Shown: in pieces, positions 1-64,000 of the stretch | Numbering within the stretch: position 1 is the first letter of the stretch | How the letters are laid out: every line of letters begins with the position of its first letter | Assembly: GCA_049643885.1 (NCBI GenBank) | Contig: JBARQV010000025.1 | Coordinates: 7,382-71,381, forward strand | From: Candidatus Omnitrophota bacterium | GTDB lineage: Bacteria; Omnitrophota; Gorgyraeia; Tantalellales; Tantalellaceae | DNA length: 64,000 bases | Reading direction: 5' to 3' | The notes under the pieces: generated by a model | Seen by the model: the letters and a program-made list of their open reading frames with translations, nothing else | Told to the model about the DNA's origin: nothing | The model's database searches: none | Made by a program: the position numbers and the translations under genes

Positions 1-387
1 TACTCGAGTGCTTTCTTGTGATCCGCGATGGCCTGAGCCAAATCCTTTTTTTCAGAGGCCTCGCCGATACGATATTCACTGTTTCCCGCGTTATAGATAG
101 CCTTCTCTTCAATACTCTCGTCTTCGCCGGCAAGGGATCTTAAAAAACCCTGTGAAGCCTCGTTGAACTTTTTTTTACGGTAAAGGGTAGCCGCCCGATT
201 ATACTGGATCTTCTGGTCGTCCGGTTTCTCGGTAAGGGCTTTGTCATACAGTTCAAGAGCTTTATCGTAATCTTTCTCTCTGTAGAACTTATTGGCCTTC
301 CTTGCGTCGCCGGCAGCGCCCGCCCGCGCTTCCCCGCAAACCAGCACCACTATCGCAACCGTTACGGCCAGAGACTTGAGTGCTAGA
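1..387 (-). CDS. TPR-repeat protein, BatC-like (continues past window start; start codon not identifiable)
   Basis: Minus-strand frame reads ...LKSLAVTVAIVVLVCGEARAGAAGDARKANKFYREKDYDKALELYDKALTEKPDDQKIQYNRAATLYRKKKFNEASQGF..., a signal-like hydrophobic stretch followed by TPR-like repeats. It sits directly downstream of batB in the Bat operon order. No in-frame ATG, GTG or TTG lies between the batB stop and the hydrophobic segment, so the 5' end is unresolved. Confidence 0.5.
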
Positions 388-538
388 TGTCTGGAGCTGT
401 TTGAAGCGGGGCGTAATTTTTCCGAGCGGCCATGGTTCCCGAAGGCCTTAAAGGCCTGAGGGAGAGCGAGGAAAAATTTCGAGTGAATTTTCCTCGGTGG
501 GGAAAATGAACGTCCCCGCGGAAAACAGCTCCAGACAT
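387..538. repeat. Palindromic MITE-like element, family D (copy D1, inverted relative to D2)
   Basis: Perfect terminal inverted repeat atgtctggagctgttt...aaacagctccagacat. The inner core is homologous to 4478-4571 in reverse orientation (ggacgttcattttcccc...cctcgctc...gctcggaaa). Confidence 0.6.
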
Positions 539-555
539 GTCCCGGAAGAAATACC

Positions 556-1563
556 TTAAACATCTTTTCTCCTGTCCCCTATCAACGGTTCGATAAACAG
601 AAGCACCAGGACCAGCGCCAGCGGCAGCTGGAACCTTTCAAAATAACGCTTTTCCATCCTGGCCTTGAATTCCTGTTTCTCGAACTTCGCGAGCTCCTTG
701 TCGTATATAAGGTCGAGTCCGAGCTCGGCTCCCGCGGAACGGACATACGCCCCGCCGGTATCTAAAGCTACTCTTTTCAGCATCTCTTCATCAAGGCGGG
801 TCTTCACAACGTTACCCCCGACATCCTTGAGGAACTCTTTTCTGCCTGACCCGGTGACTACAGGAATGATCTCGCCTTCCGTTGTCCCGATGCCGACGCA
901 GTATATCTTGATCCGGTCAGCTTCAGCCATTGCTACCGCCCTGTCGACGCCGCCCTCCAGGTCTTCGCCATCGGTGATGATGATAAGTATGTCATTCTTC
1001 CGCTTGCCCCCTTCTTCAAAAGCTTTCATAGCGGTATATATAGCGCCCGCCAGAGATGTCCCTCCTACGGGGACCGAATCAACGTCTACATCATCAAGTG
1101 AAAGAAGAAAACCGTTATAATCCACAGTAAGGGGGCACTGTAAAAACGCCGTCCCGGAAAAAGCCACCAGGCCTATCCTGTCCCCGTGCAGCTTTCGCAC
1201 CATATCCTTGATCGCCAGTTTCGCCCTTTCCAGCCTGTTGGGCAGGACATCCTGGGCCAGCATGCTGTTCGACGTATCAAGGGCGATGATTATGTCCAGG
1301 CCCTGGCGTTTGACTTCCTGCCAGGTGAATCCCCATTGGGGACGGAGAAGAGAGACCAGAAGCAGAAAGACAGCTAGGACGATCATCAGGTTCTTGATTT
1401 TTTTCCCCCGGGGGTTATATGTCCTGGCCATCTTGGGAAGAAGGCTGCTTTTTACGAATCTCTCGACGGCCTTTTTCCTCAAACGGTTAGCCCATAAATA
1501 GAAGACCACAACCGCCGGCAACAGCCACAACCATATAGCCATATGCGGAGCGCCGAACTTCAT
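556..1563 (-). CDS. batB: VWA-domain protein BatB
   Basis: N-terminal transmembrane segments followed by a VWA MIDAS motif (IIALDTSNSM) and ITDGED. It lies in tandem with a second VWA protein and a TPR protein. Confidence 0.8.
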   Translation of the reverse strand: MKFGAPHMAIWLWLLPAVVVFYLWANRLRKKAVERFVKSSLLPKMARTYNPRGKKIKNLMIVLAVFLLLVSLLRPQWGFTWQEVKRQGLDIIIALDTSNSMLAQDVLPNRLERAKLAIKDMVRKLHGDRIGLVAFSGTAFLQCPLTVDYNGFLLSLDDVDVDSVPVGGTSLAGAIYTAMKAFEEGGKRKNDILIIITDGEDLEGGVDRAVAMAEADRIKIYCVGIGTTEGEIIPVVTGSGRKEFLKDVGGNVVKTRLDEEMLKRVALDTGGAYVRSAGAELGLDLIYDKELAKFEKQEFKARMEKRYFERFQLPLALVLVLLFIEPLIGDRRKDV

Positions 1564-1565
1564 TT

Positions 1566-2567
1566 CTAAGGTATCCTCCTCAAAATCGTATTGGATAATA
1601 CTATTTCCAAGAGCAGCAATAACAGCCCCGGCAAAAGAAATATCCCGAACAGTTCATTGTATTTTCTGTAGCCGGTTTCTTCTATCGGAACTTTTTCAAG
1701 CTTATCGATCTCTTTATAAATGTCCTGGAGAGATTCCGTATCCGTGGCCCTGTAATACTTCCCTCCTGTCGTATCAGCTATCTTTTGCAGGAGCTCATCG
1801 TCTATTTCTATCTCGACCGGACGGAGGACAGTGTTGCCGAACATATCCGGGACCGGATAAGGGGCCAGCCCTTTAGTCCCCGCGCCGATGGTATATATCC
1901 TTACTCCCAGGGTCTTCGCCATTTCGGCCGCGAGCATCGGCGAGATCCGGCCGGCGTTATTTATCCCGTCAGTAAGCAGGACGATGATCTTGTCTTTGGC
2001 TTCGGCATCCTTCAGGCGGTTAAGAGAAGAACTTATAGCCGAACCTATCGCAGTCCCATCCTCTATCATCCCTATCTTCACCCTCTCAAGGTTTTTCTCC
2101 AGCCATTCGTGGTCCAGCGTGAGAGGACAGACCGTAAAGGGAAGCGCAGCAAAAGCCACGATCCCTATCTTGTCGCTTACTCTTCTTTCGATAAAATCGG
2201 CGACGACCCTTTTAACGACTTCAAGACGATCAACCCGTTTGCCGCCTATCTCGAAGTCCATGGCCCGCATACTGGTCGAGGTGTCGATGGCCAGGACGAT
2301 GTCTATCCCTTCCACGTACACCCTTGCTTCTTCTATGAAAGACTGGGGCCGGGCCGCGGCGGTTATGAAAAGGAACAGGCACGCCGCCCTGAGGTAGACC
2401 AGATTCCGGCTAAACCTTATCCTCAGCGTCGGTTTCAGCCCTTTTACCAGTTCCTGGCTGGAAAACCTGAAAGTGCTTTCTTTTTTAAAATCGATCTTCC
2501 TGGCCAGATATACCAGAACAGGCATCAAGAGAACCAGAAGGAACACCCAGGGATCGGCAAATCTCAT
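1566..2567 (-). CDS. batA: VWA-domain protein BatA
   Basis: N-terminal TM segments, a DxSxS MIDAS motif (VLAIDTSTSM) and LLTDGINN. It sits in the Bat operon position. Confidence 0.8.
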   Translation of the reverse strand: MRFADPWVFLLVLLMPVLVYLARKIDFKKESTFRFSSQELVKGLKPTLRIRFSRNLVYLRAACLFLFITAAARPQSFIEEARVYVEGIDIVLAIDTSTSMRAMDFEIGGKRVDRLEVVKRVVADFIERRVSDKIGIVAFAALPFTVCPLTLDHEWLEKNLERVKIGMIEDGTAIGSAISSSLNRLKDAEAKDKIIVLLTDGINNAGRISPMLAAEMAKTLGVRIYTIGAGTKGLAPYPVPDMFGNTVLRPVEIEIDDELLQKIADTTGGKYYRATDTESLQDIYKEIDKLEKVPIEETGYRKYNELFGIFLLPGLLLLLLEIVLSNTILRRIP

Positions 2568-3505
2568 CCGTCTTCGCCTCCCTCTTCCTCGACCAGTTTT
2601 GTCTGGTCGACCAGGTTTTCCGCGGCCTTGAAACTGTCAAGTATTTCTAAGGGGGTCGGCCCGTATTTCGCGAACTTTACCAGATCGCAATGCGATAAAA
2701 ACTCTTTTAAAAGTTCCCTCAGTTCACTGCTGAATTCCCTGGAATCCTTTATGGCGCCCAGGAATTCTTCAGTGGTCATTTCGGGAGCGCGATAAGAAAA
2801 CCTGCTTTCCAGGTAACGTCTGACGATATCGGACAGGCAAAAATAATATTCTTTTATCCTGCCCTTTTCCGGAAGGTCCATGGCCCTGAGTTCTTCCAGT
2901 TCTTTATAGGCGACCACATGGGCGGGTTTCGGCCCGGCCTCCTCTAAAGCAGCCGTGGCTTTCCTTTTCCGCCATAGTCGCCATAATAACAACCCGACTA
3001 GAGCCGCCGCTAAAATAAAAACCAGCCACGGATTGAACCCGCCGAAAGCCACCAGTCCCTTCAGATCCTTTATGTCCGTGTCTTTACCGGTAAGTACGCT
3101 TAAAACCTCGACAGGGACCTGCGGGCTAAGCTTGGCCTGCCATTCATCCTGGTCATGGAACCTGTATCTGACCTCGACCGGCGGGATCACGTGCGTTCCT
3201 GTGGTATAGATGCTGAGCACGTATACCTGACCTTTTATCCCCTGGCCGGACCGTTTTTCCTTCATGGGATATGATCCTATAACGGAAAATTCGGCCAAAG
3301 TCTTAGGCGTATCCGGGAAAATTACTTCCGTCCCGGATACGTTTCTCGCCGTAATATCCAGCCTGATGCGGTCGCCGATATAAACCTCTTTCTTATCGGA
3401 TTCCGCGGTAATCTCGATGTCGCCTTCATTTTCCGCTTCAGCCAGGGAAAACGGGCAGACCGAAAGGAATATTATAAATATGATCAGCAAATTTTTCCGG
3501 ACCAT
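2564..3505 (-). CDS. Bat-operon membrane protein (DUF4381-like), signal peptide plus one internal TM
   Basis: Signal peptide, a central TM (WLVFILAAALVGLLLW) and an acidic C-terminus. It sits between the DUF58 and BatA genes, as in Bat operons. Confidence 0.5.
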   Translation of the reverse strand: MVRKNLLIIFIIFLSVCPFSLAEAENEGDIEITAESDKKEVYIGDRIRLDITARNVSGTEVIFPDTPKTLAEFSVIGSYPMKEKRSGQGIKGQVYVLSIYTTGTHVIPPVEVRYRFHDQDEWQAKLSPQVPVEVLSVLTGKDTDIKDLKGLVAFGGFNPWLVFILAAALVGLLLWRLWRKRKATAALEEAGPKPAHVVAYKELEELRAMDLPEKGRIKEYYFCLSDIVRRYLESRFSYRAPEMTTEEFLGAIKDSREFSSELRELLKEFLSHCDLVKFAKYGPTPLEILDSFKAAENLVDQTKLVEEEGGEDG

Positions 3506-3506
3506 C

Positions 3507-4415
3507 TCACCTCATCATTCTCACCAGGCGTTTTTCCCTCATCTTGAAAAACTGCACGAGGGGTTCGATATAAGACCGGTCGGTCCGTATACCTATGCTG
3601 TCGACTTTGGTGGATTGGAACAGCTCTTTACGCCTGTTTTCCAAGAACTTTGAATGGGCTTCATAGGAACGCCGGACCACGGGATCGGAAGTATCGACGA
3701 TAAAAGGCTGGCCGGTTTCGGCGTCATGCATCTTTACCATACCCGCATCAGGCAGTTTCAGTTCGGCGGGATCCTTTATGGTCACTGCTATGACGTCATG
3801 CCGCTTGTTCGTTATGGATAGCATCTTTTTAAAATCCGCGGTCAGAAAATCTGAAATGATAAAAGTGATAGTCCGCCTGCTAGTGACCCTGTTCAAGTGC
3901 TCAAGGGCACAATTAATATCGGTCTTACGCCCTGAAGGAGTGTTATACAATGCTTCGCGGATCACGCGCAAAACATGCCTCACGCCTTTGCGGGGAGGTA
4001 TGAATTTCTCCACACGATCGGTAAAGGTAAGCATCCCCACCTTGTCGCTGTTCTGGATCGCCGAAAAGGCGATGATCGAACATATCTCGGCGGCAATATC
4101 GCTTTTGGTGGAGTTCACGGTGCCAAAACGACATGAAAGAGAGACATCCAGAAGTATCATTATCGTGAGCTGTCTTTCCTCGACGAACTTCTTTACATAA
4201 GGATGTCCCGTCCTGGCGGTCACGTTCCAGTCGATAGACCTTATGTCATCCCCCGGGAAATATTCACGGACCTCGTCGAATTCTATCCCGAGCCCCTTGA
4301 ACACGCTCTGATACTGCCCCGCGAACACATCAGTGACCTTACGGGAGGTGGTTATCTGGATCCTGCGTATTTTCCGTATTATCTCTTTAGGTATCATGTC
4401 TTTTGCATCGAACAA
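3507..4415 (-). CDS. DUF58-domain protein (VWA-like), MoxR partner
   Basis: Motifs typical of the DUF58 family (QYQSVFKGLGIEFDEVREYFPGDDIRSIDWNVTAR... ILLDVS). It lies immediately downstream of the MoxR ATPase. Confidence 0.8.
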   Translation of the reverse strand: MFDAKDMIPKEIIRKIRRIQITTSRKVTDVFAGQYQSVFKGLGIEFDEVREYFPGDDIRSIDWNVTARTGHPYVKKFVEERQLTIMILLDVSLSCRFGTVNSTKSDIAAEICSIIAFSAIQNSDKVGMLTFTDRVEKFIPPRKGVRHVLRVIREALYNTPSGRKTDINCALEHLNRVTSRRTITFIISDFLTADFKKMLSITNKRHDVIAVTIKDPAELKLPDAGMVKMHDAETGQPFIVDTSDPVVRRSYEAHSKFLENRRKELFQSTKVDSIGIRTDRSYIEPLVQFFKMREKRLVRMMR

Positions 4416-4449
4416 CCGACGTAAAAATCATCGTTTCAATAACTTATTT

Positions 4450-4598
4450 AAAATGTTTGTTCTGTTTCCAGCGGGGACGTCCAATTCCCCCCAGCGAGGG
4501 AATTGTACTCTAAAATTTCCTCGCTCGTCCTCGCTCCCGCTCGGACACCGTGCCCGCTCGGAAATTTAAAGCCCCGCTTACAACAAAACAAACATTTT
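4450..4598. repeat. Palindromic MITE-like element, family D (copy D2)
   Basis: Terminal inverted repeat aaaatgtttgttctgtttccagcgggg ... ccccgcttacaacaaaacaaacatttt. The core is homologous to D1 in inverted orientation, and a third partial copy lies at 29105-29162. Confidence 0.6.
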
Positions 4599-4635
4599 CC
4601 AATATATTTTACGGGTCACAAACCACGCCCGACGA

Positions 4636-5628
4636 TCACGGTACTTCGACTTCCTCGAACACCCTTTTGATGATATCTTCCGAGGTCTTGTCTTCCGCTT
4701 CCGCTTCATAGCTTGGAATGATCCTGTGGCGTAAAATATCGGGTCCGATGGATTTGATGTCCTGAGGCGTGACATATCCTCGCCGCTGGGTGAACGCGTA
4801 CGCCTTGGCGGCAACGGTCAGATAGATACTTGCCCTGGGAGAAGCCCCGTATTCGATCAGTCCCTCCAGATCCTTAAGGCCGTAGTTCTTAGGCTCCCTG
4901 GTAGCGAACACTATGTCTATGATGTACTTTTCTATTTTTTCATCCAGATATATCTCGTTTATCAGCTTCCGCACCTTAAGTATCCTCTCAGGCTTTAACA
5001 CCGGGGATACCTCGATCTCTTTATCGGTAAACGCCATGCGCTTCAATATCTTGTGCTCTTCTTCACGGTTGGGATAACTGATATTTATTTTCATCATGAA
5101 ACGGTCGATCTGGGCTTCCGGCAAAGGATATGTGCCTTCCTGTTCTATCGGATTCTGCGTGGCCAGGACCAGGAATGGTTCGTCCAGCTTGAAGGTATTT
5201 TCCCCGATAGTCACCTGTCGTTCCTGCATAGCTTCAAGAAGAGCACTTTGGACTTTTGCCGGCGCGCGGTTGATCTCATCGGCCAGTATGATGTTGGCGA
5301 AAATGGGCCCTTTCTTCGTGGTAAAGGTGCCTTCTTTCGGATTATATACCAGAGTTCCTATCAGGTCAGCCGGCAAAAGATCAGGCGTAAATTGCAGCCT
5401 CTGGAATTTAGTATCTATTGCGGCGGCCAGAACCCGGACCGACATAGTCTTTGCCAGGCCGGGAACCCCTTCGATAAGCATATGACCGTTTGCCAGAAGA
5501 CCGACTAGTAACCGGGTCACGAGATAATCCTGCCCCACTATGACTTTCCTTATCTCTGACAAGAGGTCATCGATAAAAACGCTTTCCTTCTCGATCTTTT
5601 CATTTATTGCGGTTATTCCCTGAGACAT
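4636..5628 (-). CDS. MoxR-family AAA+ ATPase
   Basis: Walker A (GVPGLAKT), ILADEINRAPAKVQSALLEAMQERQVTIG and the overall MoxR layout. Confidence 0.88.
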   Translation of the reverse strand: MSQGITAINEKIEKESVFIDDLLSEIRKVIVGQDYLVTRLLVGLLANGHMLIEGVPGLAKTMSVRVLAAAIDTKFQRLQFTPDLLPADLIGTLVYNPKEGTFTTKKGPIFANIILADEINRAPAKVQSALLEAMQERQVTIGENTFKLDEPFLVLATQNPIEQEGTYPLPEAQIDRFMMKINISYPNREEEHKILKRMAFTDKEIEVSPVLKPERILKVRKLINEIYLDEKIEKYIIDIVFATREPKNYGLKDLEGLIEYGASPRASIYLTVAAKAYAFTQRRGYVTPQDIKSIGPDILRHRIIPSYEAEAEDKTSEDIIKRVFEEVEVP

Positions 5629-5821
5629 TCGGATACCCCCCTGTTTGGTTATAATATGGTAAGATTAATATACAACAGTATCCGAAGCTTTTCAAGACAG
5701 GTCAGCAGAATAAATTCCCGCTTTATTGGATCTTCCAGAAGGGATCAAAAATACGTCAGGACCTGCCCGCTTTTATGGAAAACGGGCAAAAAAAAATGGA
5801 GACATACGACCAGTGAAGAGT

Positions 5822-6019
5822 TTACTCACCGACCTTATCGAACCGGTCGACAACCAGCGCTATCAGAAAACAGGTATTGGCCATTGAAAAGTAACCACCA
5901 ATGGTATAAAATACCGGCTCCAATAGGTTAAGCCCGGCCATTTTCAGGATCAGGCCAAACATGATCATAAAAAATCCCAATAGCACCAGAGAACCTACCG
6001 CCAGGTTCATTTTACGCAT
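5822..6019 (-). CDS. Small membrane protein (2 TM), hypothetical
   Basis: 65 aa with two hydrophobic helices. A good RBS (AAAGGAGTGAACGT-ATG) precedes the start. Confidence 0.4.
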   Translation of the reverse strand: MRKMNLAVGSLVLLGFFMIMFGLILKMAGLNLLEPVFYTIGGYFSMANTCFLIALVVDRFDKVGE

Positions 6020-6165
6020 ACGTTCACTCCTTTTTTCATTTCACAGAAAGTATACCCTCAAGTACTTATCGTGTCAAATAGATAGGAAAAAAAATCAGAC
6101 GTCAGAGTGCGGAGCGAAGCGAAACCTCTCCGGAGGGAATTTCGGGTATGGGCAAGAACTACTTC

Positions 6166-6364
6166 CTGCAAAAACAATGAAATTAAAGGGTCCCATTCCA
6201 AATTTTAGGTATTTTTATAGCTTTTGAAGGAAAAAAGCGTAAAAGCTGTCCGAGCCCCGCTGCTTCGCCTTGCAAAGCAGCGGGGGCGAGTTCTTTTACG
6301 CCCTTCGAAAGTTAGAAAAATGCCGTTAAAAAATTTGGTGGGAAGAATTTCATTGTTTTTGCAG
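6166..6364. repeat. 199-bp long imperfect palindrome, family C (copy C1)
   Basis: Arms ctgcaaaaacaatgaaatt ... aatttcattgtttttgcag pair perfectly. Internal arms (gcgtaaaag / cttttacgc, ccaaatttt / aaaatttgg) also pair around a central hairpin cccgctgcttcgccttgcaaagcagcggg. A second copy lies at 29262-29479. Confidence 0.7.
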
Positions 6365-6427
6365 TAGATAACTCTCGCACTACTTATCGGCCCTGCGGGC
6401 TTAGGTCTCTACCTCTAGCTGTGCTTG

Positions 6428-6928
6428 CTAATAAACCCGCTTATTGGGGAGGGTTTCCCAGAATCTCAGAAGTTTTTCGCATTCTTCGCGCATGAACCCA
6501 CCGTGGACCTCTACAGGCGAAACCCCGGATTCCTTCATCTGGCTTACCGGGATAGTGAGCTCATTGAACCCCAGTTTTTTTACATCTTCGATACCCGTGC
6601 CGTAAAACAAACGGCTTATCCGGGCCCAGTGAATAGCGGCAAAGCACATGGGACACGGTTCGGTAGTAGAATAGGCTTCGCACCCGGTAAGATCGAAATT
6701 TCCTAATCTTTTTGAGGCCAGCGAGATAGCCCGTATCTCCGCATGCTGCGTAGGGTCATTGTCCCTTAAGACCGTATTACAGGCCGAAGCGATGATCTCC
6801 CCGTTCTTTACGATCACTGCCCCGAAAGGCCCTCCGTGACCGCCACTTGCCCCGGCCCTGGCCTCTTCTATCGCCTTCAACATAAACTTCTCATCCATTT
6901 GAATAAAACTCCAAATCTCAAATTCCAA
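6428..6928 (-). CDS. guaD: Guanine deaminase-like CDA-fold zinc deaminase (GuaD/TadA superfamily)
   Basis: GGPFGAVIVKNGEIIA...NDPTQHAEIRAI...PCPMCFAAIHWARI matches the B. subtilis GuaD-type CMP/dCMP deaminase signature (H-A-E and PCxxC zinc ligands). The true start is probably one of the internal Mets (MDEKF or MLKAIEEA). Confidence 0.6.
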   Translation of the reverse strand: MEFEIWSFIQMDEKFMLKAIEEARAGASGGHGGPFGAVIVKNGEIIASACNTVLRDNDPTQHAEIRAISLASKRLGNFDLTGCEAYSTTEPCPMCFAAIHWARISRLFYGTGIEDVKKLGFNELTIPVSQMKESGVSPVEVHGGFMREECEKLLRFWETLPNKRVY

Positions 6929-7078
6929 ACAAAGGTTACCAGGAAATCAGATCATCAGGAAACAGGATTCTGGATATCAGGGTATCAGGCAAGAATTCTT
7001 CCTGATATACTGATATCCTGCCCCCTGATGCCCTGTTAACCTGTTATCCTATTTTTCGATCCATTATCTATTATCCAA

Positions 7079-7456
7079 CTACTCATTGTTACTATTGATC
7101 TTCAACAATTGCTTCAGCCTCTTATCGACCTGGTCAAGCCGCCACTCCAGCGACGATAATATCCAGAACTGAAAATGGTTAAGCCGTATATACGATTCAA
7201 GAAAATATACCAGCTTGACAGAAAGAAGCAAAATACCAACTTCGATCATGAAAAATCTTACCCTGCCGCCCCAGATGATGGACATGATAAAAACCGCCAG
7301 AACCAGCACTATGAAGACTATGTTCACCAGCCGGGCCTTGGGCGTAGGCACCCCTCCGATCTGCCCTATGATCTTCCGGATATTTTCTCTCTCCGTCTCA
7401 AAATCCTTTATTTCGTCCTCAAGCCCTCTTTCCTTCTCTTTCAGATTTTCTTTCAT
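7079..7456 (-). CDS. Hypothetical membrane protein
   Basis: 125 aa with a charged N-terminus and three hydrophobic segments. Its start abuts the stop of the upstream VWA gene (7457), so it is probably co-transcribed. Confidence 0.45.
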   Translation of the reverse strand: MKENLKEKERGLEDEIKDFETERENIRKIIGQIGGVPTPKARLVNIVFIVLVLAVFIMSIIWGGRVRFFMIEVGILLLSVKLVYFLESYIRLNHFQFWILSSLEWRLDQVDKRLKQLLKINSNNE

Positions 7457-9121
7457 CTAATCACCATCCCTTAGATCATATGGCGTAATAATCCCGTACT
7501 TTTTGCTCAAATTGTTTATCTCTCTCCTCAAGCTGATGGGATCCCCCATTCCCATCGCAAGCTGGCTTATCAGGTGGTATATTTTCGTAAATGCCCACTC
7601 TTTCGCGATATTTTCATCGCCTTCTTCGGCTTTTTTCAGCGACCCGGTATATATGAACTCCTTTGTCTCCCCCCTTATTTGGCCCAAAAGCTGCATGGAA
7701 AATACATCTTCCTTGTTATACCTGCCGTAAAGAACAAAAGGCCTGCCCCGGTAAAAATCCGACAGAAACTTAGGGTATATCTCCTGGGTGTCCAATTTGC
7801 CGAATCTGTACCTTACGTTGACAAGGAGAGGGTCTTTTACCTGGCGGCAAAAATCGCCGAACGCGTCGGTGATCTCATATGCCGTCGGAGTGAACTGGCT
7901 CCATGCCCTGTTCTGATACGATATGAAATCTAACAGATACCTGTTCACCCTTGCTCCCCCACCGAAACAGAATATCGGCCGTTCCATATTGTTCCTGCGG
8001 GTTATCTGCTGGATTATCCGCCGGGAATCCAATACGCCCTTTGTGGGGCGCCCGTCGGATATGAGCATCACGTATGAAGGATAGAAAGTAACATGATTGG
8101 ACACGATATCCAGAAGGGCGCTGTTCACATCGGTCTGCCCGACCGCTACCAGGTCCTTGAGAAAAACGCCTGCCGCATACACGTCGAGTTCGTTCGCCTC
8201 CACCGACCGTTCCTTGAACCTCACCACGTCCCCCCCGAAAGCGACCACGTTGAACCGGTCGTAAGGATTCAGTTCCCATAGAACGTTTTTGACCGCCTCC
8301 TTTATGTAGGAAAGTTTTTCTTCGGTGATGCTTTTCGAAGAATCGATCATGAATATGATCTCTTTAGGTATGACCGGCAGCCGGTCCCCTTCCTTCACGC
8401 CTATCACCAGTTTAAAATATTTTTCCCCGGTCCTCTGGGCCGTGTAAGTAAAAAGGTCGACCTTTATAAAACGATCGATATCTTCATAAGCGCCCAACTG
8501 CGCTTCTCCTTCAAGAGCGGCGAGTTCCTTTTTCCCGGGCCTGAAAAATTCCTCTTTAGCCGCCTCCCCTATGCCCGGGGCGGCAGTAAGCCTGCCGTAA
8601 TCTACCCTTTCCACCCCGTATTGCAGAGCTTCTTCACTTACCTCTTCAGGTGGAACGACGGACGGCCCTTCGCTTAAAAGACGATCGGCCAAAGATCTCT
8701 TCTCTGGAGCCGCTTCTTTCTTGAGTCTTTCCGCCTCTTTTTCCAGGAACTCCAACGGATCGAATTTCTCCGCTTTCTGTAATTCCCTTTCCGGCAATTC
8801 TTCCTGAAGCTTTTTCTTTTTTTCCTCGATCGGCATGTCCTCGGCTAATCTCTCTTCCAGTCTCATTTTCTGGATAAGCTTTTTCTCCTGTTCGGAAAGA
8901 TGGCGGGTCAATTTTATCGACGGAGGGGGTTCTTTCGCGGGCCCAAAAAAATCCACATCGATAGGCTTTTCCCTGACCTCCCTGAGGCGGAATATCTTCC
9001 GAGTCTCATCCCTTACCTCCCGCATTCCCGGAAAGGCAATGAACGGTGAGGATGCGAGCAGGATAGCGTGGGCGGCAAGGGAAAACGTCACGGATATGAC
9101 GATCAATTTACTCTTTTTCAC
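7457..9121 (-). CDS. Secreted or membrane-anchored VWA-domain protein with a coiled-coil/charged region
   Basis: N-terminal signal/TM, a long KE-rich region, then a VWA MIDAS motif (IFMIDSSKS ... VAFGG ... LISDGRPT). Confidence 0.7.
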   Translation of the reverse strand: MKKSKLIVISVTFSLAAHAILLASSPFIAFPGMREVRDETRKIFRLREVREKPIDVDFFGPAKEPPPSIKLTRHLSEQEKKLIQKMRLEERLAEDMPIEEKKKKLQEELPERELQKAEKFDPLEFLEKEAERLKKEAAPEKRSLADRLLSEGPSVVPPEEVSEEALQYGVERVDYGRLTAAPGIGEAAKEEFFRPGKKELAALEGEAQLGAYEDIDRFIKVDLFTYTAQRTGEKYFKLVIGVKEGDRLPVIPKEIIFMIDSSKSITEEKLSYIKEAVKNVLWELNPYDRFNVVAFGGDVVRFKERSVEANELDVYAAGVFLKDLVAVGQTDVNSALLDIVSNHVTFYPSYVMLISDGRPTKGVLDSRRIIQQITRRNNMERPIFCFGGGARVNRYLLDFISYQNRAWSQFTPTAYEITDAFGDFCRQVKDPLLVNVRYRFGKLDTQEIYPKFLSDFYRGRPFVLYGRYNKEDVFSMQLLGQIRGETKEFIYTGSLKKAEEGDENIAKEWAFTKIYHLISQLAMGMGDPISLRREINNLSKKYGIITPYDLRDGD

Positions 9122-11456
9122 CTTCGCTCTTCTCTATTTCCATTTCGGCTTTATTTGATAAGGAATTATCCGGATACCTCTGGATCAATTCCCGGAACGC
9201 TTCTATCGATTTCTCTTTATTACCGGCTTTGCGAAAAGTCATCCCGGCAAGGAAAAGAGCCCTGGCGCAGAGATCTTCGTCCTCATAAAGTATGGCCACC
9301 ATCATATACGTCTTGGCGGCCTCCTCGTAATCCATCATCTTTTCCTTGATGTTTGCCGTCTCAAAGCGGGCCAGAGCGCCGGTAAGGTTATCTTTATGTT
9401 TCTCCAGGGCCTTTTCCAGCAACGACAGGGCTTCCTCGTAATTACCCAGGGCGGACTTGCAGCGCCCCAATCCCAGGTAAGAACGTTCCAGGTAAGGGGA
9501 ATCCAGGCCCATATTCACCGCTTTCTGCAATTCACCGGCGGCCTTTTCCCACTCCTTAAGGCCGATATGGCTCTCGCCCATGAGATAGTAGATCTCCCCG
9601 TTGGTTTGGACTCTCGGATGTTTTTCCGTAAAATCTTCGAGGACCGTAAGGGACTTATCGAACTGGTTGTTTGAAAGAAAATATTCCGCGACCCACCTGT
9701 AAACACTTTCGGGCAGTAAGTAGTCCTTCCTTTCGGTCATCAATCCGTAATAGACCTCGGCGGCTTTCCCGTAATCGCCTTTCTGGAAATATGAATACCC
9801 TATTGCCTCGGTAGCAATATCATAAAACCTGCCTTCCTTGTCCCCCGTCAGGTTTGAATAATACTTAATAGCTTTATCCCAGTCCTGCTTACCCTGGCAA
9901 GCGCGAGCCGTCCAGTAAACGGCTGATTCCCTGACTTTCGACTCCGGAAACTCTCTCATGAATCTTTCGAAGGTCTCCACTGTCTTATCATAATTCTCAG
10001 ACTCAAGGTACAAAGTGCCCAGCTGAAAAAGGACGTTTTCCTTAAGCGGACTGGCGGAATACTTCGAAAGAAATAGATCGTAATCCGACTCGGCCTCTGT
10101 GAAACGTTTCAGGGCCATATTTTCCTGTCCCGACTTAAGAAGTATTTCCGGACTTCTGGGATCCTGGGGATATTGAACGGCGAATTTCTTGTAATACTGG
10201 ACCGCTTTTTGTTTTTTCCCGGACGCGTCATATAGCCAACCAAGCTCATACAAAGCTTCTTTCGCGAAACCCGTGCCCTTGAAGTCCTTGACTATCTTTT
10301 CAAAAACACTCGTGGCATCATTAGTCCTTTTCAACTTATCAAGCGTTTTCCCCTTTATATACAGGGCCTCATCCTTCGACTCTTTGGCGCGGCCGAGATA
10401 AGCATCAATGATCGAAAGGCATTTCCCGTAATCTCCCGATTTGTAAACAGACCAGCACCTGTTAAGCCAGGATTTAAGCCCGGCCTGGGTGCCGGGATAT
10501 TTTTCGGCCAGCTGGGCGTAGATCTCTTCTGCCTCGGCGAACTTGTCTTTATAAAAAAAGCTGTTAGCCCGCATGAAGAGAATATCCGACGTCACCGATT
10601 CATCTTTGACCCGCCGCAGAAGGTCCTCCGAGAGATCGATCACCCGGTCATATTCCCCGGCCCTATACAATGAAGAGACGAGGCCGATAGCCGCACCGTC
10701 AAAAACGCCGGACTCTTCCCCGATCTCGTCGATGATCTTTTTGTACACACCCTGAGCTTTTTTCAAATTCCCCGCCCGGAGGTAAGCATTACCGGCCCGA
10801 AGCAGGGCCTGGCCCACTATGTTCCCGGACCCGGACTGTGCCGCTTTCTGGTAAATTTCCGCGGCGCGCAGGAAGTCATTCTCTTCAAAATATATATCCC
10901 CAAGGTTCAGGTAACCGAACGGTGCGTATTCGCTGTTCCCGGATTCGGACAAAACTTTTTCAAGAAGGATCTTTGATCTTTCCATGTCCCCCCGCCTGAA
11001 ATACACGCCGGCAAGATAATATTCAGCGGCTACCCGGGGAGCTCCCGCGTCTTCCTTGCCGACCAGGGCCAGAAGAAGGACTTCTGCCTTGTCATAATCC
11101 CCAAGGAGATAATATATCTGCCCTCTCCTGAGCTCAGCGTTCCGTGCCAGGTCCCCTCCGGGGTATCTTTCGATAAAAGCGCCGTATTCCTTTAATGCCT
11201 CGTCGTATTTTTTAGCCATGAAATAACTTTCGCATACACGGTAAACCGCAAGCTCCGCGTACTGACTCTGGGGATACTTTTCAAGGAAGGTCTTATAACT
11301 TTCGACGGCCATATCATACATTCCCCTGGAAAAAAGGCCGTTGGCAAAATCGAATTCCTCGATCTCCTGACCGGCTTTTTCCTGCTGGCTGAATGAAACC
11401 GGCTGTATAAGGAAGAAACTGACCAGTAACGTAAAAACGCATCTCGCGGTCTTCAT
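9108..11456 (-). CDS. Tetratricopeptide-repeat protein with signal peptide
   Basis: Signal peptide followed by about 20 TPR-like 34-residue units (recurring A..Y/F..G.Y..A pattern). It overlaps the downstream VWA gene by 14 nt. Confidence 0.75.
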   Translation of the reverse strand: MKTARCVFTLLVSFFLIQPVSFSQQEKAGQEIEEFDFANGLFSRGMYDMAVESYKTFLEKYPQSQYAELAVYRVCESYFMAKKYDEALKEYGAFIERYPGGDLARNAELRRGQIYYLLGDYDKAEVLLLALVGKEDAGAPRVAAEYYLAGVYFRRGDMERSKILLEKVLSESGNSEYAPFGYLNLGDIYFEENDFLRAAEIYQKAAQSGSGNIVGQALLRAGNAYLRAGNLKKAQGVYKKIIDEIGEESGVFDGAAIGLVSSLYRAGEYDRVIDLSEDLLRRVKDESVTSDILFMRANSFFYKDKFAEAEEIYAQLAEKYPGTQAGLKSWLNRCWSVYKSGDYGKCLSIIDAYLGRAKESKDEALYIKGKTLDKLKRTNDATSVFEKIVKDFKGTGFAKEALYELGWLYDASGKKQKAVQYYKKFAVQYPQDPRSPEILLKSGQENMALKRFTEAESDYDLFLSKYSASPLKENVLFQLGTLYLESENYDKTVETFERFMREFPESKVRESAVYWTARACQGKQDWDKAIKYYSNLTGDKEGRFYDIATEAIGYSYFQKGDYGKAAEVYYGLMTERKDYLLPESVYRWVAEYFLSNNQFDKSLTVLEDFTEKHPRVQTNGEIYYLMGESHIGLKEWEKAAGELQKAVNMGLDSPYLERSYLGLGRCKSALGNYEEALSLLEKALEKHKDNLTGALARFETANIKEKMMDYEEAAKTYMMVAILYEDEDLCARALFLAGMTFRKAGNKEKSIEAFRELIQRYPDNSLSNKAEMEIEKSEGEKE

Positions 11457-11475
11457 ATATTCATCCTCTCGACAT

Positions 11476-11922
11476 CTATTCTGCTTCTTTTTCTTTCATG
11501 GTGGCGAAAGACACGTTCCAGATACCGACTCCCGCGCATATATCAAGGACTTTTATGACATGCTTGTGGAATGTCTCCCTGTCCGCCCTGATGATGACCG
11601 GCTGTCCTTTGTACAGTTCAGAGATCCTGTGCAGCATGCGTTCAAGCTCTTCGTACGACAATCTTCTCTGGTTCACGACCACCTGACCATCCTTGAGGAC
11701 ATTGATGATGATCTCACCGGGAGCACGTCTTATTTCCGTAGATTCCTTCGCCGTCGGAACGCTGATATCAAGTTCAGTCTCGAGCTGGTAAAAGATGGAC
11801 GCTGACATAAAGAAGATAAGAAGAAGAAAGACAATATCTATAAGCGGGGCTATCTGCAGTTTAGGGCTTTCAGTCAATGTCTGTTTCGCGTCGGAAAAAT
11901 CCATATAGACTCCTCTTTCCAA
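11476..11922 (-). CDS. exbD: Biopolymer transport protein ExbD/TolR
   Basis: Single TM (IDIVFLLLIFFM), the ExbD fold motifs and a position just downstream of exbB. Confidence 0.8.
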   Translation of the reverse strand: MERGVYMDFSDAKQTLTESPKLQIAPLIDIVFLLLIFFMSASIFYQLETELDISVPTAKESTEIRRAPGEIIINVLKDGQVVVNQRRLSYEELERMLHRISELYKGQPVIIRADRETFHKHVIKVLDICAGVGIWNVSFATMKEKEAE

Positions 11923-11924
11923 AG

Positions 11925-12674
11925 CTATATCTTATCACTTATCAGGTGGAACAGTTCAGTGGAAATATTTTCAAGCTGCGAAGTTATGTTCTGGATCTTT
12001 CCCCTGAAATAAGAATAGAATATCATGGCCGGTATGGCAATGATCAATCCGGTAGCGGTAGTGACCATGGCTTTGGAAATACCGCCTGCCAGGAGTATGG
12101 GTTTTACGGCTCCCGTCTGGAAAGCGATGACGTTAAAGGCCTGGATCATGCCCAGGACGGTCCCTAATAGGCCTACCATCGGTGATATCACAGCCACGTC
12201 TGCCAGATAACTCAATTTCTGGGTCATGTCCCCCACGATCCTTCTGCCTTTATCCAGCATGGCTTCTTCGATAACGTCTTTCCCGCGGGTCACCCGGTTA
12301 AAACCGGCGATGACGACCTCGGATATAAGATTGGGGTTATCTTCGCACAGTTTGGACGCGTCCTGGTATCTGTTCTCTTTTATAAGGGAGGTCGTTTCGT
12401 CCAGGAAGTCTTCAGGCATAAGCTTTTTTGGATCAAAGGTAAGAAAATAGTAAATAATAAGGCTTAGAGCGGCCACTGACAAGAATGCCAGTACGATCAT
12501 GACCTCGCCGCCGGCCTTTATGATCTGCCAAAGGGTCATGCCTTCCTCCGCGGCATCTACGTCCGGGATATATTCCTCGATCTTCTCCTGACATACCACC
12601 GGAGGAGCAAAAACCGCCGGAACGGCGAGCGTCAGGATGACGATTAGAAGGATACATTTTATATTCTTGAACAT
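11925..12674 (-). CDS. exbB: MotA/TolQ/ExbB proton-channel protein
   Basis: Conserved C-terminal TM pair ISPMVGLLGTVLGMIQAF ... GGISKAMVTTATGLIIAIPAMIFY. Confidence 0.8.
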   Translation of the reverse strand: MFKNIKCILLIVILTLAVPAVFAPPVVCQEKIEEYIPDVDAAEEGMTLWQIIKAGGEVMIVLAFLSVAALSLIIYYFLTFDPKKLMPEDFLDETTSLIKENRYQDASKLCEDNPNLISEVVIAGFNRVTRGKDVIEEAMLDKGRRIVGDMTQKLSYLADVAVISPMVGLLGTVLGMIQAFNVIAFQTGAVKPILLAGGISKAMVTTATGLIIAIPAMIFYSYFRGKIQNITSQLENISTELFHLISDKI

Positions 12675-12727
12675 TTCCTTACCTCCTGCCTTAAATTGAA
12701 AAAATAATCCCTGGAAGGTGTTATTGC

Positions 12728-13069
12728 CTAATAGCTGCAGCTCGAGCTGATATACTTTATCAGCCTGGCCTTGTCGGTGCGGTTAAGGTTCGTCAGTCTC
12801 ATCCCGGCCCGATAATAATTATCGTTATTCATGTCCTCCGAGACCCAGGTCACTTGTCCCGTAACAAAAAGAGGTATGTCATCCCCGGGAATATTCAGTT
12901 CCAGGTGCAGCTTATCTGCCTTGTTCATTTTCTCGTTGGTGATTATACCTATGCCGCTACCGGAAATGTCGTTGATCCTTACCCTCATGTTGTCGTATTC
13001 ACAGCTTTCACAGCATATCGGAGCCAAATAGACGCCGTATCTCTTGTATTCTCTTTTATCTTCCATCAT
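12728..13069 (-). CDS. PilZ-domain protein (c-di-GMP binding)
   Basis: RxxxR (REYKRY) and D-x-S-x-x-G (DISGSGIG) motifs, characteristic of PilZ. Confidence 0.6.
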   Translation of the reverse strand: MMEDKREYKRYGVYLAPICCESCEYDNMRVRINDISGSGIGIITNEKMNKADKLHLELNIPGDDIPLFVTGQVTWVSEDMNNDNYYRAGMRLTNLNRTDKARLIKYISSSCSY

Positions 13070-13108
13070 TGTCCACTCCCGTTAATAACTATGAGTATTA
13101 TACCACTT

Positions 13109-13819
13109 TCAAGGAAAAATAAGAAGGCCTCCGGCGTCATAAAGAGGCAGCCCGGGAAGATCGATATACTTGACCCCATGCTCTCTCATGAAATCTGTGA
13201 TCATGTCAGCCTGCGGATGACGACCTATATCTCCCAGGATCAAAACCCTTCCATCCGGTAGTTTGCCGCCGGCGCCTCCAAGAAAACCGTATTTCTCTCC
13301 GGACAAGAGGACCGAGCCCGGTAAAACCTGGAGGACATCCAGCCCTTCAGGCACGGCGGCTGTTGCTATGGAAGCATCAGATGTCACCAGGGCGGCCTCG
13401 CTTATCTTCAGAACGGAACACCTCGCGTACCCCTGGGCCGCATTGACTGCCTTTATCCCGTTCTCGCGGGCTTTTTTCAGGATCATACGGTCGGTATATT
13501 CCAGATTATGGATCAAGACCTTTCCTATCCGGACAGCGTTATATTTAACAGTGTGCGGATACAGGCCGAAAGGCTCGCTTCTTCCTTTAATAAGATGGGC
13601 ACCTGACTTTCTTAATATCTCGATCTTCCCATCAGGCAGATCAGGTGAATGGATCAGGGTATTATCATCCAGCTGGAAGAAATAGATATCCGGATGGCAT
13701 GATATTGACTCATACACCCGGTCAGGTCCGTCGAACGGATAAAGTTGGACAGAGGGAAGCCTTGCTTTCAAGGCCTCCTTATATTCGAGAGGCAATCTCT
13801 TATCATGGATAATGATCAT
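13109..13819 (-). CDS. Hypothetical protein (about 237 aa)
   Basis: ORF trimmed to the internal Met (MIIIHDKRL...). Its ATG overlaps the TGA of the upstream radical-SAM gene (ATGA, translational coupling). The longer N-terminal extension in the ORF track is Arg/Gly-rich read-through of the upstream gene. Confidence 0.5.
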   Translation of the reverse strand: MIIIHDKRLPLEYKEALKARLPSVQLYPFDGPDRVYESISCHPDIYFFQLDDNTLIHSPDLPDGKIEILRKSGAHLIKGRSEPFGLYPHTVKYNAVRIGKVLIHNLEYTDRMILKKARENGIKAVNAAQGYARCSVLKISEAALVTSDASIATAAVPEGLDVLQVLPGSVLLSGEKYGFLGGAGGKLPDGRVLILGDIGRHPQADMITDFMREHGVKYIDLPGLPLYDAGGLLIFP

Positions 13820-14637
13820 AAACTGAGCGCCCTTTCTCGCGCTTTTTGGCCAAATGCGGGGTGAAAAGGCCCAGCCAGGCATTCGTCCCCGGAAAGCAGC
13901 CCTTCCGAAGGATGCAAACCGCAACGTATGACCTTGATGCCGTTTGACTCGAAATACAGAATAAGCTTCGCCGCGCGTTCGACCGCCTCGCTCTCCTCCA
14001 GGGGCTGGTACTCTCCCCTTGACCATAGATCGGCAAGTTCAGTCCCCTTTATGACTATAACAGGGTAGATCCTTACCTGGCTTGCGCCTAGCTGTTGTAT
14101 TCTCCTGGCCGTGTAAAGCTCTTCATCTAAACCGCTGTAAGGCAGCCCCAGCATCATCTGGTGCCCGAGATCAAGGCTTCCCTGTAGGATCACGCGCGAC
14201 GCCCGTTCCACGTCCTTTTCCGTATGCCCCCGCTTAGCTGCAGCCAGGACCCTGTCCGACATCGATTGGACACCCAGCTCTACGCGCGTAACTCCGTGTT
14301 TTTTTAAAAAAGATACGATCTCTTCGCTTATAAGGTCCGGCCTTGTCGATAACCTTATGCCCTGTACACGGCCGCCTTTTAAAAATCTTGATGCCGGCCT
14401 CAGATAACCTTCCTGTTCTTTTTGGGAAAGCCCGGTAAAACTTCCGCCGTAAAAACCTATTTCTATACGCGTTCCTTCCGAAGGAATGGTGGAGAGATAT
14501 TGTTCTACTTTGACGGGAATATCACACGGATCCGGCATACTTGCGCCGGTTATCCTCTTTTGGTCGCAGAAAATACACTTGTGCGGACACCCCTTATGGG
14601 GTATGAAAAACGGTATTATATAGTGTTTTTTAGCCAT
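13816..14637 (-). CDS. Radical SAM protein (TIGR01212/ELP3-like family)
   Basis: CPHKCIFCDQ, a CxxxCxxC Fe-S motif, near the N-terminus, then GGSFT and a TIM-barrel-like remainder. Confidence 0.8.
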   Translation of the reverse strand: MAKKHYIIPFFIPHKGCPHKCIFCDQKRITGASMPDPCDIPVKVEQYLSTIPSEGTRIEIGFYGGSFTGLSQKEQEGYLRPASRFLKGGRVQGIRLSTRPDLISEEIVSFLKKHGVTRVELGVQSMSDRVLAAAKRGHTEKDVERASRVILQGSLDLGHQMMLGLPYSGLDEELYTARRIQQLGASQVRIYPVIVIKGTELADLWSRGEYQPLEESEAVERAAKLILYFESNGIKVIRCGLHPSEGLLSGDECLAGPFHPAFGQKARERALSL

Positions 14638-14691
14638 GAAATCAGCCCACGTTAAATCAGGTAGCGGATACTTCCGCTCGAATGCAAGCTG

Positions 14692-14771
14692 TATAGTGCA
14701 GCATATTCCCTACCAGGGCCCCTCCGCCCGGTGTGGATCCTCCCTGTACGGGAACATACTGCACTATGCTC
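14692..14771. repeat. Palindromic REP/MITE-like element, family B (copy B1)
   Basis: atagtgcagcatattccc-taccagggcccctccgcccggtgtggatcctccctgtac-gggaacatactgcactat. The outer 18-20 bp are inverted repeats, and the core is shared with copies at 29163-29244 and, inverted, 28240-28386. Confidence 0.7.
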
Positions 14772-14790
14772 TTTGCCCTACGTGCTTGTG

Positions 14791-15381
14791 CTACTTCTCC
14801 ACGTAGTCCAATATATCCAGCCCGATCTCCCCGAATAATTCCCTGAGCTTCATCATCGGAAGCCCCAGGATATTGAAATAAGAACCTTTTATGCTGTCAA
14901 AGAGAAGCGCCCCTATCCCCTCTATGGAAAAACCTCCTGCCTTATCGTACGGGCCCAGGAGAAGGAAATATCTCTCGACCTCTTCATCTGTCAGCGAAGC
15001 GACTTCCAGGCTGCTTTTCTCAAAACCGGCAGCTTTTCTGCCCGTGGATGTATCTATTACGCATAGGCCCGTGTATACTTCGACATCTGTGCCGGAAAAC
15101 CTCTTCAGCATATTGCGTGCCGCGTCCTCATCGCCGGGTTTGCCCAGGATATCCTCGTCATGAGCCACAAGAGTATCCGCCCCGATGACGATCGAATCTT
15201 CCGCCCCGGAAGCTATCGTTTCCGCCTTTACCCTTGCGTTCTCCTCGACGATCTCGTGCACGGCCTTTTTCTCGTCCAGGATCTCTTCCGCGCCGCTTAT
15301 TGAGATCTTATGCGGGATACCGCACGAGAAAAGTATCTGCGATCTCCTTTTAGACGCTGAAGCCAGTACGATCTCTCTCAT
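14791..15381 (-). CDS. maf: Maf-like nucleoside triphosphate pyrophosphatase
   Basis: N-terminal ILASASKRR and the Maf/Ham1 fold motifs. Confidence 0.85.
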   Translation of the reverse strand: MREIVLASASKRRSQILFSCGIPHKISISGAEEILDEKKAVHEIVEENARVKAETIASGAEDSIVIGADTLVAHDEDILGKPGDEDAARNMLKRFSGTDVEVYTGLCVIDTSTGRKAAGFEKSSLEVASLTDEEVERYFLLLGPYDKAGGFSIEGIGALLFDSIKGSYFNILGLPMMKLRELFGEIGLDILDYVEK

Positions 15382-15439
15382 TGTGCCTCCTCTACAGGCT
15401 TCCGCCTGTAGTATCCATTCCCCACACGGAAGTGTGGGG

Positions 15440-15925
15440 TCAAACTCCCAGCTTTTTTCTGTACTCTTCTGTTATTTGCTTCTTCAAATCTCGACTTATA
15501 TTTTTGCTCTCTTCTTTCTCTTGTCTTTTCTTTTTCTTCTTGCCCGCGAGTTCCCTGACGTCAAGGATCGCCGCTCCATAAGCCCTGGCATTGTTCCTCA
15601 CATAATTATCGTTCGAAGCGAGAACGACCCTTCCTTTCACGGAAAATCTTTTTACCGTTTCTATTATCTTATCGTCGCCTTTCCCTGATCCCGAAAATAT
15701 CTGGCCTCCCCCTTTCGGGATGCCGGATCTTTCCACCCTGCGGTATTTATCAAGACCATCGAACACCACACAAACGTCATCTATATATCCGCTTGAACGG
15801 GCATATTCCTCGCCCGCCAGGATTATCGCCCTGCGCGCCGACCGGAGGTCCTTTTTGAGCTCCTTCCGTGTAGCAGGTATGGCATTTATAGCGTTATAAC
15901 CGTCAATTACAAGCGTTGTAACCAT
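15440..15925 (-). CDS. NYN/YacP-like PIN-domain ribonuclease
   Basis: LVIDGYN ... VVFDG ... KGRVVLASNDNYV resembles the YacP (Rae1) NYN domain. It has a Lys-rich C-terminal tail. Confidence 0.65.
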   Translation of the reverse strand: MVTTLVIDGYNAINAIPATRKELKKDLRSARRAIILAGEEYARSSGYIDDVCVVFDGLDKYRRVERSGIPKGGGQIFSGSGKGDDKIIETVKRFSVKGRVVLASNDNYVRNNARAYGAAILDVRELAGKKKKKRQEKEESKNISRDLKKQITEEYRKKLGV

Positions 15926-15941
15926 AATGTTATTATATCAT

Positions 15942-16259
15942 TTATTCCTTCTTTATGCGGATGTACATCTTTTTTACTACCCTGCCGAAAACATCGTTGA
16001 CCACTTCTTGTCTGACGTAATAGTAAATATTCTTGCCCTCTTTACGGGTGGCTACAAGGTCGCACTCCCTTAAAATATGAAGATGGTGGGAAACAGTAGG
16101 CTGCGTAACATTGAACTCGCTGCATATATCTGTAACGTTCATCTCATCCTCGGACAAAAGTTCCATAATATCCTGCCTGGTCTTGTCCGCGAGCGCCTTG
16201 AATATCTTTACAAGATCATACGCTGCCATGTCTTTTCCTCCCACCTTTTGGGCAGACAC
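15942..16259 (-). CDS. ArsR/SmtB-family winged-HTH transcriptional regulator
   Basis: ALADKTRQDIMELL...MNVTDICSEFNVTQPTVSHHLHILRECDLV matches the ArsR HTH signature. Confidence 0.75.
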   Translation of the reverse strand: MSAQKVGGKDMAAYDLVKIFKALADKTRQDIMELLSEDEMNVTDICSEFNVTQPTVSHHLHILRECDLVATRKEGKNIYYYVRQEVVNDVFGRVVKKMYIRIKKE

Positions 16260-16272
16260 AGGGGGTCTGCCC

Positions 16273-16968
16273 CTATTTGATCTTTATGGTGACTACCAGG
16301 TCACCTTTATGCCTGCAGCATGGACATTCATTCCCCTGCCCCCGCAGCCTCATCTTCTGTCCTTGTTTTGTCCCGGGCGGTATTTTTAGGGTTATGTTCT
16401 TGCCGCTTGAAAGCCTGAACTTCGCTTCCCCTCCTTTTTCCGCGAGTTTTACCGGGATCGGCAGCTCCGCGGTGATATCGGTATCGACCTCGCTTGCTGC
16501 ATACTCTCTGTCTCCCCGGAGTCCGCCTCCTGTCGAATAATAGAACGTACGCGTCCCGCCGGACCGCCCAGAACCGGAGAATATGTCTCCGAAAAGGCCG
16601 TCAAATGAGGATCCTGAGGAAAAGCCCCCGGAAAACTGCTTCAGAAAATCGGAAAAATCAAATCCTTGAGCAGAAGAAAAATCCCCGGTATAAGCACCCA
16701 TCCTCCGGAGATTATCGTATTCCTTGCGGCGCTTTTCGTCGCCCAGGGTATAATAGGCCGCGGAGATCTCTTTGAACTTCTCTTCCGCCTTTTTATCGTC
16801 CGGGTTTTTATCAGGGTGATATTTAAGGGCCTGCTTCCGGTAAGCCTTTTTGATCTCTTCAGCGCCGGCGCCTTCTTTTACGCCAAGAATGTCATAATAA
16901 TCTTTATTCGCCATCACTGCCCCCTTGACCTTTTGTCTTGAAGAAGAACGTTTCTTTCTTTTCGTCAT
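16273..16968 (-). CDS. J-domain protein (DnaJ/CbpA-like co-chaperone, no zinc-finger domain)
   Basis: J-domain DYYDILGV...[13 protein letters not shown] with the HPD motif, then a Gly/Phe/Ser-rich linker. Confidence 0.75.
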
Positions 16969-19456
16969 AATCGACCAGAACTTTCGCTCCTTCTGATATG
17001 CGTCCCTGGAGAAGCTCCAGCGCCAGTTTGTCCTGTATCTCCTTCTGTATCAAGCGCTTTAAGGGACGGGCACCGTAATCTGGGTCGTATCCCTTTGCGG
17101 CAAGTTCTTTCTTGGCCTTGCCGGAAATAGACAAAGTGATATTCTTTTCTTCCAGGCGCTTTTTGACCGTGTCCAGCTCAAGATCCACTATTCTTTCCAT
17201 ATCCTCCCTGGTCAGGCGGTTAAAGACTATCGTCTCGTCGAGCCGGTTCAAAAACTCCGGCCGGAAATGGCCCTTCAGGTCCTCCGTGCTTCCGATATTC
17301 GAGGTCATGATTATAAGAGTATTTTTGAAACTTACTACGTGGCCCTGGTTATCCGTGAGCCTGCCGTCATCCATGATCTGCAGAAGTATGTTGAACACAT
17401 CATGATGGGCCTTCTCGACCTCGTCCAGTAATATGACGCTGTACGGCCTTCGCCGTATCTTTTCCGTGAGCTGACCGCCTTCTTCATAACCGACATAACC
17501 GGGAGGCGCGCCGATAAGACGGGACACCGCGTGTTTTTCCATGTATTCCGACATGTCTATTCTTACCATCGCTTCCGGGTCATCGAACAAAAACCAGGCC
17601 AGGGTCTTGGCCATGTGAGTCTTGCCCACGCCGGTCGGCCCCAGAAACAAGAAAGAACCCATAGGCCGGTTAGGGTCGCTCATCCCACTCCTTGACCTTC
17701 TTACGGCGTTAGAGATCAGGTTGACCGCGTGGTCCTGCCCCACGATCCTTTCTTCGAGCACCTTTTCCATATTGACAAGCTTGTCGATCTCCGACTCCAT
17801 TAGTTTGGCCACGGGTATTCCTGTCCACTGGGACACTATCTTGGCTATATCCTCTTCGTCGACCTCCTCCTTCAGCATCTTCTTCTCTTTCTGGACGTCC
17901 TGAAGAGCCTTGCTCTCTTCATCGAGTTTCTTCCGCAGCTGCGTTTGTATCCCGTAACGGATCTCCGATACCTTGGCCAGATCACCCTCTTTTTCGGCGT
18001 TGGCTTCCTCTATTTTCGCCTTGTCTATTTCTTCCTTGGTCTGGCGTATTTTACCGATGACATCCTTTTCCTTATCCCAGTGTTTTTTCATGTCCTGAAG
18101 TTCGGCCCGCAACTTCTTGAGCTCTTCGTCGACCGCTTCCAGTTTGCTTTTCCCGGAAGGGCTGCCGGCTTCCTTCTTCAGGGCCTGTTTCTGGATCTCG
18201 ATCTGCATTATTTTCCTCTGGACCTGGTCTATTTCGGTAGGCATGCTGTCTATCTCGATCCGCAGTTTCGAAGCCGCCTCATCCATCAGGTCTACCGCTT
18301 TATCAGGCAAGAACCTGCCGGTGATATAGCGGTCGGAGAATATGGCCGCGGCTATGATCGCGCTGTCAGATATCCTTACCCCGTGATGAACCTCATATTT
18401 TTCTTTGAGGCCCCGCAATATGGCAATGGTATCTTCGATCGAAGGCTCCCCGACAAATATCTGCTGGAAACGCCTCTCCAGGGCCTTGTCCTTCTCTATA
18501 TACTTGCGGTATTCATCCAGGGTAGTCGCTCCGATACATCTGAGCTCGCCGCGTGCCAGCGCGGGTTTAAGCATATTAGAAGCGTCCACCGCCCCTTCGG
18601 CGCCTCCCACTCCCACAAGAACATGAAGCTCATCTATAAACAGGATTATCTGCCCTTCTTTTTCCCGGATCTCCTTGAGGACAGCCTTGAGCCTGTCCTC
18701 GAACTCTCCCCTGAACTTCGTCCCGGCCACCAAAGCTCCCAGATCCAGAGCGATAACCCTCTTGTTCTTGAGGCCGCCGGGAACATCCCCGGAAGATATT
18801 CTCTGGGCAAGCCCCTCGACGATGGCAGTCTTGCCTGTTCCGGGATCACCTATAAGAACAGGATTGTTCTTTGTCCTCCGTGAAAGGACATGGATCAGCC
18901 TTCTTATCTCCTCGTCGCGGCCTATTACCGGATCCAGTTTACCGAGGTCGGCGAGTTCAACCAGGTCCCTCCCGTATTTTTCAAGAGGCTGGTATTTATC
19001 TTCCGGCGTCTCGTCGGTAACCCTCTGGCCTCCTCTTACCTCCTTGAGGACACGGAGAATACCATCCCTTGTTATATCGCGCCCCTTAAGGACGTCGAGC
19101 GCACCTTCCTCGACCGCAGCGAGGAGAAGGTGTTCCACGCTTATGTACTCGTCTTTGAGATGCCTGGCTTCCTTCTCCGCCCTGGCAAGAAGTTTGTTAA
19201 GTCCTACTGACAAATACGGCTGGACCGCGGCCCCGCTCACCTTGGGCTTTCTTTCAAGTTCTTCGTCAAGGGCCTTCCTCAGGCTGCTTGTGTCAAGGCC
19301 TAGTCTTTTCAATAGATCGGTGAAAAAGCCTTCTTCTCCCAAGAGAATATAGAAAAGATGCTCTACATCGACCTCCTGATGGCCACGGCTGACGGCCTCG
19401 GTAATGGCTCCCCTGAGTGCCTCTTGCGCTTTAAGGGTCAATTTGTCAGGTTTCAT
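16904..19456 (-). CDS. clpB: ClpB disaggregase (AAA+ chaperone)
   Basis: Two AAA+ modules (GDPGTGKT and GPTGVGKT) and a long coiled-coil M-domain between them. Start set to MKPDKLT (19456), which is preceded by AGGAGCGTGATCAAG-ATG; the 11 upstream codons in the ORF track are read-through. Confidence 0.9.
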
Positions 19457-19531
19457 CTTGATCACGCTCCTATATAGATAGTTCAGCAAAGCATAGACAT
19501 ATTTACATATTTATATCTATCTATATGTTAC

Positions 19532-19562
19532 ACTAAAAAAGGCTTAAAATCAAGCCCTTTTT
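19532..19562. terminator. Bidirectional rho-independent terminator
   Basis: aaaaaaGGCTTaaaatcAAGCCCtttttt. The stem is flanked by an A-run and a T-run, so it works on either strand. It sits between the lipoprotein gene end (19584) and the clpB start. Confidence 0.5.
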
Positions 19563-19583
19563 TAGTGAATTTATCCGGTAGGA

Positions 19584-20183
19584 TTACATCTTGGAGTTCT
19601 TACTTAAACACTTGCGGATAAAAACCTTCGCAAGCTCTTTCTCTAATATAGGTTTACTCTCCTCTTCGGTCATCTTGGGCTCGGTTACATCCGCTGAGAC
19701 CTCTCTCCCCCAGATGATCGTCCTGCTCCTGAACCGTCCAAGTTCCGAATGGATATTGCTATTTGGGCCTTCCTTCACGGTCATGATAGCCTGGATCCGG
19801 CCGTAATCATCGTCCCTTGCGGCATCGATAACCCAGCTGGCGTAACCCGGCGGCAAGTGGTCCGAATCTATGGGGTCATGGTCGGCCCATACCCTTTCAA
19901 CGATATCGGTGGTAATAATGAAGTCTGCGTCATTTTCACTGCGGACGATCTTGAAATTCAAGGTCTGTCTCCCTTCGAGTGCGTCCTCAAGTTCCCTTTT
20001 AATCCCTTTAAGCATATCTCCTGCCGCCCCGGATGAATCGGTGGGGTCGACCACGTAAACCCTGATCTCCTGCACATCCCAAAGCTTGGCGTATAGGTTC
20101 TCCTTCTGGCACGCGCCTTCTTGGGGAAAGATCAGCATAAACGCCATGCTCATAACTATCACTATTCCCAGCGCCTTTTTCAT
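19584..20183 (-). CDS. Hypothetical secreted/lipoprotein
   Basis: Signal peptide with a Cys at about position 25 (FPQEGAC). No recognisable domain. Confidence 0.45.
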   Translation of the reverse strand: MKKALGIVIVMSMAFMLIFPQEGACQKENLYAKLWDVQEIRVYVVDPTDSSGAAGDMLKGIKRELEDALEGRQTLNFKIVRSENDADFIITTDIVERVWADHDPIDSDHLPPGYASWVIDAARDDDYGRIQAIMTVKEGPNSNIHSELGRFRSRTIIWGREVSADVTEPKMTEEESKPILEKELAKVFIRKCLSKNSKM

Positions 20184-20206
20184 GATCTTCTCCTTTCTGG
20201 TCCTGT

Positions 20207-21856
20207 CTACTCCCTTTCAAGTTCCTGCTGTCTGAGAAGCACTTCCTTTGTAATATAGTCCATGACCTTTTGATAGCCAAGTTGACCGACCAGTTTCTTA
20301 GAATCCTTACTTTCAAGAACGGGTATATAATCCACTTTCTTTGCTTTGAACATTTCGATCGCTTCGCTGAGGTCCTGGCCAAGATACGAGAAAGCATCTA
20401 TTTCCGTTACGATGTCACCCGCCAGGACCAGAAGATCCATTTGCTCCTCGTAAAACGTATCGCGTATTTCTCCCAGGGAGGTGATCCCTAAAAATCTACC
20501 GTCCATTGAAACGACCGGGAAAGTATACGCGTCGCTTTTTTTCATCGTTTCTATTACCTGGTGAATATTGTTGTTCTCTTTTATGACAATAAAATCCCTT
20601 TCCATTACGTCATCGACCTTATGGGTCCCGATTATGTCTTCCTCCGTCACGTCCCTGTACATCTCGTCGGCCTTCTTTATGCCATGCTTTATCATCGGAG
20701 GGGCGACGAGCTGCAGCAAAAAGGTCGTGGCGGTGATAACGTTCAATATAAGAAGGCCCACCGCCTGGAGCTCGCTGCCCATAAGGCTGAACCTGCTATA
20801 TGTTGCAAGGGCCAGACCAACGGCGACTCCTGCCTGATCAAAGAGGCAAAAACCCGTATATTTCGTCACCGTTTCTTTTGCCCTGGAAAGCAGACCCCCG
20901 ATATAGGCTCCGGCCATTTTCCCCACACTCCTGCAGGCTACATAAACTACGACCAGAAGGAGAAGTCCTGTCCTCATGACTAAGCCCGCGTCCAGCTGAG
21001 CGCCGATAAGCACGAAAAATAGTATAAAGATGGGAACACTGAATTTTTTCATCATTTCGAACATCTCGTACTCTCTGGAAGCCGTCTTAGACTTAAGATT
21101 GGCGGCAACGGTGCCCAGGACCATAGAGGCCAGTATGAAATCGACCTTCAGGAACATCGAGAACCCGACCACGATGATTATTATACCGAGAGTGTACGGC
21201 AGCACGCGCTCCCTGTCCCTCGTCCCGAATAATATCCTGTGCAGCATATGCCCGCCGGCCAGGCCTATCAGAACCGATACGGCAATCTCAAAAACAGGCA
21301 CGAATATTGCCGCCGCGAACGATATCCCCTCCCGCATGATCAGCGACCTGGCAAAGGCGCTGGCGAAACCGTAAATGATGAGGGCAAGGGCGTCATCAAG
21401 GGCGACTATGGAAAACGTGGTCATCGTCACCGGACCTCTTGCCTTGTACTCCTTCAGGACGTTGTACGTTGCCGCCGGCGCCGTGGCCGACGAAAGCGCA
21501 CCCAGGATGAGGCCCATGTAAAGTTTCTTTGTGAGAAGCGTAACGCCGACTGCAACAAGGAAGAAAGTAAAAAAGGCTTCCGCGAAAAGTATGGTATATA
21601 TAGACTTGCTGTATTTTTTAAAGCGGTCGAGATTTATCTCTGCCCCTATCAGAAATCCTATGATGCCGAGGGCCAGGTTTATAAGCGGGTTAAAAGATTC
21701 GAGTACGGGTCCGCTTAAAAACCCGTTAAAAGACCTCCCGAAAAGAACGCCTATGATTATATACCCCATGACCCGCGGGAGGTTCATCTTCTCGAATATC
21801 CTGCCGCCCACGGTGCCGAGCAATATGATGATCCCTATGACCAGTAATACGTTCAC
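20207..21856 (-). CDS. Cation:proton antiporter (CPA/Kef-type) with C-terminal CBS pair
   Basis: About 11 TM segments (Na+/H+ exchanger-like) followed by two CBS-like repeats (DVMERDFIVIKENNNIHQVIETM ... FPVVS.DGRFLGITS). Confidence 0.7.
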   Translation of the reverse strand: MNVLLVIGIIILLGTVGGRIFEKMNLPRVMGYIIIGVLFGRSFNGFLSGPVLESFNPLINLALGIIGFLIGAEINLDRFKKYSKSIYTILFAEAFFTFFLVAVGVTLLTKKLYMGLILGALSSATAPAATYNVLKEYKARGPVTMTTFSIVALDDALALIIYGFASAFARSLIMREGISFAAAIFVPVFEIAVSVLIGLAGGHMLHRILFGTRDRERVLPYTLGIIIIVVGFSMFLKVDFILASMVLGTVAANLKSKTASREYEMFEMMKKFSVPIFILFFVLIGAQLDAGLVMRTGLLLLVVVYVACRSVGKMAGAYIGGLLSRAKETVTKYTGFCLFDQAGVAVGLALATYSRFSLMGSELQAVGLLILNVITATTFLLQLVAPPMIKHGIKKADEMYRDVTEEDIIGTHKVDDVMERDFIVIKENNNIHQVIETMKKSDAYTFPVVSMDGRFLGITSLGEIRDTFYEEQMDLLVLAGDIVTEIDAFSYLGQDLSEAIEMFKAKKVDYIPVLESKDSKKLVGQLGYQKVMDYITKEVLLRQQELERE

Positions 21857-21857
21857 A

Positions 21858-24281
21858 CTATTTTCCTTTTTTCTTTCTTGACCTTGCGCCCTTGGCTCCT
21901 TTAGCGCTCATCTTCTTCGAATACTCATTGAGCTTCTTAGCAGTAAGGTAATAAATCGTCCCGCGGGAATATCTGCCCTTGGCGTCCATCTTGCCGGCTT
22001 TTTCCCCGGTAAGGATCTCGATACCCTCATCGATAGTGGATACCGGCCATATATGGAATTTTCCTTTTTTCACGGCATCGATCACTTCGTCTTTGAGCAT
22101 AAGATGCTTTACATTCGAACTGGGAATTATGACACCCTGCTTTCCGGTAAGGCCCTTGACCTTGCAGGCATGGTAAAAACCTTCGATCTTCTCGTTTACG
22201 CCTCCTATGGGTTGCACCATGCCGTGCTGGTTCATCGAGCCGGTGACCGCTATGTACTGCTTAATAGGAACGCCGGAAAGCGAAGAAAGAAGGCAATATG
22301 CCTCGGTACTCGAAGCGCTGTCTCCCTCCACTCCGTCATAAGACTGCTCGAAACAGATACTCGCGCTGAGGCTCAACGGGACATCCTGTGCGAACTTCTC
22401 TCCCAGATACCCGCTCAATATCAATACCCCTTTGGAATGAATATTTCCGCCCATCTTTACCTGTCTTTCTATATCGACTACACCGGTTTTTCCCATAAAA
22501 GTCCGGGCGGTTATGCGGGAGGGTTTTCCGAACATGTATTCGCCGATATCAATGACAGCCAGGCCGTTGACCTGCCCGACCCGGGACCCGTCCACGTCGA
22601 TCATCAGGATATTCTTGTTTATCAGTTCGATGATCTTTTCCTCTATCATGTTGGAACGGTATATCTTCTCCTGCAGGGCTTTTTCCATGTGTCTGGACTC
22701 GACATACTGGGCATGGTCCTTCCCCGCCCAGTAATTCGCTTCTCTCAGGATGTCCGCGATATACATGAATCTCGCGCTGAGCTTTTCCTGGTCGCCCCTG
22801 ATCCGGGAACCATACTCCACTATTTTAGCTACCGCATCGCTTGTAAAATGACGCAGGTTCTCCTCTTCACATCTCACCTTGACAAAAGCCGAGTATTTAT
22901 TTATCTTATCCAAGTCTCTGTCCATTTCGGTATCGAAATCGGCCTTTATCTTGAACATCTTCCGGAAATCCTCATCATATTTGTAAAGAATCTGGTAAAG
23001 CCACGGCGGGCCGACCATTATGATCTTTATGTCGCAAAGAATAGGTTTGGGCTTCAAGCCCGTAGTGGATATAAGCCGGATCTGCTCATTTATATCCTCT
23101 ACCTTTATCTCGCGATTACTGATAACTCTCTTCAGCGCATCCCATGACATGAAGTTCTTCAGAACGTCCATGGCCTGAAGTATCAGATACCCGCCATTTG
23201 CCTTGTGCAGGGCACCGGGACCGATCATTGTAAAATTCGTTGTCATGGAGCCGAAGTAGGAAGCGTACTCTATCCTTCCCACCAGATTGTAATAAGTCGG
23301 GTTCGGCTCCTTTACGACCGGGGCCCCTTCAGAGTGACGGTGGTCCACAAGAAGATTTACCTGGTACTTTATAAAAGCGTTTTTTTTCGGAGCGCCTTTT
23401 ACACCGAACAGCGCACCGGCGGCCTCCTCCTCCTCCTCCTTGAAGATATCAATATTGTCCACGATGTCTTCCTGGACAAGGTCAAGGTGGTGAACGATAT
23501 TATCAAATTCCCGGTACTTAAAACGCAGCTCATCGATCATGTGCTTGACTGAGAAAAGCGCGACCTCTTTCTCGAGTTCCTTGATCATATTCTTGGCATC
23601 CTTTTCCATGGACCTGACTTCGCTTAAGACCTGCTCGATGTTGATGTGCATCTCGTGTTTCCTTTTTTCGAGCTTTTCCCTTTCCGTGTCTGGAAGCTTG
23701 GAGTATTCTTCGTCGGTCAGGGGCCGGCCCCCGCTGCGGGGGACAAGGATGACTCCGGTAGCGGACTGCTTCAATACAAAGCCCGCTTCAAACGCCTTTT
23801 CCTCGATGTCCTGCAGGGCAGCATCTCTTTTTTTCTTGTACTGCCGTAAAAAATCGTGCTTCCTTTTTTCGTAATCTTCGCTCTCAAAAGCTTTCTGGAT
23901 CTCCACTTTCAGGTCGTTTATCAACTCTTCCATATCCTTCTTGAATATTCTTCCTCTTCCCGCCGGCAGGCTTATCGCTACCGGTTCGTCCTCATTGATG
24001 AAATTATTCACGTATATCCAGTCGCTGGGCGGTTTTTGGGTGGCGGCGATCTCGTTAACGGCTTTGTTCACCTGGGTATTGCGGCCTGTCCCTGTCGCTC
24101 CGCAGACAAATATGTTATACCCGTCGGATTTGATGTTCAGGCCGAAATCGATAGCGCTGACACCTCTCTCCTGGTGGAGAGGCTCCTGTTCGAACATATA
24201 ATCCTCGGTAGTCTTGAACGTGAACATGGAAGGATCGCAAACGTTCCTCAGGTCTTTCGGTTTCAACTCCCTAACGGCCAT
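21858..24281 (-). CDS. Lon-like ATP-dependent protease (COG1067/LonC-type: AAA+ N-domain plus S16 Ser-Lys protease domain)
   Basis: N-terminal P-loop region (VCGATGTGRN), a long helical middle and a C-terminal Lon protease domain (AVTGSMNQHGMVQPIGGVNEKIEG, Ser...Lys dyad). Confidence 0.7.
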   Translation of the reverse strand: MAVRELKPKDLRNVCDPSMFTFKTTEDYMFEQEPLHQERGVSAIDFGLNIKSDGYNIFVCGATGTGRNTQVNKAVNEIAATQKPPSDWIYVNNFINEDEPVAISLPAGRGRIFKKDMEELINDLKVEIQKAFESEDYEKRKHDFLRQYKKKRDAALQDIEEKAFEAGFVLKQSATGVILVPRSGGRPLTDEEYSKLPDTEREKLEKRKHEMHINIEQVLSEVRSMEKDAKNMIKELEKEVALFSVKHMIDELRFKYREFDNIVHHLDLVQEDIVDNIDIFKEEEEEAAGALFGVKGAPKKNAFIKYQVNLLVDHRHSEGAPVVKEPNPTYYNLVGRIEYASYFGSMTTNFTMIGPGALHKANGGYLILQAMDVLKNFMSWDALKRVISNREIKVEDINEQIRLISTTGLKPKPILCDIKIIMVGPPWLYQILYKYDEDFRKMFKIKADFDTEMDRDLDKINKYSAFVKVRCEEENLRHFTSDAVAKIVEYGSRIRGDQEKLSARFMYIADILREANYWAGKDHAQYVESRHMEKALQEKIYRSNMIEEKIIELINKNILMIDVDGSRVGQVNGLAVIDIGEYMFGKPSRITARTFMGKTGVVDIERQVKMGGNIHSKGVLILSGYLGEKFAQDVPLSLSASICFEQSYDGVEGDSASSTEAYCLLSSLSGVPIKQYIAVTGSMNQHGMVQPIGGVNEKIEGFYHACKVKGLTGKQGVIIPSSNVKHLMLKDEVIDAVKKGKFHIWPVSTIDEGIEILTGEKAGKMDAKGRYSRGTIYYLTAKKLNEYSKKMSAKGAKGARSRKKKGK

Positions 24282-24297
24282 CTCTCTTCTCCTTTTT

Positions 24298-24483
24298 TTA
24301 TATCTTCATGAAAAAATCTATGAAAGGATCGTCAACCTGGCGGGCGGTTTTCTTGTACCTGTAACTCGCCGCGCACAGGATGGACCCTGCAAAAATAAGC
24401 AGCACCGCCACTATCAATGATAAAAGCGGCGGATATAAAGCTATCAAAATGCCGCATATGATCAAAATAATCCCCATCAACAT
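24298..24483 (-). CDS. Small 2-TM membrane protein
   Basis: 61 aa, two hydrophobic helices. Confidence 0.3.
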   Translation of the reverse strand: MLMGIILIICGILIALYPPLLSLIVAVLLIFAGSILCAASYRYKKTARQVDDPFIDFFMKI

Positions 24484-24549
24484 AACTTTCTCCTCCTATT
24501 TATATAAGTAAAAATTACCTCATCACCGTCCCTAAGTCAAGACCGGCAT

Positions 24550-25509
24550 TTATCCCCCATAAAGCAGATCGAACAACGCCAACCATAGCGGGATACTGAA
24601 AATCGCTACCAGATGCGTGTAAAATATTATTCCGCTTAAAAATTTATTATCCGCTCCCGTATAACTGCCGATGACCACAAGGGATACCGCTGTAGGCATG
24701 ACGGCCTGGAGAAAAAGAAAAAACCTGTAATCGAGTCCGAGCGGGACCCATCTTATAAGGAGCAAGACAATGGCCGGGAAAATAACAAGTTTTGCCGCTA
24801 GCCCTGCCATGATCGGTATACCGTTTTCATGGCTGTACGCGCGGTACTTGTGCAGATACGCGCCTAGGGTCAACATGGCCACCGGAAACGCGGCAAGGCC
24901 CAATTGCCTGACTGGGTCCATGACCAGCGCGGGCACCGTCCCCTTCCCGAAAAACGCGACCCATAAGAGTGAAAATACCGTTACCAAGACCGGAGGGTTC
25001 AACAGGACACGCGGCCTGAACCCTTCCTTCATCTTCCCGGTAAGAAAAAGAGGTACAAGTGACCACATCAGGACATTGAACCCGATCATGAACATGAACA
25101 TATGTACCAACAGCCTGTCGGCGATGATCCCGGTAAAGGAAAACAAGATGAGGTTCATGGGCAAATACCCGCAGTTCTGGAATCCGCACGCACACATGAA
25201 TTCCTTTTTGGAACCGAAGTTTTTCAGGAAAGCGAATAATACCCATCCTATTGCCATGCCTGCCAGACAAAAAACGATCGCACAGAGCGGAAGAAACCAC
25301 CAGTAGGCATATTCCGTAAAACTGAAGTGAGTGATCGTCTTGGACATGATGAGCGCCGGGAATATCAGGTATACGAGAAGCCGGCTCAAAGTATCGACGA
25401 ACTCGTCACTGATGAATTTCATGCGATGGAGAATGTACCCGGCGAGCGTCAATATGAAAAGCTTGCCTATCGCTAAAACTATCACGTTGAAAGAAAGATT
25501 CAATCCCAT
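24550..25509 (-). CDS. AEC-family (auxin efflux carrier-like) membrane transporter
   Basis: About 10 TM segments and an N-terminal region typical of AEC/malate permease-type carriers. Confidence 0.7.
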   Translation of the reverse strand: MGLNLSFNVIVLAIGKLFILTLAGYILHRMKFISDEFVDTLSRLLVYLIFPALIMSKTITHFSFTEYAYWWFLPLCAIVFCLAGMAIGWVLFAFLKNFGSKKEFMCACGFQNCGYLPMNLILFSFTGIIADRLLVHMFMFMIGFNVLMWSLVPLFLTGKMKEGFRPRVLLNPPVLVTVFSLLWVAFFGKGTVPALVMDPVRQLGLAAFPVAMLTLGAYLHKYRAYSHENGIPIMAGLAAKLVIFPAIVLLLIRWVPLGLDYRFFLFLQAVMPTAVSLVVIGSYTGADNKFLSGIIFYTHLVAIFSIPLWLALFDLLYGG

Positions 25510-25532
25510 ATTCGTCGGTTGTCGGTCGTCGG

Positions 25533-26822
25533 TTAATTTCCCGGCTTACCCAGTAATTTGAACATCTTGCGCTTGTACGCCTCGACCCCGGGCTGATCAA
25601 AAGGATTTACCCCTAAGAGGTAACCTGATATCGCCACAGCTTTTTCGAAGAAATAAAACAGCTGCCCCATGCAGAATGGGGACCTCTCGGGGATAAAAAC
25701 GGTGGAATTGGGCACCCCTCCTTCAAAATGAGCGCCCGCTGTCGCTTCATAGGCTTTCCTGTTAACGAAACCTAACTGTTTACCCGAAATATAATTCAAA
25801 TTATCGATATCATCTTTATACTCAGGGATAGGGATATCGCTTTTCTCTTTTTCCACGACAAGAAAAGTCTCGATGATATTCCTCTCACCTTGCTGGATCA
25901 GCTGGCCCATGGAATGAAGGTCGGCAGTAAAATCGCAAGACGCCGGGTAAAACCCCTTTTCGCCTTTACCTTCGCTTTCACCGAAAAGCTGCTTCCACCA
26001 CTCAGCGAAATAATGAAGCCTGTAATCAAAGTTCGAGAGGATCTCGATCCTTTTTCCTTTCCTGTAAAGAATATTCCTGATGGCCGCGTATTTATAACTG
26101 GCGTTCCCTTCAAGAGCGCATTCCAGGGTCTTCCGGCTCTGGTCCTTTGCGCCGGCAAGAAGGTCGCGGATGTTTATACCGGCGCAGGCTATCGGAAAAA
26201 GCCCGACCGGTGTCAGGACTGAATACCTGCCCCCGACATCTTCGGGGATCGCAAAAACCCTGTACCCGCGAGCATCAGCTATAGCCTTGAGCGCCCCTTT
26301 TTCTTTATCCGTCGTGCATACGATCCTGTCCTTTATCTTTTCAGGCCCGTATTTCTTTTTCATAAAATTTTCTACTATCCTGAAAGCGATACTGGGTTCC
26401 TTGGTAGTCCCGGACTTAGAGATTACATTGACGCTTACGTCCCTATCCTTTAAATATTCCAATAGACCGTTCAAATATTCTCCGGATAGATTGTGCCCCG
26501 CGTAAAAAATCTTTTTTCTGTCAAACTCCGGCGAAACCGCTTCGATAACGGCCCTGGCACCCAGATACGATCCCCCTATCCCGATCACGATCACAGCGTC
26601 TGAATCGCATTTAAATTTTGATGCGGCTTCTTCAATGTCCTGGATGAGATCCTGTCCTGTCTTTTCCGGCAGATCCATCCATCCCAAAAGATCGCTCCCG
26701 GCGCCGCTTTTGTTCTCAAGCGACGCGTGGGCTTTTTTTACTTCCGGCAAGATCTGCTCCAGATCACTTTCGGCTACAAATCCCTCCATATATTTCGTAT
26801 CAAAAACCAGATCTTTGCTCAT
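25533..26822 (-). CDS. pgi: Glucose-6-phosphate isomerase
   Basis: VIGIGGSYLGARAV, the SIS domains and GGRYSV.TPVGL motifs at a length of about 430 aa. Confidence 0.85.
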   Translation of the reverse strand: MSKDLVFDTKYMEGFVAESDLEQILPEVKKAHASLENKSGAGSDLLGWMDLPEKTGQDLIQDIEEAASKFKCDSDAVIVIGIGGSYLGARAVIEAVSPEFDRKKIFYAGHNLSGEYLNGLLEYLKDRDVSVNVISKSGTTKEPSIAFRIVENFMKKKYGPEKIKDRIVCTTDKEKGALKAIADARGYRVFAIPEDVGGRYSVLTPVGLFPIACAGINIRDLLAGAKDQSRKTLECALEGNASYKYAAIRNILYRKGKRIEILSNFDYRLHYFAEWWKQLFGESEGKGEKGFYPASCDFTADLHSMGQLIQQGERNIIETFLVVEKEKSDIPIPEYKDDIDNLNYISGKQLGFVNRKAYEATAGAHFEGGVPNSTVFIPERSPFCMGQLFYFFEKAVAISGYLLGVNPFDQPGVEAYKRKMFKLLGKPGN

Positions 26823-26874
26823 GTTTAACTCCTGCTTCGTCGTTCGTATTGCACATTACCCGCCAATTCAGAAG

Positions 26875-26973
26875 TATGTCATCCCGGACGAGCCCAAAGG
26901 GCTCGATCCGGGACCACATAATATTATTATATGATCCCGGGTCTCGGCCTGCGGCCTCGCCCGGGATAACACT
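26875..26973. repeat. REP/MITE-like element, family A (copy A1)
   Basis: tatgtcatcccggaCGAGCCCAAAGGGCTCGatccgggaccacataatattattatatgatcccgggtctcggcctgcggcctcgcccgggataacac. It has two hairpin modules and degenerate terminal inverted repeats (atgtcatcccgg / ccgggat.ac). Confidence 0.7.
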
Positions 26974-26975
26974 TT

Positions 26976-27764
26976 TTACTCCCCGCTCCTATAACTCCTG
27001 AACACATTATAAAACCCCGAGAGCTTTGCCCTGAAATGAAAAGGTTTATTCATATCGGAATCCGTTATTTTTATCCGGTTCAGTTCATATACGTCCCGGT
27101 TGAGCCGGTCAAATCCCCTGTTCGTCGCGCAGGCCCCTTTATAACCCGCCTTCTTCACCGCCCGCTTGACCTTTTCATTGAACCCCCCGGTAGGATAACA
27201 GAAATACAAGACCTTTCCTCCCGTCTGGGCCTCTATGTCTTCTTTTGAACCGGCTACCTCGCTCCAGAGCGTGTTTTCATCATCTACTGAAGGGAGATAA
27301 ACGTTATTCCTGGTATGGCCCCCGAACCCTATGCCGCTCTTTCCCATCAAACGTACCTGGTCCCAGTTCAGATATCCTTTTTTAGCGTTTACATACCCGG
27401 TGACGAGAAAAATGGTCGCCGGCATACCGTATTTTTCAAGGACAGGAAAAGCATTGGTAAAATTATCTTCATACCCGTCATCAAATGTTATCACTACGGT
27501 CCTGGGCAGGAAGGTCCTCCTGTCTTTTATCTTTTCGACCAATTCATCCAGGGAAATGAGCATATACCCGTTATTTTTTAAAAAGGCCATTTGCCGCGCA
27601 AAGTTATCCGGCGTAACACTGAGGGTGTTCTCCCTGTCCTCTCTTACCGAATGGTACATAAGTATCGGGGTCACCCTCCTCGGCCGCATATAGAAGGCGT
27701 AGAACAAAACCGCGGCGAGAAACAAGGTTAAAAAAACAAATAATGATCTTCTAAAAATTTTCAT
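26976..27764 (-). CDS. Polysaccharide deacetylase (NodB-homology domain)
   Basis: N-terminal TM, then ILMYHSV and VITFDDGY..N NodB motifs. Confidence 0.8.
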   Translation of the reverse strand: MKIFRRSLFVFLTLFLAAVLFYAFYMRPRRVTPILMYHSVREDRENTLSVTPDNFARQMAFLKNNGYMLISLDELVEKIKDRRTFLPRTVVITFDDGYEDNFTNAFPVLEKYGMPATIFLVTGYVNAKKGYLNWDQVRLMGKSGIGFGGHTRNNVYLPSVDDENTLWSEVAGSKEDIEAQTGGKVLYFCYPTGGFNEKVKRAVKKAGYKGACATNRGFDRLNRDVYELNRIKITDSDMNKPFHFRAKLSGFYNVFRSYRSGE

Positions 27765-27886
27765 TTTTTATATTTGTAATTTGGGATTTATTATTTGTTA
27801 ATTACAGTCCGACCCCTCAAGAAGCCTGCCCATGGGACCCGGCCTCGCGGAGGGGTCGGAAAATCGAAAATATAAGGAACTCGCCT

Positions 27887-28072
27887 TTATGAAACAGTTA
27901 TGGCGTCAACCGGACATTGTTCGGCACCATTCGTAGCTTCTTCGACTTTTTCACCCGGGACTTCATTGACTATTGCCACGGCTTTATCGCCCTGCATCTC
28001 ATAAATATCAGGGGCAACCTGTGCGCACAAACCGCAACCAATACATTTTTCCTGGTCTACAACAGCTCTCAT
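27887..28072 (-). CDS. Small [4Fe-4S]/[3Fe-4S] ferredoxin
   Basis: 61 aa with CIGCGLCAQVAP plus a distal CP motif, a single-cluster ferredoxin. Confidence 0.75.
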   Translation of the reverse strand: MRAVVDQEKCIGCGLCAQVAPDIYEMQGDKAVAIVNEVPGEKVEEATNGAEQCPVDAITVS

Positions 28073-28239
28073 CGTACTACTCCTCCTTTTCTCTTCAATA
28101 TAGAGGTTACAATATTAATTGCATATATTATACATTATTGATATTTTTTATCAAGTTTTGAAAGAAAATGAGGGAAAATGGTGTCTATAAGTATGGGAGA
28201 AATTAGAAATTGGATAGTGGATCCGTCAGGGCGGGTGGC

Positions 28240-28386
28240 GCTACAGTGTCCGAGCACCGCACAAGCCAGTAGCGCGGAGGGGCCCTGGTAGAGAACATAC
28301 TGCAAGCTGAGGAGTGTGGTGTGTTCCCGTACAGGGAGGATCCACACCGGGCGGAGGGGCCCTGGTAGAGAACACACCACACTCCT
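28240..28386. repeat. Family B palindromic element, copy B3 (inverted orientation, partially duplicated)
   Basis: The core ggcggaggggccctggtagagaaca occurs twice (28265-28290 and 28350-28376) flanking gttcccgtacagggaggatccacaccgg, which is the reverse complement of the B1 and B2 core. The outer stem is a different sequence (ggagtgtggtgtgttccc / gagaacacaccacactcc) but still pairs. Confidence 0.65.
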
Positions 28387-28396
28387 AAACTTGTAA

Positions 28397-29062
28397 ATGG
28401 ATGTTAAATCTTGGATACATAATGGGGTCAATGTTATTTTTCCGGCAAGGTGCACGGTCTGCAAAACCGCTCCGGTTCCCTATCCCCTGCCGGTCTGCGA
28501 AAATTGCAAAAATTTCCTTCTTTCAGAAAAAATGCTGCCTTCCGTATCTTCCGCGTTACTTGTGGAAATATGGTCGTGCCTGCCGTATGAAGGGACGATC
28601 AGGGAATTTATTAAAAAATTCAAATACTCGGGACAAAGGCAGTTAACGAGTTTTTTCAGCGACCTGGTACGTCGATTTCTCAAGGAAAATAATATACCGA
28701 AAGAGGATATCGACCTTATCGTGCCTATACCTATCCACCTGGCCCGGCGCGTATCAAGAGGATATAACCAATCTGAGATCATAGCCAGGATCCTGTCAGA
28801 TCTCTTAAATGCCCCTTTCTCCAATAACGTTCTGATCAAAACAAAAAATACGCACCCACAGATCGGACTTTCAAGAAATAGCAGGATCAAAAATCTACGC
28901 GGTTCTTTCCGGGTACCGCGCCTGTCGCCGGTCATCGGGAAATCTGTAATGTTGGCAGATGACGTGGTAACGACCGGGGCTACCCTGGAGGCTTGCGCCG
29001 CGGAACTGCTCCGCGCCGGAGCCAAGGAGGTCCGCGCATTCACGCTCGCCCGCACATTGTAA
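28397..29062 (+). CDS. comF: ComF-family phosphoribosyltransferase-domain protein
   Basis: N-terminal CxxC-x-CxxC zinc ribbon (CTVCK...CENCKN) and a C-terminal PRTase motif VMLADDVVTTGATL. Confidence 0.8.
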   Translation: MDVKSWIHNGVNVIFPARCTVCKTAPVPYPLPVCENCKNFLLSEKMLPSVSSALLVEIWSCLPYEGTIREFIKKFKYSGQRQLTSFFSDLVRRFLKENNIPKEDIDLIVPIPIHLARRVSRGYNQSEIIARILSDLLNAPFSNNVLIKTKNTHPQIGLSRNSRIKNLRGSFRVPRLSPVIGKSVMLADDVVTTGATLEACAAELLRAGAKEVRAFTLARTL

Positions 29063-29104
29063 AGTATCAGAGTGTCAGAAAATATCCGATTCACCGTTGT
29101 TTTC

Positions 29105-29162
29105 TAAAATGTTTGTCCTGTTTTTACAGGGGACGTTCATTTCCTCCACCGAAGAAGTAAAG
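29105..29162. repeat. Family D element, truncated copy D3 (left arm and start of core only)
   Basis: taaaatgtttgtcctgtttttacaggggacgttcatttcctccaccgaag matches the D2 left arm and the start of its core. It is interrupted by the family B copy that follows. Confidence 0.5.
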
Positions 29163-29244
29163 ATTGCAGTGCAGCATATTCCCTACCAGGGCCCCTCCGC
29201 CCGGTGTGGATCCTCCCTGTACGGGAACATGCTGCACTGCGCAA
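29163..29244. repeat. Family B palindromic element, copy B2
   Basis: ttgcagtgcagcatattccctaccagggcccctccgcccggtgtggatcctccctgtacgggaacatgctgcactgcgcaa. The core is identical to B1 and the outer stem pairs. Confidence 0.7.
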
Positions 29245-29261
29245 CTTACATCCGAACTAAA

Positions 29262-29479
29262 AACAGCTCCACAAAAACAATAAAATCAAAGGGACCCATT
29301 GCCAAATTTTAGGTATTTTTATAACTTTTGAAGGAAAAAAGCGTAAAAGCTGTCCGAGCCCTTTTTGTTTTCTTCCGGAAGAAAACAAAAAGGTCGAGTT
29401 CTTTTACGCCCTTCGAAAGTTAGAAAAATACCGTTAAAAAATTTGGTTGGGAAGGTTTTATTGTTTTTGTGGAGCTGTT
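29262..29479. repeat. Family C long palindrome, copy C2
   Basis: Arms aacagctccacaaaaacaataaaa ... ttttattgtttttgtggagctgtt pair perfectly. The internal sequence is about 85% identical to C1, but the terminal arms and the central hairpin (ctttttgttttcttccggaagaaaacaaaaag) carry different sequences that keep the pairing. Confidence 0.7.
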
Positions 29480-29519
29480 TATTGCGCCAAAGAAGACGAG
29501 CGACGAACGACGACTAAGG

Positions 29520-30611
29520 CTAGCTCTTGCGGTTGATTTCCCAGGCGCCGATGAGGATGAAGAGGATGTTACTCAGCCAGGCGGCTACTACCGGGGGAAG
29601 AGCGCCGCCTTTACCCAGGGCCAGGCATATAGCCATAGTCGGCAGATACAACAAAGCCATGCCGATACCCTTGGCCATCCCGATAAGTGCGTTAGCGCGT
29701 CCTGATGTTATGCTGAACGGGACTCCGACCATGACCACTGCTATGGCAGCGAACGGAAAAGATAATTTATAGTTAAGATCGACAAGGAGGCGTCTCACAG
29801 CAGTGGGCGAGCTTCCCTTAAATATCTCAATATGCTTCCCGAGCTGCCCGTAGCTCATAAGCCGTGGGTCCCACTGGTTGGTGACAAAGTCATCCGGGGT
29901 TTCCGTTATCGGAAGTTTCTTGTTCTGATAGACCTCAGGTTCTCCTGTAAAATCCCCGTTCGTGTCCACGTTGAAGATCATGACGTCCGTACCGTACCAG
30001 AACCCGCCGTTCCGCCATTTCGCGAGCCTTGCGCTGATCTTTTTTGTGACGATACGGTTTTCGTCGTGTTTGTGGATGATCACGTTCTCCAAAGTCTTGT
30101 TCCTGGGAATATAAGACTTGGCGAAGATTATCTGGTTGTTTGCTCCGTACATCGCCAGATTCTTAACGACCGCGGCGCCTTCTCCTTCCTTCTCCAGTTC
30201 TTCCTGCCTGATCTGGCTGGCCTTCTCCATACTGGAAGGCACGAACTTGTCGTTCACTATGAGTGTGATCAGGCAAAAAACGAAAACTATCACTATTATC
30301 GGCCTTAGAAGCTTCCATATGCTCAGACCGCTCGTTATTGCCGCAGTTACCTCCTGGTTCTTGCTCAGATTATTAAACACGTATACGGAACTTAAAAGCG
30401 CCGCGAAGGGGACCATGTTCACGAAAGCGAAGGGAGCAAAATGAAAATAGAACATCAGGATGCTAACCAGGGGTATGTTTTTCTTGAAAATATCATCCAG
30501 GAACCCCAGGATATCCCCTATCACCCCGAGGACCATCAGGAGCGTTATGCAGAATAAAAACGCCGCGATAAAATCTTTGACGATATATTTTTCGAGTATC
30601 CTCATTTTCAA
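29520..30611 (-). CDS. lptG: LPS export ABC permease LptG (YjgP/YjgQ family)
   Basis: N-terminal MKMRILEKYIVKDF...LLMVLG, a periplasmic beta-jellyroll middle and C-terminal TMs. Confidence 0.8.
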   Translation of the reverse strand: MKMRILEKYIVKDFIAAFLFCITLLMVLGVIGDILGFLDDIFKKNIPLVSILMFYFHFAPFAFVNMVPFAALLSSVYVFNNLSKNQEVTAAITSGLSIWKLLRPIIVIVFVFCLITLIVNDKFVPSSMEKASQIRQEELEKEGEGAAVVKNLAMYGANNQIIFAKSYIPRNKTLENVIIHKHDENRIVTKKISARLAKWRNGGFWYGTDVMIFNVDTNGDFTGEPEVYQNKKLPITETPDDFVTNQWDPRLMSYGQLGKHIEIFKGSSPTAVRRLLVDLNYKLSFPFAAIAVVMVGVPFSITSGRANALIGMAKGIGMALLYLPTMAICLALGKGGALPPVVAAWLSNILFILIGAWEINRKS

Positions 30612-30612
30612 C

Positions 30613-31707
30613 CTATTTGTTGCCTACCCGCAGGAACAAAAAAACACCCAGGGCGAACATCAAAACATTGGCGGTCCAAACCCCCACCCAGGGAGGTATT
30701 ATCGCCCGGATGGCAAAGGCGATCCCGCCGAGCATTATGGCCCAATATAAAAGGAATATCCCCATGGCCATGCTAAAGCCGATGAATTTTTCCCGGCGGT
30801 GGGTGGTTATCGCCAGCGGAATACCGACCAGGACGAAGATAAAATTTGAGAATGCCAGGGCTATTTTCTTATGGAGTTCGATCTGTAATGGGACGACGTT
30901 CACATCGTCTTTTTTCAACGATCCGATATCCGCTAAAAGTTCTTTGATGCTTTTTTCCCTGGCTTTCTTCTGGATGTTATCTAGATCTGCGGCCTTATCA
31001 AGGTTAAGGGTCATGAAATAATCCTGGAAAGTCAGCTTATAAAACTCCCCGGGATTCTCCGGTACGATCTCATCCGCCGTCCCATCCTTTAGCCGCAGCT
31101 TGATACTATTTTTCCCCGGCATGGGAATGATCTCCCCGCTTTTGGCCACGATCGTCCGGGTCGGCCCGTCTTTCCTGGGCTGATATATCCGGATATTTTC
31201 AAGCGTGTTACCGTTGATACCATGGACAAAGATGATGTAATCCTTGAACCCCTTTACGAACACACCCGGTTCAAGTAAAGCAGCCGGGTGTTTCAGACCC
31301 AGTCTTTTCAGCAGTTTCCGGGCCGCGAACTCCGATTGCGGAAGTATCCTGTCGTTCAAGGGAACGCTCATGAGGCTGACAATGAACCCGCAGATGATCA
31401 CCGGTAACGCTATCTTGTAAAGGCTCATCCCGCTGACCCTGAGGGCGATAACCTCATTGTCGCTGGACAGGCGTCCGAATCCAAGAAGGACAGCCGAGAG
31501 AACGGAAATAGGGATAGTAAAAATAAGGACGTAAGGCAGGAAATAAACGAAGACCTTGATGACCTGGATGAATTCCACACCCTTGTTTATTATCAAGTCG
31601 ACCGACTGGACGATATTGCCGGCGGCCAAAATAAAAGTGGAAACCAGCAAAGAGGCCACAAAGGGGCCGCCTATTTCTTTTAGCAAGTATCTATTGATTA
31701 TTTTCAT
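30613..31707 (-). CDS. lptF: LPS export ABC permease LptF (YjgP/YjgQ family)
   Basis: Start set to the internal MKIINRYLLKEIGGPF, the canonical LptF/G N-terminus. The 37 upstream codons in the ORF track overlap the pfkA 3' end. Confidence 0.8.
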   Translation of the reverse strand: MKIINRYLLKEIGGPFVASLLVSTFILAAGNIVQSVDLIINKGVEFIQVIKVFVYFLPYVLIFTIPISVLSAVLLGFGRLSSDNEVIALRVSGMSLYKIALPVIICGFIVSLMSVPLNDRILPQSEFAARKLLKRLGLKHPAALLEPGVFVKGFKDYIIFVHGINGNTLENIRIYQPRKDGPTRTIVAKSGEIIPMPGKNSIKLRLKDGTADEIVPENPGEFYKLTFQDYFMTLNLDKAADLDNIQKKAREKSIKELLADIGSLKKDDVNVVPLQIELHKKIALAFSNFIFVLVGIPLAITTHRREKFIGFSMAMGIFLLYWAIMLGGIAFAIRAIIPPWVGVWTANVLMFALGVFLFLRVGNK

Positions 31708-31735
31708 GGCAAAGCTATCAGCGTCTGAAGTCTGT

Positions 31736-32719
31736 TTATGTGGCAAGCAACTTTGTGAGCGAGTAATACTCTTCGTCCAATTTCCTGTCCTTATCCCTTT
31801 CGAAACAGGCTTTTTCATAAGGAATAAGTTGAAGCTTGTAACCTTTTATTCCAACAGTCGCATCCGAATTGCCTTCGATAAGAGCGGTTACGGCAAACGC
31901 TCCCATGGCCGAAGCGAGTATCCTGTCGGGAGCCAGGGGAGAACCGCCTCTCTGGATATGGCCGAGCGTTATCCCCCTTACTTCGTGTCCGGTTTTTTCT
32001 CTTATTTTTTCGGAAAGCTCATGAGCGCCGCAATATCCTTCCGAGACGATGATGATCCAGCTTCTTTTGCCCTTTTTCTCCGCTTCTTTTACTTCCGCGG
32101 CTATCTCGTCTACCGTCACTTTTGAACCGGGATAAAGAACTTCCTCGGCGCCGCATGCCAGTCCCGTCCTCACGGCGATATAAGGTTCTTTCCTGCCCAT
32201 CACTTCCACGACGTAGATCCTCTCCATGCTGGTCACGGTGTCTCTTATCTTGTCAACGGCTTCAAGAACTGTGTGCACCGCGGTATGCGCACCGACAGTA
32301 TAGTCGGTGTATCCCACATCGTTATCGATGGTCCCGGGGATGCCGATATTATTTATGTTCCACCTCTTATGCAGCTCATGGGCCCCCTGGAAAGAACCGT
32401 TTCCGCCGATTATGATAAGTCCGTCTATCCCATTATCTTTGATAACTTTGACCGCCTTTTCCTGCCCTTCCCTGGTCATGAATTCCTTCGACCTTGCGGT
32501 CTTGAGTATGGTCCCGCCGCGGCCCAGAATATTGCTTACGCTCCTGGAGTCCATCTCAATGATCTCACCGTCGATCAGGCCTGCATACCCCCTCATGACG
32601 CCTCTTACCTCGAGACCTTCAAAAATGGCCTTACGGACAACACTGCGTATAGCGGCATTCATCCCGGGCGCGTCGCCACCTGACGTCAGAACTCCTATTC
32701 GTTTTATACGTTTAGTCAC
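31736..32719 (-). CDS. pfkA: ATP-dependent 6-phosphofructokinase
   Basis: IGVLTSGGDAPGMNAAIR, GGDGS and the MGR motif (VVEVMGR). RBS AAGGAG is followed by 7 nt and the ATG. Confidence 0.9.
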   Translation of the reverse strand: MTKRIKRIGVLTSGGDAPGMNAAIRSVVRKAIFEGLEVRGVMRGYAGLIDGEIIEMDSRSVSNILGRGGTILKTARSKEFMTREGQEKAVKVIKDNGIDGLIIIGGNGSFQGAHELHKRWNINNIGIPGTIDNDVGYTDYTVGAHTAVHTVLEAVDKIRDTVTSMERIYVVEVMGRKEPYIAVRTGLACGAEEVLYPGSKVTVDEIAAEVKEAEKKGKRSWIIIVSEGYCGAHELSEKIREKTGHEVRGITLGHIQRGGSPLAPDRILASAMGAFAVTALIEGNSDATVGIKGYKLQLIPYEKACFERDKDRKLDEEYYSLTKLLAT

Positions 32720-32725
32720 ATAGCT

Positions 32726-32797
32726 CCTTTATTCGTCGTTCGTGGTTAGTGGTTCCTTTTCGTTACGAATCACGAAAAACGAACGACGAACGACGAG
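32726..32797. repeat. Inverted-repeat element with CGACGAACGACGA arms (family E)
   Basis: ttcgtcgttcgtgg ... ttttcgt.gattcgta.acgaaaa ... cgaacgacgaacgacga forms nested hairpins between the ahcY stop and the pfkA start. Solo copies of the arm lie at 26835-26848 and 29496-29515. Confidence 0.5.
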
Positions 32798-34213
32798 TTA
32801 ATATCTGTAATGCTCCGGTTTATACGGACCTTTTACGGGCACACCGATATAGTCCGCCTGCTCTTTTGTAAGACTTGTGAGTTTTACTCCTATTTTCTCA
32901 AGATGAAGCCGAGCGACTTCCTCGTCAAGATCCTTGGGCAACCTGTAGACTTTCTTATCGTAATTCTCCCTGTTCTTCCAAAGATCTATCTGCGCCAAAA
33001 CCTGGTTTGTAAAAGAATTAGACATCACAAAGGAAGGATGTCCGGTCGCGCACCCCAGGTTGACTAGTCTTCCTTCGGCAAGCAGATATATCTCTTTCCC
33101 GTCGGGAAAAACATACTTATCTACCTGAGGTTTAATATTGATTTTCTTGATACCTTTAAAATTTTCAAGTTCCGCTACCTGTATCTCATTGTCGAAGTGT
33201 CCGATGTTGCATACGATCGCCTGGTCTTTCATTTTTTCCATATGCTTTACCCCGATGACACCTTTGTTGCCTGTAGCTGTGACATATATGTCCGCTGTCC
33301 CAAGCGTATCTTCAACGGTAGTCACCTCATACCCTTCCATTGCGGCCTGCAAAGCACATATCGGGTCTATTTCGGTTACGATCACGCGAGCTCCAAGGCT
33401 TCTGAGCGACTGCGCGGAGCCTTTCCCCACGTCTCCGTACCCGCAAACGACCGCCACTTTACCCGCAAGCATCACATCCATGGACCTTTTAAGCCCGTCC
33501 ACCAGGGACTCACGGCAACCATAAAGATTGTCGAATTTGGATTTTGTCACGGAATCATTAACATTGATCGCGGGGACAAGCAGGTCGCCATTCTTCATCA
33601 TGCGGTAAAGACGGTTGACTCCGGTCGTGGTCTCCTCCGAGACGCCTTTCCAGTCCTTGACCATATTTGTCCACTTGGAAGGATCCTGCTTGAGGGTATT
33701 TTTCAGCGTTTTAATAAGAGCGGCTTCATCCTCTCCACCGGGTTCCTTGTCCAGGACCAGAGGGTCCTTTTCGGCGCTGGCACCGAGATGAAGCATGAGC
33801 GTTGCGTCCCCACCGTCATCGACTACCAGATTAGGACCTTTACCTCCGGGAAAAGTTAGTGCCTTTTCAGTGCACCACCAGTATTCTTCCAGTGTCTCCC
33901 CTTTCCAGGCGAAAACCGGGATCCCCGCCTTGGCCATGGCCGCCGCGGCATGATCCTGGGTGGAAAAGATGTTACAACTGGCCCATCTCACATCGGCCCC
34001 CAACTGCACAAGGGTCTCTATAAGAACGGCCGTCTGAATGGTCATATGCAATGACCCCGTTATCCTGGCGCCCGCGAGAGGTTTGTCTTTGGCGTGCTTT
34101 TGCCGAATGGCCATCAAACCCGGCATTTCGTGTTCCGCTATCGCGATCTCTTTTATGCCAAGTTCCGCTAACCCTATATCTCTGATCTTGTAGTCATCGG
34201 TCTTTATCACCAT
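32798..34213 (-). CDS. ahcY: Adenosylhomocysteinase
   Basis: [37 protein letters not shown] at the N-terminus, and the NAD-binding site [12 protein letters not shown]. Start set to the internal Met at 34213, which has GGAGGAAGT-ATG upstream. Confidence 0.9.
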
Positions 34214-34313
34214 ACTTCCTCCAACTCGTGATCCCCGGTCTCGTTCCACTCGCCGGGGATAAAATTCGGCATAACGATTTATGTCACTCTGTTCCATAAA
34301 TCGTGGCCTCATT
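34214..34313 (-). promoter_or_regulatory. Structured metK-ahcY intergenic leader (two stable hairpins; possible SAH-responsive element, unverified)
   Basis: RNA sense: ...CACGAUUUAUGG-aacagaguga-CAUAAAUCGU ... AUCCCCGG-cgaguggaacgaga-CCGGGGAU-cacgaguuGGAGGaaguAUG. Confidence 0.25.
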
Positions 34314-35459
34314 TTACTTCGCTTTTTTCTTCAGTATATCGGCCTTATTGATCTCTTCCCAGGTAAAACCTTCCTCGCTCCGGCCAAAATGACCGTAGGC
34401 CGCTGTTCTTTTATAGATAGGCCTCCTTAGCTTCAAGCTCTTTATAATACCACCCGGCATAAGATCAAAATTTTCCCTTACAAGTTTTACCAGCCCCGTG
34501 TCGGAGATCTTGCCCGTACCGAAGGTATTCACCATGACACTGACCGGTTCGGCCACACCTATGGCATAAGCGAACTGGACCTCGCACTTCTTGGCCAAGC
34601 CCGAAGCGACAATATTCTTGGCCACGTAACGGGCCATGTAAGAGGCAGAACGGTCCACTTTTGACGGATCTTTTCCGCTGAAACACCCGCCCCCGTGGCT
34701 GCCTACGCCGCCGTAAGTATCGACAATGATCTTCCGTCCCGTCACCCCGGTATCGGCTTGAGGCCCGCCCACTTCAAATCTTCCAGTGGGATTCACGAAG
34801 ATCTTTGTGTTCTTATCCATAAGATGCTTCGGAACGATCTTCTTTATTACAAGAGATATAAGATCGCGGCGGATATCCTTCATCTTCGCGTTTTTATCAT
34901 GGTGAGCGCTGACCACGACCGCCTCGACCCGTTGAGGCTTGCCGTTATTATACTCGACCGTGACCTGACTCTTCCCGTCGGGACGGAGATATTTTACCAC
35001 CCTTTCTCTCCTGATCTCAGCCAGGCGCCTGGTAAGGGCGTGAGCCAGCGTGATCGGCAGGGGCATGAATTCTTTGGTCTCATCGGTCGCGTATCCGAAC
35101 ATCATCCCCTGGTCCCCTGCTCCTCCTGTATCAACCCCTTCGGCGATATCCGGTGACTGTTCCTGAATCGCCGTTATGACCCCGCAGGTCAGGTAGTCAA
35201 ACCCGTAATCCGCGTGTGTGTATCCTATCTCCTTTATGGTCTGCCTTACCGTTTTGGGTATGTCCACGTAACAGGAAGTGGTTATTTCCCCCGCGACAAA
35301 CGCCAATCCGGTAGTTACCATGGTTTCGCAGGCCACCCTGCCGGCAGGATCCTCCTTATATATCGCATCCAGAATAGCGTCGGATATCTGGTCACAGACC
35401 TTGTCCGGATGCCCCTCAGTCACGCTTTCAGAAGTAAATAAATATTTATCTTTCTTCAC
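34314..35459 (-). CDS. metK: S-adenosylmethionine synthetase
   Basis: [31 protein letters not shown] and the full MetK layout. Confidence 0.92.
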
Positions 35460-35480
35460 CTATTCCCCTCCCTTTTACTT

Positions 35481-36224
35481 TCAGGCTTCTCTCTCCCTGT
35501 ACTCCAGGTCGGCTTTTTCCAAGGAATTCTTATCACCGATGTCGTACCAGCCTTCCGTGAACACGTAACCGTAAACGTCGTCATTCATCGTCATCCACCG
35601 GACGTAATTGCCGGGGGCGTCTTTCACCAGGCTCGTATTCATATAATCCGCGACTGAGTTCACTTTGGATTTCGGAAGATAATAGATCCCGGTCGAAGCC
35701 AGGGTGCTTTTTGGCGACTCAGGTTTTTCCTGAAAATCGATTATCTTCTGGCCGGCATCGATCGATACTATTCCGTACCTCCTGGCGTTCGACTTGTCCT
35801 TGACGTCGAACAGGGCTACGCTGAGGCATTTTTTCTTCCTGGCAAAGCTTATAAAATCGACAATGTCAAATTCAAAAAGATTATCCCCGGCCATGATAAG
35901 GACATCATCTTTGGGTTTTTCTTTTCCCAAAACCAGATCAATGTCGCCTATGGCCCCCAGGCGGTCTTCATTCGACTTGGTCATATCGTTCAATACCTTC
36001 ACTTCGAAAGAAAAGTTTTTCCCCCTGAGCCAGTTCACGGTCGTGTTGTAGAACCTGTCGTTCGTAACAACGTAGACCTCGTCACAGGATTCAACCTTTT
36101 CCAGTTTCTCCAATAATCTGCCGAGTATCGCCTTTCCTCCCACTTTGACAAGCGGCTTGGGCCGGTCAAGCGTCAAGGGATACAATCTGGTGCCGTATCC
36201 GGCAGCTAATATCAAACCTTTCAT
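35481..36224 (-). CDS. Sugar-phosphate nucleotidyltransferase (NDP-sugar pyrophosphorylase family)
   Basis: MKGLILAAGYGTRLYPLT..PKPLV, the G-x-G-T-R-L signature of RmlA/GlmU-like NTP transferases. Confidence 0.75.
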   Translation of the reverse strand: MKGLILAAGYGTRLYPLTLDRPKPLVKVGGKAILGRLLEKLEKVESCDEVYVVTNDRFYNTTVNWLRGKNFSFEVKVLNDMTKSNEDRLGAIGDIDLVLGKEKPKDDVLIMAGDNLFEFDIVDFISFARKKKCLSVALFDVKDKSNARRYGIVSIDAGQKIIDFQEKPESPKSTLASTGIYYLPKSKVNSVADYMNTSLVKDAPGNYVRWMTMNDDVYGYVFTEGWYDIGDKNSLEKADLEYREREA

Positions 36225-36239
36225 TCCACTCCTTCCTGT

Positions 36240-38027
36240 CTATGCCAGCTCGGCCGCTATATCGGGGACCAGTTCTTCCAGCTTGGACCTGCAGAATTCC
36301 TGCACTTCCTTTCCGGTCGTGAACGTCATGGCTTTTTCGGCGATTGCTTTGGCCTCGGAATATTTAACTGAACGTACCACCTTCCTGACCTCCGGAACGG
36401 CTATGGGGGAAGTACTGAACTCGTCAAGCCCCAGGCCTAAAAGAACCATGGTCATGTAAGCGTCACCTGCCATTTCTCCGCAAAGACCGACTTCGATGTT
36501 GTTCTTGTGGGCGTTGTCGATTATGGATTTGATAAGCTCCAAAATCGCGGGATGCGCAGGTTCATACAGGTACGCTATCTTCTCATTGACCCTGTCCACC
36601 GCCAGGGAGTATTGGATAAGATCGTTCGTCCCTATACTGAAAAAATCGGCTTCTTTTGCCAGAATATCGCTGGTTATCGCTGCCGACGGGACTTCTATCA
36701 TCACTCCTACCGGAATATTTTCGTTGAACGGGATCTTCTTTTTCTTGAGCTCGGCCTTGACTTCTTCCAGGATGACATTCGCCTGGCGCAGCTCGCTGAC
36801 ACCGGAGATCATCGGATACATCATTTTGATATTCCCGTAGGCCGAAGCCCTCAGTATGGCCCTAAGCTGTGTTTTGAAAATATCCGGCCGGGCCAGACAG
36901 AAACGGATCGCCCGCCACCCAAGAAACGGGTTCATCTCCCTGGGGATCTCAAGCTGGGAAAGGAATTTATCCCCGCCGAGGTCAAGTGTCCGTATGATAA
37001 CAAAACGGGGCTTGATCCTGGTCGCGACCGACTTATAAGCGTTGAATTGCTCTTCCTCGCTCGGCAGATCCCGTCTGTTCATATAAAAATATTCCGTCCG
37101 GTATAAGCCTATTCCTTCGGCGCCGTGCGAAATAACGCTGGCTACGTCTTCCGGCAGCTCGATATTCCCCGCTATGGTGACCTTTTTACCGTCACGCGTC
37201 TCGCTGGGCAGGGCCCTCATCTGGATAAGCTCGTGCTCCATGTGTTCATACTTTTTCTTGTCTTTCAGATACTTATCGAGAAAATTTTTCGTAGGATTGA
37301 CTATCACCACCCCGTGTATACCGTCCAGTATGACCTGATCTCCGGTCTGGACCGCGTCGGTCACTTTCTCCAGGCCCACCACTGCGGGTATCTCCAGGGA
37401 CTTGGCCATGATCGCGGTATGGGAGGTCCTTCCGCCTATATCAGTCGCGAACCCTATGACCCTGCCCTTGTGCATCATCGCCGTTTCTGAAGGAGAGAGG
37501 TCATAAGCTATCACTATCGATTTCTCTTCCAGCTCGTCCATACTCTTCTCCTCGGCTCCCAGGAGATTCCTCAAGATCCTCTTTCCCACATCGGTTATAT
37601 CGGTTATCCTGTCCCGGAGATATTCGTCCTTGGCTTCCGAAAGCACATTGACATATTTGTTCAAAACTTCGGCGAATACCGATTCGATATTTTTCTTTTT
37701 CTTTTTCAGTCTGGAGATGACCTCCTGGACGAGAACGCTGTCTTCCAGCACCAGAAGATGCGCGCTGAATATCTTTCCGTGTTCGACGCCGACCTCGCGG
37801 GAGATCTTCTTCTCTATCGCGACGATCTCTCTTTTGGTGTCCATCAGGACTTTTTTGAACCTGGATATTTCGGTGGGAATATCTTTTTCGGAGATGTTGT
37901 GAACAGGAGGAGACAGCTCTTCAGTCCCGAAGACGTATGCTTTACCGATGGCTATACCCGGAGCGGCCGGGATACCCTTAAGCTGCATCTGTTTTTTTAC
38001 GATCTGGCGGTTTGTCTTATCTTTCAT
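36240..38027 (-). CDS. ptsI: Phosphoenolpyruvate-protein phosphotransferase (PTS enzyme I)
   Basis: GIPAAPGIAIGKA, the phospho-His region GGRTSHTAIMAKSLEIPAVVG and the C-terminal PEP-utilising TIM barrel. The true start may be the internal MQLKG. Confidence 0.88.
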   Translation of the reverse strand: MKDKTNRQIVKKQMQLKGIPAAPGIAIGKAYVFGTEELSPPVHNISEKDIPTEISRFKKVLMDTKREIVAIEKKISREVGVEHGKIFSAHLLVLEDSVLVQEVISRLKKKKKNIESVFAEVLNKYVNVLSEAKDEYLRDRITDITDVGKRILRNLLGAEEKSMDELEEKSIVIAYDLSPSETAMMHKGRVIGFATDIGGRTSHTAIMAKSLEIPAVVGLEKVTDAVQTGDQVILDGIHGVVIVNPTKNFLDKYLKDKKKYEHMEHELIQMRALPSETRDGKKVTIAGNIELPEDVASVISHGAEGIGLYRTEYFYMNRRDLPSEEEQFNAYKSVATRIKPRFVIIRTLDLGGDKFLSQLEIPREMNPFLGWRAIRFCLARPDIFKTQLRAILRASAYGNIKMMYPMISGVSELRQANVILEEVKAELKKKKIPFNENIPVGVMIEVPSAAITSDILAKEADFFSIGTNDLIQYSLAVDRVNEKIAYLYEPAHPAILELIKSIIDNAHKNNIEVGLCGEMAGDAYMTMVLLGLGLDEFSTSPIAVPEVRKVVRSVKYSEAKAIAEKAMTFTTGKEVQEFCRSKLEELVPDIAAELA

Positions 38028-38048
38028 CCAGCATTTCCCCTGACCCGG

Positions 38049-38327
38049 CTAATTCACAACATCGGGTTCGATATCGTGAAGCAGGACCTCCGAAAGTTCC
38101 GCCACTGCCTCTTCAGCATCGTCCCCTTTGGCTATAATGGTTATGTTGGCCCCCTTCTCCGCGGCCAGCATAAGTATTCCCATGATAGATTTGCCGTTCA
38201 CTTCCTGATCCTCTTTTGTAATGGTTATATCACTGTCATATTTATTCGCTGTCTGAACGAAAATGGCGGCCGGCCTGGCGTGAAGCCCGGTCCTGTTCTT
38301 TACGATTATCTCTTTCCTTACTTCCAT
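38049..38327 (-). CDS. ptsH: Phosphocarrier protein HPr
   Basis: NRTGLHARPAA (active His15) and the regulatory Ser46 context GKSIMGIL. Confidence 0.85.
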   Translation of the reverse strand: MEVRKEIIVKNRTGLHARPAAIFVQTANKYDSDITITKEDQEVNGKSIMGILMLAAEKGANITIIAKGDDAEEAVAELSEVLLHDIEPDVVN

Positions 38328-38337
38328 TTCCCCGATC

Positions 38338-39582
38338 TCACTTCCGCTTTTCCTGGGACAATATATCCATGATCACATCCGAAAGCTTCATGGGATCATG
38401 CCTGACAAATTCCTTTATGCCCGCGATGTTCGCTTTCACCAGCTTGATCTTTTCCTCTTTAAACCAGCTCTCATCCCTTTCGCTTATCTCCACCGGATAC
38501 TTGTTCTCGAGCTTATACTTCTCGTAAAGCTGTTTGGGTATCCTCGAAACATTGGCCACGCAATAATCTATGATACCCGGTCCGGTATGTTTTATAATGG
38601 CCCTTACATGGTCGCTTACCGAAAAGTTTTCTGTCTCGCCGCCTTCCGTCATGACATTGCAGACATATATCTTCACCGCTTTTGCCCTGAGGATCTGCCT
38701 TTGAATTCCCTTGATGAGAAGGTTAGGCATCACGCTGGTATAAAGACTTCCGGGCCCCAGGATGATCACGTCGGCCTGGCTGATAGCATCGATCGATTCC
38801 TGTGTCGCTTTGCAGTCCCCGGGAGAAAGGAGCAACTGGTCTATAGGGCTCTCCCTCTCTTCACGTATCAGGCTTTCGCCGACTGTCTCCCTGCCATTCA
38901 GCCTTTTGGCCACGAGTTTTACCCTCTGCAGGGTCGCCGGGAATACGTTCCCGCGTATGGCCAGGACCTTACTTGACTCGGTTATGGCCTTGGCAAAATC
39001 CCCTGTGACCTTTGACATTGCAGTAATGAAAAGATTGCCGAAATTATGGCCTTTTAGCCCTTCTCCCTCACTGAACCGGAATTGGAACAGCGGCCCCAGG
39101 AGGTCCTCCGAATCGGCCAGGGCCACAAGACAGTTACGGATATCGCCCGGCGGCAAGACATCAAGCTCTTGGCGCAGACGCCCGGAAGAACCCCCGTCAT
39201 CGGCAACGGTCACTATCGCGGTTATATTGCTCGTTCTTTGCTTGAGGCCTGTAAGAAGGGTGGATAGGCCCGTCCCCCCGCCAACGACCACTATCTTCGG
39301 GCCCTTTTCCAGGATGCGCTTTTCATAAACTTTTTCGACCAGTGTGTTCTTGTCGCTTTCCGGCGCCAGGACCGTCATGAAGGATTTCAATATCCTCTTG
39401 ACGGCAAAGATCACGCACATCATGCCCAAGACAATGATAAGCCCGGCGATGGTCTTATTCTCCGAACTTCTCTCAAAGATCACGATCACGAAACCCATCG
39501 AGATCATGAGAATCCCGAAAACGGAAAGGGATATCCACCGTTTTATCAGCATTCCCGGATAGAGCCATTTAAGTCTTTTCAT
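38338..39582 (-). CDS. YvcK/CofD-like (UPF0052) gluconeogenesis-factor family protein with N-terminal TM anchor
   Basis: KIVVVGGGTGLSTLLTGLK...ITAIVTVADDGGSSGRLR...DIRNCLVALA, the YvcK signature. Confidence 0.8.
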   Translation of the reverse strand: MKRLKWLYPGMLIKRWISLSVFGILMISMGFVIVIFERSSENKTIAGLIIVLGMMCVIFAVKRILKSFMTVLAPESDKNTLVEKVYEKRILEKGPKIVVVGGGTGLSTLLTGLKQRTSNITAIVTVADDGGSSGRLRQELDVLPPGDIRNCLVALADSEDLLGPLFQFRFSEGEGLKGHNFGNLFITAMSKVTGDFAKAITESSKVLAIRGNVFPATLQRVKLVAKRLNGRETVGESLIREERESPIDQLLLSPGDCKATQESIDAISQADVIILGPGSLYTSVMPNLLIKGIQRQILRAKAVKIYVCNVMTEGGETENFSVSDHVRAIIKHTGPGIIDYCVANVSRIPKQLYEKYKLENKYPVEISERDESWFKEEKIKLVKANIAGIKEFVRHDPMKLSDVIMDILSQEKRK

Positions 39583-39590
39583 ATGGGTTA

Positions 39591-40064
39591 TTACTGGTTC
39601 TTCTTCTGTTCTTCTTCTTTAACGATCTTGAGTATTTCTTTCGCGTCTTTCGCCGTGCGCAACCTGTCCCGGACGAACTTGTCGTCCAGAAGACGTGAAA
39701 TCTTAGCCAGCGCCTTCAGGTGCGGCCCAGGGGTCTCACCCGGCGCAAGCAGCAGAAAAAGAATATAAGTAGGTTCCCCGTCCAGCGACTTGAAGTCTAT
39801 TCCTTTTTTCGATATAGCCATGGCTGCGGTCATTTTCTTGACGCTGGCGCACTTGGCATGAGGAATGCCTATGCCCTTGCCTATACCGGTAGACCCTAGA
39901 AGCTCCCTGTCTTTCAGCTTGCCCAGGATAACACCTTTGTCGGTTTTCTTGATACCGCCGGCAGCCGCTAAAAGATCCACCAGATCTGAAAGGGCCTCGT
40001 CCTTATCGTTGGATTGCAGGTTAACACTTAACGCTCCCGCATTAAGCAACTCTGATACTTTCAT
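39591..40064 (-). CDS. ptsN: PTS IIA(Ntr)-type regulatory protein
   Basis: PTS EIIA type-2 fold with the conserved His (GIGIPHAK). Confidence 0.75.
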   Translation of the reverse strand: MKVSELLNAGALSVNLQSNDKDEALSDLVDLLAAAGGIKKTDKGVILGKLKDRELLGSTGIGKGIGIPHAKCASVKKMTAAMAISKKGIDFKSLDGEPTYILFLLLAPGETPGPHLKALAKISRLLDDKFVRDRLRTAKDAKEILKIVKEEEQKKNQ

Positions 40065-40180
40065 TCTCTTTTCTCCTTGTACTTTTTTACCAAGCGGTTG
40101 TTTCTTGGAATATTTACAAAGTAATTAAACCTATTCATCGGGAAACGCGGCCATAAGACACCCGTCCAACGTATAAATGA

Positions 40181-40256
40181 TGGAGCGGGTGATCGGGCTC
40201 GAACCGACGACAATCACGTTGGCAACGTGATGCTCTACCAACTGAGCTACACCCGC
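40181..40256 (-). tRNA. tRNA-Gly (GCC)
   Basis: GCGGGTG-TA-GCTC-AGTTGGTA-GAGC-A-TCACG-TTGCCAA-CGTGA-TTGTC-GTCGG-TTCGAGC-CCGAT-CACCCGC-T-CCA. The cloverleaf and anticodon loop are clear, and CCA is encoded. Confidence 0.9.
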
Positions 40257-40306
40257 TCTTTACGCTACGGTTGCCTCAGCAACCCTTTACTCTGTATAGG
40301 TTTAAA

Positions 40307-40382
40307 TGGTACCCGCACTAGGGCTCGAACCTAGGACCCACTGATTAAGAGTCAGTTGCTCTACCAGCTGAGCTATGCGGGC
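40307..40382 (-). tRNA. tRNA-Lys (CTT)
   Basis: GCCCGCA-TA-GCTC-AGCTGGTA-GAGC-A-ACTGA-CTCTTAA-TCAGT-GGGTC-CTAGG-TTCGAGC-CCTAG-TGCGGGT-A-CCA. Confidence 0.88.
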
Positions 40383-40482
40383 ACGGTCGTTACTTATCAG
40401 CCGCATAGCGTCTTGTCCGCCGTAGCCAAATAATATCAAATGGTCCGGCGAAGGCGGAAGCTATGCGGGCGCATAGGTGCGT

Positions 40483-40512
40483 ATTATAGCATATAAATAA
40501 AAATGATTTCAA
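40483..40512 (-). promoter_or_regulatory. Putative sigma70-type promoter for the tRNA-Lys/Gly pair
   Basis: Minus strand: TTGAAA, an 18-nt spacer, TATAAT, about 95 nt upstream of tRNA-Lys in an AT-rich tract. Confidence 0.35.
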
Positions 40513-40530
40513 TAATTTATATTATAATGA

Positions 40531-41475
40531 CTAAAAGCTGTGGGTTTTAACGAAGTCTATAACCTCATCAAGTTTCGCTTCCGCCATGGAGATGCAGGTA
40601 TCGGCGCACCCGTAATAGACCCTTACCATATCTCCGCGCACTATCGCCGAGCTTGGAAAAACCACGTTCGGCACGTCCCCTACCCGTTCATACCCTTCAG
40701 TGGGGGCAAGCAGATAGTCTTTTGTCCGGTAAAGCACCTTCCAGGGTTTTTCCAGGTCCAGAAGGGCGCCGCCCATATAATAGATATAACCGTTACAGCT
40801 AGTCCAGACACCATGATAAATAAGGAGCCACCCTTCTTCTGTCTCTATAGGCACAGGGCCGGGCCCTGTCTTGGTGGATTGCCAGCTGCTCTTCTCGGTC
40901 CCGAAAACAAAACGGTGGCATCCCCAGTGAATGAAATCCGGACTGGTGGAGTAAAAAATGTCGCCGAACGGTGTATGCCCCCTGTCGCTGGGGCGGCTTA
41001 GCATCGCGTACTTACCGCCTATCTTCCTCGGGAAAATAACACAGTTGCGGTTAGCCGGCAAGGTGAGATTTTCCATCTGGCTGAACTGCTTGAAATCCTT
41101 AGTCGTGGCCATCCCGATTAAAGGCCCCTGCAGCGAGTCAAGGCACCAGGTAAAGTAATAAGTATCTTCGATCTTCGTCAACCTGGGATCGTAAGTCCTG
41201 TCCTTTATTGCAAGATACGGATCCCTGCTGTCCAGTTTCACAATATCGGGGTCAATCTCCCATTTTATGCCGTCTTTGCTTCTCCCTACATGCATGGTAA
41301 AGTTAAAGTCTATCTCATCTACCCGGAAAATGCCGGCATATCCGTCTTCGAATTCCACAATAGCACTGTTGTGTATGCTATTCGCGCGCGGGACCGCTTT
41401 CGCGGTGATTATTGGGTTCCCCTTATATCTTTTAAATACGGTTTCGTTCGCCATATCCCTCTCCTCCTTACCCAC
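40531..41475 (-). CDS. GH130-family glycoside phosphorylase/glycosidase (beta-mannoside phosphorylase-like)
   Basis: NPII...NSAIV..., WLLIYHGV and the five-bladed propeller signature residues of GH130 (DUF377). Confidence 0.7.
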   Translation of the reverse strand: MGKEERDMANETVFKRYKGNPIITAKAVPRANSIHNSAIVEFEDGYAGIFRVDEIDFNFTMHVGRSKDGIKWEIDPDIVKLDSRDPYLAIKDRTYDPRLTKIEDTYYFTWCLDSLQGPLIGMATTKDFKQFSQMENLTLPANRNCVIFPRKIGGKYAMLSRPSDRGHTPFGDIFYSTSPDFIHWGCHRFVFGTEKSSWQSTKTGPGPVPIETEEGWLLIYHGVWTSCNGYIYYMGGALLDLEKPWKVLYRTKDYLLAPTEGYERVGDVPNVVFPSSAIVRGDMVRVYYGCADTCISMAEAKLDEVIDFVKTHSF

Positions 41476-41554
41476 CTACAAGGGTTATATATTTGTTAGG
41501 AATTAATATATAACATGAAAAGCGTAAATTGGCAACTATATTATAGGGTCAGGA

Positions 41555-42568
41555 CTACCACTCTCTCTGGAAAGCCAGATGCAGTATCTTCCGGATAAGC
41601 TTTTTGTAGGAAATCCCCGCCTTCCCCGCCGATTCAGCAAGTGCTTCTTTTGGCGCCAGAACGGGGTTGGCGTTAGCTTCAATAATAAAGACCTCTCCTT
41701 CGGGAGTCAGGCGGATATCGAACCTGCCGTAACCGTCTATCATCAGCGCCCGGTGCGCCCTCTTGCAGATACTGAAGATCTTCTCCGGGATGCCGTTTGG
41801 AAGCCGCCCGGAGAACTCATCCTTTATCCCCCACCTTTTTCTGTATTCCTTGTCCCACTTAGCTTTGTAAGTGGCCAGTTTGGGCTCGTCATCGGGGACC
41901 TGGGTGAACTTCATCTCCCGGATGGGTAGGATCCGCAATCTGGTATGCCCCAGAATGCTGACATACAATTCCCTTCCTTCGACGTATTCCTCGGCAATGG
42001 CGTCCATATTAAACCGCTCGTGTATGAATTCAACTCTTTCGCTCATGTCCTTTTCATTTTCCACGAACGAAGCCTGGGCTATGCCGGTAGAAGCCTCCTC
42101 CTGGAGAGGCTTTACCAGAAGCGGAAAGTTAAGTTTCTTCGGATGCCAGATACGCTTGCCCTTGTGAAAATTGTGGAATCCGGGAACCTTTATCCTGTGA
42201 TAGGTCAATATCTTTTTGGTAAGGGCCTTATTATTGCAGATCATGAGGCCGGCTGGACCGCAGCCGGTATAAGGTATTTCCAATAGCTCCAGGACAGAAG
42301 GGATATTTTTATCGAGAGACGCCTTTCCCAGGAAGATCTCGGTAAGATTGAAGACCACATCTGGCCTGTTTTCCTTGACCTCATGCAAAAGAAGACTTAT
42401 ATCGTCGTAAATGCCCAGTGTCCTGACTTCGTGTCCTGAACCCTCCAGGGCCTCGACAACCGAGGCTTCAGTAAGCCAGTCTTCATGCGCAAATTTTTTA
42501 CTGAAATCCTGATCTTTCGGAGGAGTCCCGTCGCTGTCAAACAGCACAAGGACCTTCAACTTGCTCAT
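41555..42568 (-). CDS. D-Ala-D-Ala ligase-like ATP-grasp enzyme
   Basis: LLVKPLQEEASTGI, EEYVEGRELYVSILG and DIRLTPEGEVFIIEANANP, an ATP-grasp of the Ddl subfamily. Its ATG overlaps the stop of the upstream HExxH gene. Confidence 0.75.
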   Translation of the reverse strand: MSKLKVLVLFDSDGTPPKDQDFSKKFAHEDWLTEASVVEALEGSGHEVRTLGIYDDISLLLHEVKENRPDVVFNLTEIFLGKASLDKNIPSVLELLEIPYTGCGPAGLMICNNKALTKKILTYHRIKVPGFHNFHKGKRIWHPKKLNFPLLVKPLQEEASTGIAQASFVENEKDMSERVEFIHERFNMDAIAEEYVEGRELYVSILGHTRLRILPIREMKFTQVPDDEPKLATYKAKWDKEYRKRWGIKDEFSGRLPNGIPEKIFSICKRAHRALMIDGYGRFDIRLTPEGEVFIIEANANPVLAPKEALAESAGKAGISYKKLIRKILHLAFQREW

Positions 42569-43587
42569 CTTTCCCTCCTGTACCTCCCGGCATAATGATA
42601 GTTCATTGTCTGGGCCGTGACATATACCGAGACCTTCAGGACCGTATCCATCTCGTCCGGTCCCGCTTTAAGTCCAAGTTCTTTACACCTTTCAACGAGA
42701 TCTTTCAATAATTCGTTTATTATGTATTTTTTCTCTCCCGACCACAAAGCCACGTAATTCAGTATCTCCTTCCTGTGTTTCCGGATCAGTACATACGCTT
42801 TCATGCCGGTCTTTTCATCCCCGGGAATAAAGATCTTGTTGAGATTGATGTCGTGAAAATCGGAATAATAATCAGCGTAAAGACGTTTCTTTTTTTTATA
42901 GTGAGTCTTCAGCGTAGCTCTCAGCCGGGAGATGGCCCAGTATTTTTCGCCCTTTGCTTTTTTAGGCGGCCGGCCGGCTATCTCCTTCATGAGTTTGTCG
43001 ACATACTCGAGTTTCCTCAACGCCTTCCAGCCTTTATATTTTTCCTTCCAATCGGACTGGGGATCAACCCAGACGGCGAAAGTCTCAGCGAAATCCTCAT
43101 CGGGATGATACTGGGCATACCACCTTTCCAGATGTATGACGTAATTTTTGCTATAGGGCCTGTATTTATATCTTTCCGGATAATCCTTTGAAAAAGGCCC
43201 GAAGATATTCTGCCACCGTTTCCTCTTGTACAGCATGTACGCGTAATTTAAAGCGTGGCCCATCTCGTGCCTTAAAAGCTTCATGCAATCGGCCTTTGTC
43301 CCGCCTTCTACCTCAAGGTCCATTTTGTATTCCAGCTTTCTAAGGCGCGGATGCGCCAGGAAAAAGGGTATGCCTATGACAGGTTCACCGTCGGGGCAAA
43401 GCCATTCATCGGCAAGATAACAGGGCGGGTGGAGATCGATGCCCCTTTCGGAAAGTTCCGCGTAAAGCTGGGAGACGCCTTCTTCCAGGGGCGTCCCTTC
43501 TATCTTGAGCTCCAAATCACGAAACCGCAGGGAAAGCAGCTCTTCGTCGCTTAGTTTATCAAGCTCTGATTGTGTGATCTTCTTCAT
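42565..43587 (-). CDS. HExxH zinc-metallopeptidase-like protein (family unassigned)
   Basis: LLRHEMGHALNY, with a third-ligand candidate in DEDFAETFAVW 45 residues downstream (gluzincin-like). It is translationally coupled (ATGA) to the Ddl-like ATP-grasp gene. Confidence 0.5.
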   Translation of the reverse strand: MKKITQSELDKLSDEELLSLRFRDLELKIEGTPLEEGVSQLYAELSERGIDLHPPCYLADEWLCPDGEPVIGIPFFLAHPRLRKLEYKMDLEVEGGTKADCMKLLRHEMGHALNYAYMLYKRKRWQNIFGPFSKDYPERYKYRPYSKNYVIHLERWYAQYHPDEDFAETFAVWVDPQSDWKEKYKGWKALRKLEYVDKLMKEIAGRPPKKAKGEKYWAISRLRATLKTHYKKKKRLYADYYSDFHDINLNKIFIPGDEKTGMKAYVLIRKHRKEILNYVALWSGEKKYIINELLKDLVERCKELGLKAGPDEMDTVLKVSVYVTAQTMNYHYAGRYRRER

Positions 43588-44803
43588 ATCCCCACTTCAC
43601 GTTAAGGGCTACCGACATCAGCGCGAGATAGTCGCACAGATGCCTCGTTATCAGAAAATTCCTCCTGGTATAATCCTTCGCGTTCTCTCCCATTTTTTTA
43701 GCAACAGCGGGATTGTTCAAAAGGTATCTTATCCGATACGCACAGCCCTCGACAGAATTGATGACGTATCCCGTCCTTCCGTAAATGATCTGCATGGTAA
43801 TGCCCCCGACCGCTCCGCCTATGACCGGTTTTCCTTTCCACATGGCCTCAGCCACGGTCAGGCCAAAACCTTCTTTCAAGGATTTCTGGAGCACTATCGT
43901 GGCCGCTCTTTGAAGAGCATTTATCTCTATATGCGCATCAGGCGGAAGGTCTAAAACATATATATCCTTGTCCTTTGAAGCTTTTTCCTTCACCGCGTTA
44001 AGAACTTGCGCTCCTTCGGGATCATCCGCCGCCCCGCCTCCCGCCAGCACCAGGCAGCAATCGTTATATTTCTTAACGAGACCGTACGCGGCTATAACAC
44101 CGAGAGGGTCCTTGAACTTATCAAATCGGGAAACCTGGAGGATCATGGGTTTATCCGAAGGTATCCTGTAACGCTCCAGGACTTGCTTTATCTCTTCTCC
44201 GCTCAACTCCCTGTTCTTGTCGCTAAGGGGATCTATCGACGGATAGATCAGGAACTGGGGGATCTCAAGTTTCTGGGCAAAACTCGGCAGGGAAAATATT
44301 GCAGCGTCGTAATGGTTAACGTACTGTTTGATGAACTGCCAGATCTTTCTCTGCGGACGTGAAACATCTATATGGCATCTCCATACCCATTTCGCGCCTT
44401 CGGGTTTTTTCTCGATGAATCCAGCCGGCTGTGGGTCATGGATGATCGCGAAATCCGATCCCAGCGGGATCCGTCCGCAATTTTCGCTGTTAACCCTCCT
44501 GTATTCTTCATACATCTCGTGAGTTATTTCTTCCTCGTCACCCTGCAGGGCATTATGAAAGGATTTTGTCGTCTTGTAAAAAAGCGGGCTGCCCGTGAGC
44601 ACTTCCCAGCGGGTTTTAATTCCCATTTCCTCAAAAAGTGGAACCAGGCGATGCAGCATCTCTGCCACTCCTCCGCCATAACGCGTCGAATTGACGTGTA
44701 GAAAAGACTTCCCTTTCAGGCTTTCGGAAAGTTTCTGTACCAGGTCCACTATCCCCGCGGGAGCCACTTCACGGTATGATTCAAGTGTTATTTTCCCTTT
44801 CAT
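43559..44803 (-). CDS. treT: TreT-like retaining glycosyltransferase (GT4; trehalose glycosyltransferring synthase family)
   Basis: FLHVNSTRYGGGVAEMLHRLVP, HDPQPA, WRCHID, VSRFD.FKD, DDPEG and EGFGLTVAEAMWKGKPVIG track the TreT signature blocks. Start set to MKGKITL (44803). Confidence 0.65.
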   Translation of the reverse strand: MKGKITLESYREVAPAGIVDLVQKLSESLKGKSFLHVNSTRYGGGVAEMLHRLVPLFEEMGIKTRWEVLTGSPLFYKTTKSFHNALQGDEEEITHEMYEEYRRVNSENCGRIPLGSDFAIIHDPQPAGFIEKKPEGAKWVWRCHIDVSRPQRKIWQFIKQYVNHYDAAIFSLPSFAQKLEIPQFLIYPSIDPLSDKNRELSGEEIKQVLERYRIPSDKPMILQVSRFDKFKDPLGVIAAYGLVKKYNDCCLVLAGGGAADDPEGAQVLNAVKEKASKDKDIYVLDLPPDAHIEINALQRAATIVLQKSLKEGFGLTVAEAMWKGKPVIGGAVGGITMQIIYGRTGYVINSVEGCAYRIRYLLNNPAVAKKMGENAKDYTRRNFLITRHLCDYLALMSVALNVKWGYEEDHTIRA

Positions 44804-45444
44804 CTTCCCATTTCCTTTTCGCACAATTCAACGATCTTAGTCCTTAATGATTCCAAGCTGTACATGTAATAGTCTATCCCTTCGACTTTCCCGGCAAGTT
44901 CATCAAGCCCGAGCACGTCCTTTAGCCATATCGAAAAATCGTTTCTCCCCCTTCTGGTCCGGAGCCTCGCCTCGTAAGTATGATAATATATAGCGCTCGC
45001 GTCAACGGTCCTCAGGGCCTCAGTAAAACTTTCCAGGTCGTTGACAGTGATGCCCATCGGGACCTCAATGATCCTTGACTGCATGAAATAGAAAGGAGAG
45101 CCGTAAACGACCGAAGGGACTATTTTTATCTCGGAAAGATGCTTATCGATGATGTCTATAAGATCGTTCCTTATGTCGTCCAATGTCTTGTCTCGCGAGG
45201 GCATGACCGACGCGAGTTTCTCGCCCAGCACGCGGTCCCTTACCTGTATAGCTGCCCAGTTGGCGAAATCGTTCGGGTATTGTCCGGCAAGATAATAATG
45301 CCTTAAAAAATAACTGTGAGTGTGAAAATATACAGAATCCAAGGGGACGTCCTCGATAAGCTCCATAAGCGCAAGTTCATCGTCCGCTTTCTTGCCGAGG
45401 AGTTCCTTTAATTCCATGCATCCTATGAATTCGAATTCTTTCAT
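44800..45444 (-). CDS. Conserved hypothetical protein co-transcribed with treT-like gene
   Basis: 214 aa, soluble, no recognised catalytic motif. Its stop overlaps the treT-like start. Confidence 0.45.
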   Translation of the reverse strand: MKEFEFIGCMELKELLGKKADDELALMELIEDVPLDSVYFHTHSYFLRHYYLAGQYPNDFANWAAIQVRDRVLGEKLASVMPSRDKTLDDIRNDLIDIIDKHLSEIKIVPSVVYGSPFYFMQSRIIEVPMGITVNDLESFTEALRTVDASAIYYHTYEARLRTRRGRNDFSIWLKDVLGLDELAGKVEGIDYYMYSLESLRTKIVELCEKEMGR

Positions 45445-45559
45445 CTTTCACTCCGTGAAAAATTGACTTTACTTTATCAACCTCGCCCGCACCCGACCTG
45501 CGGCCGCGACGAGCCCCTCGCGTCGTCAAGGGCTTAAGGACTGGCGCGCCCGGCAGCGC

Positions 45560-45575
45560 TGATCCGGCTACGATC
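45560..45575. repeat. 16-nt duplicate of the tRNA-Arg(TCG) 3' end
   Basis: tggcgcgcccggcag is identical to 45720-45734, the tRNA 3' acceptor/T-arm end, and lies 144 bp downstream of the tRNA gene. It looks like an attL/attR-type direct repeat. Confidence 0.6.
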
Positions 45576-45719
45576 CTCCTACTCGTCGGATTGCTTAACG
45601 CCGGCCCAGCATCAAACTTTCTGTCCATAAAGTTTGTGACTCTTTGCCTAAATTTTCTCATTTATGGCAAGAGCTCTTCCTCCGGCCATTTAAAGCTTGT
45701 TCTTCCAACAAGCTTTAAA

Positions 45720-45796
45720 TGGCGCGCCCGGCAGGACTCGAACCTGCGACCTACTGGTTCGAAGCCAGCTACTCTATCCAACTGAGCTACGGGCGC
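45720..45796 (-). tRNA. tRNA-Arg (TCG)
   Basis: GCGCCCG-TA-GCTC-AGTTGGATA-GAGT-A-GCTGG-CTTCGAA-CCAGT-AGGTC-GCAGG-TTCGAGT-CCTGC-CGGGCGC-G-CCA. Confidence 0.88.
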
Positions 45797-47474
45797 GCAA
45801 AACACATCCTACCGCTTCGAATATCATCCAAACTTCCAGAAGTAATATCATACCACCGATTATCGCAAGATTCCATTGTCCAGAACCGAAGAACCCTAAG
45901 ACATTGACCGTCAGTGCCCAGCTCGAAGTGATCATCATAAAAACCATAGGCACGGCCGTGGGCCACGCGTTCGATCCTTTTTTTATAAGGTAGATCGACG
46001 CCACAAGAAGCACAAGACCTGCAAGAAGCTGGTTGCTTGTCCCGAACAGCGGCCAGAGCATGAGGGCACCTCCCCCCCCGCCCTGCGCGAACGCCAGGGC
46101 TGCCGCCGCCCCTACCGCCAGCAGGGTCGCGGGATACCTTTTCTGTAATATCTTGATCTTGGAACTCACTGCCAGTTCGGTGATGACGTAACGCTGAACG
46201 CGGGTGGCCGTATCCAGTGTTGTCCCCGCGAAAGAAGCCACCAATACGCCCACGATGGCATGCCCGTACTTCAAGGGTATGCCGAGGCTTCCCAGCATAT
46301 TAGCGCTGCCCTCCACAAAAGCCGAAACCTTCGCGGTAAGTCCCTGGGCTGCAGCCCAGCTGGAATAGTGCAGGTTCCAGGCGGCAAATCCGGTCAGAAC
46401 CTCGCCTCCCTCGCCTTTTGTGTACATCCCGATACCTGCCGCTACCGCGATGATGACCAGAACAGCCAGAAGACCTTCGGTAAGCATTCCCCCGTAAGCT
46501 ATAAAATGGATGTCTTCCTCGTTTTTAAGCTGTTTGGAGCTGGTCCCTGAGCTTACCAGGGAGTGGAAACCCGAGATAGCGCCGCACGCAATGGTAATAA
46601 ATAAAAACGGTAAAATGGGCGGCGCTCCTTCCGGAGCCAGTTGGATGGCCGGAGCTACTACCACCGGACGGGCAACAAGGATCCCAAGCACAAGAAGCGA
46701 GATACCTATGATAAGCTGGTGTGAATTTATATAATCACGCGGCTGCAGAAGGCTCCATACCGGAAGGACGGAAGCAAAAAAAGCGTATATGAAAAGCAGG
46801 ATTATCCATATGGCCAAGGGTGAAAATATCCCTACTGCGGGCATGGTAAAAGGCATATGTACACCAATGGCGATCGATATATACATCAGTATAACGGCTA
46901 TGATCGACATCATGGTTATATTGATCTTTTTTTTGTAAGCAAGCCAGCCGACGGTCATGGCAATAGGGATCTGGACCCATACCGGAAAGACCGACTGGGG
47001 ATACATGCGAAAGATCAGGGCGATGACCATCCCGAAGATCGCGACGACGATCCACAAGGAAAAGAGGATCACGAAAAGAAAAAGCATCTTTACCCGGGAG
47101 TTGATTATCCTGCTGGATAACTCACCGATAGATACCCCCTTGTTCCTGGTGGACATTATAAGGGCGGCGTAATCGTGCACTGCCCCGGCGAAGATGGACC
47201 CCAGGATTATCCATATAAGAGCGGGAACCCACCCCCATATAATAGCTATGGCCGGCCCGACTATCGGACCGGTCCCGGCGATCGAAGCGAAATGATGTCC
47301 GAAAAGGACTTCCTTATTGGTCGGGATATAGTCGATATCGTCCCTCAGCTCTTCGCTCGGCACGGGAGTAGCGGGATCAGCACGGAATATTTTCCTCGCT
47401 ATAAAGTTCCCGTAAAAGTGATACGCGAGGCCAAGAGCCGCGAAAGCGATTAGTACCAACCATACTGAACTCAA
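45774..47474 (-). CDS. cstA: Carbon starvation protein CstA (peptide/pyruvate transporter family)
   Basis: HHFASIAGTGPIVGPAIA, about 16 TM segments and FLFITIACGAISGFH. It is called with a TTG start. The annotated stop lies inside the tRNA-Arg gene (last 22 nt), so the real 3' end is uncertain. Confidence 0.75.
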   Translation of the reverse strand: MSSVWLVLIAFAALGLAYHFYGNFIARKIFRADPATPVPSEELRDDIDYIPTNKEVLFGHHFASIAGTGPIVGPAIAIIWGWVPALIWIILGSIFAGAVHDYAALIMSTRNKGVSIGELSSRIINSRVKMLFLFVILFSLWIVVAIFGMVIALIFRMYPQSVFPVWVQIPIAMTVGWLAYKKKINITMMSIIAVILMYISIAIGVHMPFTMPAVGIFSPLAIWIILLFIYAFFASVLPVWSLLQPRDYINSHQLIIGISLLVLGILVARPVVVAPAIQLAPEGAPPILPFLFITIACGAISGFHSLVSSGTSSKQLKNEEDIHFIAYGGMLTEGLLAVLVIIAVAAGIGMYTKGEGGEVLTGFAAWNLHYSSWAAAQGLTAKVSAFVEGSANMLGSLGIPLKYGHAIVGVLVASFAGTTLDTATRVQRYVITELAVSSKIKILQKRYPATLLAVGAAAALAFAQGGGGGALMLWPLFGTSNQLLAGLVLLVASIYLIKKGSNAWPTAVPMVFMMITSSWALTVNVLGFFGSGQWNLAIIGGMILLLEVWMIFEAVGCVLRARSSVG

Positions 47475-47500
47475 GATAACTCCCTTTAAGTCGGTATTTG

Positions 47501-47600
47501 TATGTCATCCCGGACCCGCCGAAGGCGGGATCCGGGACCAAATAATATTGTTATATGATCCCGGGTCTCGGCCTGAGGCCTCGCCCGGGATGACATATTG
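47501..47600. repeat. Family A REP/MITE-like element (copy A2, complete with terminal inverted repeats)
   Basis: tatgtcatcccggaCCCGCCGAAGGCGGGatccgggaccaaataatattgttatatgatcccgggtctcggcctgaggcctcgcccgggatgacatattg. The ends caatatgtcatcccgg / ccgggatgacatattg are perfect TIRs. Confidence 0.75.
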
Positions 47601-47601
47601 T

Positions 47602-49167
47602 CTATCTCTTCTTCCAGGCGTAATACCTAAGACTGTCCTCCAGCCACTCGCGGCCGTTACGGACGAATTCCGTCCACCGCGAGGCAAGGCACATGCCCCT
47701 GGCAGTATCCGCGTTCCCCTCCCCTATCTTCTGCGAGACCGTGGCCAGGTCAAGCTGCAGGCGGATCGGAACCCGGTTCTTTTCATCTTCCGGAAGCAAT
47801 TTCGCAAGGCTGACCAGCGCGTCCGCTCCTTTAAGGAGTATATCAAAAAGGACTTTCTCTCCGCCTATCGCCCCAACCATGATCTCGTTTACCGGTCCCA
47901 GCCGAAGTATTTCCAGTTCCCCGGTCTGTTTATTGGAAATGTTGTCAGCTCCAAGGTATCCTATACCTTCTTCGGCAAAACCAAGCTGGAATATCCTGTG
48001 ATAAATGGTCTCAAGCCTGGGGCCGTTACTCGACAGGCGGTAATGCGATCTCAGCCCCCAGAGCCCGAAATCTATATGCTCGTTTACCAAAGGGATATAC
48101 CTCCTCTGGAATTTCTTTTCAAATATTTCTAGTGAAGAAACAAGTTTTTCTTCCGCTAGCTGCCGGTCTATGATCATTTTCGCGAGCTTCTCCCTGCGTT
48201 TCCCCGCGCATCCTTCGAGGTAATCTTTGAGTATTTTCAGGGCTACCGCGTCATCCGCGCCCTCGATGGGAAGATCCAGATGCAGGTAACTTGACCTCAT
48301 CTTTTCATCCGAGAAAAAGAGCCGGTATATCCATAAAAGCTCCTTCATCTTTGCTTCATTCGACGTATCGAGATCGATAAATGTCGGATGGATCTCCGAA
48401 ATATCTCCCGAAACCTTCGATAGGTCGGGTATGATGTAACCATCCCCGGCCTTGGTGATCCGGAAACCCCCAAGCCCGCCTCCGCCTTCATGGGGTTTGA
48501 CAAAAAAGGTGTCATCTCCGGTTTCCTCTATAAGTTCATCCACAGCATCAAACATATCCCCGACAACGGCCTTTATACTCTTCCCCTCGACAGGTATTTT
48601 TTTATACATGGCGACCTTATCCCAATTTTTGCCGTCATTAGAAAGCAGCCTGTACGTGCTGTCCTTGTCGGAAAAAACGCTCCCGGGGGCCGTCTCCTGA
48701 CCCGGAACTATAACGGCGCCCATACTCTCCAGATCCATCGCCACGGATACGTTATAAACATTTTTATCCACGCACTGGCTCATTACAAGCGTACTCCCGG
48801 GATACTCGTTCACTTCCTTCATCAGCTCGTCATGCGTGTTGACAACGGTCGATCGTATTTTCCATCCTTTCTCCGCGCACAACTCATTAAAAACACGGGC
48901 AGTCTCATAGGATGTGGGTAGATCGTCATGAGAAGCATTTATGATCACGATCTTTTTAGGAAGTTTATTCAATGATGGTTCCTTTTCCAGGCAGAATTCC
49001 CTGAAAAGGTCCTTCTCTCCAAGGAGCGAGTTGAACAAGTCAATAAGCCTGGTATTATAATCCCCTCCTTCACCGTCAAATATAAGTGACCGCAAATAGA
49101 ACGGCGCCTGGTAAGGGTCATCGCCCTTGTATCCGGTCACATAATATTTCGGGTCTCTTTCTATCAT
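47602..49167 (-). CDS. ATP-grasp-like ligase, 521 aa (unassigned family)
   Basis: Central FFVKPHEGGGGLGGFRI (ATP-grasp Lys and Gly-rich loop), a preceding Rossmann-like pre-domain (KKIVIINASHDD) and a long helical C-terminal extension. It starts 3 nt after the stop of the 482-aa ATP-grasp gene. Confidence 0.45.
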   Translation of the reverse strand: MIERDPKYYVTGYKGDDPYQAPFYLRSLIFDGEGGDYNTRLIDLFNSLLGEKDLFREFCLEKEPSLNKLPKKIVIINASHDDLPTSYETARVFNELCAEKGWKIRSTVVNTHDELMKEVNEYPGSTLVMSQCVDKNVYNVSVAMDLESMGAVIVPGQETAPGSVFSDKDSTYRLLSNDGKNWDKVAMYKKIPVEGKSIKAVVGDMFDAVDELIEETGDDTFFVKPHEGGGGLGGFRITKAGDGYIIPDLSKVSGDISEIHPTFIDLDTSNEAKMKELLWIYRLFFSDEKMRSSYLHLDLPIEGADDAVALKILKDYLEGCAGKRREKLAKMIIDRQLAEEKLVSSLEIFEKKFQRRYIPLVNEHIDFGLWGLRSHYRLSSNGPRLETIYHRIFQLGFAEEGIGYLGADNISNKQTGELEILRLGPVNEIMVGAIGGEKVLFDILLKGADALVSLAKLLPEDEKNRVPIRLQLDLATVSQKIGEGNADTARGMCLASRWTEFVRNGREWLEDSLRYYAWKKR

Positions 49168-49170
49168 TTT

Positions 49171-50619
49171 TTACCCGCTGCTTACCAGCTCGACCTCGCT
49201 CGCACTTCTTAAGCCGAGTTTATTATAAACTCTTGTTATTATCCCCCTCGCCTCGGGAGTCAGTTTTTTCCTGTTCGAAGGGTCAAGCGCTTCTCTCAAA
49301 AATTGTATCTTGCAGATAGACGCGTTCGGTTCGATGACCGAATACTGCCTGGGAACAGAACAAGTGACCAGTATATCATCCGGCCCGCGGCACTCGCCGA
49401 TGAAAGCGCTTTCTTTCCGCAGCACGAACTTTCTTTCCTCTTTCCGGTATATCCCCGGCTTGAGGTTTCCGGTAGCAACGTTCCTCTCCAGGCGGTTATG
49501 CAGGATTACCTGGCTTCCTTTTAAAGGATACATGAGTTCATCGTAAGGAAACTTCCTGAGATACTCCCTCATTACCCTGTCGTTTTTCTGGAGAAATTCC
49601 GCTATATGCAGCAAGAAAAGCATCCCCTTGCGTCCGGGCTGCATGCTTGTGAGCGAAGTGTAAAGGGAAGTCGAGTTCTGGAACCTGGGGTTTATCTCGA
49701 CCGGATATACAGTTTCGTCCTTGACCACAAAATCCATACCGAAGATGCCGCGAAAACCGGACCGGGACATCCATTCCCCGATGGCCCGCATGTTGCCGAC
49801 GGCCCCGTCTATTATTTTCCGCGGGAGCCCGCAGGCCGAAGCATAATCATTACCGCAGAACGCGGACGGAAAATTACTGCACTCCGGGCGGCCGGTGATC
49901 TGGACGGAAGGGAAAGCGCTGAAAACAGCCGGCCCTTTGTCCGTCGAGATTATGATGGCATTGCCGTTTAACGAGTACCCGTTTATATACCTGCGCATGG
50001 TCACTGTCTGATGGGGATAATTTCGACGCAGGCGGTTATATTCTTTTTCCTCATTGATGATAAAAGTAAAATTCCCGCTTGAACCGTATGGGAACTGTAT
50101 GACAAAAGGCAGGGACAACTCTTCGCGGAGGTCCCGGAACGTCTTCTTTTCCAGTTTTTCCACCAGACCCGGGATGCGGGGCAGGCCAAGGTCCCTCAGG
50201 CTTTTTTGAAGAAGCAGTTTATTATCAAAATGTTTTTTCAGTTTCTCCGGCATGGCGTAGATCCTGGGCCTTTTTGACAATGAGCTTCCGTTCTTCTCAA
50301 GTTTCCTCACAGAACGGTAACATAGGATATTCGCCGGTTTCTTGAAACTGTTCAGATAACTGAATATCTCGCGCCCGAGCGCACCCTTGAAACTTTCGTT
50401 CAGGTCCTCGTTAGACCAGTTCTTGCGAGCGCCTGTCTGCTTTTCTACCGAAAAGACATCCTCTTCTCTGAAATAATACGGGATATCGGTCCCGTAATCA
50501 CAGCTGATGATGAAATCCAGCGGGAGGACCCGGTTTATCCCGGCCGCGTCATGAGCGCGCTGCCCCATCCACCCCCACGGGCCATATTTTTCCTTTAGGT
50601 ATTCGACAATTTTCTTCAT
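49171..50619 (-). CDS. ATP-grasp ligase, 482 aa
   Basis: LPFVIQFPYGSSGNFTFII and GIFGMDFVVKDETVYPVEINPRFQNS, the ATP-grasp B and C-domain motifs, with an N-terminal extension of about 130 aa. Confidence 0.6.
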   Translation of the reverse strand: MKKIVEYLKEKYGPWGWMGQRAHDAAGINRVLPLDFIISCDYGTDIPYYFREEDVFSVEKQTGARKNWSNEDLNESFKGALGREIFSYLNSFKKPANILCYRSVRKLEKNGSSLSKRPRIYAMPEKLKKHFDNKLLLQKSLRDLGLPRIPGLVEKLEKKTFRDLREELSLPFVIQFPYGSSGNFTFIINEEKEYNRLRRNYPHQTVTMRRYINGYSLNGNAIIISTDKGPAVFSAFPSVQITGRPECSNFPSAFCGNDYASACGLPRKIIDGAVGNMRAIGEWMSRSGFRGIFGMDFVVKDETVYPVEINPRFQNSTSLYTSLTSMQPGRKGMLFLLHIAEFLQKNDRVMREYLRKFPYDELMYPLKGSQVILHNRLERNVATGNLKPGIYRKEERKFVLRKESAFIGECRGPDDILVTCSVPRQYSVIEPNASICKIQFLREALDPSNRKKLTPEARGIITRVYNKLGLRSASEVELVSSG

Positions 50620-50624
50620 AATAA

Positions 50625-50667
50625 TATGTCATCCCGGAATTCGCCGAAGGCGAATATCCGGGATCAA
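50625..50667. repeat. Family A element, half copy (A3)
   Basis: tatgtcatcccggaATTCGCCGAAGGCGAATatccgggatcaa. It lies in the 44-nt gap between the DUF1704 and ATP-grasp genes and starts 5 nt from the ATP-grasp ATG. Confidence 0.65.
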
Positions 50668-51764
50668 TTAACAATAAACCCCGGCAAGTACTTCGGCGGC
50701 TTCAAGATACCCTCGTCGAGCAGCTTCTTTACAATGCCGACATCTCTCAGGCCGATCTTGCCTATATAAAGAATACTTAAATTTCCTCGATTTTCAACAT
50801 ATCGCCGCATTTTAGGCCACCCGCTGATATAGTGGTAATCGCGGGGGAAACCACCCGGGTTAGATGTGTCCTCGATCCCCCTCTTCGCCCTTTCAGCCAG
50901 CCTGTAGGCCAGGTAATCCGGAAAAAACTCTCTGAGGGCCAGGAACATATCGTAAAACGAGACCTTGAGGCAAAGATCCGCCGCGAGTGTCCTTCCCGCG
51001 TAAAGCTTCATCTGCCGGGTGTCCGTCTCCAGGCACCCCGCCTTCTCTTCAGCAAGAATGGCCAGCCCTTCTTCCGTCTCATCATACCCGGCGAGCCCGT
51101 CCCGGAATATCTTGTAAGGCTGCTCTTCTCCGTTGATACCCCTGTAGACGTGCACCTCGATCTCGTGGACCTTCAACCTTTCGACTTCTTCTTTAGTGTA
51201 ATTGATGGCCGAATTTATATAGACCGTCCTGTCCTTTGATGAAACGGTGATCTTGGGAACGATCTTTCTGCTCAGGACGACTTCCCATCCGATGCCTTTT
51301 TCTTCCAGTCCCTTCCGCAGGACGGAAGCCATCTCCTCCGGCGGCACCGTTTCTTCGGGAAACTCGTATCGCCTTTCCCTGCTCTCTGAAAGGACATTCC
51401 CTGCGATGTCCAGGCATTCTCCGTCCGGCGCGCCGTACAACCTTACCGCGTTCACGGCGAACTGCGGATCGGTGCATTTGATGAGTTCCAGCTGCTCTTG
51501 TATAAAAACGATCTTGTCGATAAAGAGCCTGTGAATATCGTTGCTTTCGTCAAGGGCGTCCCTGGTCTCGCGAAGCCACCTTTCCTGGTAAAAGAACTCG
51601 ACGTCCTTATACTTGTAGACCGGATTATAACGGGCGCCCTTCTTGAAATTCGAAAAGAATTTCTCCTTTTCCTCTTTCTGGTTCAAAGGGGTCAGGTAAG
51701 AATAAAAATCGACCTCTCGCATGATCTCGCTTATGCGATTATCTATCCCGTGCAAATTTATCAT
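50664..51764 (-). CDS. DUF1704/MATCAP-like metallocarboxypeptidase-fold protein (QEGLA-motif family)
   Basis: An HExxxH-type motif (KVHEIEVHVY) and the family's signature ETEEGLAIL (QEGLA-type). Size is about 366 aa. Confidence 0.65.
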   Translation of the reverse strand: MINLHGIDNRISEIMREVDFYSYLTPLNQKEEKEKFFSNFKKGARYNPVYKYKDVEFFYQERWLRETRDALDESNDIHRLFIDKIVFIQEQLELIKCTDPQFAVNAVRLYGAPDGECLDIAGNVLSESRERRYEFPEETVPPEEMASVLRKGLEEKGIGWEVVLSRKIVPKITVSSKDRTVYINSAINYTKEEVERLKVHEIEVHVYRGINGEEQPYKIFRDGLAGYDETEEGLAILAEEKAGCLETDTRQMKLYAGRTLAADLCLKVSFYDMFLALREFFPDYLAYRLAERAKRGIEDTSNPGGFPRDYHYISGWPKMRRYVENRGNLSILYIGKIGLRDVGIVKKLLDEGILKPPKYLPGFIVN

Positions 51765-51765
51765 C

Positions 51766-52449
51766 TTAACGTGGTCTTCCTACCGGCATCATATATACAG
51801 GAGTTTCTTTTTCCGTTCCCAGCACCCCGGCCACTTCCCTGTCCTTGAAAGCGCCGATCATTACCGTCCCGAGCCCCAGGCCTTCGGCCTGGAGGTGGAC
51901 ATTCTGCCCCAGGTGCCCGGCATCCATCGGGACATACATGGAGCGCCCGCGCTCACCGTACCTGCGGGTGGTCTTATCGTAATCTGCCGTTATAACGATC
52001 GTAACAGGCGCTTCACCGACCATGTATTGGCCGCGCGCAGCTTTTCTTAATTCGTTCCTTAGATCTCCCCTCCTCAGTAGAGTAAGGGAATTTTCTCTCC
52101 AGTTGTAACGGTATATTCCCGCCTCAAGCCCGGTGACATTCCCGGCGACCAGAAATATCTCTAATGGATATGACGCCCCGGCCGATGGATAGGACCTGGT
52201 AGGGCCCGTCACACCATCTACGGTCTGACCTCCCGCAGCCCAGAGAAGCTGGGAGACCTCTTCCAAGGTCAAGGGGGCACCGGTGAAGCTGCGGATCGAT
52301 TTTCTTTTGAAGATCGCCTGTTCGACTGATACCTTGCCTTCATACCTGGGCTTGGGAAGGCGAACTACGTCGCCTTGTGTAAGGCCATTTTCAGAAAAGA
52401 ATGCTACAAGTACCGCAAAAAATAAGATCAAAATTACTTTTGCCCGCAT
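51766..52449 (-). CDS. SagB-type dehydrogenase/nitroreductase-fold protein with signal peptide
   Basis: Nitroreductase-fold motifs RKSIRSF, PSAGASYPLEIF and GHLGQNVHLQAEGLGLG. The N-terminal hydrophobic leader is MRAKVILILFFAVLVAFF. Confidence 0.6.
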   Translation of the reverse strand: MRAKVILILFFAVLVAFFSENGLTQGDVVRLPKPRYEGKVSVEQAIFKRKSIRSFTGAPLTLEEVSQLLWAAGGQTVDGVTGPTRSYPSAGASYPLEIFLVAGNVTGLEAGIYRYNWRENSLTLLRRGDLRNELRKAARGQYMVGEAPVTIVITADYDKTTRRYGERGRSMYVPMDAGHLGQNVHLQAEGLGLGTVMIGAFKDREVAGVLGTEKETPVYMMPVGRPR

Positions 52450-52495
52450 GTCCCCCTCCTTTGAAACTTAAGTATATGATATATCAGGGATAAAA

Positions 52496-53896
52496 TCAAA
52501 CTGCATGGAATTCGTAATCGCTTTCTTTGAGTAACGTTTTTCGCCACAACTCGACAGGTTCCATGCAAAGGTAGACCCAACATTTTGCATCAAGAGACCT
52601 TATCCATTCGATTATTTTGTTATACATGTGGATCCTCAGTTTCCTGGGATAACGAAGTTTGCCGTCGGTATCAAGGAAGAACTCACCCTGGTAGAAAATA
52701 AGATTATCCTCAAACCTGTTCTCCGCGGCCTGTTTTAACCCCGGCGTATAGCGTAACGTACCGAGACTTACCCAGGCCGTGTTCTTCCGGATCAGTTCCT
52801 TTGAGAACATCTCCTCGACCACTGTTTTATACTCCTTCTCCCACCCGGGATAATATACTATCGGGTCAAAATGGAAACCGACCTTGTATCCCCTTTTGGC
52901 CGCGCGGATAGCCGCATCTATCCTTTCAGGGACGCTGGCCCCACCCTTCTCGTACTTCCCTGCGACCCTTTCAGTGTTAATGGACCAGGATATGACCACA
53001 TTGTCATGCGGATCCTGCTCTAAACAATTGTCGATCCGGCTCACTTTGGTCTTTAGTTCCAAAACCAGGTTTTTTCGTTTTTTGAAAAAGGGTATCAGGT
53101 ACGACGAATAGTTTGTATACCCGTCAAAAGCGAGGGAGTCCGTAAATTCACCGGTTCCTATCCTCGTCCTGCTTTTAACCTTTTTATCAAAATCTTCTGC
53201 ATATTTATAATAATCCTCTATATTAGCGGGCAGGATCATGCCTGGAGCGTTGCTGTAAGTCTGCAGGTAGCAGTACGAGCAATCAATAGGACAGCCGAAC
53301 CCTATGTTCAGTATCCAGTAGCCGCACCTTTTATACCCTTTAGTGCAGGGACACACCTTGATGAAAGCGGCTCTATTCTTCACCAGGAAGGCGGTTTCTC
53401 TTCTTGAATTGTAAGGGGCTACTGTATCTTCCCGGGATAACGAGTCTAATCCTTCCTTGAGACTGTCGATAGAAATAATTTCGGCGTGGGGGAAGTGCCG
53501 GATAAAAAGGCGGGTCCATTCCAGGTCCTGCACGCTTTTCTCTACAAAAATATTCGAGGGATGCAGCTCAAGATCCCAGGCCGGGCACTCCTCTTGGACC
53601 GCACCTATCATCGCGGGCATTATATGAGGATCGTCATTCGGCCCTATGGTCGGATACCTTATCTCCAGAAGTCTCGTCTTGAACCTGCGGAAAAGCTCCC
53701 CCCTGCCTTCTTCCATGAGTTTATTGATCTCCGCGCGTTCAAAAACCTCCGCGGGGGTGACATTTCCGGCCCGGCATATCTCGAAGATAAGCCTTACCAG
53801 TTCATTCCTTTTATTAACGCCAAGCTTTATGGGAAGTGTTTCGTTTAAAAGGACTTCGACCTTTTCGGCGAAACGCCTGTTGTCCGCGATAGTCAT
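52496..53896 (-). CDS. Spore-photoproduct-lyase-like radical SAM enzyme with about 150-aa N-terminal extension
   Basis: GCPIDCSYCYLQ (CxxxCxxC) and downstream SPL/DNA-repair radical-SAM family blocks. The N-terminal 150 aa have no match to SPL. Confidence 0.7.
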   Translation of the reverse strand: MTIADNRRFAEKVEVLLNETLPIKLGVNKRNELVRLIFEICRAGNVTPAEVFERAEINKLMEEGRGELFRRFKTRLLEIRYPTIGPNDDPHIMPAMIGAVQEECPAWDLELHPSNIFVEKSVQDLEWTRLFIRHFPHAEIISIDSLKEGLDSLSREDTVAPYNSRRETAFLVKNRAAFIKVCPCTKGYKRCGYWILNIGFGCPIDCSYCYLQTYSNAPGMILPANIEDYYKYAEDFDKKVKSRTRIGTGEFTDSLAFDGYTNYSSYLIPFFKKRKNLVLELKTKVSRIDNCLEQDPHDNVVISWSINTERVAGKYEKGGASVPERIDAAIRAAKRGYKVGFHFDPIVYYPGWEKEYKTVVEEMFSKELIRKNTAWVSLGTLRYTPGLKQAAENRFEDNLIFYQGEFFLDTDGKLRYPRKLRIHMYNKIIEWIRSLDAKCWVYLCMEPVELWRKTLLKESDYEFHAV

Positions 53897-53948
53897 GGGG
53901 GTATTATAACGTATTGGCTACGGGGTGTCGACGGGTTTTGGGCAGGCC

Positions 53949-54161
53949 TTATTTTTTTCGGCGTCCCAGTTCAAGGTACAGGAAAGCGGAGAAAAAAAGC
54001 ACGCTGGCCGCAAGATAAAGCAGGTTGTCTTGGATCGCGGAGCCATCTATCGCCACGTTGGCATAGAAACCCCAGAAAAAAAGCGCGGCCAGGAAACACA
54101 AGACGACCCTTACCAGCATCCTCTGCTGACTTGTAAGCTCGTTAAACCATTTTTGAAGCAT
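53949..54161 (-). CDS. Small 2-TM membrane protein
   Basis: 70 aa, two hydrophobic helices and a basic C-terminus. Confidence 0.3.
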   Translation of the reverse strand: MLQKWFNELTSQQRMLVRVVLCFLAALFFWGFYANVAIDGSAIQDNLLYLAASVLFFSAFLYLELGRRKK

Positions 54162-54193
54162 GAAGGACTCCTATCGTTAAGCGGATCTTTGCA

Positions 54194-54853
54194 TCAAAAA
54201 ATTGCCGTAAGCTTGATGCCTATGACATTATAGCCGGTCCATTTATCTTTTTTTTCGCTGTTCTGCAGAAGATAATAAATATCGGCCTTCAGGTACTTGA
54301 TGATCTTCATGGTGAATCCGGCGTAAAAGCGGTTGCGGTAGAATTTCTCACCCTGGAAATCTACAAATATCTCGTCCGCGAGATAGGGCTGGATATCGGA
54401 TTCCGTCCATTTCCATGGGAATTGGGCCGTTAATTTATTCCTATACTGCCATTTGCAGTCTTCATCCTCAAAGTCCCGGTATTCAAGACGGTTCCTGTCG
54501 CTGAGCTTGAACCCGGACAGGTCCCATTTCAGCGTCGCGTCGGCGTGGGGCCTGTTTTCTTCCTTCCATTTTCCTTTTTTCTTTTCATAAATGAGCCGAT
54601 AAAATAAGCCGAGGTCAAGATTACCGTTTACCTTCAACGTGAATCCGCCGTCCGTATGAGTGTAATACAACTCGGAAATATCTCCCCCGAACCTCAACTC
54701 TTCCTCGACCTTGACTTTAAGGTTTTCGTTCAACCTTGCTTCTATACTATCGGTGTTCCAAAGCTGCAAATCCCCGTTCTCGTAAGCAGATGCCGGCATG
54801 ATCCCCGTTAAGATCAGACCCATGACCAGACCCGCACTTATTAATGCTCTCAT
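54194..54853 (-). CDS. Secreted beta-barrel-like protein (DUF2490-like)
   Basis: Start set to MRALISAGLVMGLILTG (a signal peptide). Alternating aromatic/polar beta-strand pattern, ending in F. Confidence 0.45.
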   Translation of the reverse strand: MRALISAGLVMGLILTGIMPASAYENGDLQLWNTDSIEARLNENLKVKVEEELRFGGDISELYYTHTDGGFTLKVNGNLDLGLFYRLIYEKKKGKWKEENRPHADATLKWDLSGFKLSDRNRLEYRDFEDEDCKWQYRNKLTAQFPWKWTESDIQPYLADEIFVDFQGEKFYRNRFYAGFTMKIIKYLKADIYYLLQNSEKKDKWTGYNVIGIKLTAIF

Positions 54854-54883
54854 GCTTTCCAAATCGACAAGGGTTTTTAAAAA

Positions 54884-54960
<77 letters not shown>

Positions 54961-54987
54961 ACCGTACATATAGAGCAGTGCTTTTAA

Positions 54988-55008
54988 TGGTGCGGGTGGA
55001 GGGATTTG
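54988..55008. repeat. 21-nt duplicate of the tRNA-Leu(TAG) 3' end
   Basis: tggtgcgggtggagggatttg is identical to 55196-55216, the tRNA-Leu 3' end, and lies 187 bp downstream of that tRNA. Confidence 0.6.
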
Positions 55009-55195
55009 GCGCCTCCGTCCCGCTAAACATGTTTTTATTCCTCGCTTCCGCTCGTCAAAAAACATATCGGGACTCCGGTCGGCCATCCGCCGCTTCGGTT
55101 GTGGTCGTTTCTTCGCCAGCTCAGAAACTCCCTTTATTAAAACCTCAGCGGCTCCCTTCAACTCCCCACCATTCTATGCAATTACTGGCGAAAAG

Positions 55196-55279
55196 TGGTG
55201 CGGGTGGAGGGATTTGAACCCCCACGGATAAACCACTGGCTCCTAAGGCCAGCGCGTCTGCCAATTCCGCCACACCCGC
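55196..55279 (-). tRNA. tRNA-Leu (TAG)
   Basis: GCGGGTG-TG-GCGG-AATTGGCAGA-CGC-GCTGGC-CTTAGGA-GCCAG-TGGTTTATCCGTGG (long variable arm)-GGG-TTCAAAT-CCC-TCCACCCGC-A-CCA. Confidence 0.85.
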
Positions 55280-55323
55280 CTAAAACAGACTTCAGACATC
55301 AGTCTGTTGTCTGTGGTCTGAAA

Positions 55324-55402
55324 TGGTCGGGAAGGCGGGATTTGAACCCGCGACCCCCTGCTCCCAAAGCAGGTGCGCTAGCCAGGCTGCGCTACTTCCC
55401 GC
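55324..55402 (-). tRNA. tRNA-Pro (TGG)
   Basis: GCGGGAAGTAGCGCAGCCTGGCTAGCGCACCTGC-TTTGGGA-GCAGGGGGTCGCGGGTTCAAATCCCGCCTTCCCGACCA. Confidence 0.85.
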
Positions 55403-55409
55403 AAAAATA

Positions 55410-55486
55410 TGGGGTGAGCGATGGGGATTGAACCCACGACCACCTGAGCCACAGTCAGGCGCTCTACCAGCTGAGCTACGCTCACC
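55410..55486 (-). tRNA. tRNA-His (GTG) with encoded G-1
   Basis: G-GTGAGCG-TA-GCTC-AGCTGGTA-GAGC-G-CCTGA-CTGTGGC-TCAGG-TGGTC-GTGGG-TTCAATC-CCCAT-CGCTCAC-C-CCA. The extra 5' G pairs with C73, as is characteristic of bacterial tRNA-His. Confidence 0.88.
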
Positions 55487-55498
55487 ACGATTAACGAT

Positions 55499-55527
55499 AT
55501 TCTATGTGCTAAGGATATGTAAGTCAA
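55499..55527 (-). promoter_or_regulatory. Putative sigma70 promoter of the His-Pro-Leu-Arg tRNA operon
   Basis: Minus strand: TTGACT, a 17-nt spacer, TAGAAT, then 8 nt to the tRNA-His G-1. An A/T-rich UP-like tract lies upstream. Confidence 0.5.
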
Positions 55528-55618
55528 TAAAAAACCCCACGCCGGAAAATCCATTTTAAGCCGGAAAAGCGATAAGCTTTCTTGCAGGCTCAATTTCTCC
55601 ATGATATACTAACCAATC

Positions 55619-57121
55619 ATGCTGAAATTTCTTAAGATCTTACTGGTCATCACATTTTCCATCGCTGCATTACTGGCGGCCGCGTACTTCCTGTATAAAG
55701 ACACGCTTGCCGAAAAAGCGGAAGCTGTTTTCGAGGCCAGGCTCTCCGAGATATTCAAGCAAAAAGTCGATATCGGCGCGATAAAATACCTTCCCTTAAG
55801 CTCTTTTAGCCTAAGGGATGTTGCCATTTCTGATACCGTTCGTATTCAGAATATAACTTCAAGGATCGACCTTTTAAGCATATTGAAAGAACGGGAATTC
55901 CGGTCAACCGTTGCGATCAAAGGCTTCAAGATGAAAGATATTGAGGTCAGCGCGACACTTAAGACGGAATCGCTAAAGGCTGGATCGTACAAGGACGTGT
56001 TCGATCCATCTCTTCTGAAGACCATTTCTATCACCGGGTGCGAACTGAAGACAAAACTGTTTTCCCTGGAAAAGATCCAGGGTGAAGTAAATATCGAAAA
56101 AACAGGTTACCGGGTCTGTCTCTATTCCGACGGATTGGAGGCAATCTTTGAGGCAAAATCAAAAGATACTGCTGCCACGGAAAAAACCCTGGAGATAAAC
56201 GGAAAGGTCGAAACCGACATCGGAAAACTCTTGTCCTTTTCCGGCCCGATCGGATCATTCATTAAAAACTGCAAAGCTTCCGGCAAGATCGGTTCCAAGA
56301 TCTTTATGTCCCTGAAAACGACGGAGATCCGGGACTACGAATTAAATGCCAGGATCGATTCGGATCAGATCATGTTCAATAACATCAAGGTCGGCGACAT
56401 CCATGGGGGCCTTTATGTCAAAAAGGGACGCCTTAATGTGCCTTCGGTAACGGCGACGCTCTACGGGGGCACGGTATCTTCAAACCTGGAAATGGACCTC
56501 CATGATAAAAACCTCCCCTTTCTTTTTACCTTGAACATGCGGGACGTCGAATTCGGCAATATGTTACGGGACGCGATAAACGATAAGGTCAATGTTTACG
56601 GAAAATTACTCATAGATCTGTCCCTCAAAGGAAATGCCGTCGACAGTTCGGCTTTCACCGGCAACGGAGAGATAATCATAACAGACGCCGACCTCGGGCC
56701 GATGCCGATCCTCACCCCCCTTCTGGGTAACATCTACGGGTACCTTCAAAGCTTCATCCCGGGGATGGAAAAAGTAACTATTACATCGGCCGGCGCGACC
56801 TTAGACATAAGAGACCGGAAGATCATGAGCGACGACCTGGTCTTATGGAGCGAAGAGGTATTCATCACCGCCAAGGGCCACATGGATTTTAACGGAACCC
56901 TGGATTTTACCGTCGAGAACCAGCTTATCCAGCCGGAAGAAGAAGAACTAGACAGCTGGCAGGGCATATTCAGGAGGGCTATAACGGGCTTCGGCAAGAT
57001 AATAAGTAAAGCGCACTTGCGAGGGACAATAAAAAAATCGAAATGGGAATTTGAATATCTAACTCCCTTGAAGGATATGTTCCGGAAAAGCGTCAGGGAG
57101 TTTATAAATACTTCTCAATAG
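55619..57121 (+). CDS. AsmA-family membrane-anchored protein
   Basis: N-terminal TM anchor, a long beta-rich periplasmic region and an AsmA-like C-terminal region. This is the only long plus-strand gene in the window. The candidate promoter is TTGCAG-17-TGATATACT. Confidence 0.55.
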   Translation: MLKFLKILLVITFSIAALLAAAYFLYKDTLAEKAEAVFEARLSEIFKQKVDIGAIKYLPLSSFSLRDVAISDTVRIQNITSRIDLLSILKEREFRSTVAIKGFKMKDIEVSATLKTESLKAGSYKDVFDPSLLKTISITGCELKTKLFSLEKIQGEVNIEKTGYRVCLYSDGLEAIFEAKSKDTAATEKTLEINGKVETDIGKLLSFSGPIGSFIKNCKASGKIGSKIFMSLKTTEIRDYELNARIDSDQIMFNNIKVGDIHGGLYVKKGRLNVPSVTATLYGGTVSSNLEMDLHDKNLPFLFTLNMRDVEFGNMLRDAINDKVNVYGKLLIDLSLKGNAVDSSAFTGNGEIIITDADLGPMPILTPLLGNIYGYLQSFIPGMEKVTITSAGATLDIRDRKIMSDDLVLWSEEVFITAKGHMDFNGTLDFTVENQLIQPEEEELDSWQGIFRRAITGFGKIISKAHLRGTIKKSKWEFEYLTPLKDMFRKSVREFINTSQ

Positions 57122-57701
57122 ACTGCTTGAATTTCTTCAGCGCTATGCCGCGGTGGCTTATCCTGTTCTTGTAAGAAGGGGTCATCTCGGCGAACGTCTT
57201 GTCATAACCGTTGGGCAGGAAAACCGGATCGTAACCGAAACCGTTTTCGCCTCTGGGGCAGTTCAATATCCTGCCTTTTATCGTCCCCTCAAAATTTCCC
57301 AGAAGCATCCCTTTTCTTGCCAGGGCTATGTTACAGACGAATCTCGCGGCACGTTTTCTATCCGGCGCGCCCTCCAGGAGAGTCAGCAGTTTTTTGTTGT
57401 TCTCCTCATCAGTGGCTTTGGCCCTGGCGAACCTGGCAGACCTAACGCCTGGCTTGCCTTCAAGGATGTCCACTTCCAAACCCGAATCGTCGGCAAGGAC
57501 CAGGCTGTCGAAAAATCTGGAAATCGTCACCGCCTTTTTGACCGCGTTCTGACGGAAAGTCTTGCCGTCTTCGACGACGATCGGGGGAGCGACATCCAAG
57601 TCGTCAATGTCCAGGATCTTGACTTCCTTGAACCTTTTAAGAAGAATCTTTATTTCCTGGCGTTTCTTGCGATTATGCGTGGCAACTAATATTTTAGTCA
57701 C
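57102..57701 (-). CDS. rdgB: dITP/XTP pyrophosphatase (RdgB/Ham1)
   Basis: [26 protein letters not shown] and RISHRG motifs. Confidence 0.85.
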
Positions 57702-58422
57702 TCAACACTCCTTTTAAGGCCTGCTTCTGGACATCGATAAGATGGTCTATCCCCTTTTTTGCCAGTTTCAGCATCTCGTCCATGCAGGATCGGCTGAAGG
57801 GATTTTTTTCCGCGGTGCCCTGCACTTCCACGAACCTCCCTGAATCCGTCATTGCCACGTTCATGTCCACCTCGGCCTGGGAATCTTCATCATAAGAAAG
57901 ATCGAGAAAGATCCTGTCGCCGACTATGCCGACACTGACCGCGGCTAAATAATTACTCACAGGTATGGACGCGAATACGCCCCGCTTTTTAAGTTTTCCC
58001 AGGGCAAGGCAAAGGGCCACAAAACTTCCGGTAACACTGGCGCAGCGCGTTCCCCCGTCAGCCTGGATCACATCGCAATCCATCCGGATCGTCCTTTCAC
58101 CTAATAGTTCAAGGGTAGTAACGCTCCGTAGTGCCCGTCCTACAAGCCTCTGTATCTCATGGGTCCTGCCGCCCTTACCGCCTTTACTTGATTCCCTCGG
58201 GACCCTTTTCTGGCAGGAGCGGGGCAGCATCCCATACTCTGCTGTGAGCCAACCCGTTCCCCGCCCTTTCAAAAAGGGGGGGACCCCGTCTTCGACACTG
58301 GCGGTGCATATCACTTTTGTATTACCCAGTTCTATGAGACAAGACCCTTCAGCGTACTTGATATAATCGGTCTTGAGAGACATTTTACGCATTGCATTAG
58401 CCGTGCGTCCGTCTGTGCGCAT
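57694..58422 (-). CDS. rph: Ribonuclease PH
   Basis: [35 protein letters not shown] and the classic rph-rdgB gene pair. Confidence 0.9.
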
Positions 58423-58464
58423 TACAACTCCTCTCTATGTTCATCGATCGTATATCGTCGGTCG

Positions 58465-58588
58465 TATGTCATCCCGGAATTCGCCGAAATAGAAATATGT
58501 CATCCCGGAAATCCTGAGCGAAGCGAAGGATTATCCGGGACCACATAATAATTTTATTTGATCCCCGCTTTCGCGGGGATGACATATT
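58465..58588. repeat. Family A element, composite copy A4 (half module plus complete element)
   Basis: tatgtcatcccggaattcgccgaaatagaa, a truncated module matching A3, is followed by a full element atatgtcatcccggaAATCCTGAGCGAAGCGAAGGATTatccgggaccacataataattttatttgatccccgctttcgcggggatgacatattg. Confidence 0.7.
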
Positions 58589-58605
58589 GTCTTTCTTTTG
58601 AACCC

Positions 58606-59130
58606 TCACATACTAGCATAAATGTCGTTGCCCTTACAATCGATCGCGACTATCGCCGGAAAGTCCTCGACTTCAAGCTTATAGATCGCTTCCGCGCCGA
58701 GTTCCTTGAATGCTACTGTTTTGCTTGACCTTACTTTTTCGCTTAAGAAAGCGCCCGCTCCGGCCGGCGCTACAAAATATACCGCTTTCGTGCGTTTTAT
58801 CGCCGCTCTTACTTCACCGGACCTTTTCCCCTTTCCGATCATGCCCTTTAATCCAGCTTCAAGAAGTCTCGGAGTGAACGGGTCCATCCTTCCGGACGTC
58901 GTTGGACCGCACGAGCCGATAGCTCTTTCCCGGGGAGGCGACGGCCCGCAGTAATAAACGACCTGGCCGTTTAGATCGACAGGAAGTTCTTTACCCTGCT
59001 CCAAAAGGTTGAACAGTCTCAGATGCGCCTGGTCGCGGGCTGTCAGGATAGTCCCGGTAATACGCACCTCATCCCCCGCCTTCAGCGACGCTATTGTTTC
59101 TTCAGTTAGTGGTGTCTTTATAGTTTTCAT
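58606..59130 (-). CDS. Class I fumarate hydratase, beta (C-terminal) subunit
   Basis: Fe-S hydro-lyase beta-subunit signature GQVVYYCGPSP...FVAPAGAGAFLS, with the alpha subunit encoded immediately upstream. Confidence 0.8.
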   Translation of the reverse strand: MKTIKTPLTEETIASLKAGDEVRITGTILTARDQAHLRLFNLLEQGKELPVDLNGQVVYYCGPSPPRERAIGSCGPTTSGRMDPFTPRLLEAGLKGMIGKGKRSGEVRAAIKRTKAVYFVAPAGAGAFLSEKVRSSKTVAFKELGAEAIYKLEVEDFPAIVAIDCKGNDIYASM

Positions 59131-59131
59131 A

Positions 59132-59171
59132 ATATGTCATCCCGGACGGCCATTAGGCCGATCCGGGATCA
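59132..59171. repeat. Family A element, half copy A5
   Basis: atatgtcatcccggaCGGCCATTAGGCCGatccgggatcaaataata fills the 38-nt alpha-beta intergenic space. It begins 2 nt from the beta-subunit ATG and overlaps the last 3 codons of the alpha subunit. Confidence 0.65.
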
Positions 59172-60020
59172 AATAATAGTACTCGCGCTTCTCAGCGCAT
59201 GGCACGCCACGTTCACCGCGACCGGCAACCCCGCGATATGCGTCGGCGCGAGCTCTATATTGACTCCCATGACAGTCGAGAGCCCTCCCAATCCCATAAT
59301 GCCTATCTTTAAAGCCTTCGCTTTTTCCATTATCTTGTTTTCCATTTCGGCGACATGCGGTTCGCGATGAGGTTCATCGATCGGCCTCAAAAGAGCCTTT
59401 TTCGCGAGTAAAGCGCATGTGTCCATGGTCCCGCCTATCCCTATGCCCAGGACATAAGGAGGACACGCGTCCGGGCCGGCGATCTTAACGGTCTCAACGC
59501 AAAAATCGATTATCCTGTCCGGGCCAGATGTCGGGTTCAGCATGATCAGCCTGCTTTTGTTCTCCGAGCCGAACCCTTTGGGCATGACTGAAATTTTCAT
59601 TCTGTCGCCTTTCACGATATCAACGTGAATTGCCGCGGGGGTGTTGGTCCCGGTATTCTTCCGGAGCAAGGGATCCCCTACCACTGAATTGCGAAAAAAA
59701 CCCTCTCTATACGCTTCCTCTACGCCCTCATTGACAGCCTGGATGAGATCGCCTCCGTAAAAATGGACGTCTTCCCCTATCTCCAAAAATACAACTACGA
59801 GCCCTGTATCCTGGCAAATAGGGATGTTTTTCTTGTCGGCTATTTCGGCGTTTTCGACAAGGATCTTCAGCATGTTTTTCGCCTGGGTGCCTTTCGGCTC
59901 CTGCTCGTAAAGCCGCTTGATACCCTCAAGGACATCGGGACGCAGAACAGTGTTAGCCTTTAAAGACAACTCCTTGACAGCTAGTTTGATATCTTCGACC
60001 TTCATCTCACGGACGCTCAT
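59169..60020 (-). CDS. Class I fumarate hydratase, alpha (N-terminal, Fe-S) subunit
   Basis: PICQDTG and the downstream Cys ligands of the hydro-lyase alpha-subunit family. Confidence 0.8.
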   Translation of the reverse strand: MSVREMKVEDIKLAVKELSLKANTVLRPDVLEGIKRLYEQEPKGTQAKNMLKILVENAEIADKKNIPICQDTGLVVVFLEIGEDVHFYGGDLIQAVNEGVEEAYREGFFRNSVVGDPLLRKNTGTNTPAAIHVDIVKGDRMKISVMPKGFGSENKSRLIMLNPTSGPDRIIDFCVETVKIAGPDACPPYVLGIGIGGTMDTCALLAKKALLRPIDEPHREPHVAEMENKIMEKAKALKIGIMGLGGLSTVMGVNIELAPTHIAGLPVAVNVACHALRSASTII

Positions 60021-60820
60021 ATGCTCACTTTCTTAGCATTGATCTTTTCTTTAAGAAAAATACTGCCGATCTTGCTGAAACTTTCTGGGTCATCGCTTAC
60101 ATAATACCGGGTCCGGCCTTTTTTCTTCCTGCTGCCGGTCTGAAGCCCCTCTTTGATCAACGCTTCTTTTACATCCCTGGCGACCGCTATGGACGAATCT
60201 ACCAGCCTGACATCGCCCATAATGTCCTTGACGACGTTTTTCACTAAAGGGTAATGCGTGCAGCCCAGGATCAGCGTATCAATGCGCTTTTTCTTAAGCC
60301 CACCCAGATATTTCCTGGCTACTTCATAAGTAATGGGGTCGGAAAAAAAACTGTTTTCAACGAGAGGTACAAAAAGAGGGCAGTCTTTGGAATAAACCCG
60401 GCATGTCTTATCGATCCTGGCCAGTTCCTTTTCATACGAGCCGCTGGATACGGTCGACCTGGTCCCGATCACTCCCACTTTCCCGCTTTTTGATATGCGA
60501 ACGGCCTCTTTTACCCCTGCGGTTATAACACCCATGACCGGCACCGGATAATCTTTACTTAACCGCGGCAGGCTGAAACTCGAAGCGGTATTACAGGCTA
60601 CTACGACCATCTTCACCCGCTTGGCCATCATGAAAGCCATGATCTCGCGCGCGAAACGCATTATCGTCGACCGGGATTTATTCCCGTAAGGGACCCTGGC
60701 GGTATCCCCGAAATATATTATATCTTCACGGGGAAGAAGTCTGCGGATACTCTTGACCACGGTCAACCCGCCCACACCAGAATCAAACACTCCTATCGGC
60801 CTGTTCTTACGTGATTTCAT
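60017..60820 (-). CDS. murI: Glutamate racemase
   Basis: IGVFDSGVGGLTV, VVACNTAS and LGCTHYP, the two catalytic Cys motifs. Confidence 0.85.
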   Translation of the reverse strand: MKSRKNRPIGVFDSGVGGLTVVKSIRRLLPREDIIYFGDTARVPYGNKSRSTIMRFAREIMAFMMAKRVKMVVVACNTASSFSLPRLSKDYPVPVMGVITAGVKEAVRISKSGKVGVIGTRSTVSSGSYEKELARIDKTCRVYSKDCPLFVPLVENSFFSDPITYEVARKYLGGLKKKRIDTLILGCTHYPLVKNVVKDIMGDVRLVDSSIAVARDVKEALIKEGLQTGSRKKKGRTRYYVSDDPESFSKIGSIFLKEKINAKKVSI

Positions 60821-60877
60821 CAGGGTTATTATAAAGGATTAAAGGTAATTGGTAAAGGTGATAAGTGGCGCGGGCGA

Positions 60878-60937
60878 AGGGATTTTTCTGTTTTCGTGCT
60901 TAAAATGAGCACTACACCACGGTTCCACCACGTTTTA
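60878..60937. repeat. About 55-bp repeated motif, family F copy 1
   Basis: gggatttttctgttttcgtgcttaaaatgagcactacaccacggttccaccacgtttt resembles 62164-62214. The shared blocks are ttttcgtgct.aaat and ccaccacg.ttt. Confidence 0.45.
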
Positions 60938-60942
60938 ATATA

Positions 60943-61971
60943 TTAATCCTTCGCTCTTTTTATCATAAATTCAACGTTCTCGCCCGCATTTCTCGTTATG
61001 ATATCTTTTCCCGGGTGCTTCTTATCCCACACACGAAATATCTCATCAGCAAAGCCCTGCCCTATTGTATCTATTCCCTTAAAATCCAAGATTATTGTTT
61101 TGAATTTTTCAAGCCCGCTCAACAGGCGTCGTGCCTGCGACCGTGACACATAGTTAGCATCCCTGTCATACAGCTTTATCGTAACCTCTGTCTTGCTGAA
61201 AATGAATGAATCATCTGTATAGTCCCTGAATATTTTATCTATCTCCTTTTCTGAATCCAAACTTATTGAAAACACAACCCTAGTTCCCTTGCTCTTTTTA
61301 TTAACATCTTTAAGAAAAATATCTTCAACCAAATTATCAAAAATAATCTTCTTTTTTGAACTCTCTATAGTAAGAATATCACCAACCCTTGAAGTAAAAA
61401 AAATACCTTCCCCGCTGTGAGAAGCCGGTTCTGTTGTTTGTTTCCCCTTCAAAAGGTTCTGTATAGCCTCCATTTTGCTCCCAAGGTGTTTCTTTCTCAT
61501 TATATTATTAAATATTCCAACGCCTTTGTCCCTTACCTCGAACAATACATTGTTCTTTTTCTTTTCTACACGCACTTCTATTTTATCAGAATTAGAGTGT
61601 TCTATGGCATTGTTCAACATTTCGGTAAATGAGTATTCTAGGATTTTCGATACATTATCTGTAAGATGTTCGAATATACCTGTATTTTTTCTAATATCCG
61701 CCATTATTTCATCTTCGTTAAGATCTTTGTTTTTCAATATCCGGTATATTTTTTTTATTAAACTCTTTTCCTTAGAGATTACTTTTTTACTGGCAGGTAT
61801 ATACTTGGCTTTATTCGCCTCCCCTATTAAAACAAGAACCCCTTCTTCCCTCAGTTCTCTGAAAAACCGGTTAACATATACTCGTGAAAAACCCGAAATT
61901 TTGATTATTTCCGAAGCTTTTACTTCGCCCTTCTTGTCCAGTATTTTTATGATCAACTCTTTTACATCCAT
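60943..61971 (-). CDS. Fusion protein: N-terminal winged HTH, GHKL/HATPase_c-like ATP-binding module, C-terminal STAS-like (DUF4325-type) domain
   Basis: N-terminal SRVYVNRFFRELREEGVL (wHTH-like). Mid-region EMLNNAIEHSNS...VLFEVRDKGVGI gives the GHKL N-box and a DxGxG G1 box. C-terminal TIILDFKGIDTIGQGFADEIF resembles STAS/DUF4325. Local GC is far below the window average. Confidence 0.55.
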   Translation of the reverse strand: MDVKELIIKILDKKGEVKASEIIKISGFSRVYVNRFFRELREEGVLVLIGEANKAKYIPASKKVISKEKSLIKKIYRILKNKDLNEDEIMADIRKNTGIFEHLTDNVSKILEYSFTEMLNNAIEHSNSDKIEVRVEKKKNNVLFEVRDKGVGIFNNIMRKKHLGSKMEAIQNLLKGKQTTEPASHSGEGIFFTSRVGDILTIESSKKKIIFDNLVEDIFLKDVNKKSKGTRVVFSISLDSEKEIDKIFRDYTDDSFIFSKTEVTIKLYDRDANYVSRSQARRLLSGLEKFKTIILDFKGIDTIGQGFADEIFRVWDKKHPGKDIITRNAGENVEFMIKRAKD

Positions 61972-61988
61972 GTTTGCTCCTTCATTTA

Positions 61989-62030
61989 GTTTACAACTTT
62001 AGTATATCATATAAATTTTAAGTTGTAAAC
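61989..62030. promoter_or_regulatory. Operator-like palindrome overlapping the promoter of the HTH-GHKL-STAS gene
   Basis: GTTTACAACT, a 22-nt spacer, AGTTGTAAAC in perfect inverted repeat. The right half-site overlaps a -35 TTTACA and the left half lies just past an extended -10 TGATATACT (minus strand). A third half-site, AGTTGTAAAC, lies at 62088-62097. Confidence 0.5.
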
Positions 62031-62102
62031 AAGACGTAAACAAAAACTGTAAAAAAGGTTACGACTTATCACATATATTAATTTTTGAGTTGTAAACTGC
62101 TT

Positions 62103-62140
62103 GCAAACAAAAACCCCACCGATTTGGTCGACGGTGGGGG
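62103..62140 (-). terminator. Rho-independent terminator downstream of the zf-HC2 membrane protein gene
   Basis: Minus strand: CCCCCACCG-tcgaccaaat-CGGTGGGG followed by TTTTTGTTTG. Confidence 0.55.
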
Positions 62141-62163
62141 TTGCAATTTTTGGTGGAGGTGCC

Positions 62164-62214
62164 GGAATCTTCCTATTTTCGTGCTCAAATCGCCTATTCC
62201 ACCACGATTTGCAC
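62164..62214. repeat. Family F repeated motif, copy 2
   Basis: ggaatcttcctattttcgtgctcaaatcgcctattccaccacgatttgcac, alignable to 60878-60937. Confidence 0.45.
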
Positions 62215-62216
62215 TC

Positions 62217-62519
62217 TTATTTTGTTCTATCCGACACCTGTTTCTGGCCTGATCCTGTAGACATACCAAACACACTTTTCAAAGCGTCTTGGCAATCTTT
62301 GCAATGGGCTATATGGCTACCTATGGCTTTCTTCTTTTCCCCTTTTATTCTTCCTTCCGTGTAGTCTATGAAAGTTTTTGGAGATGGGCAGGAACTTTTA
62401 GAAAACACCTTGACCTTGCCAGGATCATTAATCTTAGGCTCTATCTGAGTATTTTGGTATTTTCGGTAAACAACATATATGAGGTAAATTGTTAATAAAA
62501 AGAGTATCGAACGTATCAT
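62217..62519 (-). CDS. Small membrane-anchored protein with C-terminal zf-HC2-like motif (putative anti-sigma-like)
   Basis: N-terminal TM (ILFLLTIYLIYVVY) and a C-terminal H-x3-C-x2-C (HIAHCKDCQD) resembling the zf-HC2 anti-sigma zinc motif. It has its own terminator. Confidence 0.4.
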   Translation of the reverse strand: MIRSILFLLTIYLIYVVYRKYQNTQIEPKINDPGKVKVFSKSSCPSPKTFIDYTEGRIKGEKKKAIGSHIAHCKDCQDALKSVFGMSTGSGQKQVSDRTK

Positions 62520-62593
62520 TCTTTTACTACCATCCTTTCTTCTACCTTCTATATAGGAAAAATCACTTCCCCATTAACGCCTTATCTTATCAT

Positions 62594-63421
62594 CTACCAT
62601 AAATGCGCTGCTTCTGGCACAGAGAGGCGTTGTCGTAAGGATATTGCATTCTTTTTACATACCGCCCTACATATACCACACCCACAGCATTTTTTATGAT
62701 CGACCTTAACTTTTTTATTAACGGTATCGTATTCTAATGCTTCAAATGGGCATATTTTAACGCATGCTTCACAACCATTGCATTCGTTCTTGTCTAGCTT
62801 GATAATGTATTCAGCTTTAAAAAAAATTGGCATTACTTCCTTATACATTTTCATCGCAATGCACCCGGTATCGTCGCAATTGCATATAGCGCCTATAAAT
62901 GGTGTTTTAAACGTCCAAATGCTATGAAACAATCCTCTGCTCTCCTGTTCTTTCATAAAATCCAAAGCGCTTATTTTATCTATTTTTTCAAATTTGGCAA
63001 CATCCGGGCCTCCAAAAAAAGACTGATCTACCAGTTCAATAAATTCCGGCTTTAAGGTGATCACAAAACATGTCCGCCTTTCTTTTCCGGTTGTGATCTT
63101 ACGGCAGACACAAGGAATTCTAACAATAGAGCTTGTTATTGATAATACTTTTTCAACATCTTCGATCGGGATTACCTGCCCCCAATGTTTATACATAAAT
63201 CCGCGCTTTAGAAGTGCTTTTAATAAAGGGCCGATCATGGGCATACCTAACGGCAAGCTTTTAATAAAATTGAAATATTTTTTATAACTCCTATCAACAC
63301 CGTAAAAAAAACCCTTAACATATTTTCTTCTATTGATATCGCTCACAAGATCTTGACTATAATTTTTTGCGTTGAGATACCACTTCTTACCTTCGCCATG
63401 TTTTACGCAGAACTCACACAT
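62594..63421 (-). CDS. Fe-S protein: N-terminal Cys-rich domain plus C-terminal 2x[4Fe-4S] ferredoxin domain
   Basis: C-terminal CNGCEACVKICP ... CCGCGICRAVC, two CxxCxxCxxxC(P) motifs. Further Cys motifs lie at the N-terminus (MCEFC...) and mid-protein (CVC, CNCDDTGC). Confidence 0.55.
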   Translation of the reverse strand: MCEFCVKHGEGKKWYLNAKNYSQDLVSDINRRKYVKGFFYGVDRSYKKYFNFIKSLPLGMPMIGPLLKALLKRGFMYKHWGQVIPIEDVEKVLSITSSIVRIPCVCRKITTGKERRTCFVITLKPEFIELVDQSFFGGPDVAKFEKIDKISALDFMKEQESRGLFHSIWTFKTPFIGAICNCDDTGCIAMKMYKEVMPIFFKAEYIIKLDKNECNGCEACVKICPFEALEYDTVNKKVKVDHKKCCGCGICRAVCKKNAISLRQRLSVPEAAHLW

Positions 63422-63532
63422 ATATTTTAGCCTCTATACTCCGTCTTTATTTAGTTGCAGCTATTTTAAACATCCGGTGCTTTTTAAATTCTACACCCGT
63501 CCCTCTAAAGATACAAGCATAGCTTCGATCAA

Positions 63533-63682
63533 GGGACAGGTGTGGAATTAGTTTTGGGACAGACGTAGGTTTGATTTTAGGTTTGATTTCAGGACCGGTA
63601 CGAGATATGCATATGCTGAAAGGTACAGGCGTGAGATCGCCTTTGGGTACAGGTGTAAGATTGAGATCAGGTACAACTGTGG
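63533..63682. repeat. Iteron-like array of at least five 13-15-bp direct repeats (consensus GGKACAGGYGTRRG) at about 23-24-bp spacing
   Basis: Units gggacaggtgtgg (63533), gggacagacgtagg (63556), aggtacaggcgtgag (63621), gggtacaggtgtaag (63645) and aggtacaactgtggg (63668), with a degenerate unit at 63591. A 12-bp palindrome atatgcatatgc lies at 63606. Confidence 0.55.
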
Positions 63683-63747
63683 GTTTAAATTGATAAACGG
63701 TACTGAATAATAGAAAGAGAAATCGTTATACGGATTTAGTTTATTTT

Positions 63748-64000
63748 TTACGTGAAGTATGTTCTTGTATTATTAACTCGCTATGTGTAAATCTATTACA
63801 AGCATCTTTTAGATTTTGCTTTTCTCCGCAATAAGGGCATATCCCAGTTTCTTCATTTTCAAGTTGATACCCGCTAACCATAAAAGTGCTGTAACACCTG
63901 TCACATATCGCACCTAACATTGGTTTATGATAAGCTCTGCTTTTAGGATTTAAATAAGTTGGCTTAGATTCTGCAAAAACTGCAATTTGCCCGCTTAATA
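63748..64000 (-). CDS. 3' end of a gene running off the window, with C-terminal Cys4 zinc-ribbon-like motif
   Basis: The minus frame is open from the window edge: ...GQIAVFAESKPTYLNPKSRAYHKPMLGAICDRCYSTFMVSGYQLENEETGICPYCGEKQNLKDACNRFTHSELIIQEHTSRKK*. CxxC...CxxC fits a zinc ribbon. It lies in the AT-rich block. Confidence 0.35.

Follow-up and report, generated by a model that had tools for sequence, protein, structure and literature searches.

The repeat family C, which is represented by two copies in the 64,000-nucleotide stretch of Candidatus Omnitrophota DNA analysed here (the window), is on balance best regarded as a non-autonomous, non-coding palindromic repeat resembling MITEs and REPINs, in which arm pairing would be kept by hairpin processes at the DNA level together with conversion from copy to copy. 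The family is small and lineage-restricted, and its members are dispersed between housekeeping genes in an uncultivated bacterium of the Omnitrophota. Bacterial repeats of this class are numerous, and few copies of family C are known; despite working like small palindromic mobile repeats, the family fails membership of every named repeat class.

The proteins of the window exactly match those of contig JBARSM010000037.1 in MAG GCA_049644745.1, and the species is also represented by four more NCBI MAGs, an ENA assembly and several assemblies from Logan. Two positions in the window are occupied by family C:

6166-6364, plus strand: copy C1, whole long hairpin (199 nt; nhmmer E 6e-64).
29261-29480, plus strand: copy C2, whole long hairpin (220 nt; nhmmer E 2e-70), with family homology at 29269-29472.

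C1 and C2 share 85.0% identity over 200 nt (6169-6361 against 29272-29469, blastn), and the long exact blocks common to both occur twice in the 64-kb window, while none is expected from shuffles. The initial annotation had described two copies of about 85% identity at these two sites, which the alignment bears out, and the blocks quoted in it are exact. It had also set the extent of C2 at 29262-29479; the palindrome of this copy reaches 8-10 bp past the family homology, with 29261-29268 pairing with 29473-29480. Each copy is predicted to fold into a single long imperfect hairpin, with an RNA minimum free energy of -98.7 kcal/mol for C1 (z -11.4) and -104.5 kcal/mol for C2 (z -13.7), and 0 of 200 shuffles equalled the value in either case. 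All assemblies of the species that cover the locus have the same C1 sequence, and both copies are identically assembled in several independent assemblies (NCBI MAGs, ENA, Logan). A profile search with nhmmer and a motif search detected no further copy inside the 64-kb window, and two weak nhmmer matches (51588-51636 and 16860-16901), both within coding sequence, were discarded as chance.

The following parts were distinguished in the two hairpins:

6166-6184, plus strand: C1 terminal stem, 5' arm CTGCAAAAACAATGAAATT, pairing perfectly with 6346-6364.
6185-6245, plus strand: C1 conserved 5' core, with fixed bulges (a 7-nt internal loop and an A6 bulge); within-window repeat family D6.
6246-6254, plus strand: C1 foot-of-apex loop, 5' side CTGTCCGAG, exact even in the diverged copy E5.
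6255-6285, plus strand: C1 apical hairpin of the GC type, CCCCGCTGCTT...AAGCAGCGGGG, sharing homology with the C4 and L036-allele apices but not with the AT type.
6286-6292, plus strand: C1 foot-of-apex loop, 3' side GCGAGTT.
6293-6345, plus strand: C1 conserved 3' core; within-window repeat family D5.
6346-6364, plus strand: C1 terminal stem, 3' arm AATTTCATTGTTTTTGCAG, the partner of 6166-6184.
29261-29268, plus strand: C2 outward palindrome extension, 5' side AAACAGCT, pairing with 29473-29480 and having no counterpart in C1, C3 or C4.
29350-29358, plus strand: C2 foot-of-apex loop, 5' side CTGTCCGAG.
29359-29393, plus strand: C2 apical hairpin of the AT type, containing a perfect 34-bp palindrome CCTTTTTGTTTTCTTCCGGAAGAAAACAAAAAGG without an unpaired loop.
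29394-29400, plus strand: C2 foot-of-apex loop, 3' side TCGAGTT.
29473-29480, plus strand: C2 outward palindrome extension, 3' side AGCTGTTT, copy-specific, the partner of 29261-29268.

The terminal stem comprises 19-21 bp in C1-C4 and follows the pattern C-NN-CAAAAAC-MAT-RAAR-TY with its complement; its sequence drifts and its pairing is kept. The asymmetric core, of about 60 nt per side, is nearly invariant, and its irregularities are common to all copies, namely the 7-nt internal loop, a 3'-side bulge of 4-5 nt, one A.G mismatch and the 5'-side A6 bulge. The inner stem has 9 bp (GCGTAAAAG/CTTTTACGC), and the foot-of-apex loop consists of CTGTYYGAG (5') and CGAGTT (3'), so that a direct YGAG...CGAG brackets the apex. 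Two unrelated kinds of apex exist: C1, C4 and the L036 allele have the GC type and can be aligned with one another, and C2 and C3 have the AT type. When the C1 apex was compared with those of C4 and L036 in both orientations (flip/flop), the reverse-complement alignment scored only 2 points above the direct one. The palindrome continues beyond the family homology by 8-10 copy-specific base pairs in C2 and C3 and by a bulged 5 bp in C1, and does not continue in C4. The arm motif is confined to the elements in the sequences searched. The idea that the apex is an independent small REP-like mobile unit was rejected, because, in the DNA examined, the YGAG-hairpin-CGAG module was found only inside family members.

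Most of the differences between C1 and C2 are located in the terminal stem and the apical hairpin, and the two sides of every such segment remain complementary within the copy. C1 has the terminal arms CTGCAAAAACAATGAAATT/AATTTCATTGTTTTTGCAG and C2 has CCACAAAAACAATAAAATC/GGTTTTATTGTTTTTGTGG, the latter including one T.G wobble; the earlier statement that the differing arms and central hairpins pair perfectly in each copy is thus accurate for both central hairpins and the C1 arms, and not for the C2 arms.

Three further copies were identified at other loci, C3 (locus L032), C4 (L050) and the diverged, inverted E5 (L050), bringing family C to at least five copies at at least four unrelated intergenic sites. 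C3 (L032:33-233) was recovered from a JGI metagenome with a 19-mer of the other core arm, as the one true element returned by the 19-mer scan of JGI metagenomes, and it adjoins a tRNA gene and V-ATPase subunits that are absent from the window. C4 (L050:9629-9836, the same as L038:2759-2965 on the minus strand) was found by a protein-database search, in which one translated frame of the element aligned with one protein, a spurious ORF across the copy that is annotated as Candidatus Omnitrophota. MAG GCA_049644805.1 possesses both C4 and the ferredoxin locus of the window, indicating that C1, C2 and C4 are three loci of one species. E5 lies inverted in the same spacer as C4 (L050, about 9353-9630) and was recognised by the family profile (nhmmer E 3e-5); in it, CTGTCCGAGCCCC...GGGGCGAGTT is unchanged, and positions 9353-9376 form a good terminal arm. 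An origin of the E5 arms by inverted duplication of the local NaPi promoter was dismissed, with alignment scores of 21-23 against a shuffle maximum of 25-26, and the nhmmer match identifies E5 as a diverged family member. The copies are mutually 82-93% identical and their flanks are unrelated. The initial annotation had suspected a multi-copy family and had named, as the contrary case, a local duplication that left only these two copies; the search for more copies yielded C3, C4 and E5, and C3 and C4 stand at unrelated loci with their arms still paired.

Outside this lineage, the 18-mer GCGTAAAAGCTGTCCGAG gave 23 matches in 185,579 species genomes, all of them chance matches in unrelated taxa and none accompanied by the second core, and the species or the element is absent from the GTDB representatives. 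Four scans of viral contigs and a distant blastn search of plasmids and phages returned nothing similar to family C.

Pairing was assessed with six sequences, representing four loci plus two alleles of C2. Standard pairs account for 98.3% of the arm cells in these six sequences from four loci. Six pairs have changed on both sides, all in the terminal helix (helix 1), compared with 1.9 +/- 1.1 in shuffles, among which 0 of 500 reached six; sliding the partners by 1-3 columns left only 0-2 two-sided changes. The reading of the covariation in the initial annotation, that the hairpin is what is being kept, stands insofar as pairing is preserved beyond chance; it does not extend to selection on an RNA or a cruciform, since template switching or correction within the hairpin yields the same pattern (PMC8794818).

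The remaining changes are unevenly distributed between the strands. Every change confined to one side of a core helix is a transition, and its outcome is G.U/G.T on the plus strand of the element. Comparison of the 5' arm with the reverse complement of the 3' arm in C1-C4 revealed seven distinct plus-strand G.T events versus one A.C event among the transition mismatches, and E5, read in its own orientation, contributes three G.T versus one A.C, giving a wobble total of 10 versus 2 (one-sided binomial p ~0.02, a value resting on 12 events). The plus strand also folds better than the minus strand in 6/6 sequences, by 1.5-12 kcal/mol. Taken together, these results suggest a constraint on one strand and hence on a single-stranded form, which would be RNA or ssDNA. 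The plus strand of the window is C-rich and mostly non-coding. Mutation bias of replication or transcription was considered as the cause of the wobble polarity at C1 and C2 and was rejected, as the usual bias predicts the opposite polarity there.

Two alleles of C2 from near-identical strains document recent change inside the element. In L036 (GCA_049645485.1), only 3 differences occur in 11.7 kb outside the element, versus 22 within 67 nt inside it, where the AT apex and the adjoining inner stem have been replaced by a GC-type apex. This event resembles ectopic conversion from another copy. In L035 (GCA_049642145.1), 7 differences from the window were counted in 19.2 kb, three of which fall within 25 nt of the 3' (right) arm of C2. 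These three are all transversions (G>T, A>T and T>A), and each turns a mismatch common to all other copies into a Watson-Crick pair, lowering the minimum free energy of C2 from -104.5 to -110.2. By its sequence pattern, the L035 event resembles correction against the opposite arm. Both events are clustered and look templated.

According to previous studies, template switching in palindromes both repairs and creates stems (PMC8794818), and it homogenises and expands inverted repeats (PMC13100816). Such quasipalindrome template-switch mutagenesis (PMC8794818, PMC7202029, PMC13100816) explains the clustered changes from mismatch to pair, the perfect palindromes without a loop and the outward growth of the palindrome. 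However, it is a mutational process and not an element, and leaves the dispersal, the invariant bulges and the strand-biased wobbles unexplained. Moreover, the bulges between and next to the three L035 changes are intact; a single long template switch does not fit, because it would have erased the bulges between the changes, and short-patch correction or an unseen donor copy is needed. Short-read contigs break at or inside the elements, at the apices, and the L035 and L036 variants, which come from short-read MAGs, could be chimeric assemblies threaded through the shared arms. Even as chimeras, these variants would document further copies with the same properties.

The window is an ordinary chromosomal region, encoding MoxR/BatA-D, LptF/G, PfkA, AdoHcyase, MetK, PTS, tRNAs and fumarase. 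Two features define the immediate surroundings of C1 and C2:

6049-6077, minus strand: sigma-70-like promoter TTGACA-17-TATACT (11/12), predicted to drive the 65-aa gene at 5822-6019.
29063-29519, unstranded: spacer between the convergent ComF-like (28397-29062, plus strand) and LptG-like (29520-30605, minus strand) genes, holding one member each of three repeat families (29100-29147, 29168-29250 and C2).

C1 sits between the strong minus-strand promoter of the 65-aa gene and the stop of a deaminase gene (6428-6898, minus strand), and is antisense to both genes. C2 is sense-oriented after ComF and C4 is sense-oriented after AspDH, and C3 follows a tRNA gene. C4 has the orientation of its neighbouring genes; E5, being inverted, is antisense to the surrounding transcription. 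All copies are thus placed at gene ends or upstream of promoters, and their orientation to transcription is inconsistent.

Evidence for insertion comes from the spacer that holds C4 and E5, which extends over 663 nt from the stop of the aspartate dehydrogenase gene to the start of the Na/Pi cotransporter gene. Relatives were located via this transporter and are all Omnitrophota. Three of them, with transporters of 80-85% amino-acid identity, have the same AspDH/NaPi/IMPDH order and spacers of only 114, 89 and 52 nt, from which we infer that the segment holding C4 and E5 is a lineage insertion. The short spacers of the relatives carry the same TTGACATAAT...TTTATG promoter that is located just downstream of C4 in this species. 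These spacers are not alignable base for base, and the absence accordingly applies to the whole 560-nt segment and not to the boundaries of a single copy; no precise empty site was found for any single copy.

Neither a direct target-site duplication, under any reasonable definition of the ends, nor a clear conserved target motif was detected at C1-C4, and the flanks of C2 and C3 are inverted repeats rather than direct ones. Without the element between them, the C2 flanks AAAAACAGCTCC...GGAGCTGTTTATT would be expected from their sequence to pair into a terminator-like hairpin working in both directions. Genes for a transposase, an integrase or an HUH enzyme were absent from the window and from the approximately 170 kb of the species and its relatives that were examined. 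In the same 170 kb, the gene tables contained no match to a PF01797-type (RAYT) gene, and no parent IS with the same termini was seen.

Among known repeats, REPINs and MITEs are closest to family C. REPINs are REP doublets that form hairpins in ssDNA or mRNA, lie between genes and are mobilised by RAYT, and compensatory changes are common in them (Bertels & Rainey 2011, PMC3116915). Family C is similar in being an intergenic, non-coding replicative unit with a long hairpin, compensatory changes and no direct target duplication, in having a less conserved middle part that keeps its ability to pair, and in occurring as clusters or pairs of copies in one spacer. When compared with the definition of a REPIN, the hairpin, the compensatory changes and the variable spacer were all present; instead of two inverted GC-rich REP units as conserved ends, however, family C has one apical hairpin between YGAG and CGAG. 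The invariant parts of REPINs are two terminal REP 16-mers with a tetranucleotide, whereas the invariant part of family C is internal and its termini and apex vary. In addition, REPINs measure about 70-110 nt and number tens to hundreds of copies, unlike family C with about 200 nt and 5 copies seen, and no RAYT gene accompanies family C in the roughly 170 kb examined.

The bacterial MITEs (ERIC, Correia, RUP, Nezha; PMC3184786) resemble family C in their size of 100-400 bp, terminal inverted repeats, lack of a transposase and intergenic location, and they too form long stable stem-loops and are often found at gene ends, where they are co-transcribed. In C1-C4, the terminal stem of 19-21 bp provides inverted repeats that straddle the core, and the family combines the absence of coding capacity with five dispersed copies at at least four loci; reading frames are not conserved between copies, being broken or shifted by indels. 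However, MITEs are flanked by direct target-site duplications, which family C does not have. The terminal inverted repeats are also the best conserved part of a MITE, while the termini are the least conserved paired part of family C, and no parent IS with matching ends is known for the family. The initial annotation had called the element unlike ordinary MITEs. This was overstated, as bacterial MITEs classically fold into long, very stable stem-loops (review PMC3184786) and compensatory changes are common in REPINs (PMC3116915). The same annotation had offered an RNA, a mobile element or a nucleoid/recombination site as possible identities; the mobile element fits best, given the dispersed copies and the segment with C4 and E5 that is missing in the relatives.

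A function at the RNA level, as a cis-acting barrier, terminator or stabiliser in 3'-UTRs or as a stand-alone non-coding RNA with selection on its fold, is unlikely in our view, although several features would suit it. The predicted fold is extremely stable, the changes that preserve pairing pass through G.U on one strand, and all copies stand at transcript ends, C2 after ComF and C4 after AspDH in sense orientation and C3 after a tRNA gene. Furthermore, motifs in ssDNA and RNA are bioinformatically indistinguishable (PMC5737381). On the other hand, family C had no match at the gathering score in Rfam, where a search of the window gave tRNAs only and the sub-threshold matches were generic hairpin noise (the best being a plant miRNA hairpin, 36 bits against a threshold of 160), and membership of a known Rfam family was rejected on these scores. 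No promoter common to the copies was found. The terminator scan gave 0 hairpin-plus-T-tract sites at C1 or C2, and an intrinsic terminator was rejected since neither copy has a T tract immediately after a GC-rich hairpin; the T run that follows the GC apex is interrupted and separated from it by 3-4 nt. Both C1 and E5 run antisense to local transcription, so that transcripts across them would carry A.C where the plus strand has G.U. Since C1 nonetheless shows plus-strand wobbles, and one mismatch is trivial in a hairpin of -100 kcal/mol, so that selection on each pair of the fold is hard to justify, recognition of a folded DNA strand is favoured over selection on RNA stability. The exchange of the apex for an unrelated sequence also speaks against an RNA function, as does the C2 apex, which is palindromic through its loop, a signature of the DNA level.

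Less probable still is a DNA site for a host protein, such as a cruciform or bent DNA serving nucleoid organisation, recombination or replication, that has been spread by recombination and not by transposition. The invariance of the foot-of-apex loop CTGTCCGAG...CGAGTT and of the bulges even in E5, the absence of target-site duplication and the perfect 34-bp palindrome at the C2 apex are consistent with such a site. However, close relatives are without the element, which argues against a conserved host function, and the core 18-mer and 19-mer have no exact match in an element context in other genomes. The strand-asymmetric wobbles point to a single-stranded form and not to duplex DNA, and the head-to-head arrangement of C4 and E5 in one spacer looks like repeated insertion. 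Neither an RNA role nor a protein-binding DNA-site role excludes mobility. An integron attC-like recombination site, which is recognised as a folded single strand of one polarity and in which structure, extrahelical bases and a variable terminal structure outweigh sequence, shares with family C the conserved bulges, the variable apex, a stem that varies yet stays paired and the strand polarity. attC sites usually range from 57 to 141 nt, below the roughly 200 nt of the element. With CAAAAAC/GTTTTTG, the termini depart from the R''/R' consensus RYYYAAC/GTTRRRY (the R/L core-site consensus is absent), the copies stand singly among housekeeping genes at a distance of 23 kb, and the loci examined contain neither a cassette array next to intI nor any tyrosine recombinase or integrase. 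With the wrong core sites, no array and no integrase, attC identity is effectively refuted, and we consider it highly improbable. It is even harder to credit that the family is an assembly artefact or a simple local duplication. Short-read contigs do break inside the elements and variant alleles could be chimeras, but several assemblies made independently (NCBI MAGs, ENA, Logan) agree on C1 and C2, a separate JGI metagenome yielded C3, and the copies are 82-93% identical, not identical, with unrelated flanks.

If family C is indeed a non-autonomous mobile repeat, recognition and propagation of the unit would involve just one of its strands, the plus strand of the element, in folded single-stranded form. 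The most likely agent would be a trans-acting transposase or nuclease encoded elsewhere, a purely postulated enzyme whose recognition features may be the fixed bulges and the foot-of-apex loop. Pairing might be kept mainly at the DNA level: within the extruded hairpin, short-patch template switching or repair would remove mismatches by using the other arm as a guide, while ectopic conversion between copies via the conserved arms of about 75 bp would swap the apices. As a probable side effect, read-through transcripts would meet in each copy a large hairpin that blocks or stabilises them.

A more speculative possibility, to which we attach a slim chance, is a hairpin-propagating ssDNA element of an undescribed kind, in which a site-specific nuclease, for instance an HUH enzyme, nicks the two directly repeated YGAG/CGAG sites below the apex. 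Self-primed synthesis on the folded strand would then renew or flip the apex by a parvovirus-like hairpin transfer and keep the arms complementary, and extension of the palindrome into the flanking DNA at each new site could produce the copy-specific outer stems of C2 and C3. Such a route is compatible with a foot sequence that does not vary even in E5, an exchange of the apex at one locus, strand-specific polarity and a lack of target duplication.

Our literature search found no paper on palindromic repeats in Omnitrophota, and the non-autonomous mobile repeat described above would, if true, add a repeat family from this phylum. Its architecture would be inverted relative to REPINs and MITEs, as the core is conserved and the ends and apex vary. 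Family C would also provide a natural case in which hairpin "covariation" is traced to clustered DNA-level events between near-identical strains, calling for caution when RNA structure is deduced from repeats. For the organism itself, the elements break the short-read assemblies of these MAGs at the apices, and they probably shape transcript ends at several housekeeping operons.

Two members of family C, the ~200-bp long-hairpin intergenic repeat, are arranged as a head-to-head pair in the AspDH/NaPi spacer of locus L050 (9353-9836):

L050 ~9353-9630, minus strand: E5, a diverged copy
L050 9629-9836, plus strand: C4

The terminal arm of E5 (9353-9376) and the 3' arm of C4 show 92% complementarity, more than the 3' arm of C4 shows with the 5' arm of its own copy. 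At the site where this species has E5 and C4, a related species carries a small terminator-like hairpin, GGGCAGTCTAAAAATCTGCCC (L052 ~2845-2885). This hairpin is consistent with the placement of family C elements at terminator positions.

A second repeat family, unrelated to family C, is also present in the window. Its members are 71-92 nt long, rich in GC and imperfectly palindromic (AGTGCAGCATATTCCC...GGGAACATACTGCACT):

14695-14786: GC-rich palindrome
28292-28393: GC-rich palindrome
29168-29250: GC-rich palindrome

One member directly adjoins C2 (29261-29480), a family C copy, and one, doubled and inverted, is located upstream of the ComF-like gene (28397-29062, +). A third family, ATCCGGGACC..ATAATATTATTATATGATCCCGGGTCTCGGCCTGCGGCCTCGCCCGGGAT, is represented by four copies in both orientations, all of which are intergenic:

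26875-26971: third-family copy
47524-47599: third-family copy
50623-50676: third-family copy
58533-58573: third-family copy

Three spacers of the window share a conserved motif of 40-48 nt, AAAATGTTTGT.CTGTTT..CAG.GGGACGT.CA.TTCC.CC, which could be regulatory or terminator-like:

490-528, inverted: spacer motif
4444-4491: spacer motif
29100-29147: spacer motif

Two proteins of ~500 aa encoded in the window, at 47602-49167 (-) and 55619-57121 (+), had no match in Pfam. The only NCBIfam match of the latter, whose gene adjoins a tRNA cluster (54887-55485), is weak and AsmA-like.

In independent short-read assemblies of this species, contigs end at palindromes: the apical hairpin of C1 (the family C copy at 6166-6364), that of C2, or the GC-rich repeat nearby:

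window ~6250, C1 apex: ends of L029 and L049
window ~29368, C2 apex: end of L037
window ~28260, GC-rich repeat near C2: starts of L042-L044

Since short-read assemblies break at these palindromes, the MAGs of this species are fragmented by them, and counts made from these MAGs will be too low.

Follow-up and report, generated by a model that had tools for sequence, protein, structure and literature searches.

Stacked palindromic repeats between comF and lptG of an uncultivated Omnitrophota bacterium: a probable mosaic of non-autonomous, hairpin-forming DNA elements

REP elements occur singly or in mosaic clusters together with other motifs, REP clusters being termed BIMEs, and HUH/Y1 transposases treat REP elements as well as the ends of IS200/IS605 as folded DNA. 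Long DNA palindromes are unstable, being subject to slipped-strand deletion between short direct repeats and to hairpin cleavage by SbcCD. In Enterobacteria and Pseudomonas, REP and REPIN elements are mobilised by RAYT (Y1/HUH) transposases (PMC3337134, PMC3733652), a REP being an imperfect palindrome of 20-40 nt which is tagged at one end with GTAG or CGTC (PMC3733652). Bacterial MITEs, e.g. Correia/NEMIS, ERIC and RUP (PMC10969869; PMC3184786; PMC2229807), are defined by conserved terminal inverted repeats common to the parent IS and by direct target-site duplications (PMC10969869), and Rickettsia palindromic elements (RPEs) enter protein-coding genes and leave the reading frame intact (PMC10969869, section 4.2).

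Here, we analysed a stretch of 64,000 nt (64 kb, hereafter the window) from an uncultivated member of Candidatus Omnitrophota and compared the repeats of one intergenic spacer with these systems. The spacer follows the gene of a ComF-like protein (28397-29062, plus strand), whose best named relatives are from Omnitrophota MAGs. It is filled, in this order, by a truncated copy of a repeat family D, a complete hairpin of family B and a complete 220-nt palindrome of family C:

29063-29519, comF/lptG spacer, 457 nt, between convergent genes
29100-29156, plus strand, D3, truncated copy with the left terminal arm and the first part of the core, matching D2 and D1
29157-29249, plus strand, B3, complete hairpin; main stem 29165-29241, apical module GGGCCCCTCCGCCCGGTGTGGATCCTCCC at 29189-29217
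29261-29480, plus strand, C2, complete long palindrome; outer arms 29261-29272 and 29469-29480, tip hairpin 29360-29393
29493-29513, plus strand, short repeat of CGACGAACGACGA type at the lptG end of the spacer, 90% match to 32776-32796
29520-30611, minus strand, lptG (the name used here), lptF/lptG-family permease gene, convergent with comF

An earlier note on this DNA had described three palindromic units in this order and had read them as nested insertions; the order and the extents of the units held to within a few bases. The same spacer is found in five contigs (four NCBI MAG assemblies and one ENA assembly) at 99.8-100% identity, and since the layout is identical in five separately deposited contigs, a one-off assembly product is ruled out. 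Its D-B part is additionally present in two metagenome contigs (L006, L007) of a relative with 93% identity in ComF. Repeats of the CGACGAACGACGA type occupy three window sites (29493-29513, 32728-32801 and 26825-26850), the one at 32728-32801 being an inverted pair.

Each of the three families has further copies elsewhere in the window:

387-538, minus strand, D1, full-length D element
4444-4598, plus strand, D2, full-length D element
6152-6378, plus strand, C1, a further copy of C without a neighbouring B; its tip and its outer arms are unlike those of C2
14695-14765, plus strand, B1, second B copy, alone, with neither C nor D beside it
28274-28393, minus strand, B2, complete copy with an adjoining half copy; hairpin 28303-28393, half copy 28274-28304

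From these copies, family membership could be established for all three units. Over 71 nt (29168-29238) B3 is 99% identical to B1 (14695-14765) at an unrelated locus, and it is 88% identical to B2 (28301-28383, opposite strand), where the differences in the outer stem are compensated. The fold of B3 (-46 kcal/mol, z = -6.9) is extended at its foot by pairing of GTAAAG (29157-29162) with CTTAC (29245-29249). C2 spans 220 nt with 25-nt perfect outer arms, reaches -74 kcal/mol (z = -14.3) when folded as DNA and is 85% identical to C1 over 200 nt (E 4e-57). D3 aligns with D2 over 43 nt at 81% (E 4e-6) and with D1, on the minus strand, over 39 nt at 82% (E 5e-5). The right arm of D is indeed missing: of the ~150 nt of a full D element, D3 corresponds only to the left ~55 nt, and the right ~95 nt are absent. 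We additionally noticed a further palindromic family in the window, of TATGTCATCCCGGA...TCCGGGATGACATA type, which is unrelated to B, C and D:

26875-26971, 47500-47597, 50623-50676, 58464-58573 and 59132-59155, copies of TATGTCATCCCGGA...TCCGGGATGACATA type

The comF/lptG junction of more distant relatives is far shorter. The gap measures 2 nt in L124 (ComF 71% identical) and 12 nt in L126 (62%), and the 150-nt spacer of L009 (58%) contains repeats unrelated to D, B and C; no similarity to any of the three families was detected at the comF/lptG loci of these three relatives. Relative to them, the spacer elements are insertions, and the junction seems to have had almost no spacer originally. 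Repeats of this kind lengthen the DNA between genes from a handful of bases to hundreds. Two further loci were set aside. In L008, a 61% relative considered as an empty site, the contig end (L008:10957-11011) is the reverse complement of the 3' end of comF on the same contig, probably a fold-back assembly artefact, which makes this comF locus unusable as an empty site; in L125, comF is truncated and the downstream DNA is unrelated.

Upstream of comF, L008, L126 and L124 have a gene for DoxX that separates comF from the ferredoxin gene. No DoxX gene is found anywhere in the window, where B2 and the half-B copy, broken inside the apical module, occupy the corresponding position (28073-28396). 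B2 is also present in L006 and L007, and a 66-nt indel separates the 93% relative (L006:1-125, L007:1-126) from the window (28365-28420) between B2 and the comF start codon. As both contigs start inside B2, assemblies evidently break at this repeat; in all, several contigs end inside B or C.

Copies of B number dozens per genome. A 20-mer from its tip, CCTCCGCCCGGTGTGGATCC, is found in at least 114 stretches of GTDB species-representative genomes; among the matches listed nearly all are from Omnitrophota MAGs, many of them with many copies, and a few records bear the names Planctomycetia, Deltaproteobacteria or Bdellovibrionota. No match to the B core was obtained in a scan of viral contigs. 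The 148 ORFs neighbouring B fall into 218 unrelated Pfam families and represent unrelated housekeeping genes, with no enrichment of transposases or mobile elements among them. Beyond intergenic sites, B-family hairpins lie in frame within rimO, the gene of the CCA-adding enzyme and cobQ of other Omnitrophota MAGs, several of these intragenic copies being located in high-GC MAGs with Pfam domains on both sides. In rimO of L048 (L048:4730-5060), ~43 extra residues, as measured against T. maritima RimO (PDB 4jc0), are placed between the UPF0004 and radical-SAM domains. The closest homologue (P0122, from L128) is 79% identical (442 vs 489 residues) and lacks the insert, and the DNA alignment of both genes delimits an insert of 126 nt (42 codons) which contains B, a partial B arm adjoining the complete one. 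A clear target duplication is not visible at this insertion, where the empty allele is only 79% identical at protein level. The CCA-adding enzyme gene (L020:916-2481) has ~28 extra residues at the B position compared to PDB 3wfo, and in cobQ (L062:3535-5172) the B core forms residues 275-281, between one Pfam domain ending at 236 and the next starting at 298. Five different reading frames of B are used among the host genes, and by inspection the invariant core is stop-free in all six frames. These repeats add peptide segments to conserved enzymes. Other Omnitrophota RimO proteins (P0124, P0125, P0139, P0160, P0182 and others) display different extra segments in the same linker, and a second RimO insertion site is located just upstream of the C-terminal TRAM_2 domain, e.g. 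AVRPEQAV...LRMNGASKD; further repeat families probably invade Omnitrophota rimO genes too.

These comparisons show B to be mobile DNA which spreads to unrelated loci including coding sequences, in which it keeps the frame. The proposal that the repeats are or were mobile is borne out by the insertions relative to relatives, by the 99% identity of B1 and B3 and by the rimO insert, and the proposal that they accumulate at the same kind of site by the contrast between the filled spacer and the gaps of 2 nt (L124), 12 nt (L126) and 150 unrelated nt (L009). We propose, with a probability of roughly 0.6, that the spacer was built up as a mosaic from non-autonomous DNA repeats which form hairpins and are spread by an enzyme encoded elsewhere. 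Encoded at another place in the genome, this enzyme would make the copies and would recognise the invariant tip of B together with its internal loops (TAC/TAC, CCCC/TCCT), either in single-stranded DNA that has folded or in a cruciform. New copies would land preferentially in or beside existing hairpins, and such landing would lead to pile-ups, copy-specific outer arms and truncated copies alongside, among them D3 and the half-B at 28274. B3 and C2 may have arrived together, or B may have attracted C, while D3 would be an older copy whose right part was lost by deletion or recombination at the junction; palindrome-driven deletions would then erode the copies. Neither a target-site duplication nor a closely related empty site was found for any of the three units at this locus, so that order and mode of arrival are inferred.

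Literal nesting, closest to the earlier note, would instead place a complete D element 3' of comF, into which B and C inserted independently, in either order, the displaced part of D being lost later. We consider this rather unlikely. The similarity of D3 to its relatives does stop at 29156/29157, exactly at the foot of the extended B3 hairpin, which speaks for nesting. However, the missing right part of D was found neither after B3 nor after C2. The sole trace from this search is an 11-mer, AAACAGCTCCA, common to the D1 arm (p about 0.001-0.002 for a single comparison), and complementarity to the left arm of D3 itself is not significant (p = 0.12). The outer arms of C2 (29261-29272, 29469-29480) share this 11-mer, as AAACAGCTCCA/TGGAGCTGTTT, with the terminal arms of D1 (387-411, 514-538), its position relative to the element centre being opposite in C2 and D1. 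No direct target-site duplications flank B3 or C2; at the flanks of B1, B2, B3 and C2 the palindrome continues in place of direct repeats. The interruption of D by the later arrivals could therefore not be substantiated.

That one small element can sit inside another is seen directly in other Omnitrophota DNA: the left arm of C in L025 contains a 64-nt element (AAACCGTGC...GCCAGG, L025:874-937), which is lacking in its paralogue L051. The same 64-nt element occurs in L123 (2912-2965), just beyond the right arm of C. Truncated copies abutting complete ones also recur, as in the half-B (28274-28304) that directly adjoins B2 with its break inside the apical module and in the partial B arm in rimO, and both observations speak for nesting as a process in these genomes. 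Two independent arrivals of B and C are nevertheless contradicted by three other Omnitrophota loci (L051, L025, L123), at which B again precedes C with the orientation unchanged. There, B and C are 20-110 nt apart and the alignments of B plus C extend over ~300-370 nt; L051 and L025, two loci of one MAG, align for ~370 nt across B, a short hairpin and C. When a profile of C was run over ~820 kb of Omnitrophota DNA, C-like sequence turned up at only three loci outside the window, in all cases 60-110 nt downstream of B and oriented as in the window. This statistic is soft, since the loci had been fetched for containing B and two of them are paralogous, but with loci of 2-8 kb in length the position of C within each was still counted as telling. 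A scan of metagenomes with a degenerate C-arm pattern gave one extra copy only (L127), too near its contig end to show a preceding B. The unbiased 64-kb window contains one C copy with B beside it and one without.

B then C at three loci gives B+C the appearance of a recurrent composite, and with such pairing a stack of repeats is no proof of serial nesting. The three independent layers of the earlier note are accordingly not upheld. Co-occurrence as one composite element, which that note had named as an outcome speaking against nesting, applies in part to B and C but not to D, and B1 and C1 stand alone in the window. All three are multi-copy families represented in other Omnitrophota genera as well. 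D-like elements are known from another genus (L122, L057), and D is found beside B only at this locus and in its 93% relative. At L024:2532 and L107:6670 (compared with L034:3740-3930), hybrid joints connect the inner part of a D-type variant with B's right half at a GCCCCTCCG common to both, which suggests recombination between the two families.

The comparison of relatives, asked for to separate the layers, showed no empty or intermediate site, which again does not favour nesting: the 93% relative already carries D3, B3 and C. In L006 and L007, D3, B3 and the first 47 nt of C2 are followed directly by the lptG side. The retained piece of C2 holds sequence that is conserved in C at three unrelated loci (C1, C2, L127), so L006 represents a deletion derivative of a complete C and not an empty site. 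The missing segment is bounded by short direct repeats:

29301-29306 and 29486-29491, GCCAAA direct repeats bounding the 185 nt missing in L006

The left GCCAAA is located in the left arm of C2 and the right one just past its right end. A 185-nt deletion between these 6-nt repeats removed most of the C palindrome in the L006 lineage. With D3, B3 and a remnant of C present in the 93% relative, the D3-B3-C2 arrangement predates the split of both lineages.

A second alternative concerns the nature of the elements more than their stacking. B, perhaps together with C and D, could constitute an undescribed class of hairpin elements recognised by an apical module that is invariant throughout the phylum; we regard this as doubtful. 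Whatever the reading, B is built from a 29-nt apical module, GGGCCCCTCCGCCCGGTGTGGATCCTCCC, which does not vary, and a stem of about 23 bp with strong covariation; two internal loops (TAC opposite TAC, CCCC opposite TCCT) are conserved too. Its size is 77-93 nt and the median hairpin length 79 nt. The full 29-mer is exact in 113 of the 138 B copies among the matches listed and has at least two mismatches in only 9, where 20 of its positions are conserved by the design of the search and the 9 flanking core bases lay outside the searched 20-mer. When 55 copies are aligned without gaps, pairing holds in 93% of cells, compared with 37-50% when the partner is slid; 22 of the 23 outer-stem pairs change on both sides, and the observed covariation score was reached by none of 500 shuffles. 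An invariant tip on a covarying stem makes B a test case for phylogenetic profiling of the recognising enzyme. The B core sequence had no match in the literature searched, and no relevant paper on repeat elements of Omnitrophota was found. Copying in such a class would proceed without conserved ends or direct target duplications, candidate routes being insertion at existing hairpin tips and fold-back synthesis that templates the outer arms. If this class were real, the element would be benign enough to be accepted in linkers of essential genes in any reading frame. Counting against the mosaic of mobile repeats proposed above, a core that is invariant throughout the phylum would also be compatible with host selection for a functional RNA or a protein-binding site.

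The C family likewise joins conserved parts to variable ones. All six copies (C1, C2, L127, L051, L025 and L123) have their own near-perfect outer palindrome of 10-23 bp; these extensions sit beyond the conserved arms, and the palindromic tip is copy-specific as well. In L004, which belongs to the same population with 99.8% identical flanks, a different palindrome replaces the tip of C2. This replacement tip (L004:10935-11000, compared with window 29331-29393) resembles the tip of C1, and the swap could be due to gene conversion between C copies or to an assembly chimera. Near-perfect outer arms and a replaceable tip are unexplained by ordinary cut-and-paste or copy-and-paste transposition; insertion at the palindrome centre or fold-back synthesis fits the arms and tips of C better than standard transposition.

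The hairpins might also be functional RNAs or cis-acting transcript elements kept by selection and not spread as selfish DNA, in the form of small RNA genes, stabilisers of mRNA 3' ends or bidirectional terminators between convergent genes. The location between convergent genes would be in line with this, as would the covarying B stem with its invariant apical module and conserved internal loops, and the cores of C and D, which are conserved across genera with variable segments that remain paired. We nevertheless judge it quite improbable, since the behaviour of B points to DNA. With respect to the neighbouring genes it has no preferred orientation (24, 21, 15 and 11), and its stems (1966 Watson-Crick, 117 G-T and 172 A-C pairs) contain few G-T pairs, not more than A-C, which favours neither strand as RNA. 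B therefore acts at the DNA level, alike in either orientation. Searches against Rfam 15 with gathering and permissive thresholds, covering the window and six other loci, revealed nothing relevant: only tRNAs pass thresholds in the window, and B, C and D match only generic hairpin (miRNA-precursor) models far below threshold. The promoter consensus scan of the spacer gave one weak promoter-like site against 0.5 expected, and the terminator scan of 28900-29700 no terminator-like site; motifs resembling TTTACR-N16-18-TATAAA, spotted by eye in the C arms, were dropped as they failed the consensus test. T residues are not enriched after B hairpins (98 copies), and the GC-rich hairpin with T tract of an intrinsic terminator is seen neither at the spacer nor at the B copies. 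Dozens of copies per genome, near-identical at unrelated loci and translated in five frames, are likewise hard to reconcile with a conserved RNA.

In a further alternative, which we judge very improbable, fold-back (hairpin-primed) synthesis would enlarge the palindromes, or new elements would enter exactly at the centre of an existing one, with outer arms templated or supplied by the local flank and the stack being a palindrome inside a palindrome instead of a series of classical insertions. The differing outer extensions of the six C copies would agree with it, as would the B copies at the centre of longer copy-specific palindromes in other MAGs and the breaks of truncated B copies, which fall within or beside the apical module. 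Against it, the stems of B within one genome resemble one another less and less towards the outside, a pattern that descent with compensatory change explains better than arms taken from the target. The outer arms of D are moreover conserved between copies within one MAG, even though D1 and D2 differ.

We therefore return to the mosaic of non-autonomous repeats and to the systems it resembles. Like REP and REPIN elements, the Omnitrophota repeats are short, do not code for protein, fold into hairpins and are present in many copies. An enzyme whose gene lies elsewhere probably recognises them in folded form as DNA, and they occur singly or in mosaic clusters in intergenic regions, often between convergent genes. 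B differs in its size of 77-93 nt compared with 20-40 nt, in the absence of the terminal GTAG/CGTC tag, no conserved tetranucleotide being found at either foot of the hairpin, and in being conserved at the tip and not in the stem. Its core is identical across the phylum, whereas REPs are specific to a species or a RAYT, and it also resides within genes (rimO, CCA-adding enzyme, cobQ), whereas REPs are extragenic. A RAYT gene was not found in 820 kb: tblastn of the window and the other loci with two approximate Y1 transposase sequences gave no match, which is a weak test for Y1/RAYT. An inverted pair of B copies 490 nt apart in L034 encloses no transposase ORF.

With MITEs, the elements share small size, palindromic arms, high copy number, lack of coding capacity, location among unrelated genes and occasional in-frame placement in ORFs; B (77-93 nt), D (~150 nt) and C (~220 nt) are all short, non-coding, multi-copy and without a transposase of their own. 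The conserved terminal inverted repeats of MITEs are, however, replaced here by variable ends in B and in all six C copies, no direct duplications were seen at B1, B2, B3 or C2, and no parent IS was seen for B, C or D in the 820 kb. By described behaviour, B is also reminiscent of RPEs, since it lies in frame in genes and adds ~30-45 residues to linkers of housekeeping enzymes. The organisms are unrelated, though, and the elements at the comF/lptG locus are intergenic, so that in-frame insertion into genes is a trait of B in other MAGs and not of the three units in the window. The instability of long palindromes, finally, has its counterpart in the 185-nt loss in L006 exactly between the GCCAAA repeats and in the breakpoints of truncated B copies at the hairpin tip, and accounts for the erosion of the elements but not for their origin or spread. 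Since the defining features of MITEs and REPs are only partly present, the elements are to be placed as small palindromic repeats outside the named families, and are best read as non-autonomous palindromic mobile repeats which act at the DNA level in a REP-, MITE- or RPE-like manner.

Follow-up and report, generated by a model that had tools for sequence, protein, structure and literature searches.

VanA and VanX are a known pair of a ligase and a zinc-dipeptidase, and a ligase and a peptidase also occur together in systems for dipeptide osmolytes, e.g., NAGGN. For trehalose, Thermoproteus tenax reportedly carries an orfY-treT operon; TreT enzymes of this kind have been solved. The logic of a ligase acting together with a peptidase has a precedent in RimK/RimB (PMC11957791), and predicted prokaryotic ATP-grasp peptide-tagging operons with reversing peptidases are a further precedent (PMC3495828). 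CphA1 combines an ATP-grasp enzyme with a metallopeptidase site that cuts primers (PMC9262961).

In the window, i.e., the whole analysed stretch of 64,000 nucleotides from a Candidatus Omnitrophota bacterium, a minus-strand run of four genes at 41555-45444 has each stop overlapping the next start, in the list of open reading frames (ORFs) as well as in the public gene calls of the source contig. The order is DUF5752, TreT-family GT4, HExxH protein and Ddl-like ATP-grasp protein, with a GH130 gene, whose start is ATG 41454, 100 nt beyond the ATP-grasp stop (Table 1). As read from the sequence, the DUF5752/TreT and HExxH/ATP-grasp junctions are ATGA overlaps (44800-44803 and 42565-42568), and the 3' end of TreT overlaps the HExxH start by 29 nt (43559-43587). 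Because of the first overlap, TreT is taken to start at ATG 44803 and not at the upstream GTG 44824 of the ORF list. No terminator-like site was found on the coding strand between the four genes, and given the overlaps they are likely co-transcribed in this genome, so that a local functional link between them is conceivable. The gene identities proposed in the preliminary description are correct.

Table 1. Features of the four-gene block, its boundaries and the other ligase/peptidase pair in the window.
Feature	Position	Strand	Details
tRNA-Lys(CTT) and tRNA-Gly(GCC), downstream block boundary	40181-40382	-	ARAGORN; Rfam
GH130 glycoside phosphorylase	40531-41454	-	307 aa; PF04041, E 2e-64
ATP-grasp amide ligase, Ddl-derived (putative)	41555-42568	-	337 aa; PF07478, E 2.6e-23
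HExxH zinc-metallopeptidase-like protein, first gene of the peptidase/ligase cassette	42565-43587	-	340 aa; PF15887 core
YAQYHPDEDFAETFAVW helix of the HExxH protein, residues 157-173	43069-43119	-	candidate third zinc ligand and transition-state Tyr
HEMGH zinc-binding/catalytic motif (H107, E108, H111), residues 107-111	43255-43269	-	read from sequence
TreT-family GT4, trehalose glycosyl-transferring synthase	43559-44803	-	414 aa; PF21269 TreT_GT1, E 6.8e-56, and PF00534
DUF5752 / OrfY-like, first gene of the trehalose cassette	44800-45444	-	214 aa; PF19027, E 3.5e-61
tRNA-Arg(TCG), upstream block boundary	45720-45796	-	ARAGORN; Rfam 71 bits
ATP-grasp gene adjoining the MATCAP-family metallocarboxypeptidase	49171-50619		
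MATCAP-family metallocarboxypeptidase, other pair in the window	50664-51764		PF08014, E 1.7e-49

The first two genes closely resemble orfY-treT of T. tenax/Thermoproteus uzoniensis and the Thermococcales. The DUF5752 family profile matches PDB 4cso ("OrfY protein, transcription factor") over residues 6-205 (E 4.5e-20), and the TreT gene aligns over nearly its full length with T. uzoniensis TreT (PDB 6zj4, E 1.6e-126) and also matches P. horikoshii TreT (2x6q, E 4.5e-114). The order is conserved as well: among 80 DUF5752 metagenome loci collected, DUF5752 is followed directly by TreT in all 66 with downstream room. OtsA/OtsB genes are often next to the two genes, the neighbours also include trehalose-phosphatase and amylase genes, and in a single case (locus L148) DUF5752 forms a fusion with an MscS channel domain. 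Given the OrfY and TreT structure matches, the trehalose-gene neighbours and the MscS fusion, DUF5752-TreT is, as judged from sequence, an ordinary orfY-treT trehalose-synthesis cassette that is explicable on its own, in which TreT would convert NDP-glucose and glucose into trehalose, a compatible solute. It differs from the described systems in its bacterial host, and its TreT scores 408 against an equivalog cut-off of 775 in an NCBIfam model that is specific to Thermococcales.

The coupling of peptidase and ligase is real, as had been proposed. The ATP-grasp gene directly follows the HExxH gene, with both on one strand, in 81 of 85 loci. These represent at least a dozen phyla, including Omnitrophota, Planctomycetota, Verrucomicrobiota, Lentisphaerota, Kiritimatiellia, Elusimicrobiota, Acidobacteriota, Nitrospirota, Myxococcota, Methylomirabilota, Alphaproteobacteria and others; three of the four non-adjacent loci stop at a contig edge. 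Of 63 loci, 39 have an overlap of peptidase stop and ligase start (an ATGA in 19), and a further 17 have a gap of at most 30 nt. Clustering of the family at 50% identity gives 2699 clusters; the length is uniform (~340 aa), there are no domain fusions, and identity across phyla is 45-70%. Searches of 72,556 plasmids and 50,697 phages found no homologue, and a PADLOC scan gave no match. Alternate-frame artefacts aside, no other gene cluster neighbours the pair in over 9 of 83 loci, and neither a conserved precursor ORF or third gene nor recurrent mur/fts or van genes were found at the pair loci. In a related Omnitrophota locus (L086), a 37%-identical TreT-family paralogue lies ~0.8 kb downstream of the pair. 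Across these loci, the pair presents itself as a self-contained, chromosomal, deeply conserved and usually translationally coupled cassette, and appears housekeeping-like in character.

HEMGH is the only HE..H motif in the window among the ORFs of at least 120 aa that were scanned. Residues H107, E108, H111, Y157, H161, D165 and E168 are kept in 83/83 loci from many phyla, and E164 in 81/83; because the motif is invariant, a chance occurrence, which the preliminary description had named as a risk, can be set aside. PF15887 (Peptidase_Mx) covers only the core of the protein (70 residues), scoring 27.2 bits, just over the cut-off of 27; this core is matched in 53/53 aligned homologues. We regard the HExxH protein as a genuine cytoplasmic zincin-type protein. 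In its AF2 model (pLDDT 85), the YAQYHPDEDFAETFAVW region is predicted as a helix at residues 162-174; the region (residues 157-173) contains the candidate third zinc ligand and transition-state Tyr. The best Foldseek PDB matches of the model are MEROPS M34 zincins only (anthrax lethal factor and PPEP-1/Zmp1), which likewise combine HExxH with a downstream Tyr...Glu helix, yet these matches are weak (E 0.04-0.5), as is that to PF15887. Unlike M34 enzymes, the protein is cytoplasmic and not secreted, and it has additional conserved N-terminal and C-terminal helical domains, for which no relatives were detectable; nor was a solved relative of the protein detectable by sequence search. The C-terminal domain is large and very basic (pI 9.85; median pI of the peptidase, 9.2).

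The ligase model (AF2, pLDDT 89.7) has the three-domain ATP-grasp fold of Ddl structures (Foldseek TM about 0.75, 20-24% identity), and by both sequence and fold its nearest relatives are Ddl/Van ligases and, more distantly, L-amino-acid ligases. The ligase retains every ATP, Mg and acyl-phosphate residue of Ddl; K114, K118, K153, S160, E193, E200, K237, R282, D284 and R286 are 100% conserved across loci, and E297, N299 and N301 are kept in 75/76. However, the GGxSxExxVS/E15 motif is missing, and comparison with a verified DdlB reference sequence shows that S150, Y216 and S281 of Ddl are replaced by A159, W238 and E/D308, respectively. The omega loop is larger than in Ddl, the N-terminal domain is diverged and barely alignable, and the score falls below every Ddl/Van cut-off (140 bits against 243 for the best NCBIfam Ddl model). 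We therefore rejected its assignment as a bona fide cell-wall Ddl, an option the preliminary description had left to a check of the D-Ala-binding residues, and consider it a probable Ddl-derived ATP-grasp amide ligase. The acidic E/D308 and the basic median pI of 8.6 give no single direction for the charge of its substrate. Peptidase and ligase both keep complete catalytic machinery.

The preliminary description placed the four genes in one operon for a glycosylated or peptide-type solute. Such a single pathway, perhaps with GH130, which would make and turn over a compatible solute or storage compound, could account for the three overlapping junctions without an intervening terminator-like site, for the compatible solute that TreT makes and for the TreT-family paralogue near the pair in L086, and NAGGN offers a parallel. 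However, TreT, DUF5752 or GH130 occurs within about 6 kb of the pair in 0/85 loci, and the peptidase/ligase family adjoins DUF5752-TreT in 0/80. The four-gene order is repeated only in same-species contigs; in relatives at 70-77% identity the pair is present but no TreT/DUF5752 lies upstream, and in two other Omnitrophota MAGs the cassettes are about 85-96 genes apart by locus tags. Moreover, DUF5752-TreT is fully accounted for as orfY-treT. GH130, which scores under every NCBIfam equivalog cut-off, is near either cassette in 0/165 comparison loci, and we place it outside both. The missing conserved adjacency largely refutes the one-pathway interpretation, which appears very improbable. Because each cassette is conserved without the other in these 85 and 80 loci, the two are best seen as independent, and the block is probably a lineage-specific head-to-tail packing of two two-gene cassettes, the pair being a ligase/hydrolase couple.

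What the pair acts on can be weighed against the described systems. With Ddl/Van and VanX it shares the ligase fold and the coupling to a zinc hydrolase, and a cell-wall module, in which an alternative D-Ala-D-X ligase and a D,D-peptidase remodel peptidoglycan precursors much as VanA and VanX do, would fit the closest family of the ligase. The lost D-Ala1 (E15 motif; S150 and Y216 of the triad) and D-Ala2 (S281) sites, the diverged N-terminal domain, the lack of recurrent cell-wall or van genes and a partner that is an HExxH zincin and not an M15 VanX-type dipeptidase all argue against this module, making it very improbable. A small soluble di- or oligopeptide (osmolyte, signal or storage), made and degraded independently of TreT and possibly stress-related, is conceivable though unlikely: the relatives of the ligase all join small molecules, the pair does without any conserved partner or precursor gene, and a compatible-solute cassette adjoins it in this genome, whereas the closest folds of the peptidase are long-cleft endopeptidases (lethal factor, PPEP-1) and not dipeptidases, its basic C-terminal domain is unexpected in a dipeptidase and the cross-phylum conservation is unusually high for a secondary-metabolite role.

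A poly(amino acid) system of the cyanophycin/poly-Glu type, with the ATP-grasp enzyme elongating and the zincin priming or mobilising the polymer, is improbable. CphA1 does unite an ATP-grasp enzyme with a primer-cutting zinc-peptidase site on a common product (PMC9262961), an arrangement only proposed for the present pair, and both present proteins are basic, compatible with an acidic polymer. But CphA1, a single large protein, has a Mur-ligase domain and an inverted HxxEH site, whereas the present ligase has just one set of domains of Ddl size, its PDB matches include no CphA similarity, and Mur-ligase domain, CphA N-domain and S51 cyanophycinase are all absent. The cyanophycin analogy drawn in the preliminary description thus survives as logic only.

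RimK/RimB and the predicted peptide-tagging operons encode an ATP-grasp ligase with a peptidase that can undo its product (PMC11957791; PMC3495828). As with RimK/RimB, the system of ribosomal protein S6 glutamylation, and eukaryotic TTL/MATCAP, both present proteins are cytoplasmic and chromosomal. Another ligase/peptidase pair, with a MATCAP-family gene beside an ATP-grasp gene, is indeed present in the window, as had been stated. Unlike RimK/TTL ligases, however, the present ligase is Ddl-derived, and its partner is not a retropepsin, transglutaminase or MATCAP peptidase but a lethal-factor-like zincin.

For the ligase/hydrolase couple that we favour, the ligase would use ATP to phosphorylate a carboxylate and join it to an amine, forming an amide (peptide) bond, and the zincin would hydrolyse that bond, or one next to it, on the same substrate, a make-and-trim couple that could serve write/erase, priming or proofreading. 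More speculatively, an anionic peptide or protein tail, and not a cell-wall dipeptide, may be the substrate, given two proteins that are basic, cytoplasmic and conserved and that require no other conserved neighbour. The protein-tail version is suggested by analogy; in locus L002, the one locus examined for it, the ribosomal S6 C-terminus is not Glu-terminal, a negative result. Taken together, the pair is a widespread, uncharacterised couple of a zinc peptidase and a probable peptide ligase, rather than part of a glycopeptide-solute operon.

The genes of the block are tightly packed on the minus strand and are bracketed by tRNA genes. They run from a gene for a DUF5752 (OrfY-like) protein through a TreT-family glycosyltransferase gene and a gene for an HExxH protein, hereafter the peptidase, to a Ddl-like ATP-grasp gene, hereafter the ligase, with a GH130 gene following downstream. 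As read from the sequence, the DUF5752/TreT and peptidase/ligase junctions are both ATGA, and the TreT and peptidase genes overlap by 29 nt. The four overlapping genes reported in the preliminary description are borne out by the ORFs, the junction reading, the Pfam assignments and the public gene calls of the source contig, which delimit the same genes as the ORFs found here; the TreT start is placed at the ATG at 44803, correcting an upstream GTG. The four overlapping genes are probably co-transcribed in the source genome. A promoter and terminator scan of the block was uninformative, with terminator counts close to shuffle expectation, and no riboswitch or leader RNA was found in 39500-47600, the only RNAs matched being the three tRNAs. 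Base composition within the tRNA-bracketed five-gene block is unremarkable. The tRNA-flanked site could be a hotspot of rearrangement or insertion, which would explain the unusual packing.

Genes and tRNAs of the block and of the neighbouring MATCAP set (window coordinates)
Feature	Position	Strand	Length	Assignment and remarks
tRNA-Lys(CTT) + tRNA-Gly(GCC)	40181-40382			Downstream border of the five-gene block
GH130	40531-41454	minus	307 aa	Pfam GH130, unambiguous; 100-nt gap after the ATP-grasp gene
Ddl-like ATP-grasp	41555-42568	minus	337 aa	Pfam Dala_Dala_lig_C, unambiguous
HExxH protein	42565-43587	minus	340 aa	PF15887, at threshold only
TreT-family GT4	43559-44803	minus	414 aa	Pfam TreT_GT1 + GT4, unambiguous
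DUF5752	44800-45444	minus	214 aa	PF19027, unambiguous
tRNA-Arg(TCG)	45720-45796			Upstream border of the five-gene block
521-aa protein	47602-49167	minus	521 aa	No Pfam or NCBIfam match; follows ATP-grasp_3
ATP-grasp_3 protein	49171-50619	minus	482 aa	Follows the MATCAP gene
MATCAP-family metallocarboxypeptidase	50664-51764	minus		PF08014, E 1.7e-49

Comparison with other genomes shows two cassettes in the block rather than a single system. Among 85 HExxH loci (80 genome loci fetched with an HExxH-family profile, plus five context look-ups), an ATP-grasp gene lies directly downstream of the HExxH gene on the same strand in 81, and three of the remaining four stop at a contig edge. The sole non-truncated locus with no ATP-grasp gene next to it is on a Planctomycetota MAG chromosome (CP070830.1; L037, 5932-6990), where a 233-aa unknown ORF takes its place. 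The HExxH/ATP-grasp loci come from Omnitrophota, Planctomycetota, Verrucomicrobiota, Lentisphaerales, Kiritimatiellae, Endomicrobiales and Acidobacteriota, among others, and further from Nitrospirota, Myxococcota (including the cultured Plesiocystis pacifica SIR-1), Methylomirabilota, Gemmatimonas and Alphaproteobacteria. Homologues of TreT, DUF5752 or GH130 occur within ~6 kb in none of the 85 loci, and all-against-all clustering of the flanking ORFs yields no third recurrent neighbour, the next clusters being artefacts of alternate frames, response regulators of a generic type (9 loci) and mnmA (5 loci). Likewise, among 80 metagenome loci fetched with a DUF5752 profile, a TreT homologue follows DUF5752 directly in all 66 that have room for one, and the peptidase/ligase family lies beside DUF5752-TreT in 0 of 80. 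The four-gene order is repeated only on contigs coding for an identical ATP-grasp protein; in relatives whose ligase is 75-77% identical, the pair stands alone or follows glmS or a GNAT gene. Two other Omnitrophota MAGs carry both cassettes, tens of genes apart as judged from locus tags (GF409_06780 versus GF409_06355; JXD21_01625 versus JXD21_01145, the latter two on one 216,718-bp contig).

The preliminary description had read the four genes as one operon for a glycosylated or peptide-type solute or storage compound, and had named beforehand a lack of conserved adjacency as the finding that would speak against it. Because the adjacency is not conserved in other genomes, the glycopeptide-solute operon can be dropped; the observation itself stands, and its interpretation is supported in part. 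A single pathway of all block genes survives only through two points, namely their probable co-transcription and a TreT paralogue near the pair in a related Omnitrophota MAG (L086). This 475-aa paralogue (10817-12244), which follows the peptidase/ligase pair at ~0.8 kb, shares 37% identity with the TreT of the window, has no OrfY partner and lies inside an EPS-like cluster, where PEGA, GT2 and GH42-like genes follow it.

The DUF5752-TreT cassette is confidently assigned, by homology, as a trehalose cassette and is known biology, TreT being an established archaeal route to the compatible solute trehalose (PMC3634074, PMC7688234). The window glycosyltransferase matches TreT of Thermoproteus uzoniensis over nearly its full length (6zj4; residues 8-394, E 1.6e-126) and that of Pyrococcus horikoshii (2x6q; E 4.5e-114), and it combines the TreT-specific N-terminal domain PF21269 (E 6.8e-56) with a GT4 C-terminal domain. 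Its score against the NCBIfam equivalog, a lineage-specific Thermococcales model, is 408 bits versus a cut-off of 775. The partner protein is recognized as OrfY/DUF5752 by its PF19027 match, its position beside treT and the likeness of its profile to a solved OrfY (PDB 4cso, "OrfY protein, transcription factor"; E 4.5e-20, residues 6-205). More distant DUF5752-TreT loci have OtsA (GT20), trehalose-phosphatase and an alpha-amylase-family enzyme as neighbours. In a class with 38% identity (loci L143 and L145-L147), these genes lie before or after the cassette, the OtsA carries a long N-terminal sensor-like extension, and two trehalose routes are clustered. At another comparison locus (L148, 1868-3250), one ORF comprises an MscS channel domain (PF00924) and a full DUF5752/OrfY domain directly upstream of the TreT gene, a fusion suggesting a link, by way of OrfY-type proteins, between trehalose synthesis and osmosensing.

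The ligase has Ddl/Van as its nearest family by sequence, profile and fold, and its ATP-grasp has Ddl topology (Foldseek TM ~0.75 against many Ddl structures). Its residues were matched by alignment to E. coli DdlB, a reference verified as identical to PDB 1iov. The ATP/Mg/acyl-phosphate residues K97, K144, E180, E187, K215, R255 and D257 of DdlB correspond to K114, K153, E193, E200, K237, R282 and D284, each retained in 76/76 loci, and E270 and N272 correspond to E297 and N299, retained in 75/76. Neither D-Ala site is kept, which settles in favour of divergence the question, raised with the preliminary description, of whether this is a true Ddl. The motif GGxSxExxVS, which in DdlB holds E15 of the D-Ala1 site, is missing (the N-terminus reads VLVLFDSDGTPPKDQDF), and the other two members of the E15-S150-Y216 triad are lost, with A159 in place of S150 and W238 (W in 71/76) in place of Y216. 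In the D-Ala2 carboxylate site (G276, S281, L282), G276 is replaced by V303 at a variable position and S281 by a conserved acidic residue, E/D308 (E in 48 and D in 24 of 76). The omega loop is enlarged to a conserved Arg/Lys/Trp-rich segment. All NCBIfam Ddl/Van models score far under their cut-offs, the best being NF002378 (140.3 versus 243 bits), with TIGR01205 at 114.9 bits (cut-off 245.65); no second Ddl-like ORF was found in the window. By its active-site residues, the protein is predicted to be an active amide ligase with a substrate pair different from that of Ddl.

The peptidase reaches the gathering score of PF15887 narrowly (27.2 versus 27 bits), over core residues 105-174 only; the same family is matched by 53/53 aligned homologues. 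Residues H107, E108, H111, Y157, H161, D165 and E168 are present in 83/83 loci and E164 in 81/83. The AF2 model (pLDDT 85) places HExxH and YAQYHPDEDFAETF on two helices beside a small beta-sheet, with HExxH on predicted helix 98-116 and the acidic candidates for the third ligand, E164/E168, on predicted helix 162-174. Such a pair of helices agrees with the pattern of HExxH gluzincins and M34-like metallopeptidases (clan MA). The model further shows helical parts on either side, an acidic one at the N-terminus and a large basic domain at the C-terminus. The best Foldseek matches all fall in M34, to anthrax lethal factor and to Pro-Pro endopeptidases, albeit weakly (E 0.04-0.5). Sequence and profile searches returned no solved relative, a PDB search with the family profile giving noise, and separate Pfam scans of the N- and C-terminal parts gave nothing significant for the C-terminal domain. 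CA_C2195 (PMC4000134) was rejected as an unrelated M28-like protein. No signal peptide or transmembrane segment was detected. The conserved loop YKYRPYS (residues 139-151) is the sole low-confidence region of the model, a pattern typical of partner- or substrate-binding segments, and may serve as one.

The peptidase and ligase genes form one unit: in 39/63 loci the start of the ligase gene overlaps the stop of the peptidase gene, and in 17 more the gap is ≤30 nt. Judged by conserved residues, both enzymes appear catalytically intact. The family is large: at 50% identity it falls into ~2,700 (2699) clusters, it occurs in at least 600 species-level genomes, and the well-studied model phyla lack it; identity of the pair across phyla is 45-70%. 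The peptidase family is uniform in length and free of domain fusions, and no additional Pfam domain was found in the longer homologues inspected as Rosetta-stone candidates (P0364, P0450, P0467, P0477, P0502 and P0433). Basic isoelectric points are conserved (9.2 for the peptidase, 8.6 for the ligase). The pair is chromosomal only, with no tblastn match in plasmid or phage collections; a role in anti-phage defence or a mobile element was rejected, there being no PADLOC match and no plasmid or phage homologue. A precursor or RiPP peptide was likewise rejected, and so was a third gene, as there is neither a conserved small ORF in the 450 nt after the ligase gene nor a recurrent neighbour.

A pairing of ligase with hydrolase is of a kind already known. 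RimK/RimB is a make-and-trim precedent of ligase and peptidase (PMC11957791); ATP-grasp peptide-tagging operons with reversing peptidases have been predicted (PMC3495828); and in CphA1 a zinc-peptidase site makes primers for its ATP-grasp (PMC9262961). Text searches of the literature on Peptidase_Mx, PF15887 and DUF5752 returned nothing relevant, and in the literature searched, with the Iyer et al. 2009 survey of ATP-grasp amidoligases lying outside it, we found no description of this combination of families, a Ddl-derived ligase with an HExxH protein.

How the pair may work can be sketched as follows. The ligase would form an amide bond via an acyl-phosphate, and the zincin, acting on the same substrate, would cleave that bond or one next to it. 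A peptide or protein tail is favoured as substrate over a free dipeptide, if only speculatively, by the endopeptidase-like fold, by the additional conserved domains, by the conserved basic pI and by the high identity that the proteins keep across phyla; a small-metabolite function is nonetheless the strongest rival. A polymer function is less likely. The pair differs from the cyanophycin system in that neither the CphA architecture of N, ATP-grasp and Mur-ligase domains nor an S51 cyanophycinase was found here, Pfam and PDB searches giving only the Ddl-type ATP-grasp and PF15887. Less likely, too, is a cell-wall function, for all the kinship of the ligase with Ddl/Van. RimK-like action on ribosomal protein S6 has no support: in one comparison locus (L002) rpsF lies ~5 kb off and S6 ends in ...AEGATN.

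As for reversible peptide-tagging, we tentatively raise, while thinking it improbable, that the pair is an undescribed write/erase system whose target would be a conserved protein of the cytoplasm or some other anionic macromolecule. Its hosts would be Omnitrophota, the PVC group, Acidobacteriota, Nitrospirota, Myxococcota and further phyla that have been little studied. Such a system, made up of a Ddl-derived ligase and a lethal-factor-like peptidase, would then be the bacterial equivalent of RimK/RimB or of the TTL/MATCAP cycle of tubulin.

The surroundings of the block hold a second ligase/peptidase set, so that the two independent sets first noticed from the sequence are indeed present. 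The MATCAP, ATP-grasp_3 and 521-aa genes are separated by gaps of 3-44 nt, and the set resembles, as a bacterial counterpart, the tubulin TTL/MATCAP pairing; it was not found near the HExxH/ATP-grasp pair in the comparison loci. Just upstream of the MATCAP gene and sharing its strand are nitroreductase-family and radical-SAM, spore-photoproduct-lyase-like genes (51766-53896). Downstream of the tRNAs lies a nitrogen-PTS-like cluster (36240-40064) of EIIA (PTS_EIIA_2), YvcK/CofD-family, HPr and Enzyme I genes, after which comes a sugar nucleotidyltransferase gene (35481-36224). In the final 4 kb of the window (60001-64000), G+C falls from ~0.49-0.52 to 0.41 and then 0.37, and this end may be foreign or otherwise distinct DNA.

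Taken together, the trehalose half of the block is ordinary, and the other half is a widespread pair of tightly coupled ligase and peptidase genes, on which there has apparently been no study. Knowing its substrate would give a function to thousands of genes labelled "D-alanine-D-alanine ligase" or "putative zinc-binding metallopeptidase", the Ddl misannotation would be put right, and the pair could reveal a new bacterial cycle of making and breaking amide bonds. This has special weight in Omnitrophota, where the window holds two different ligase/peptidase sets.
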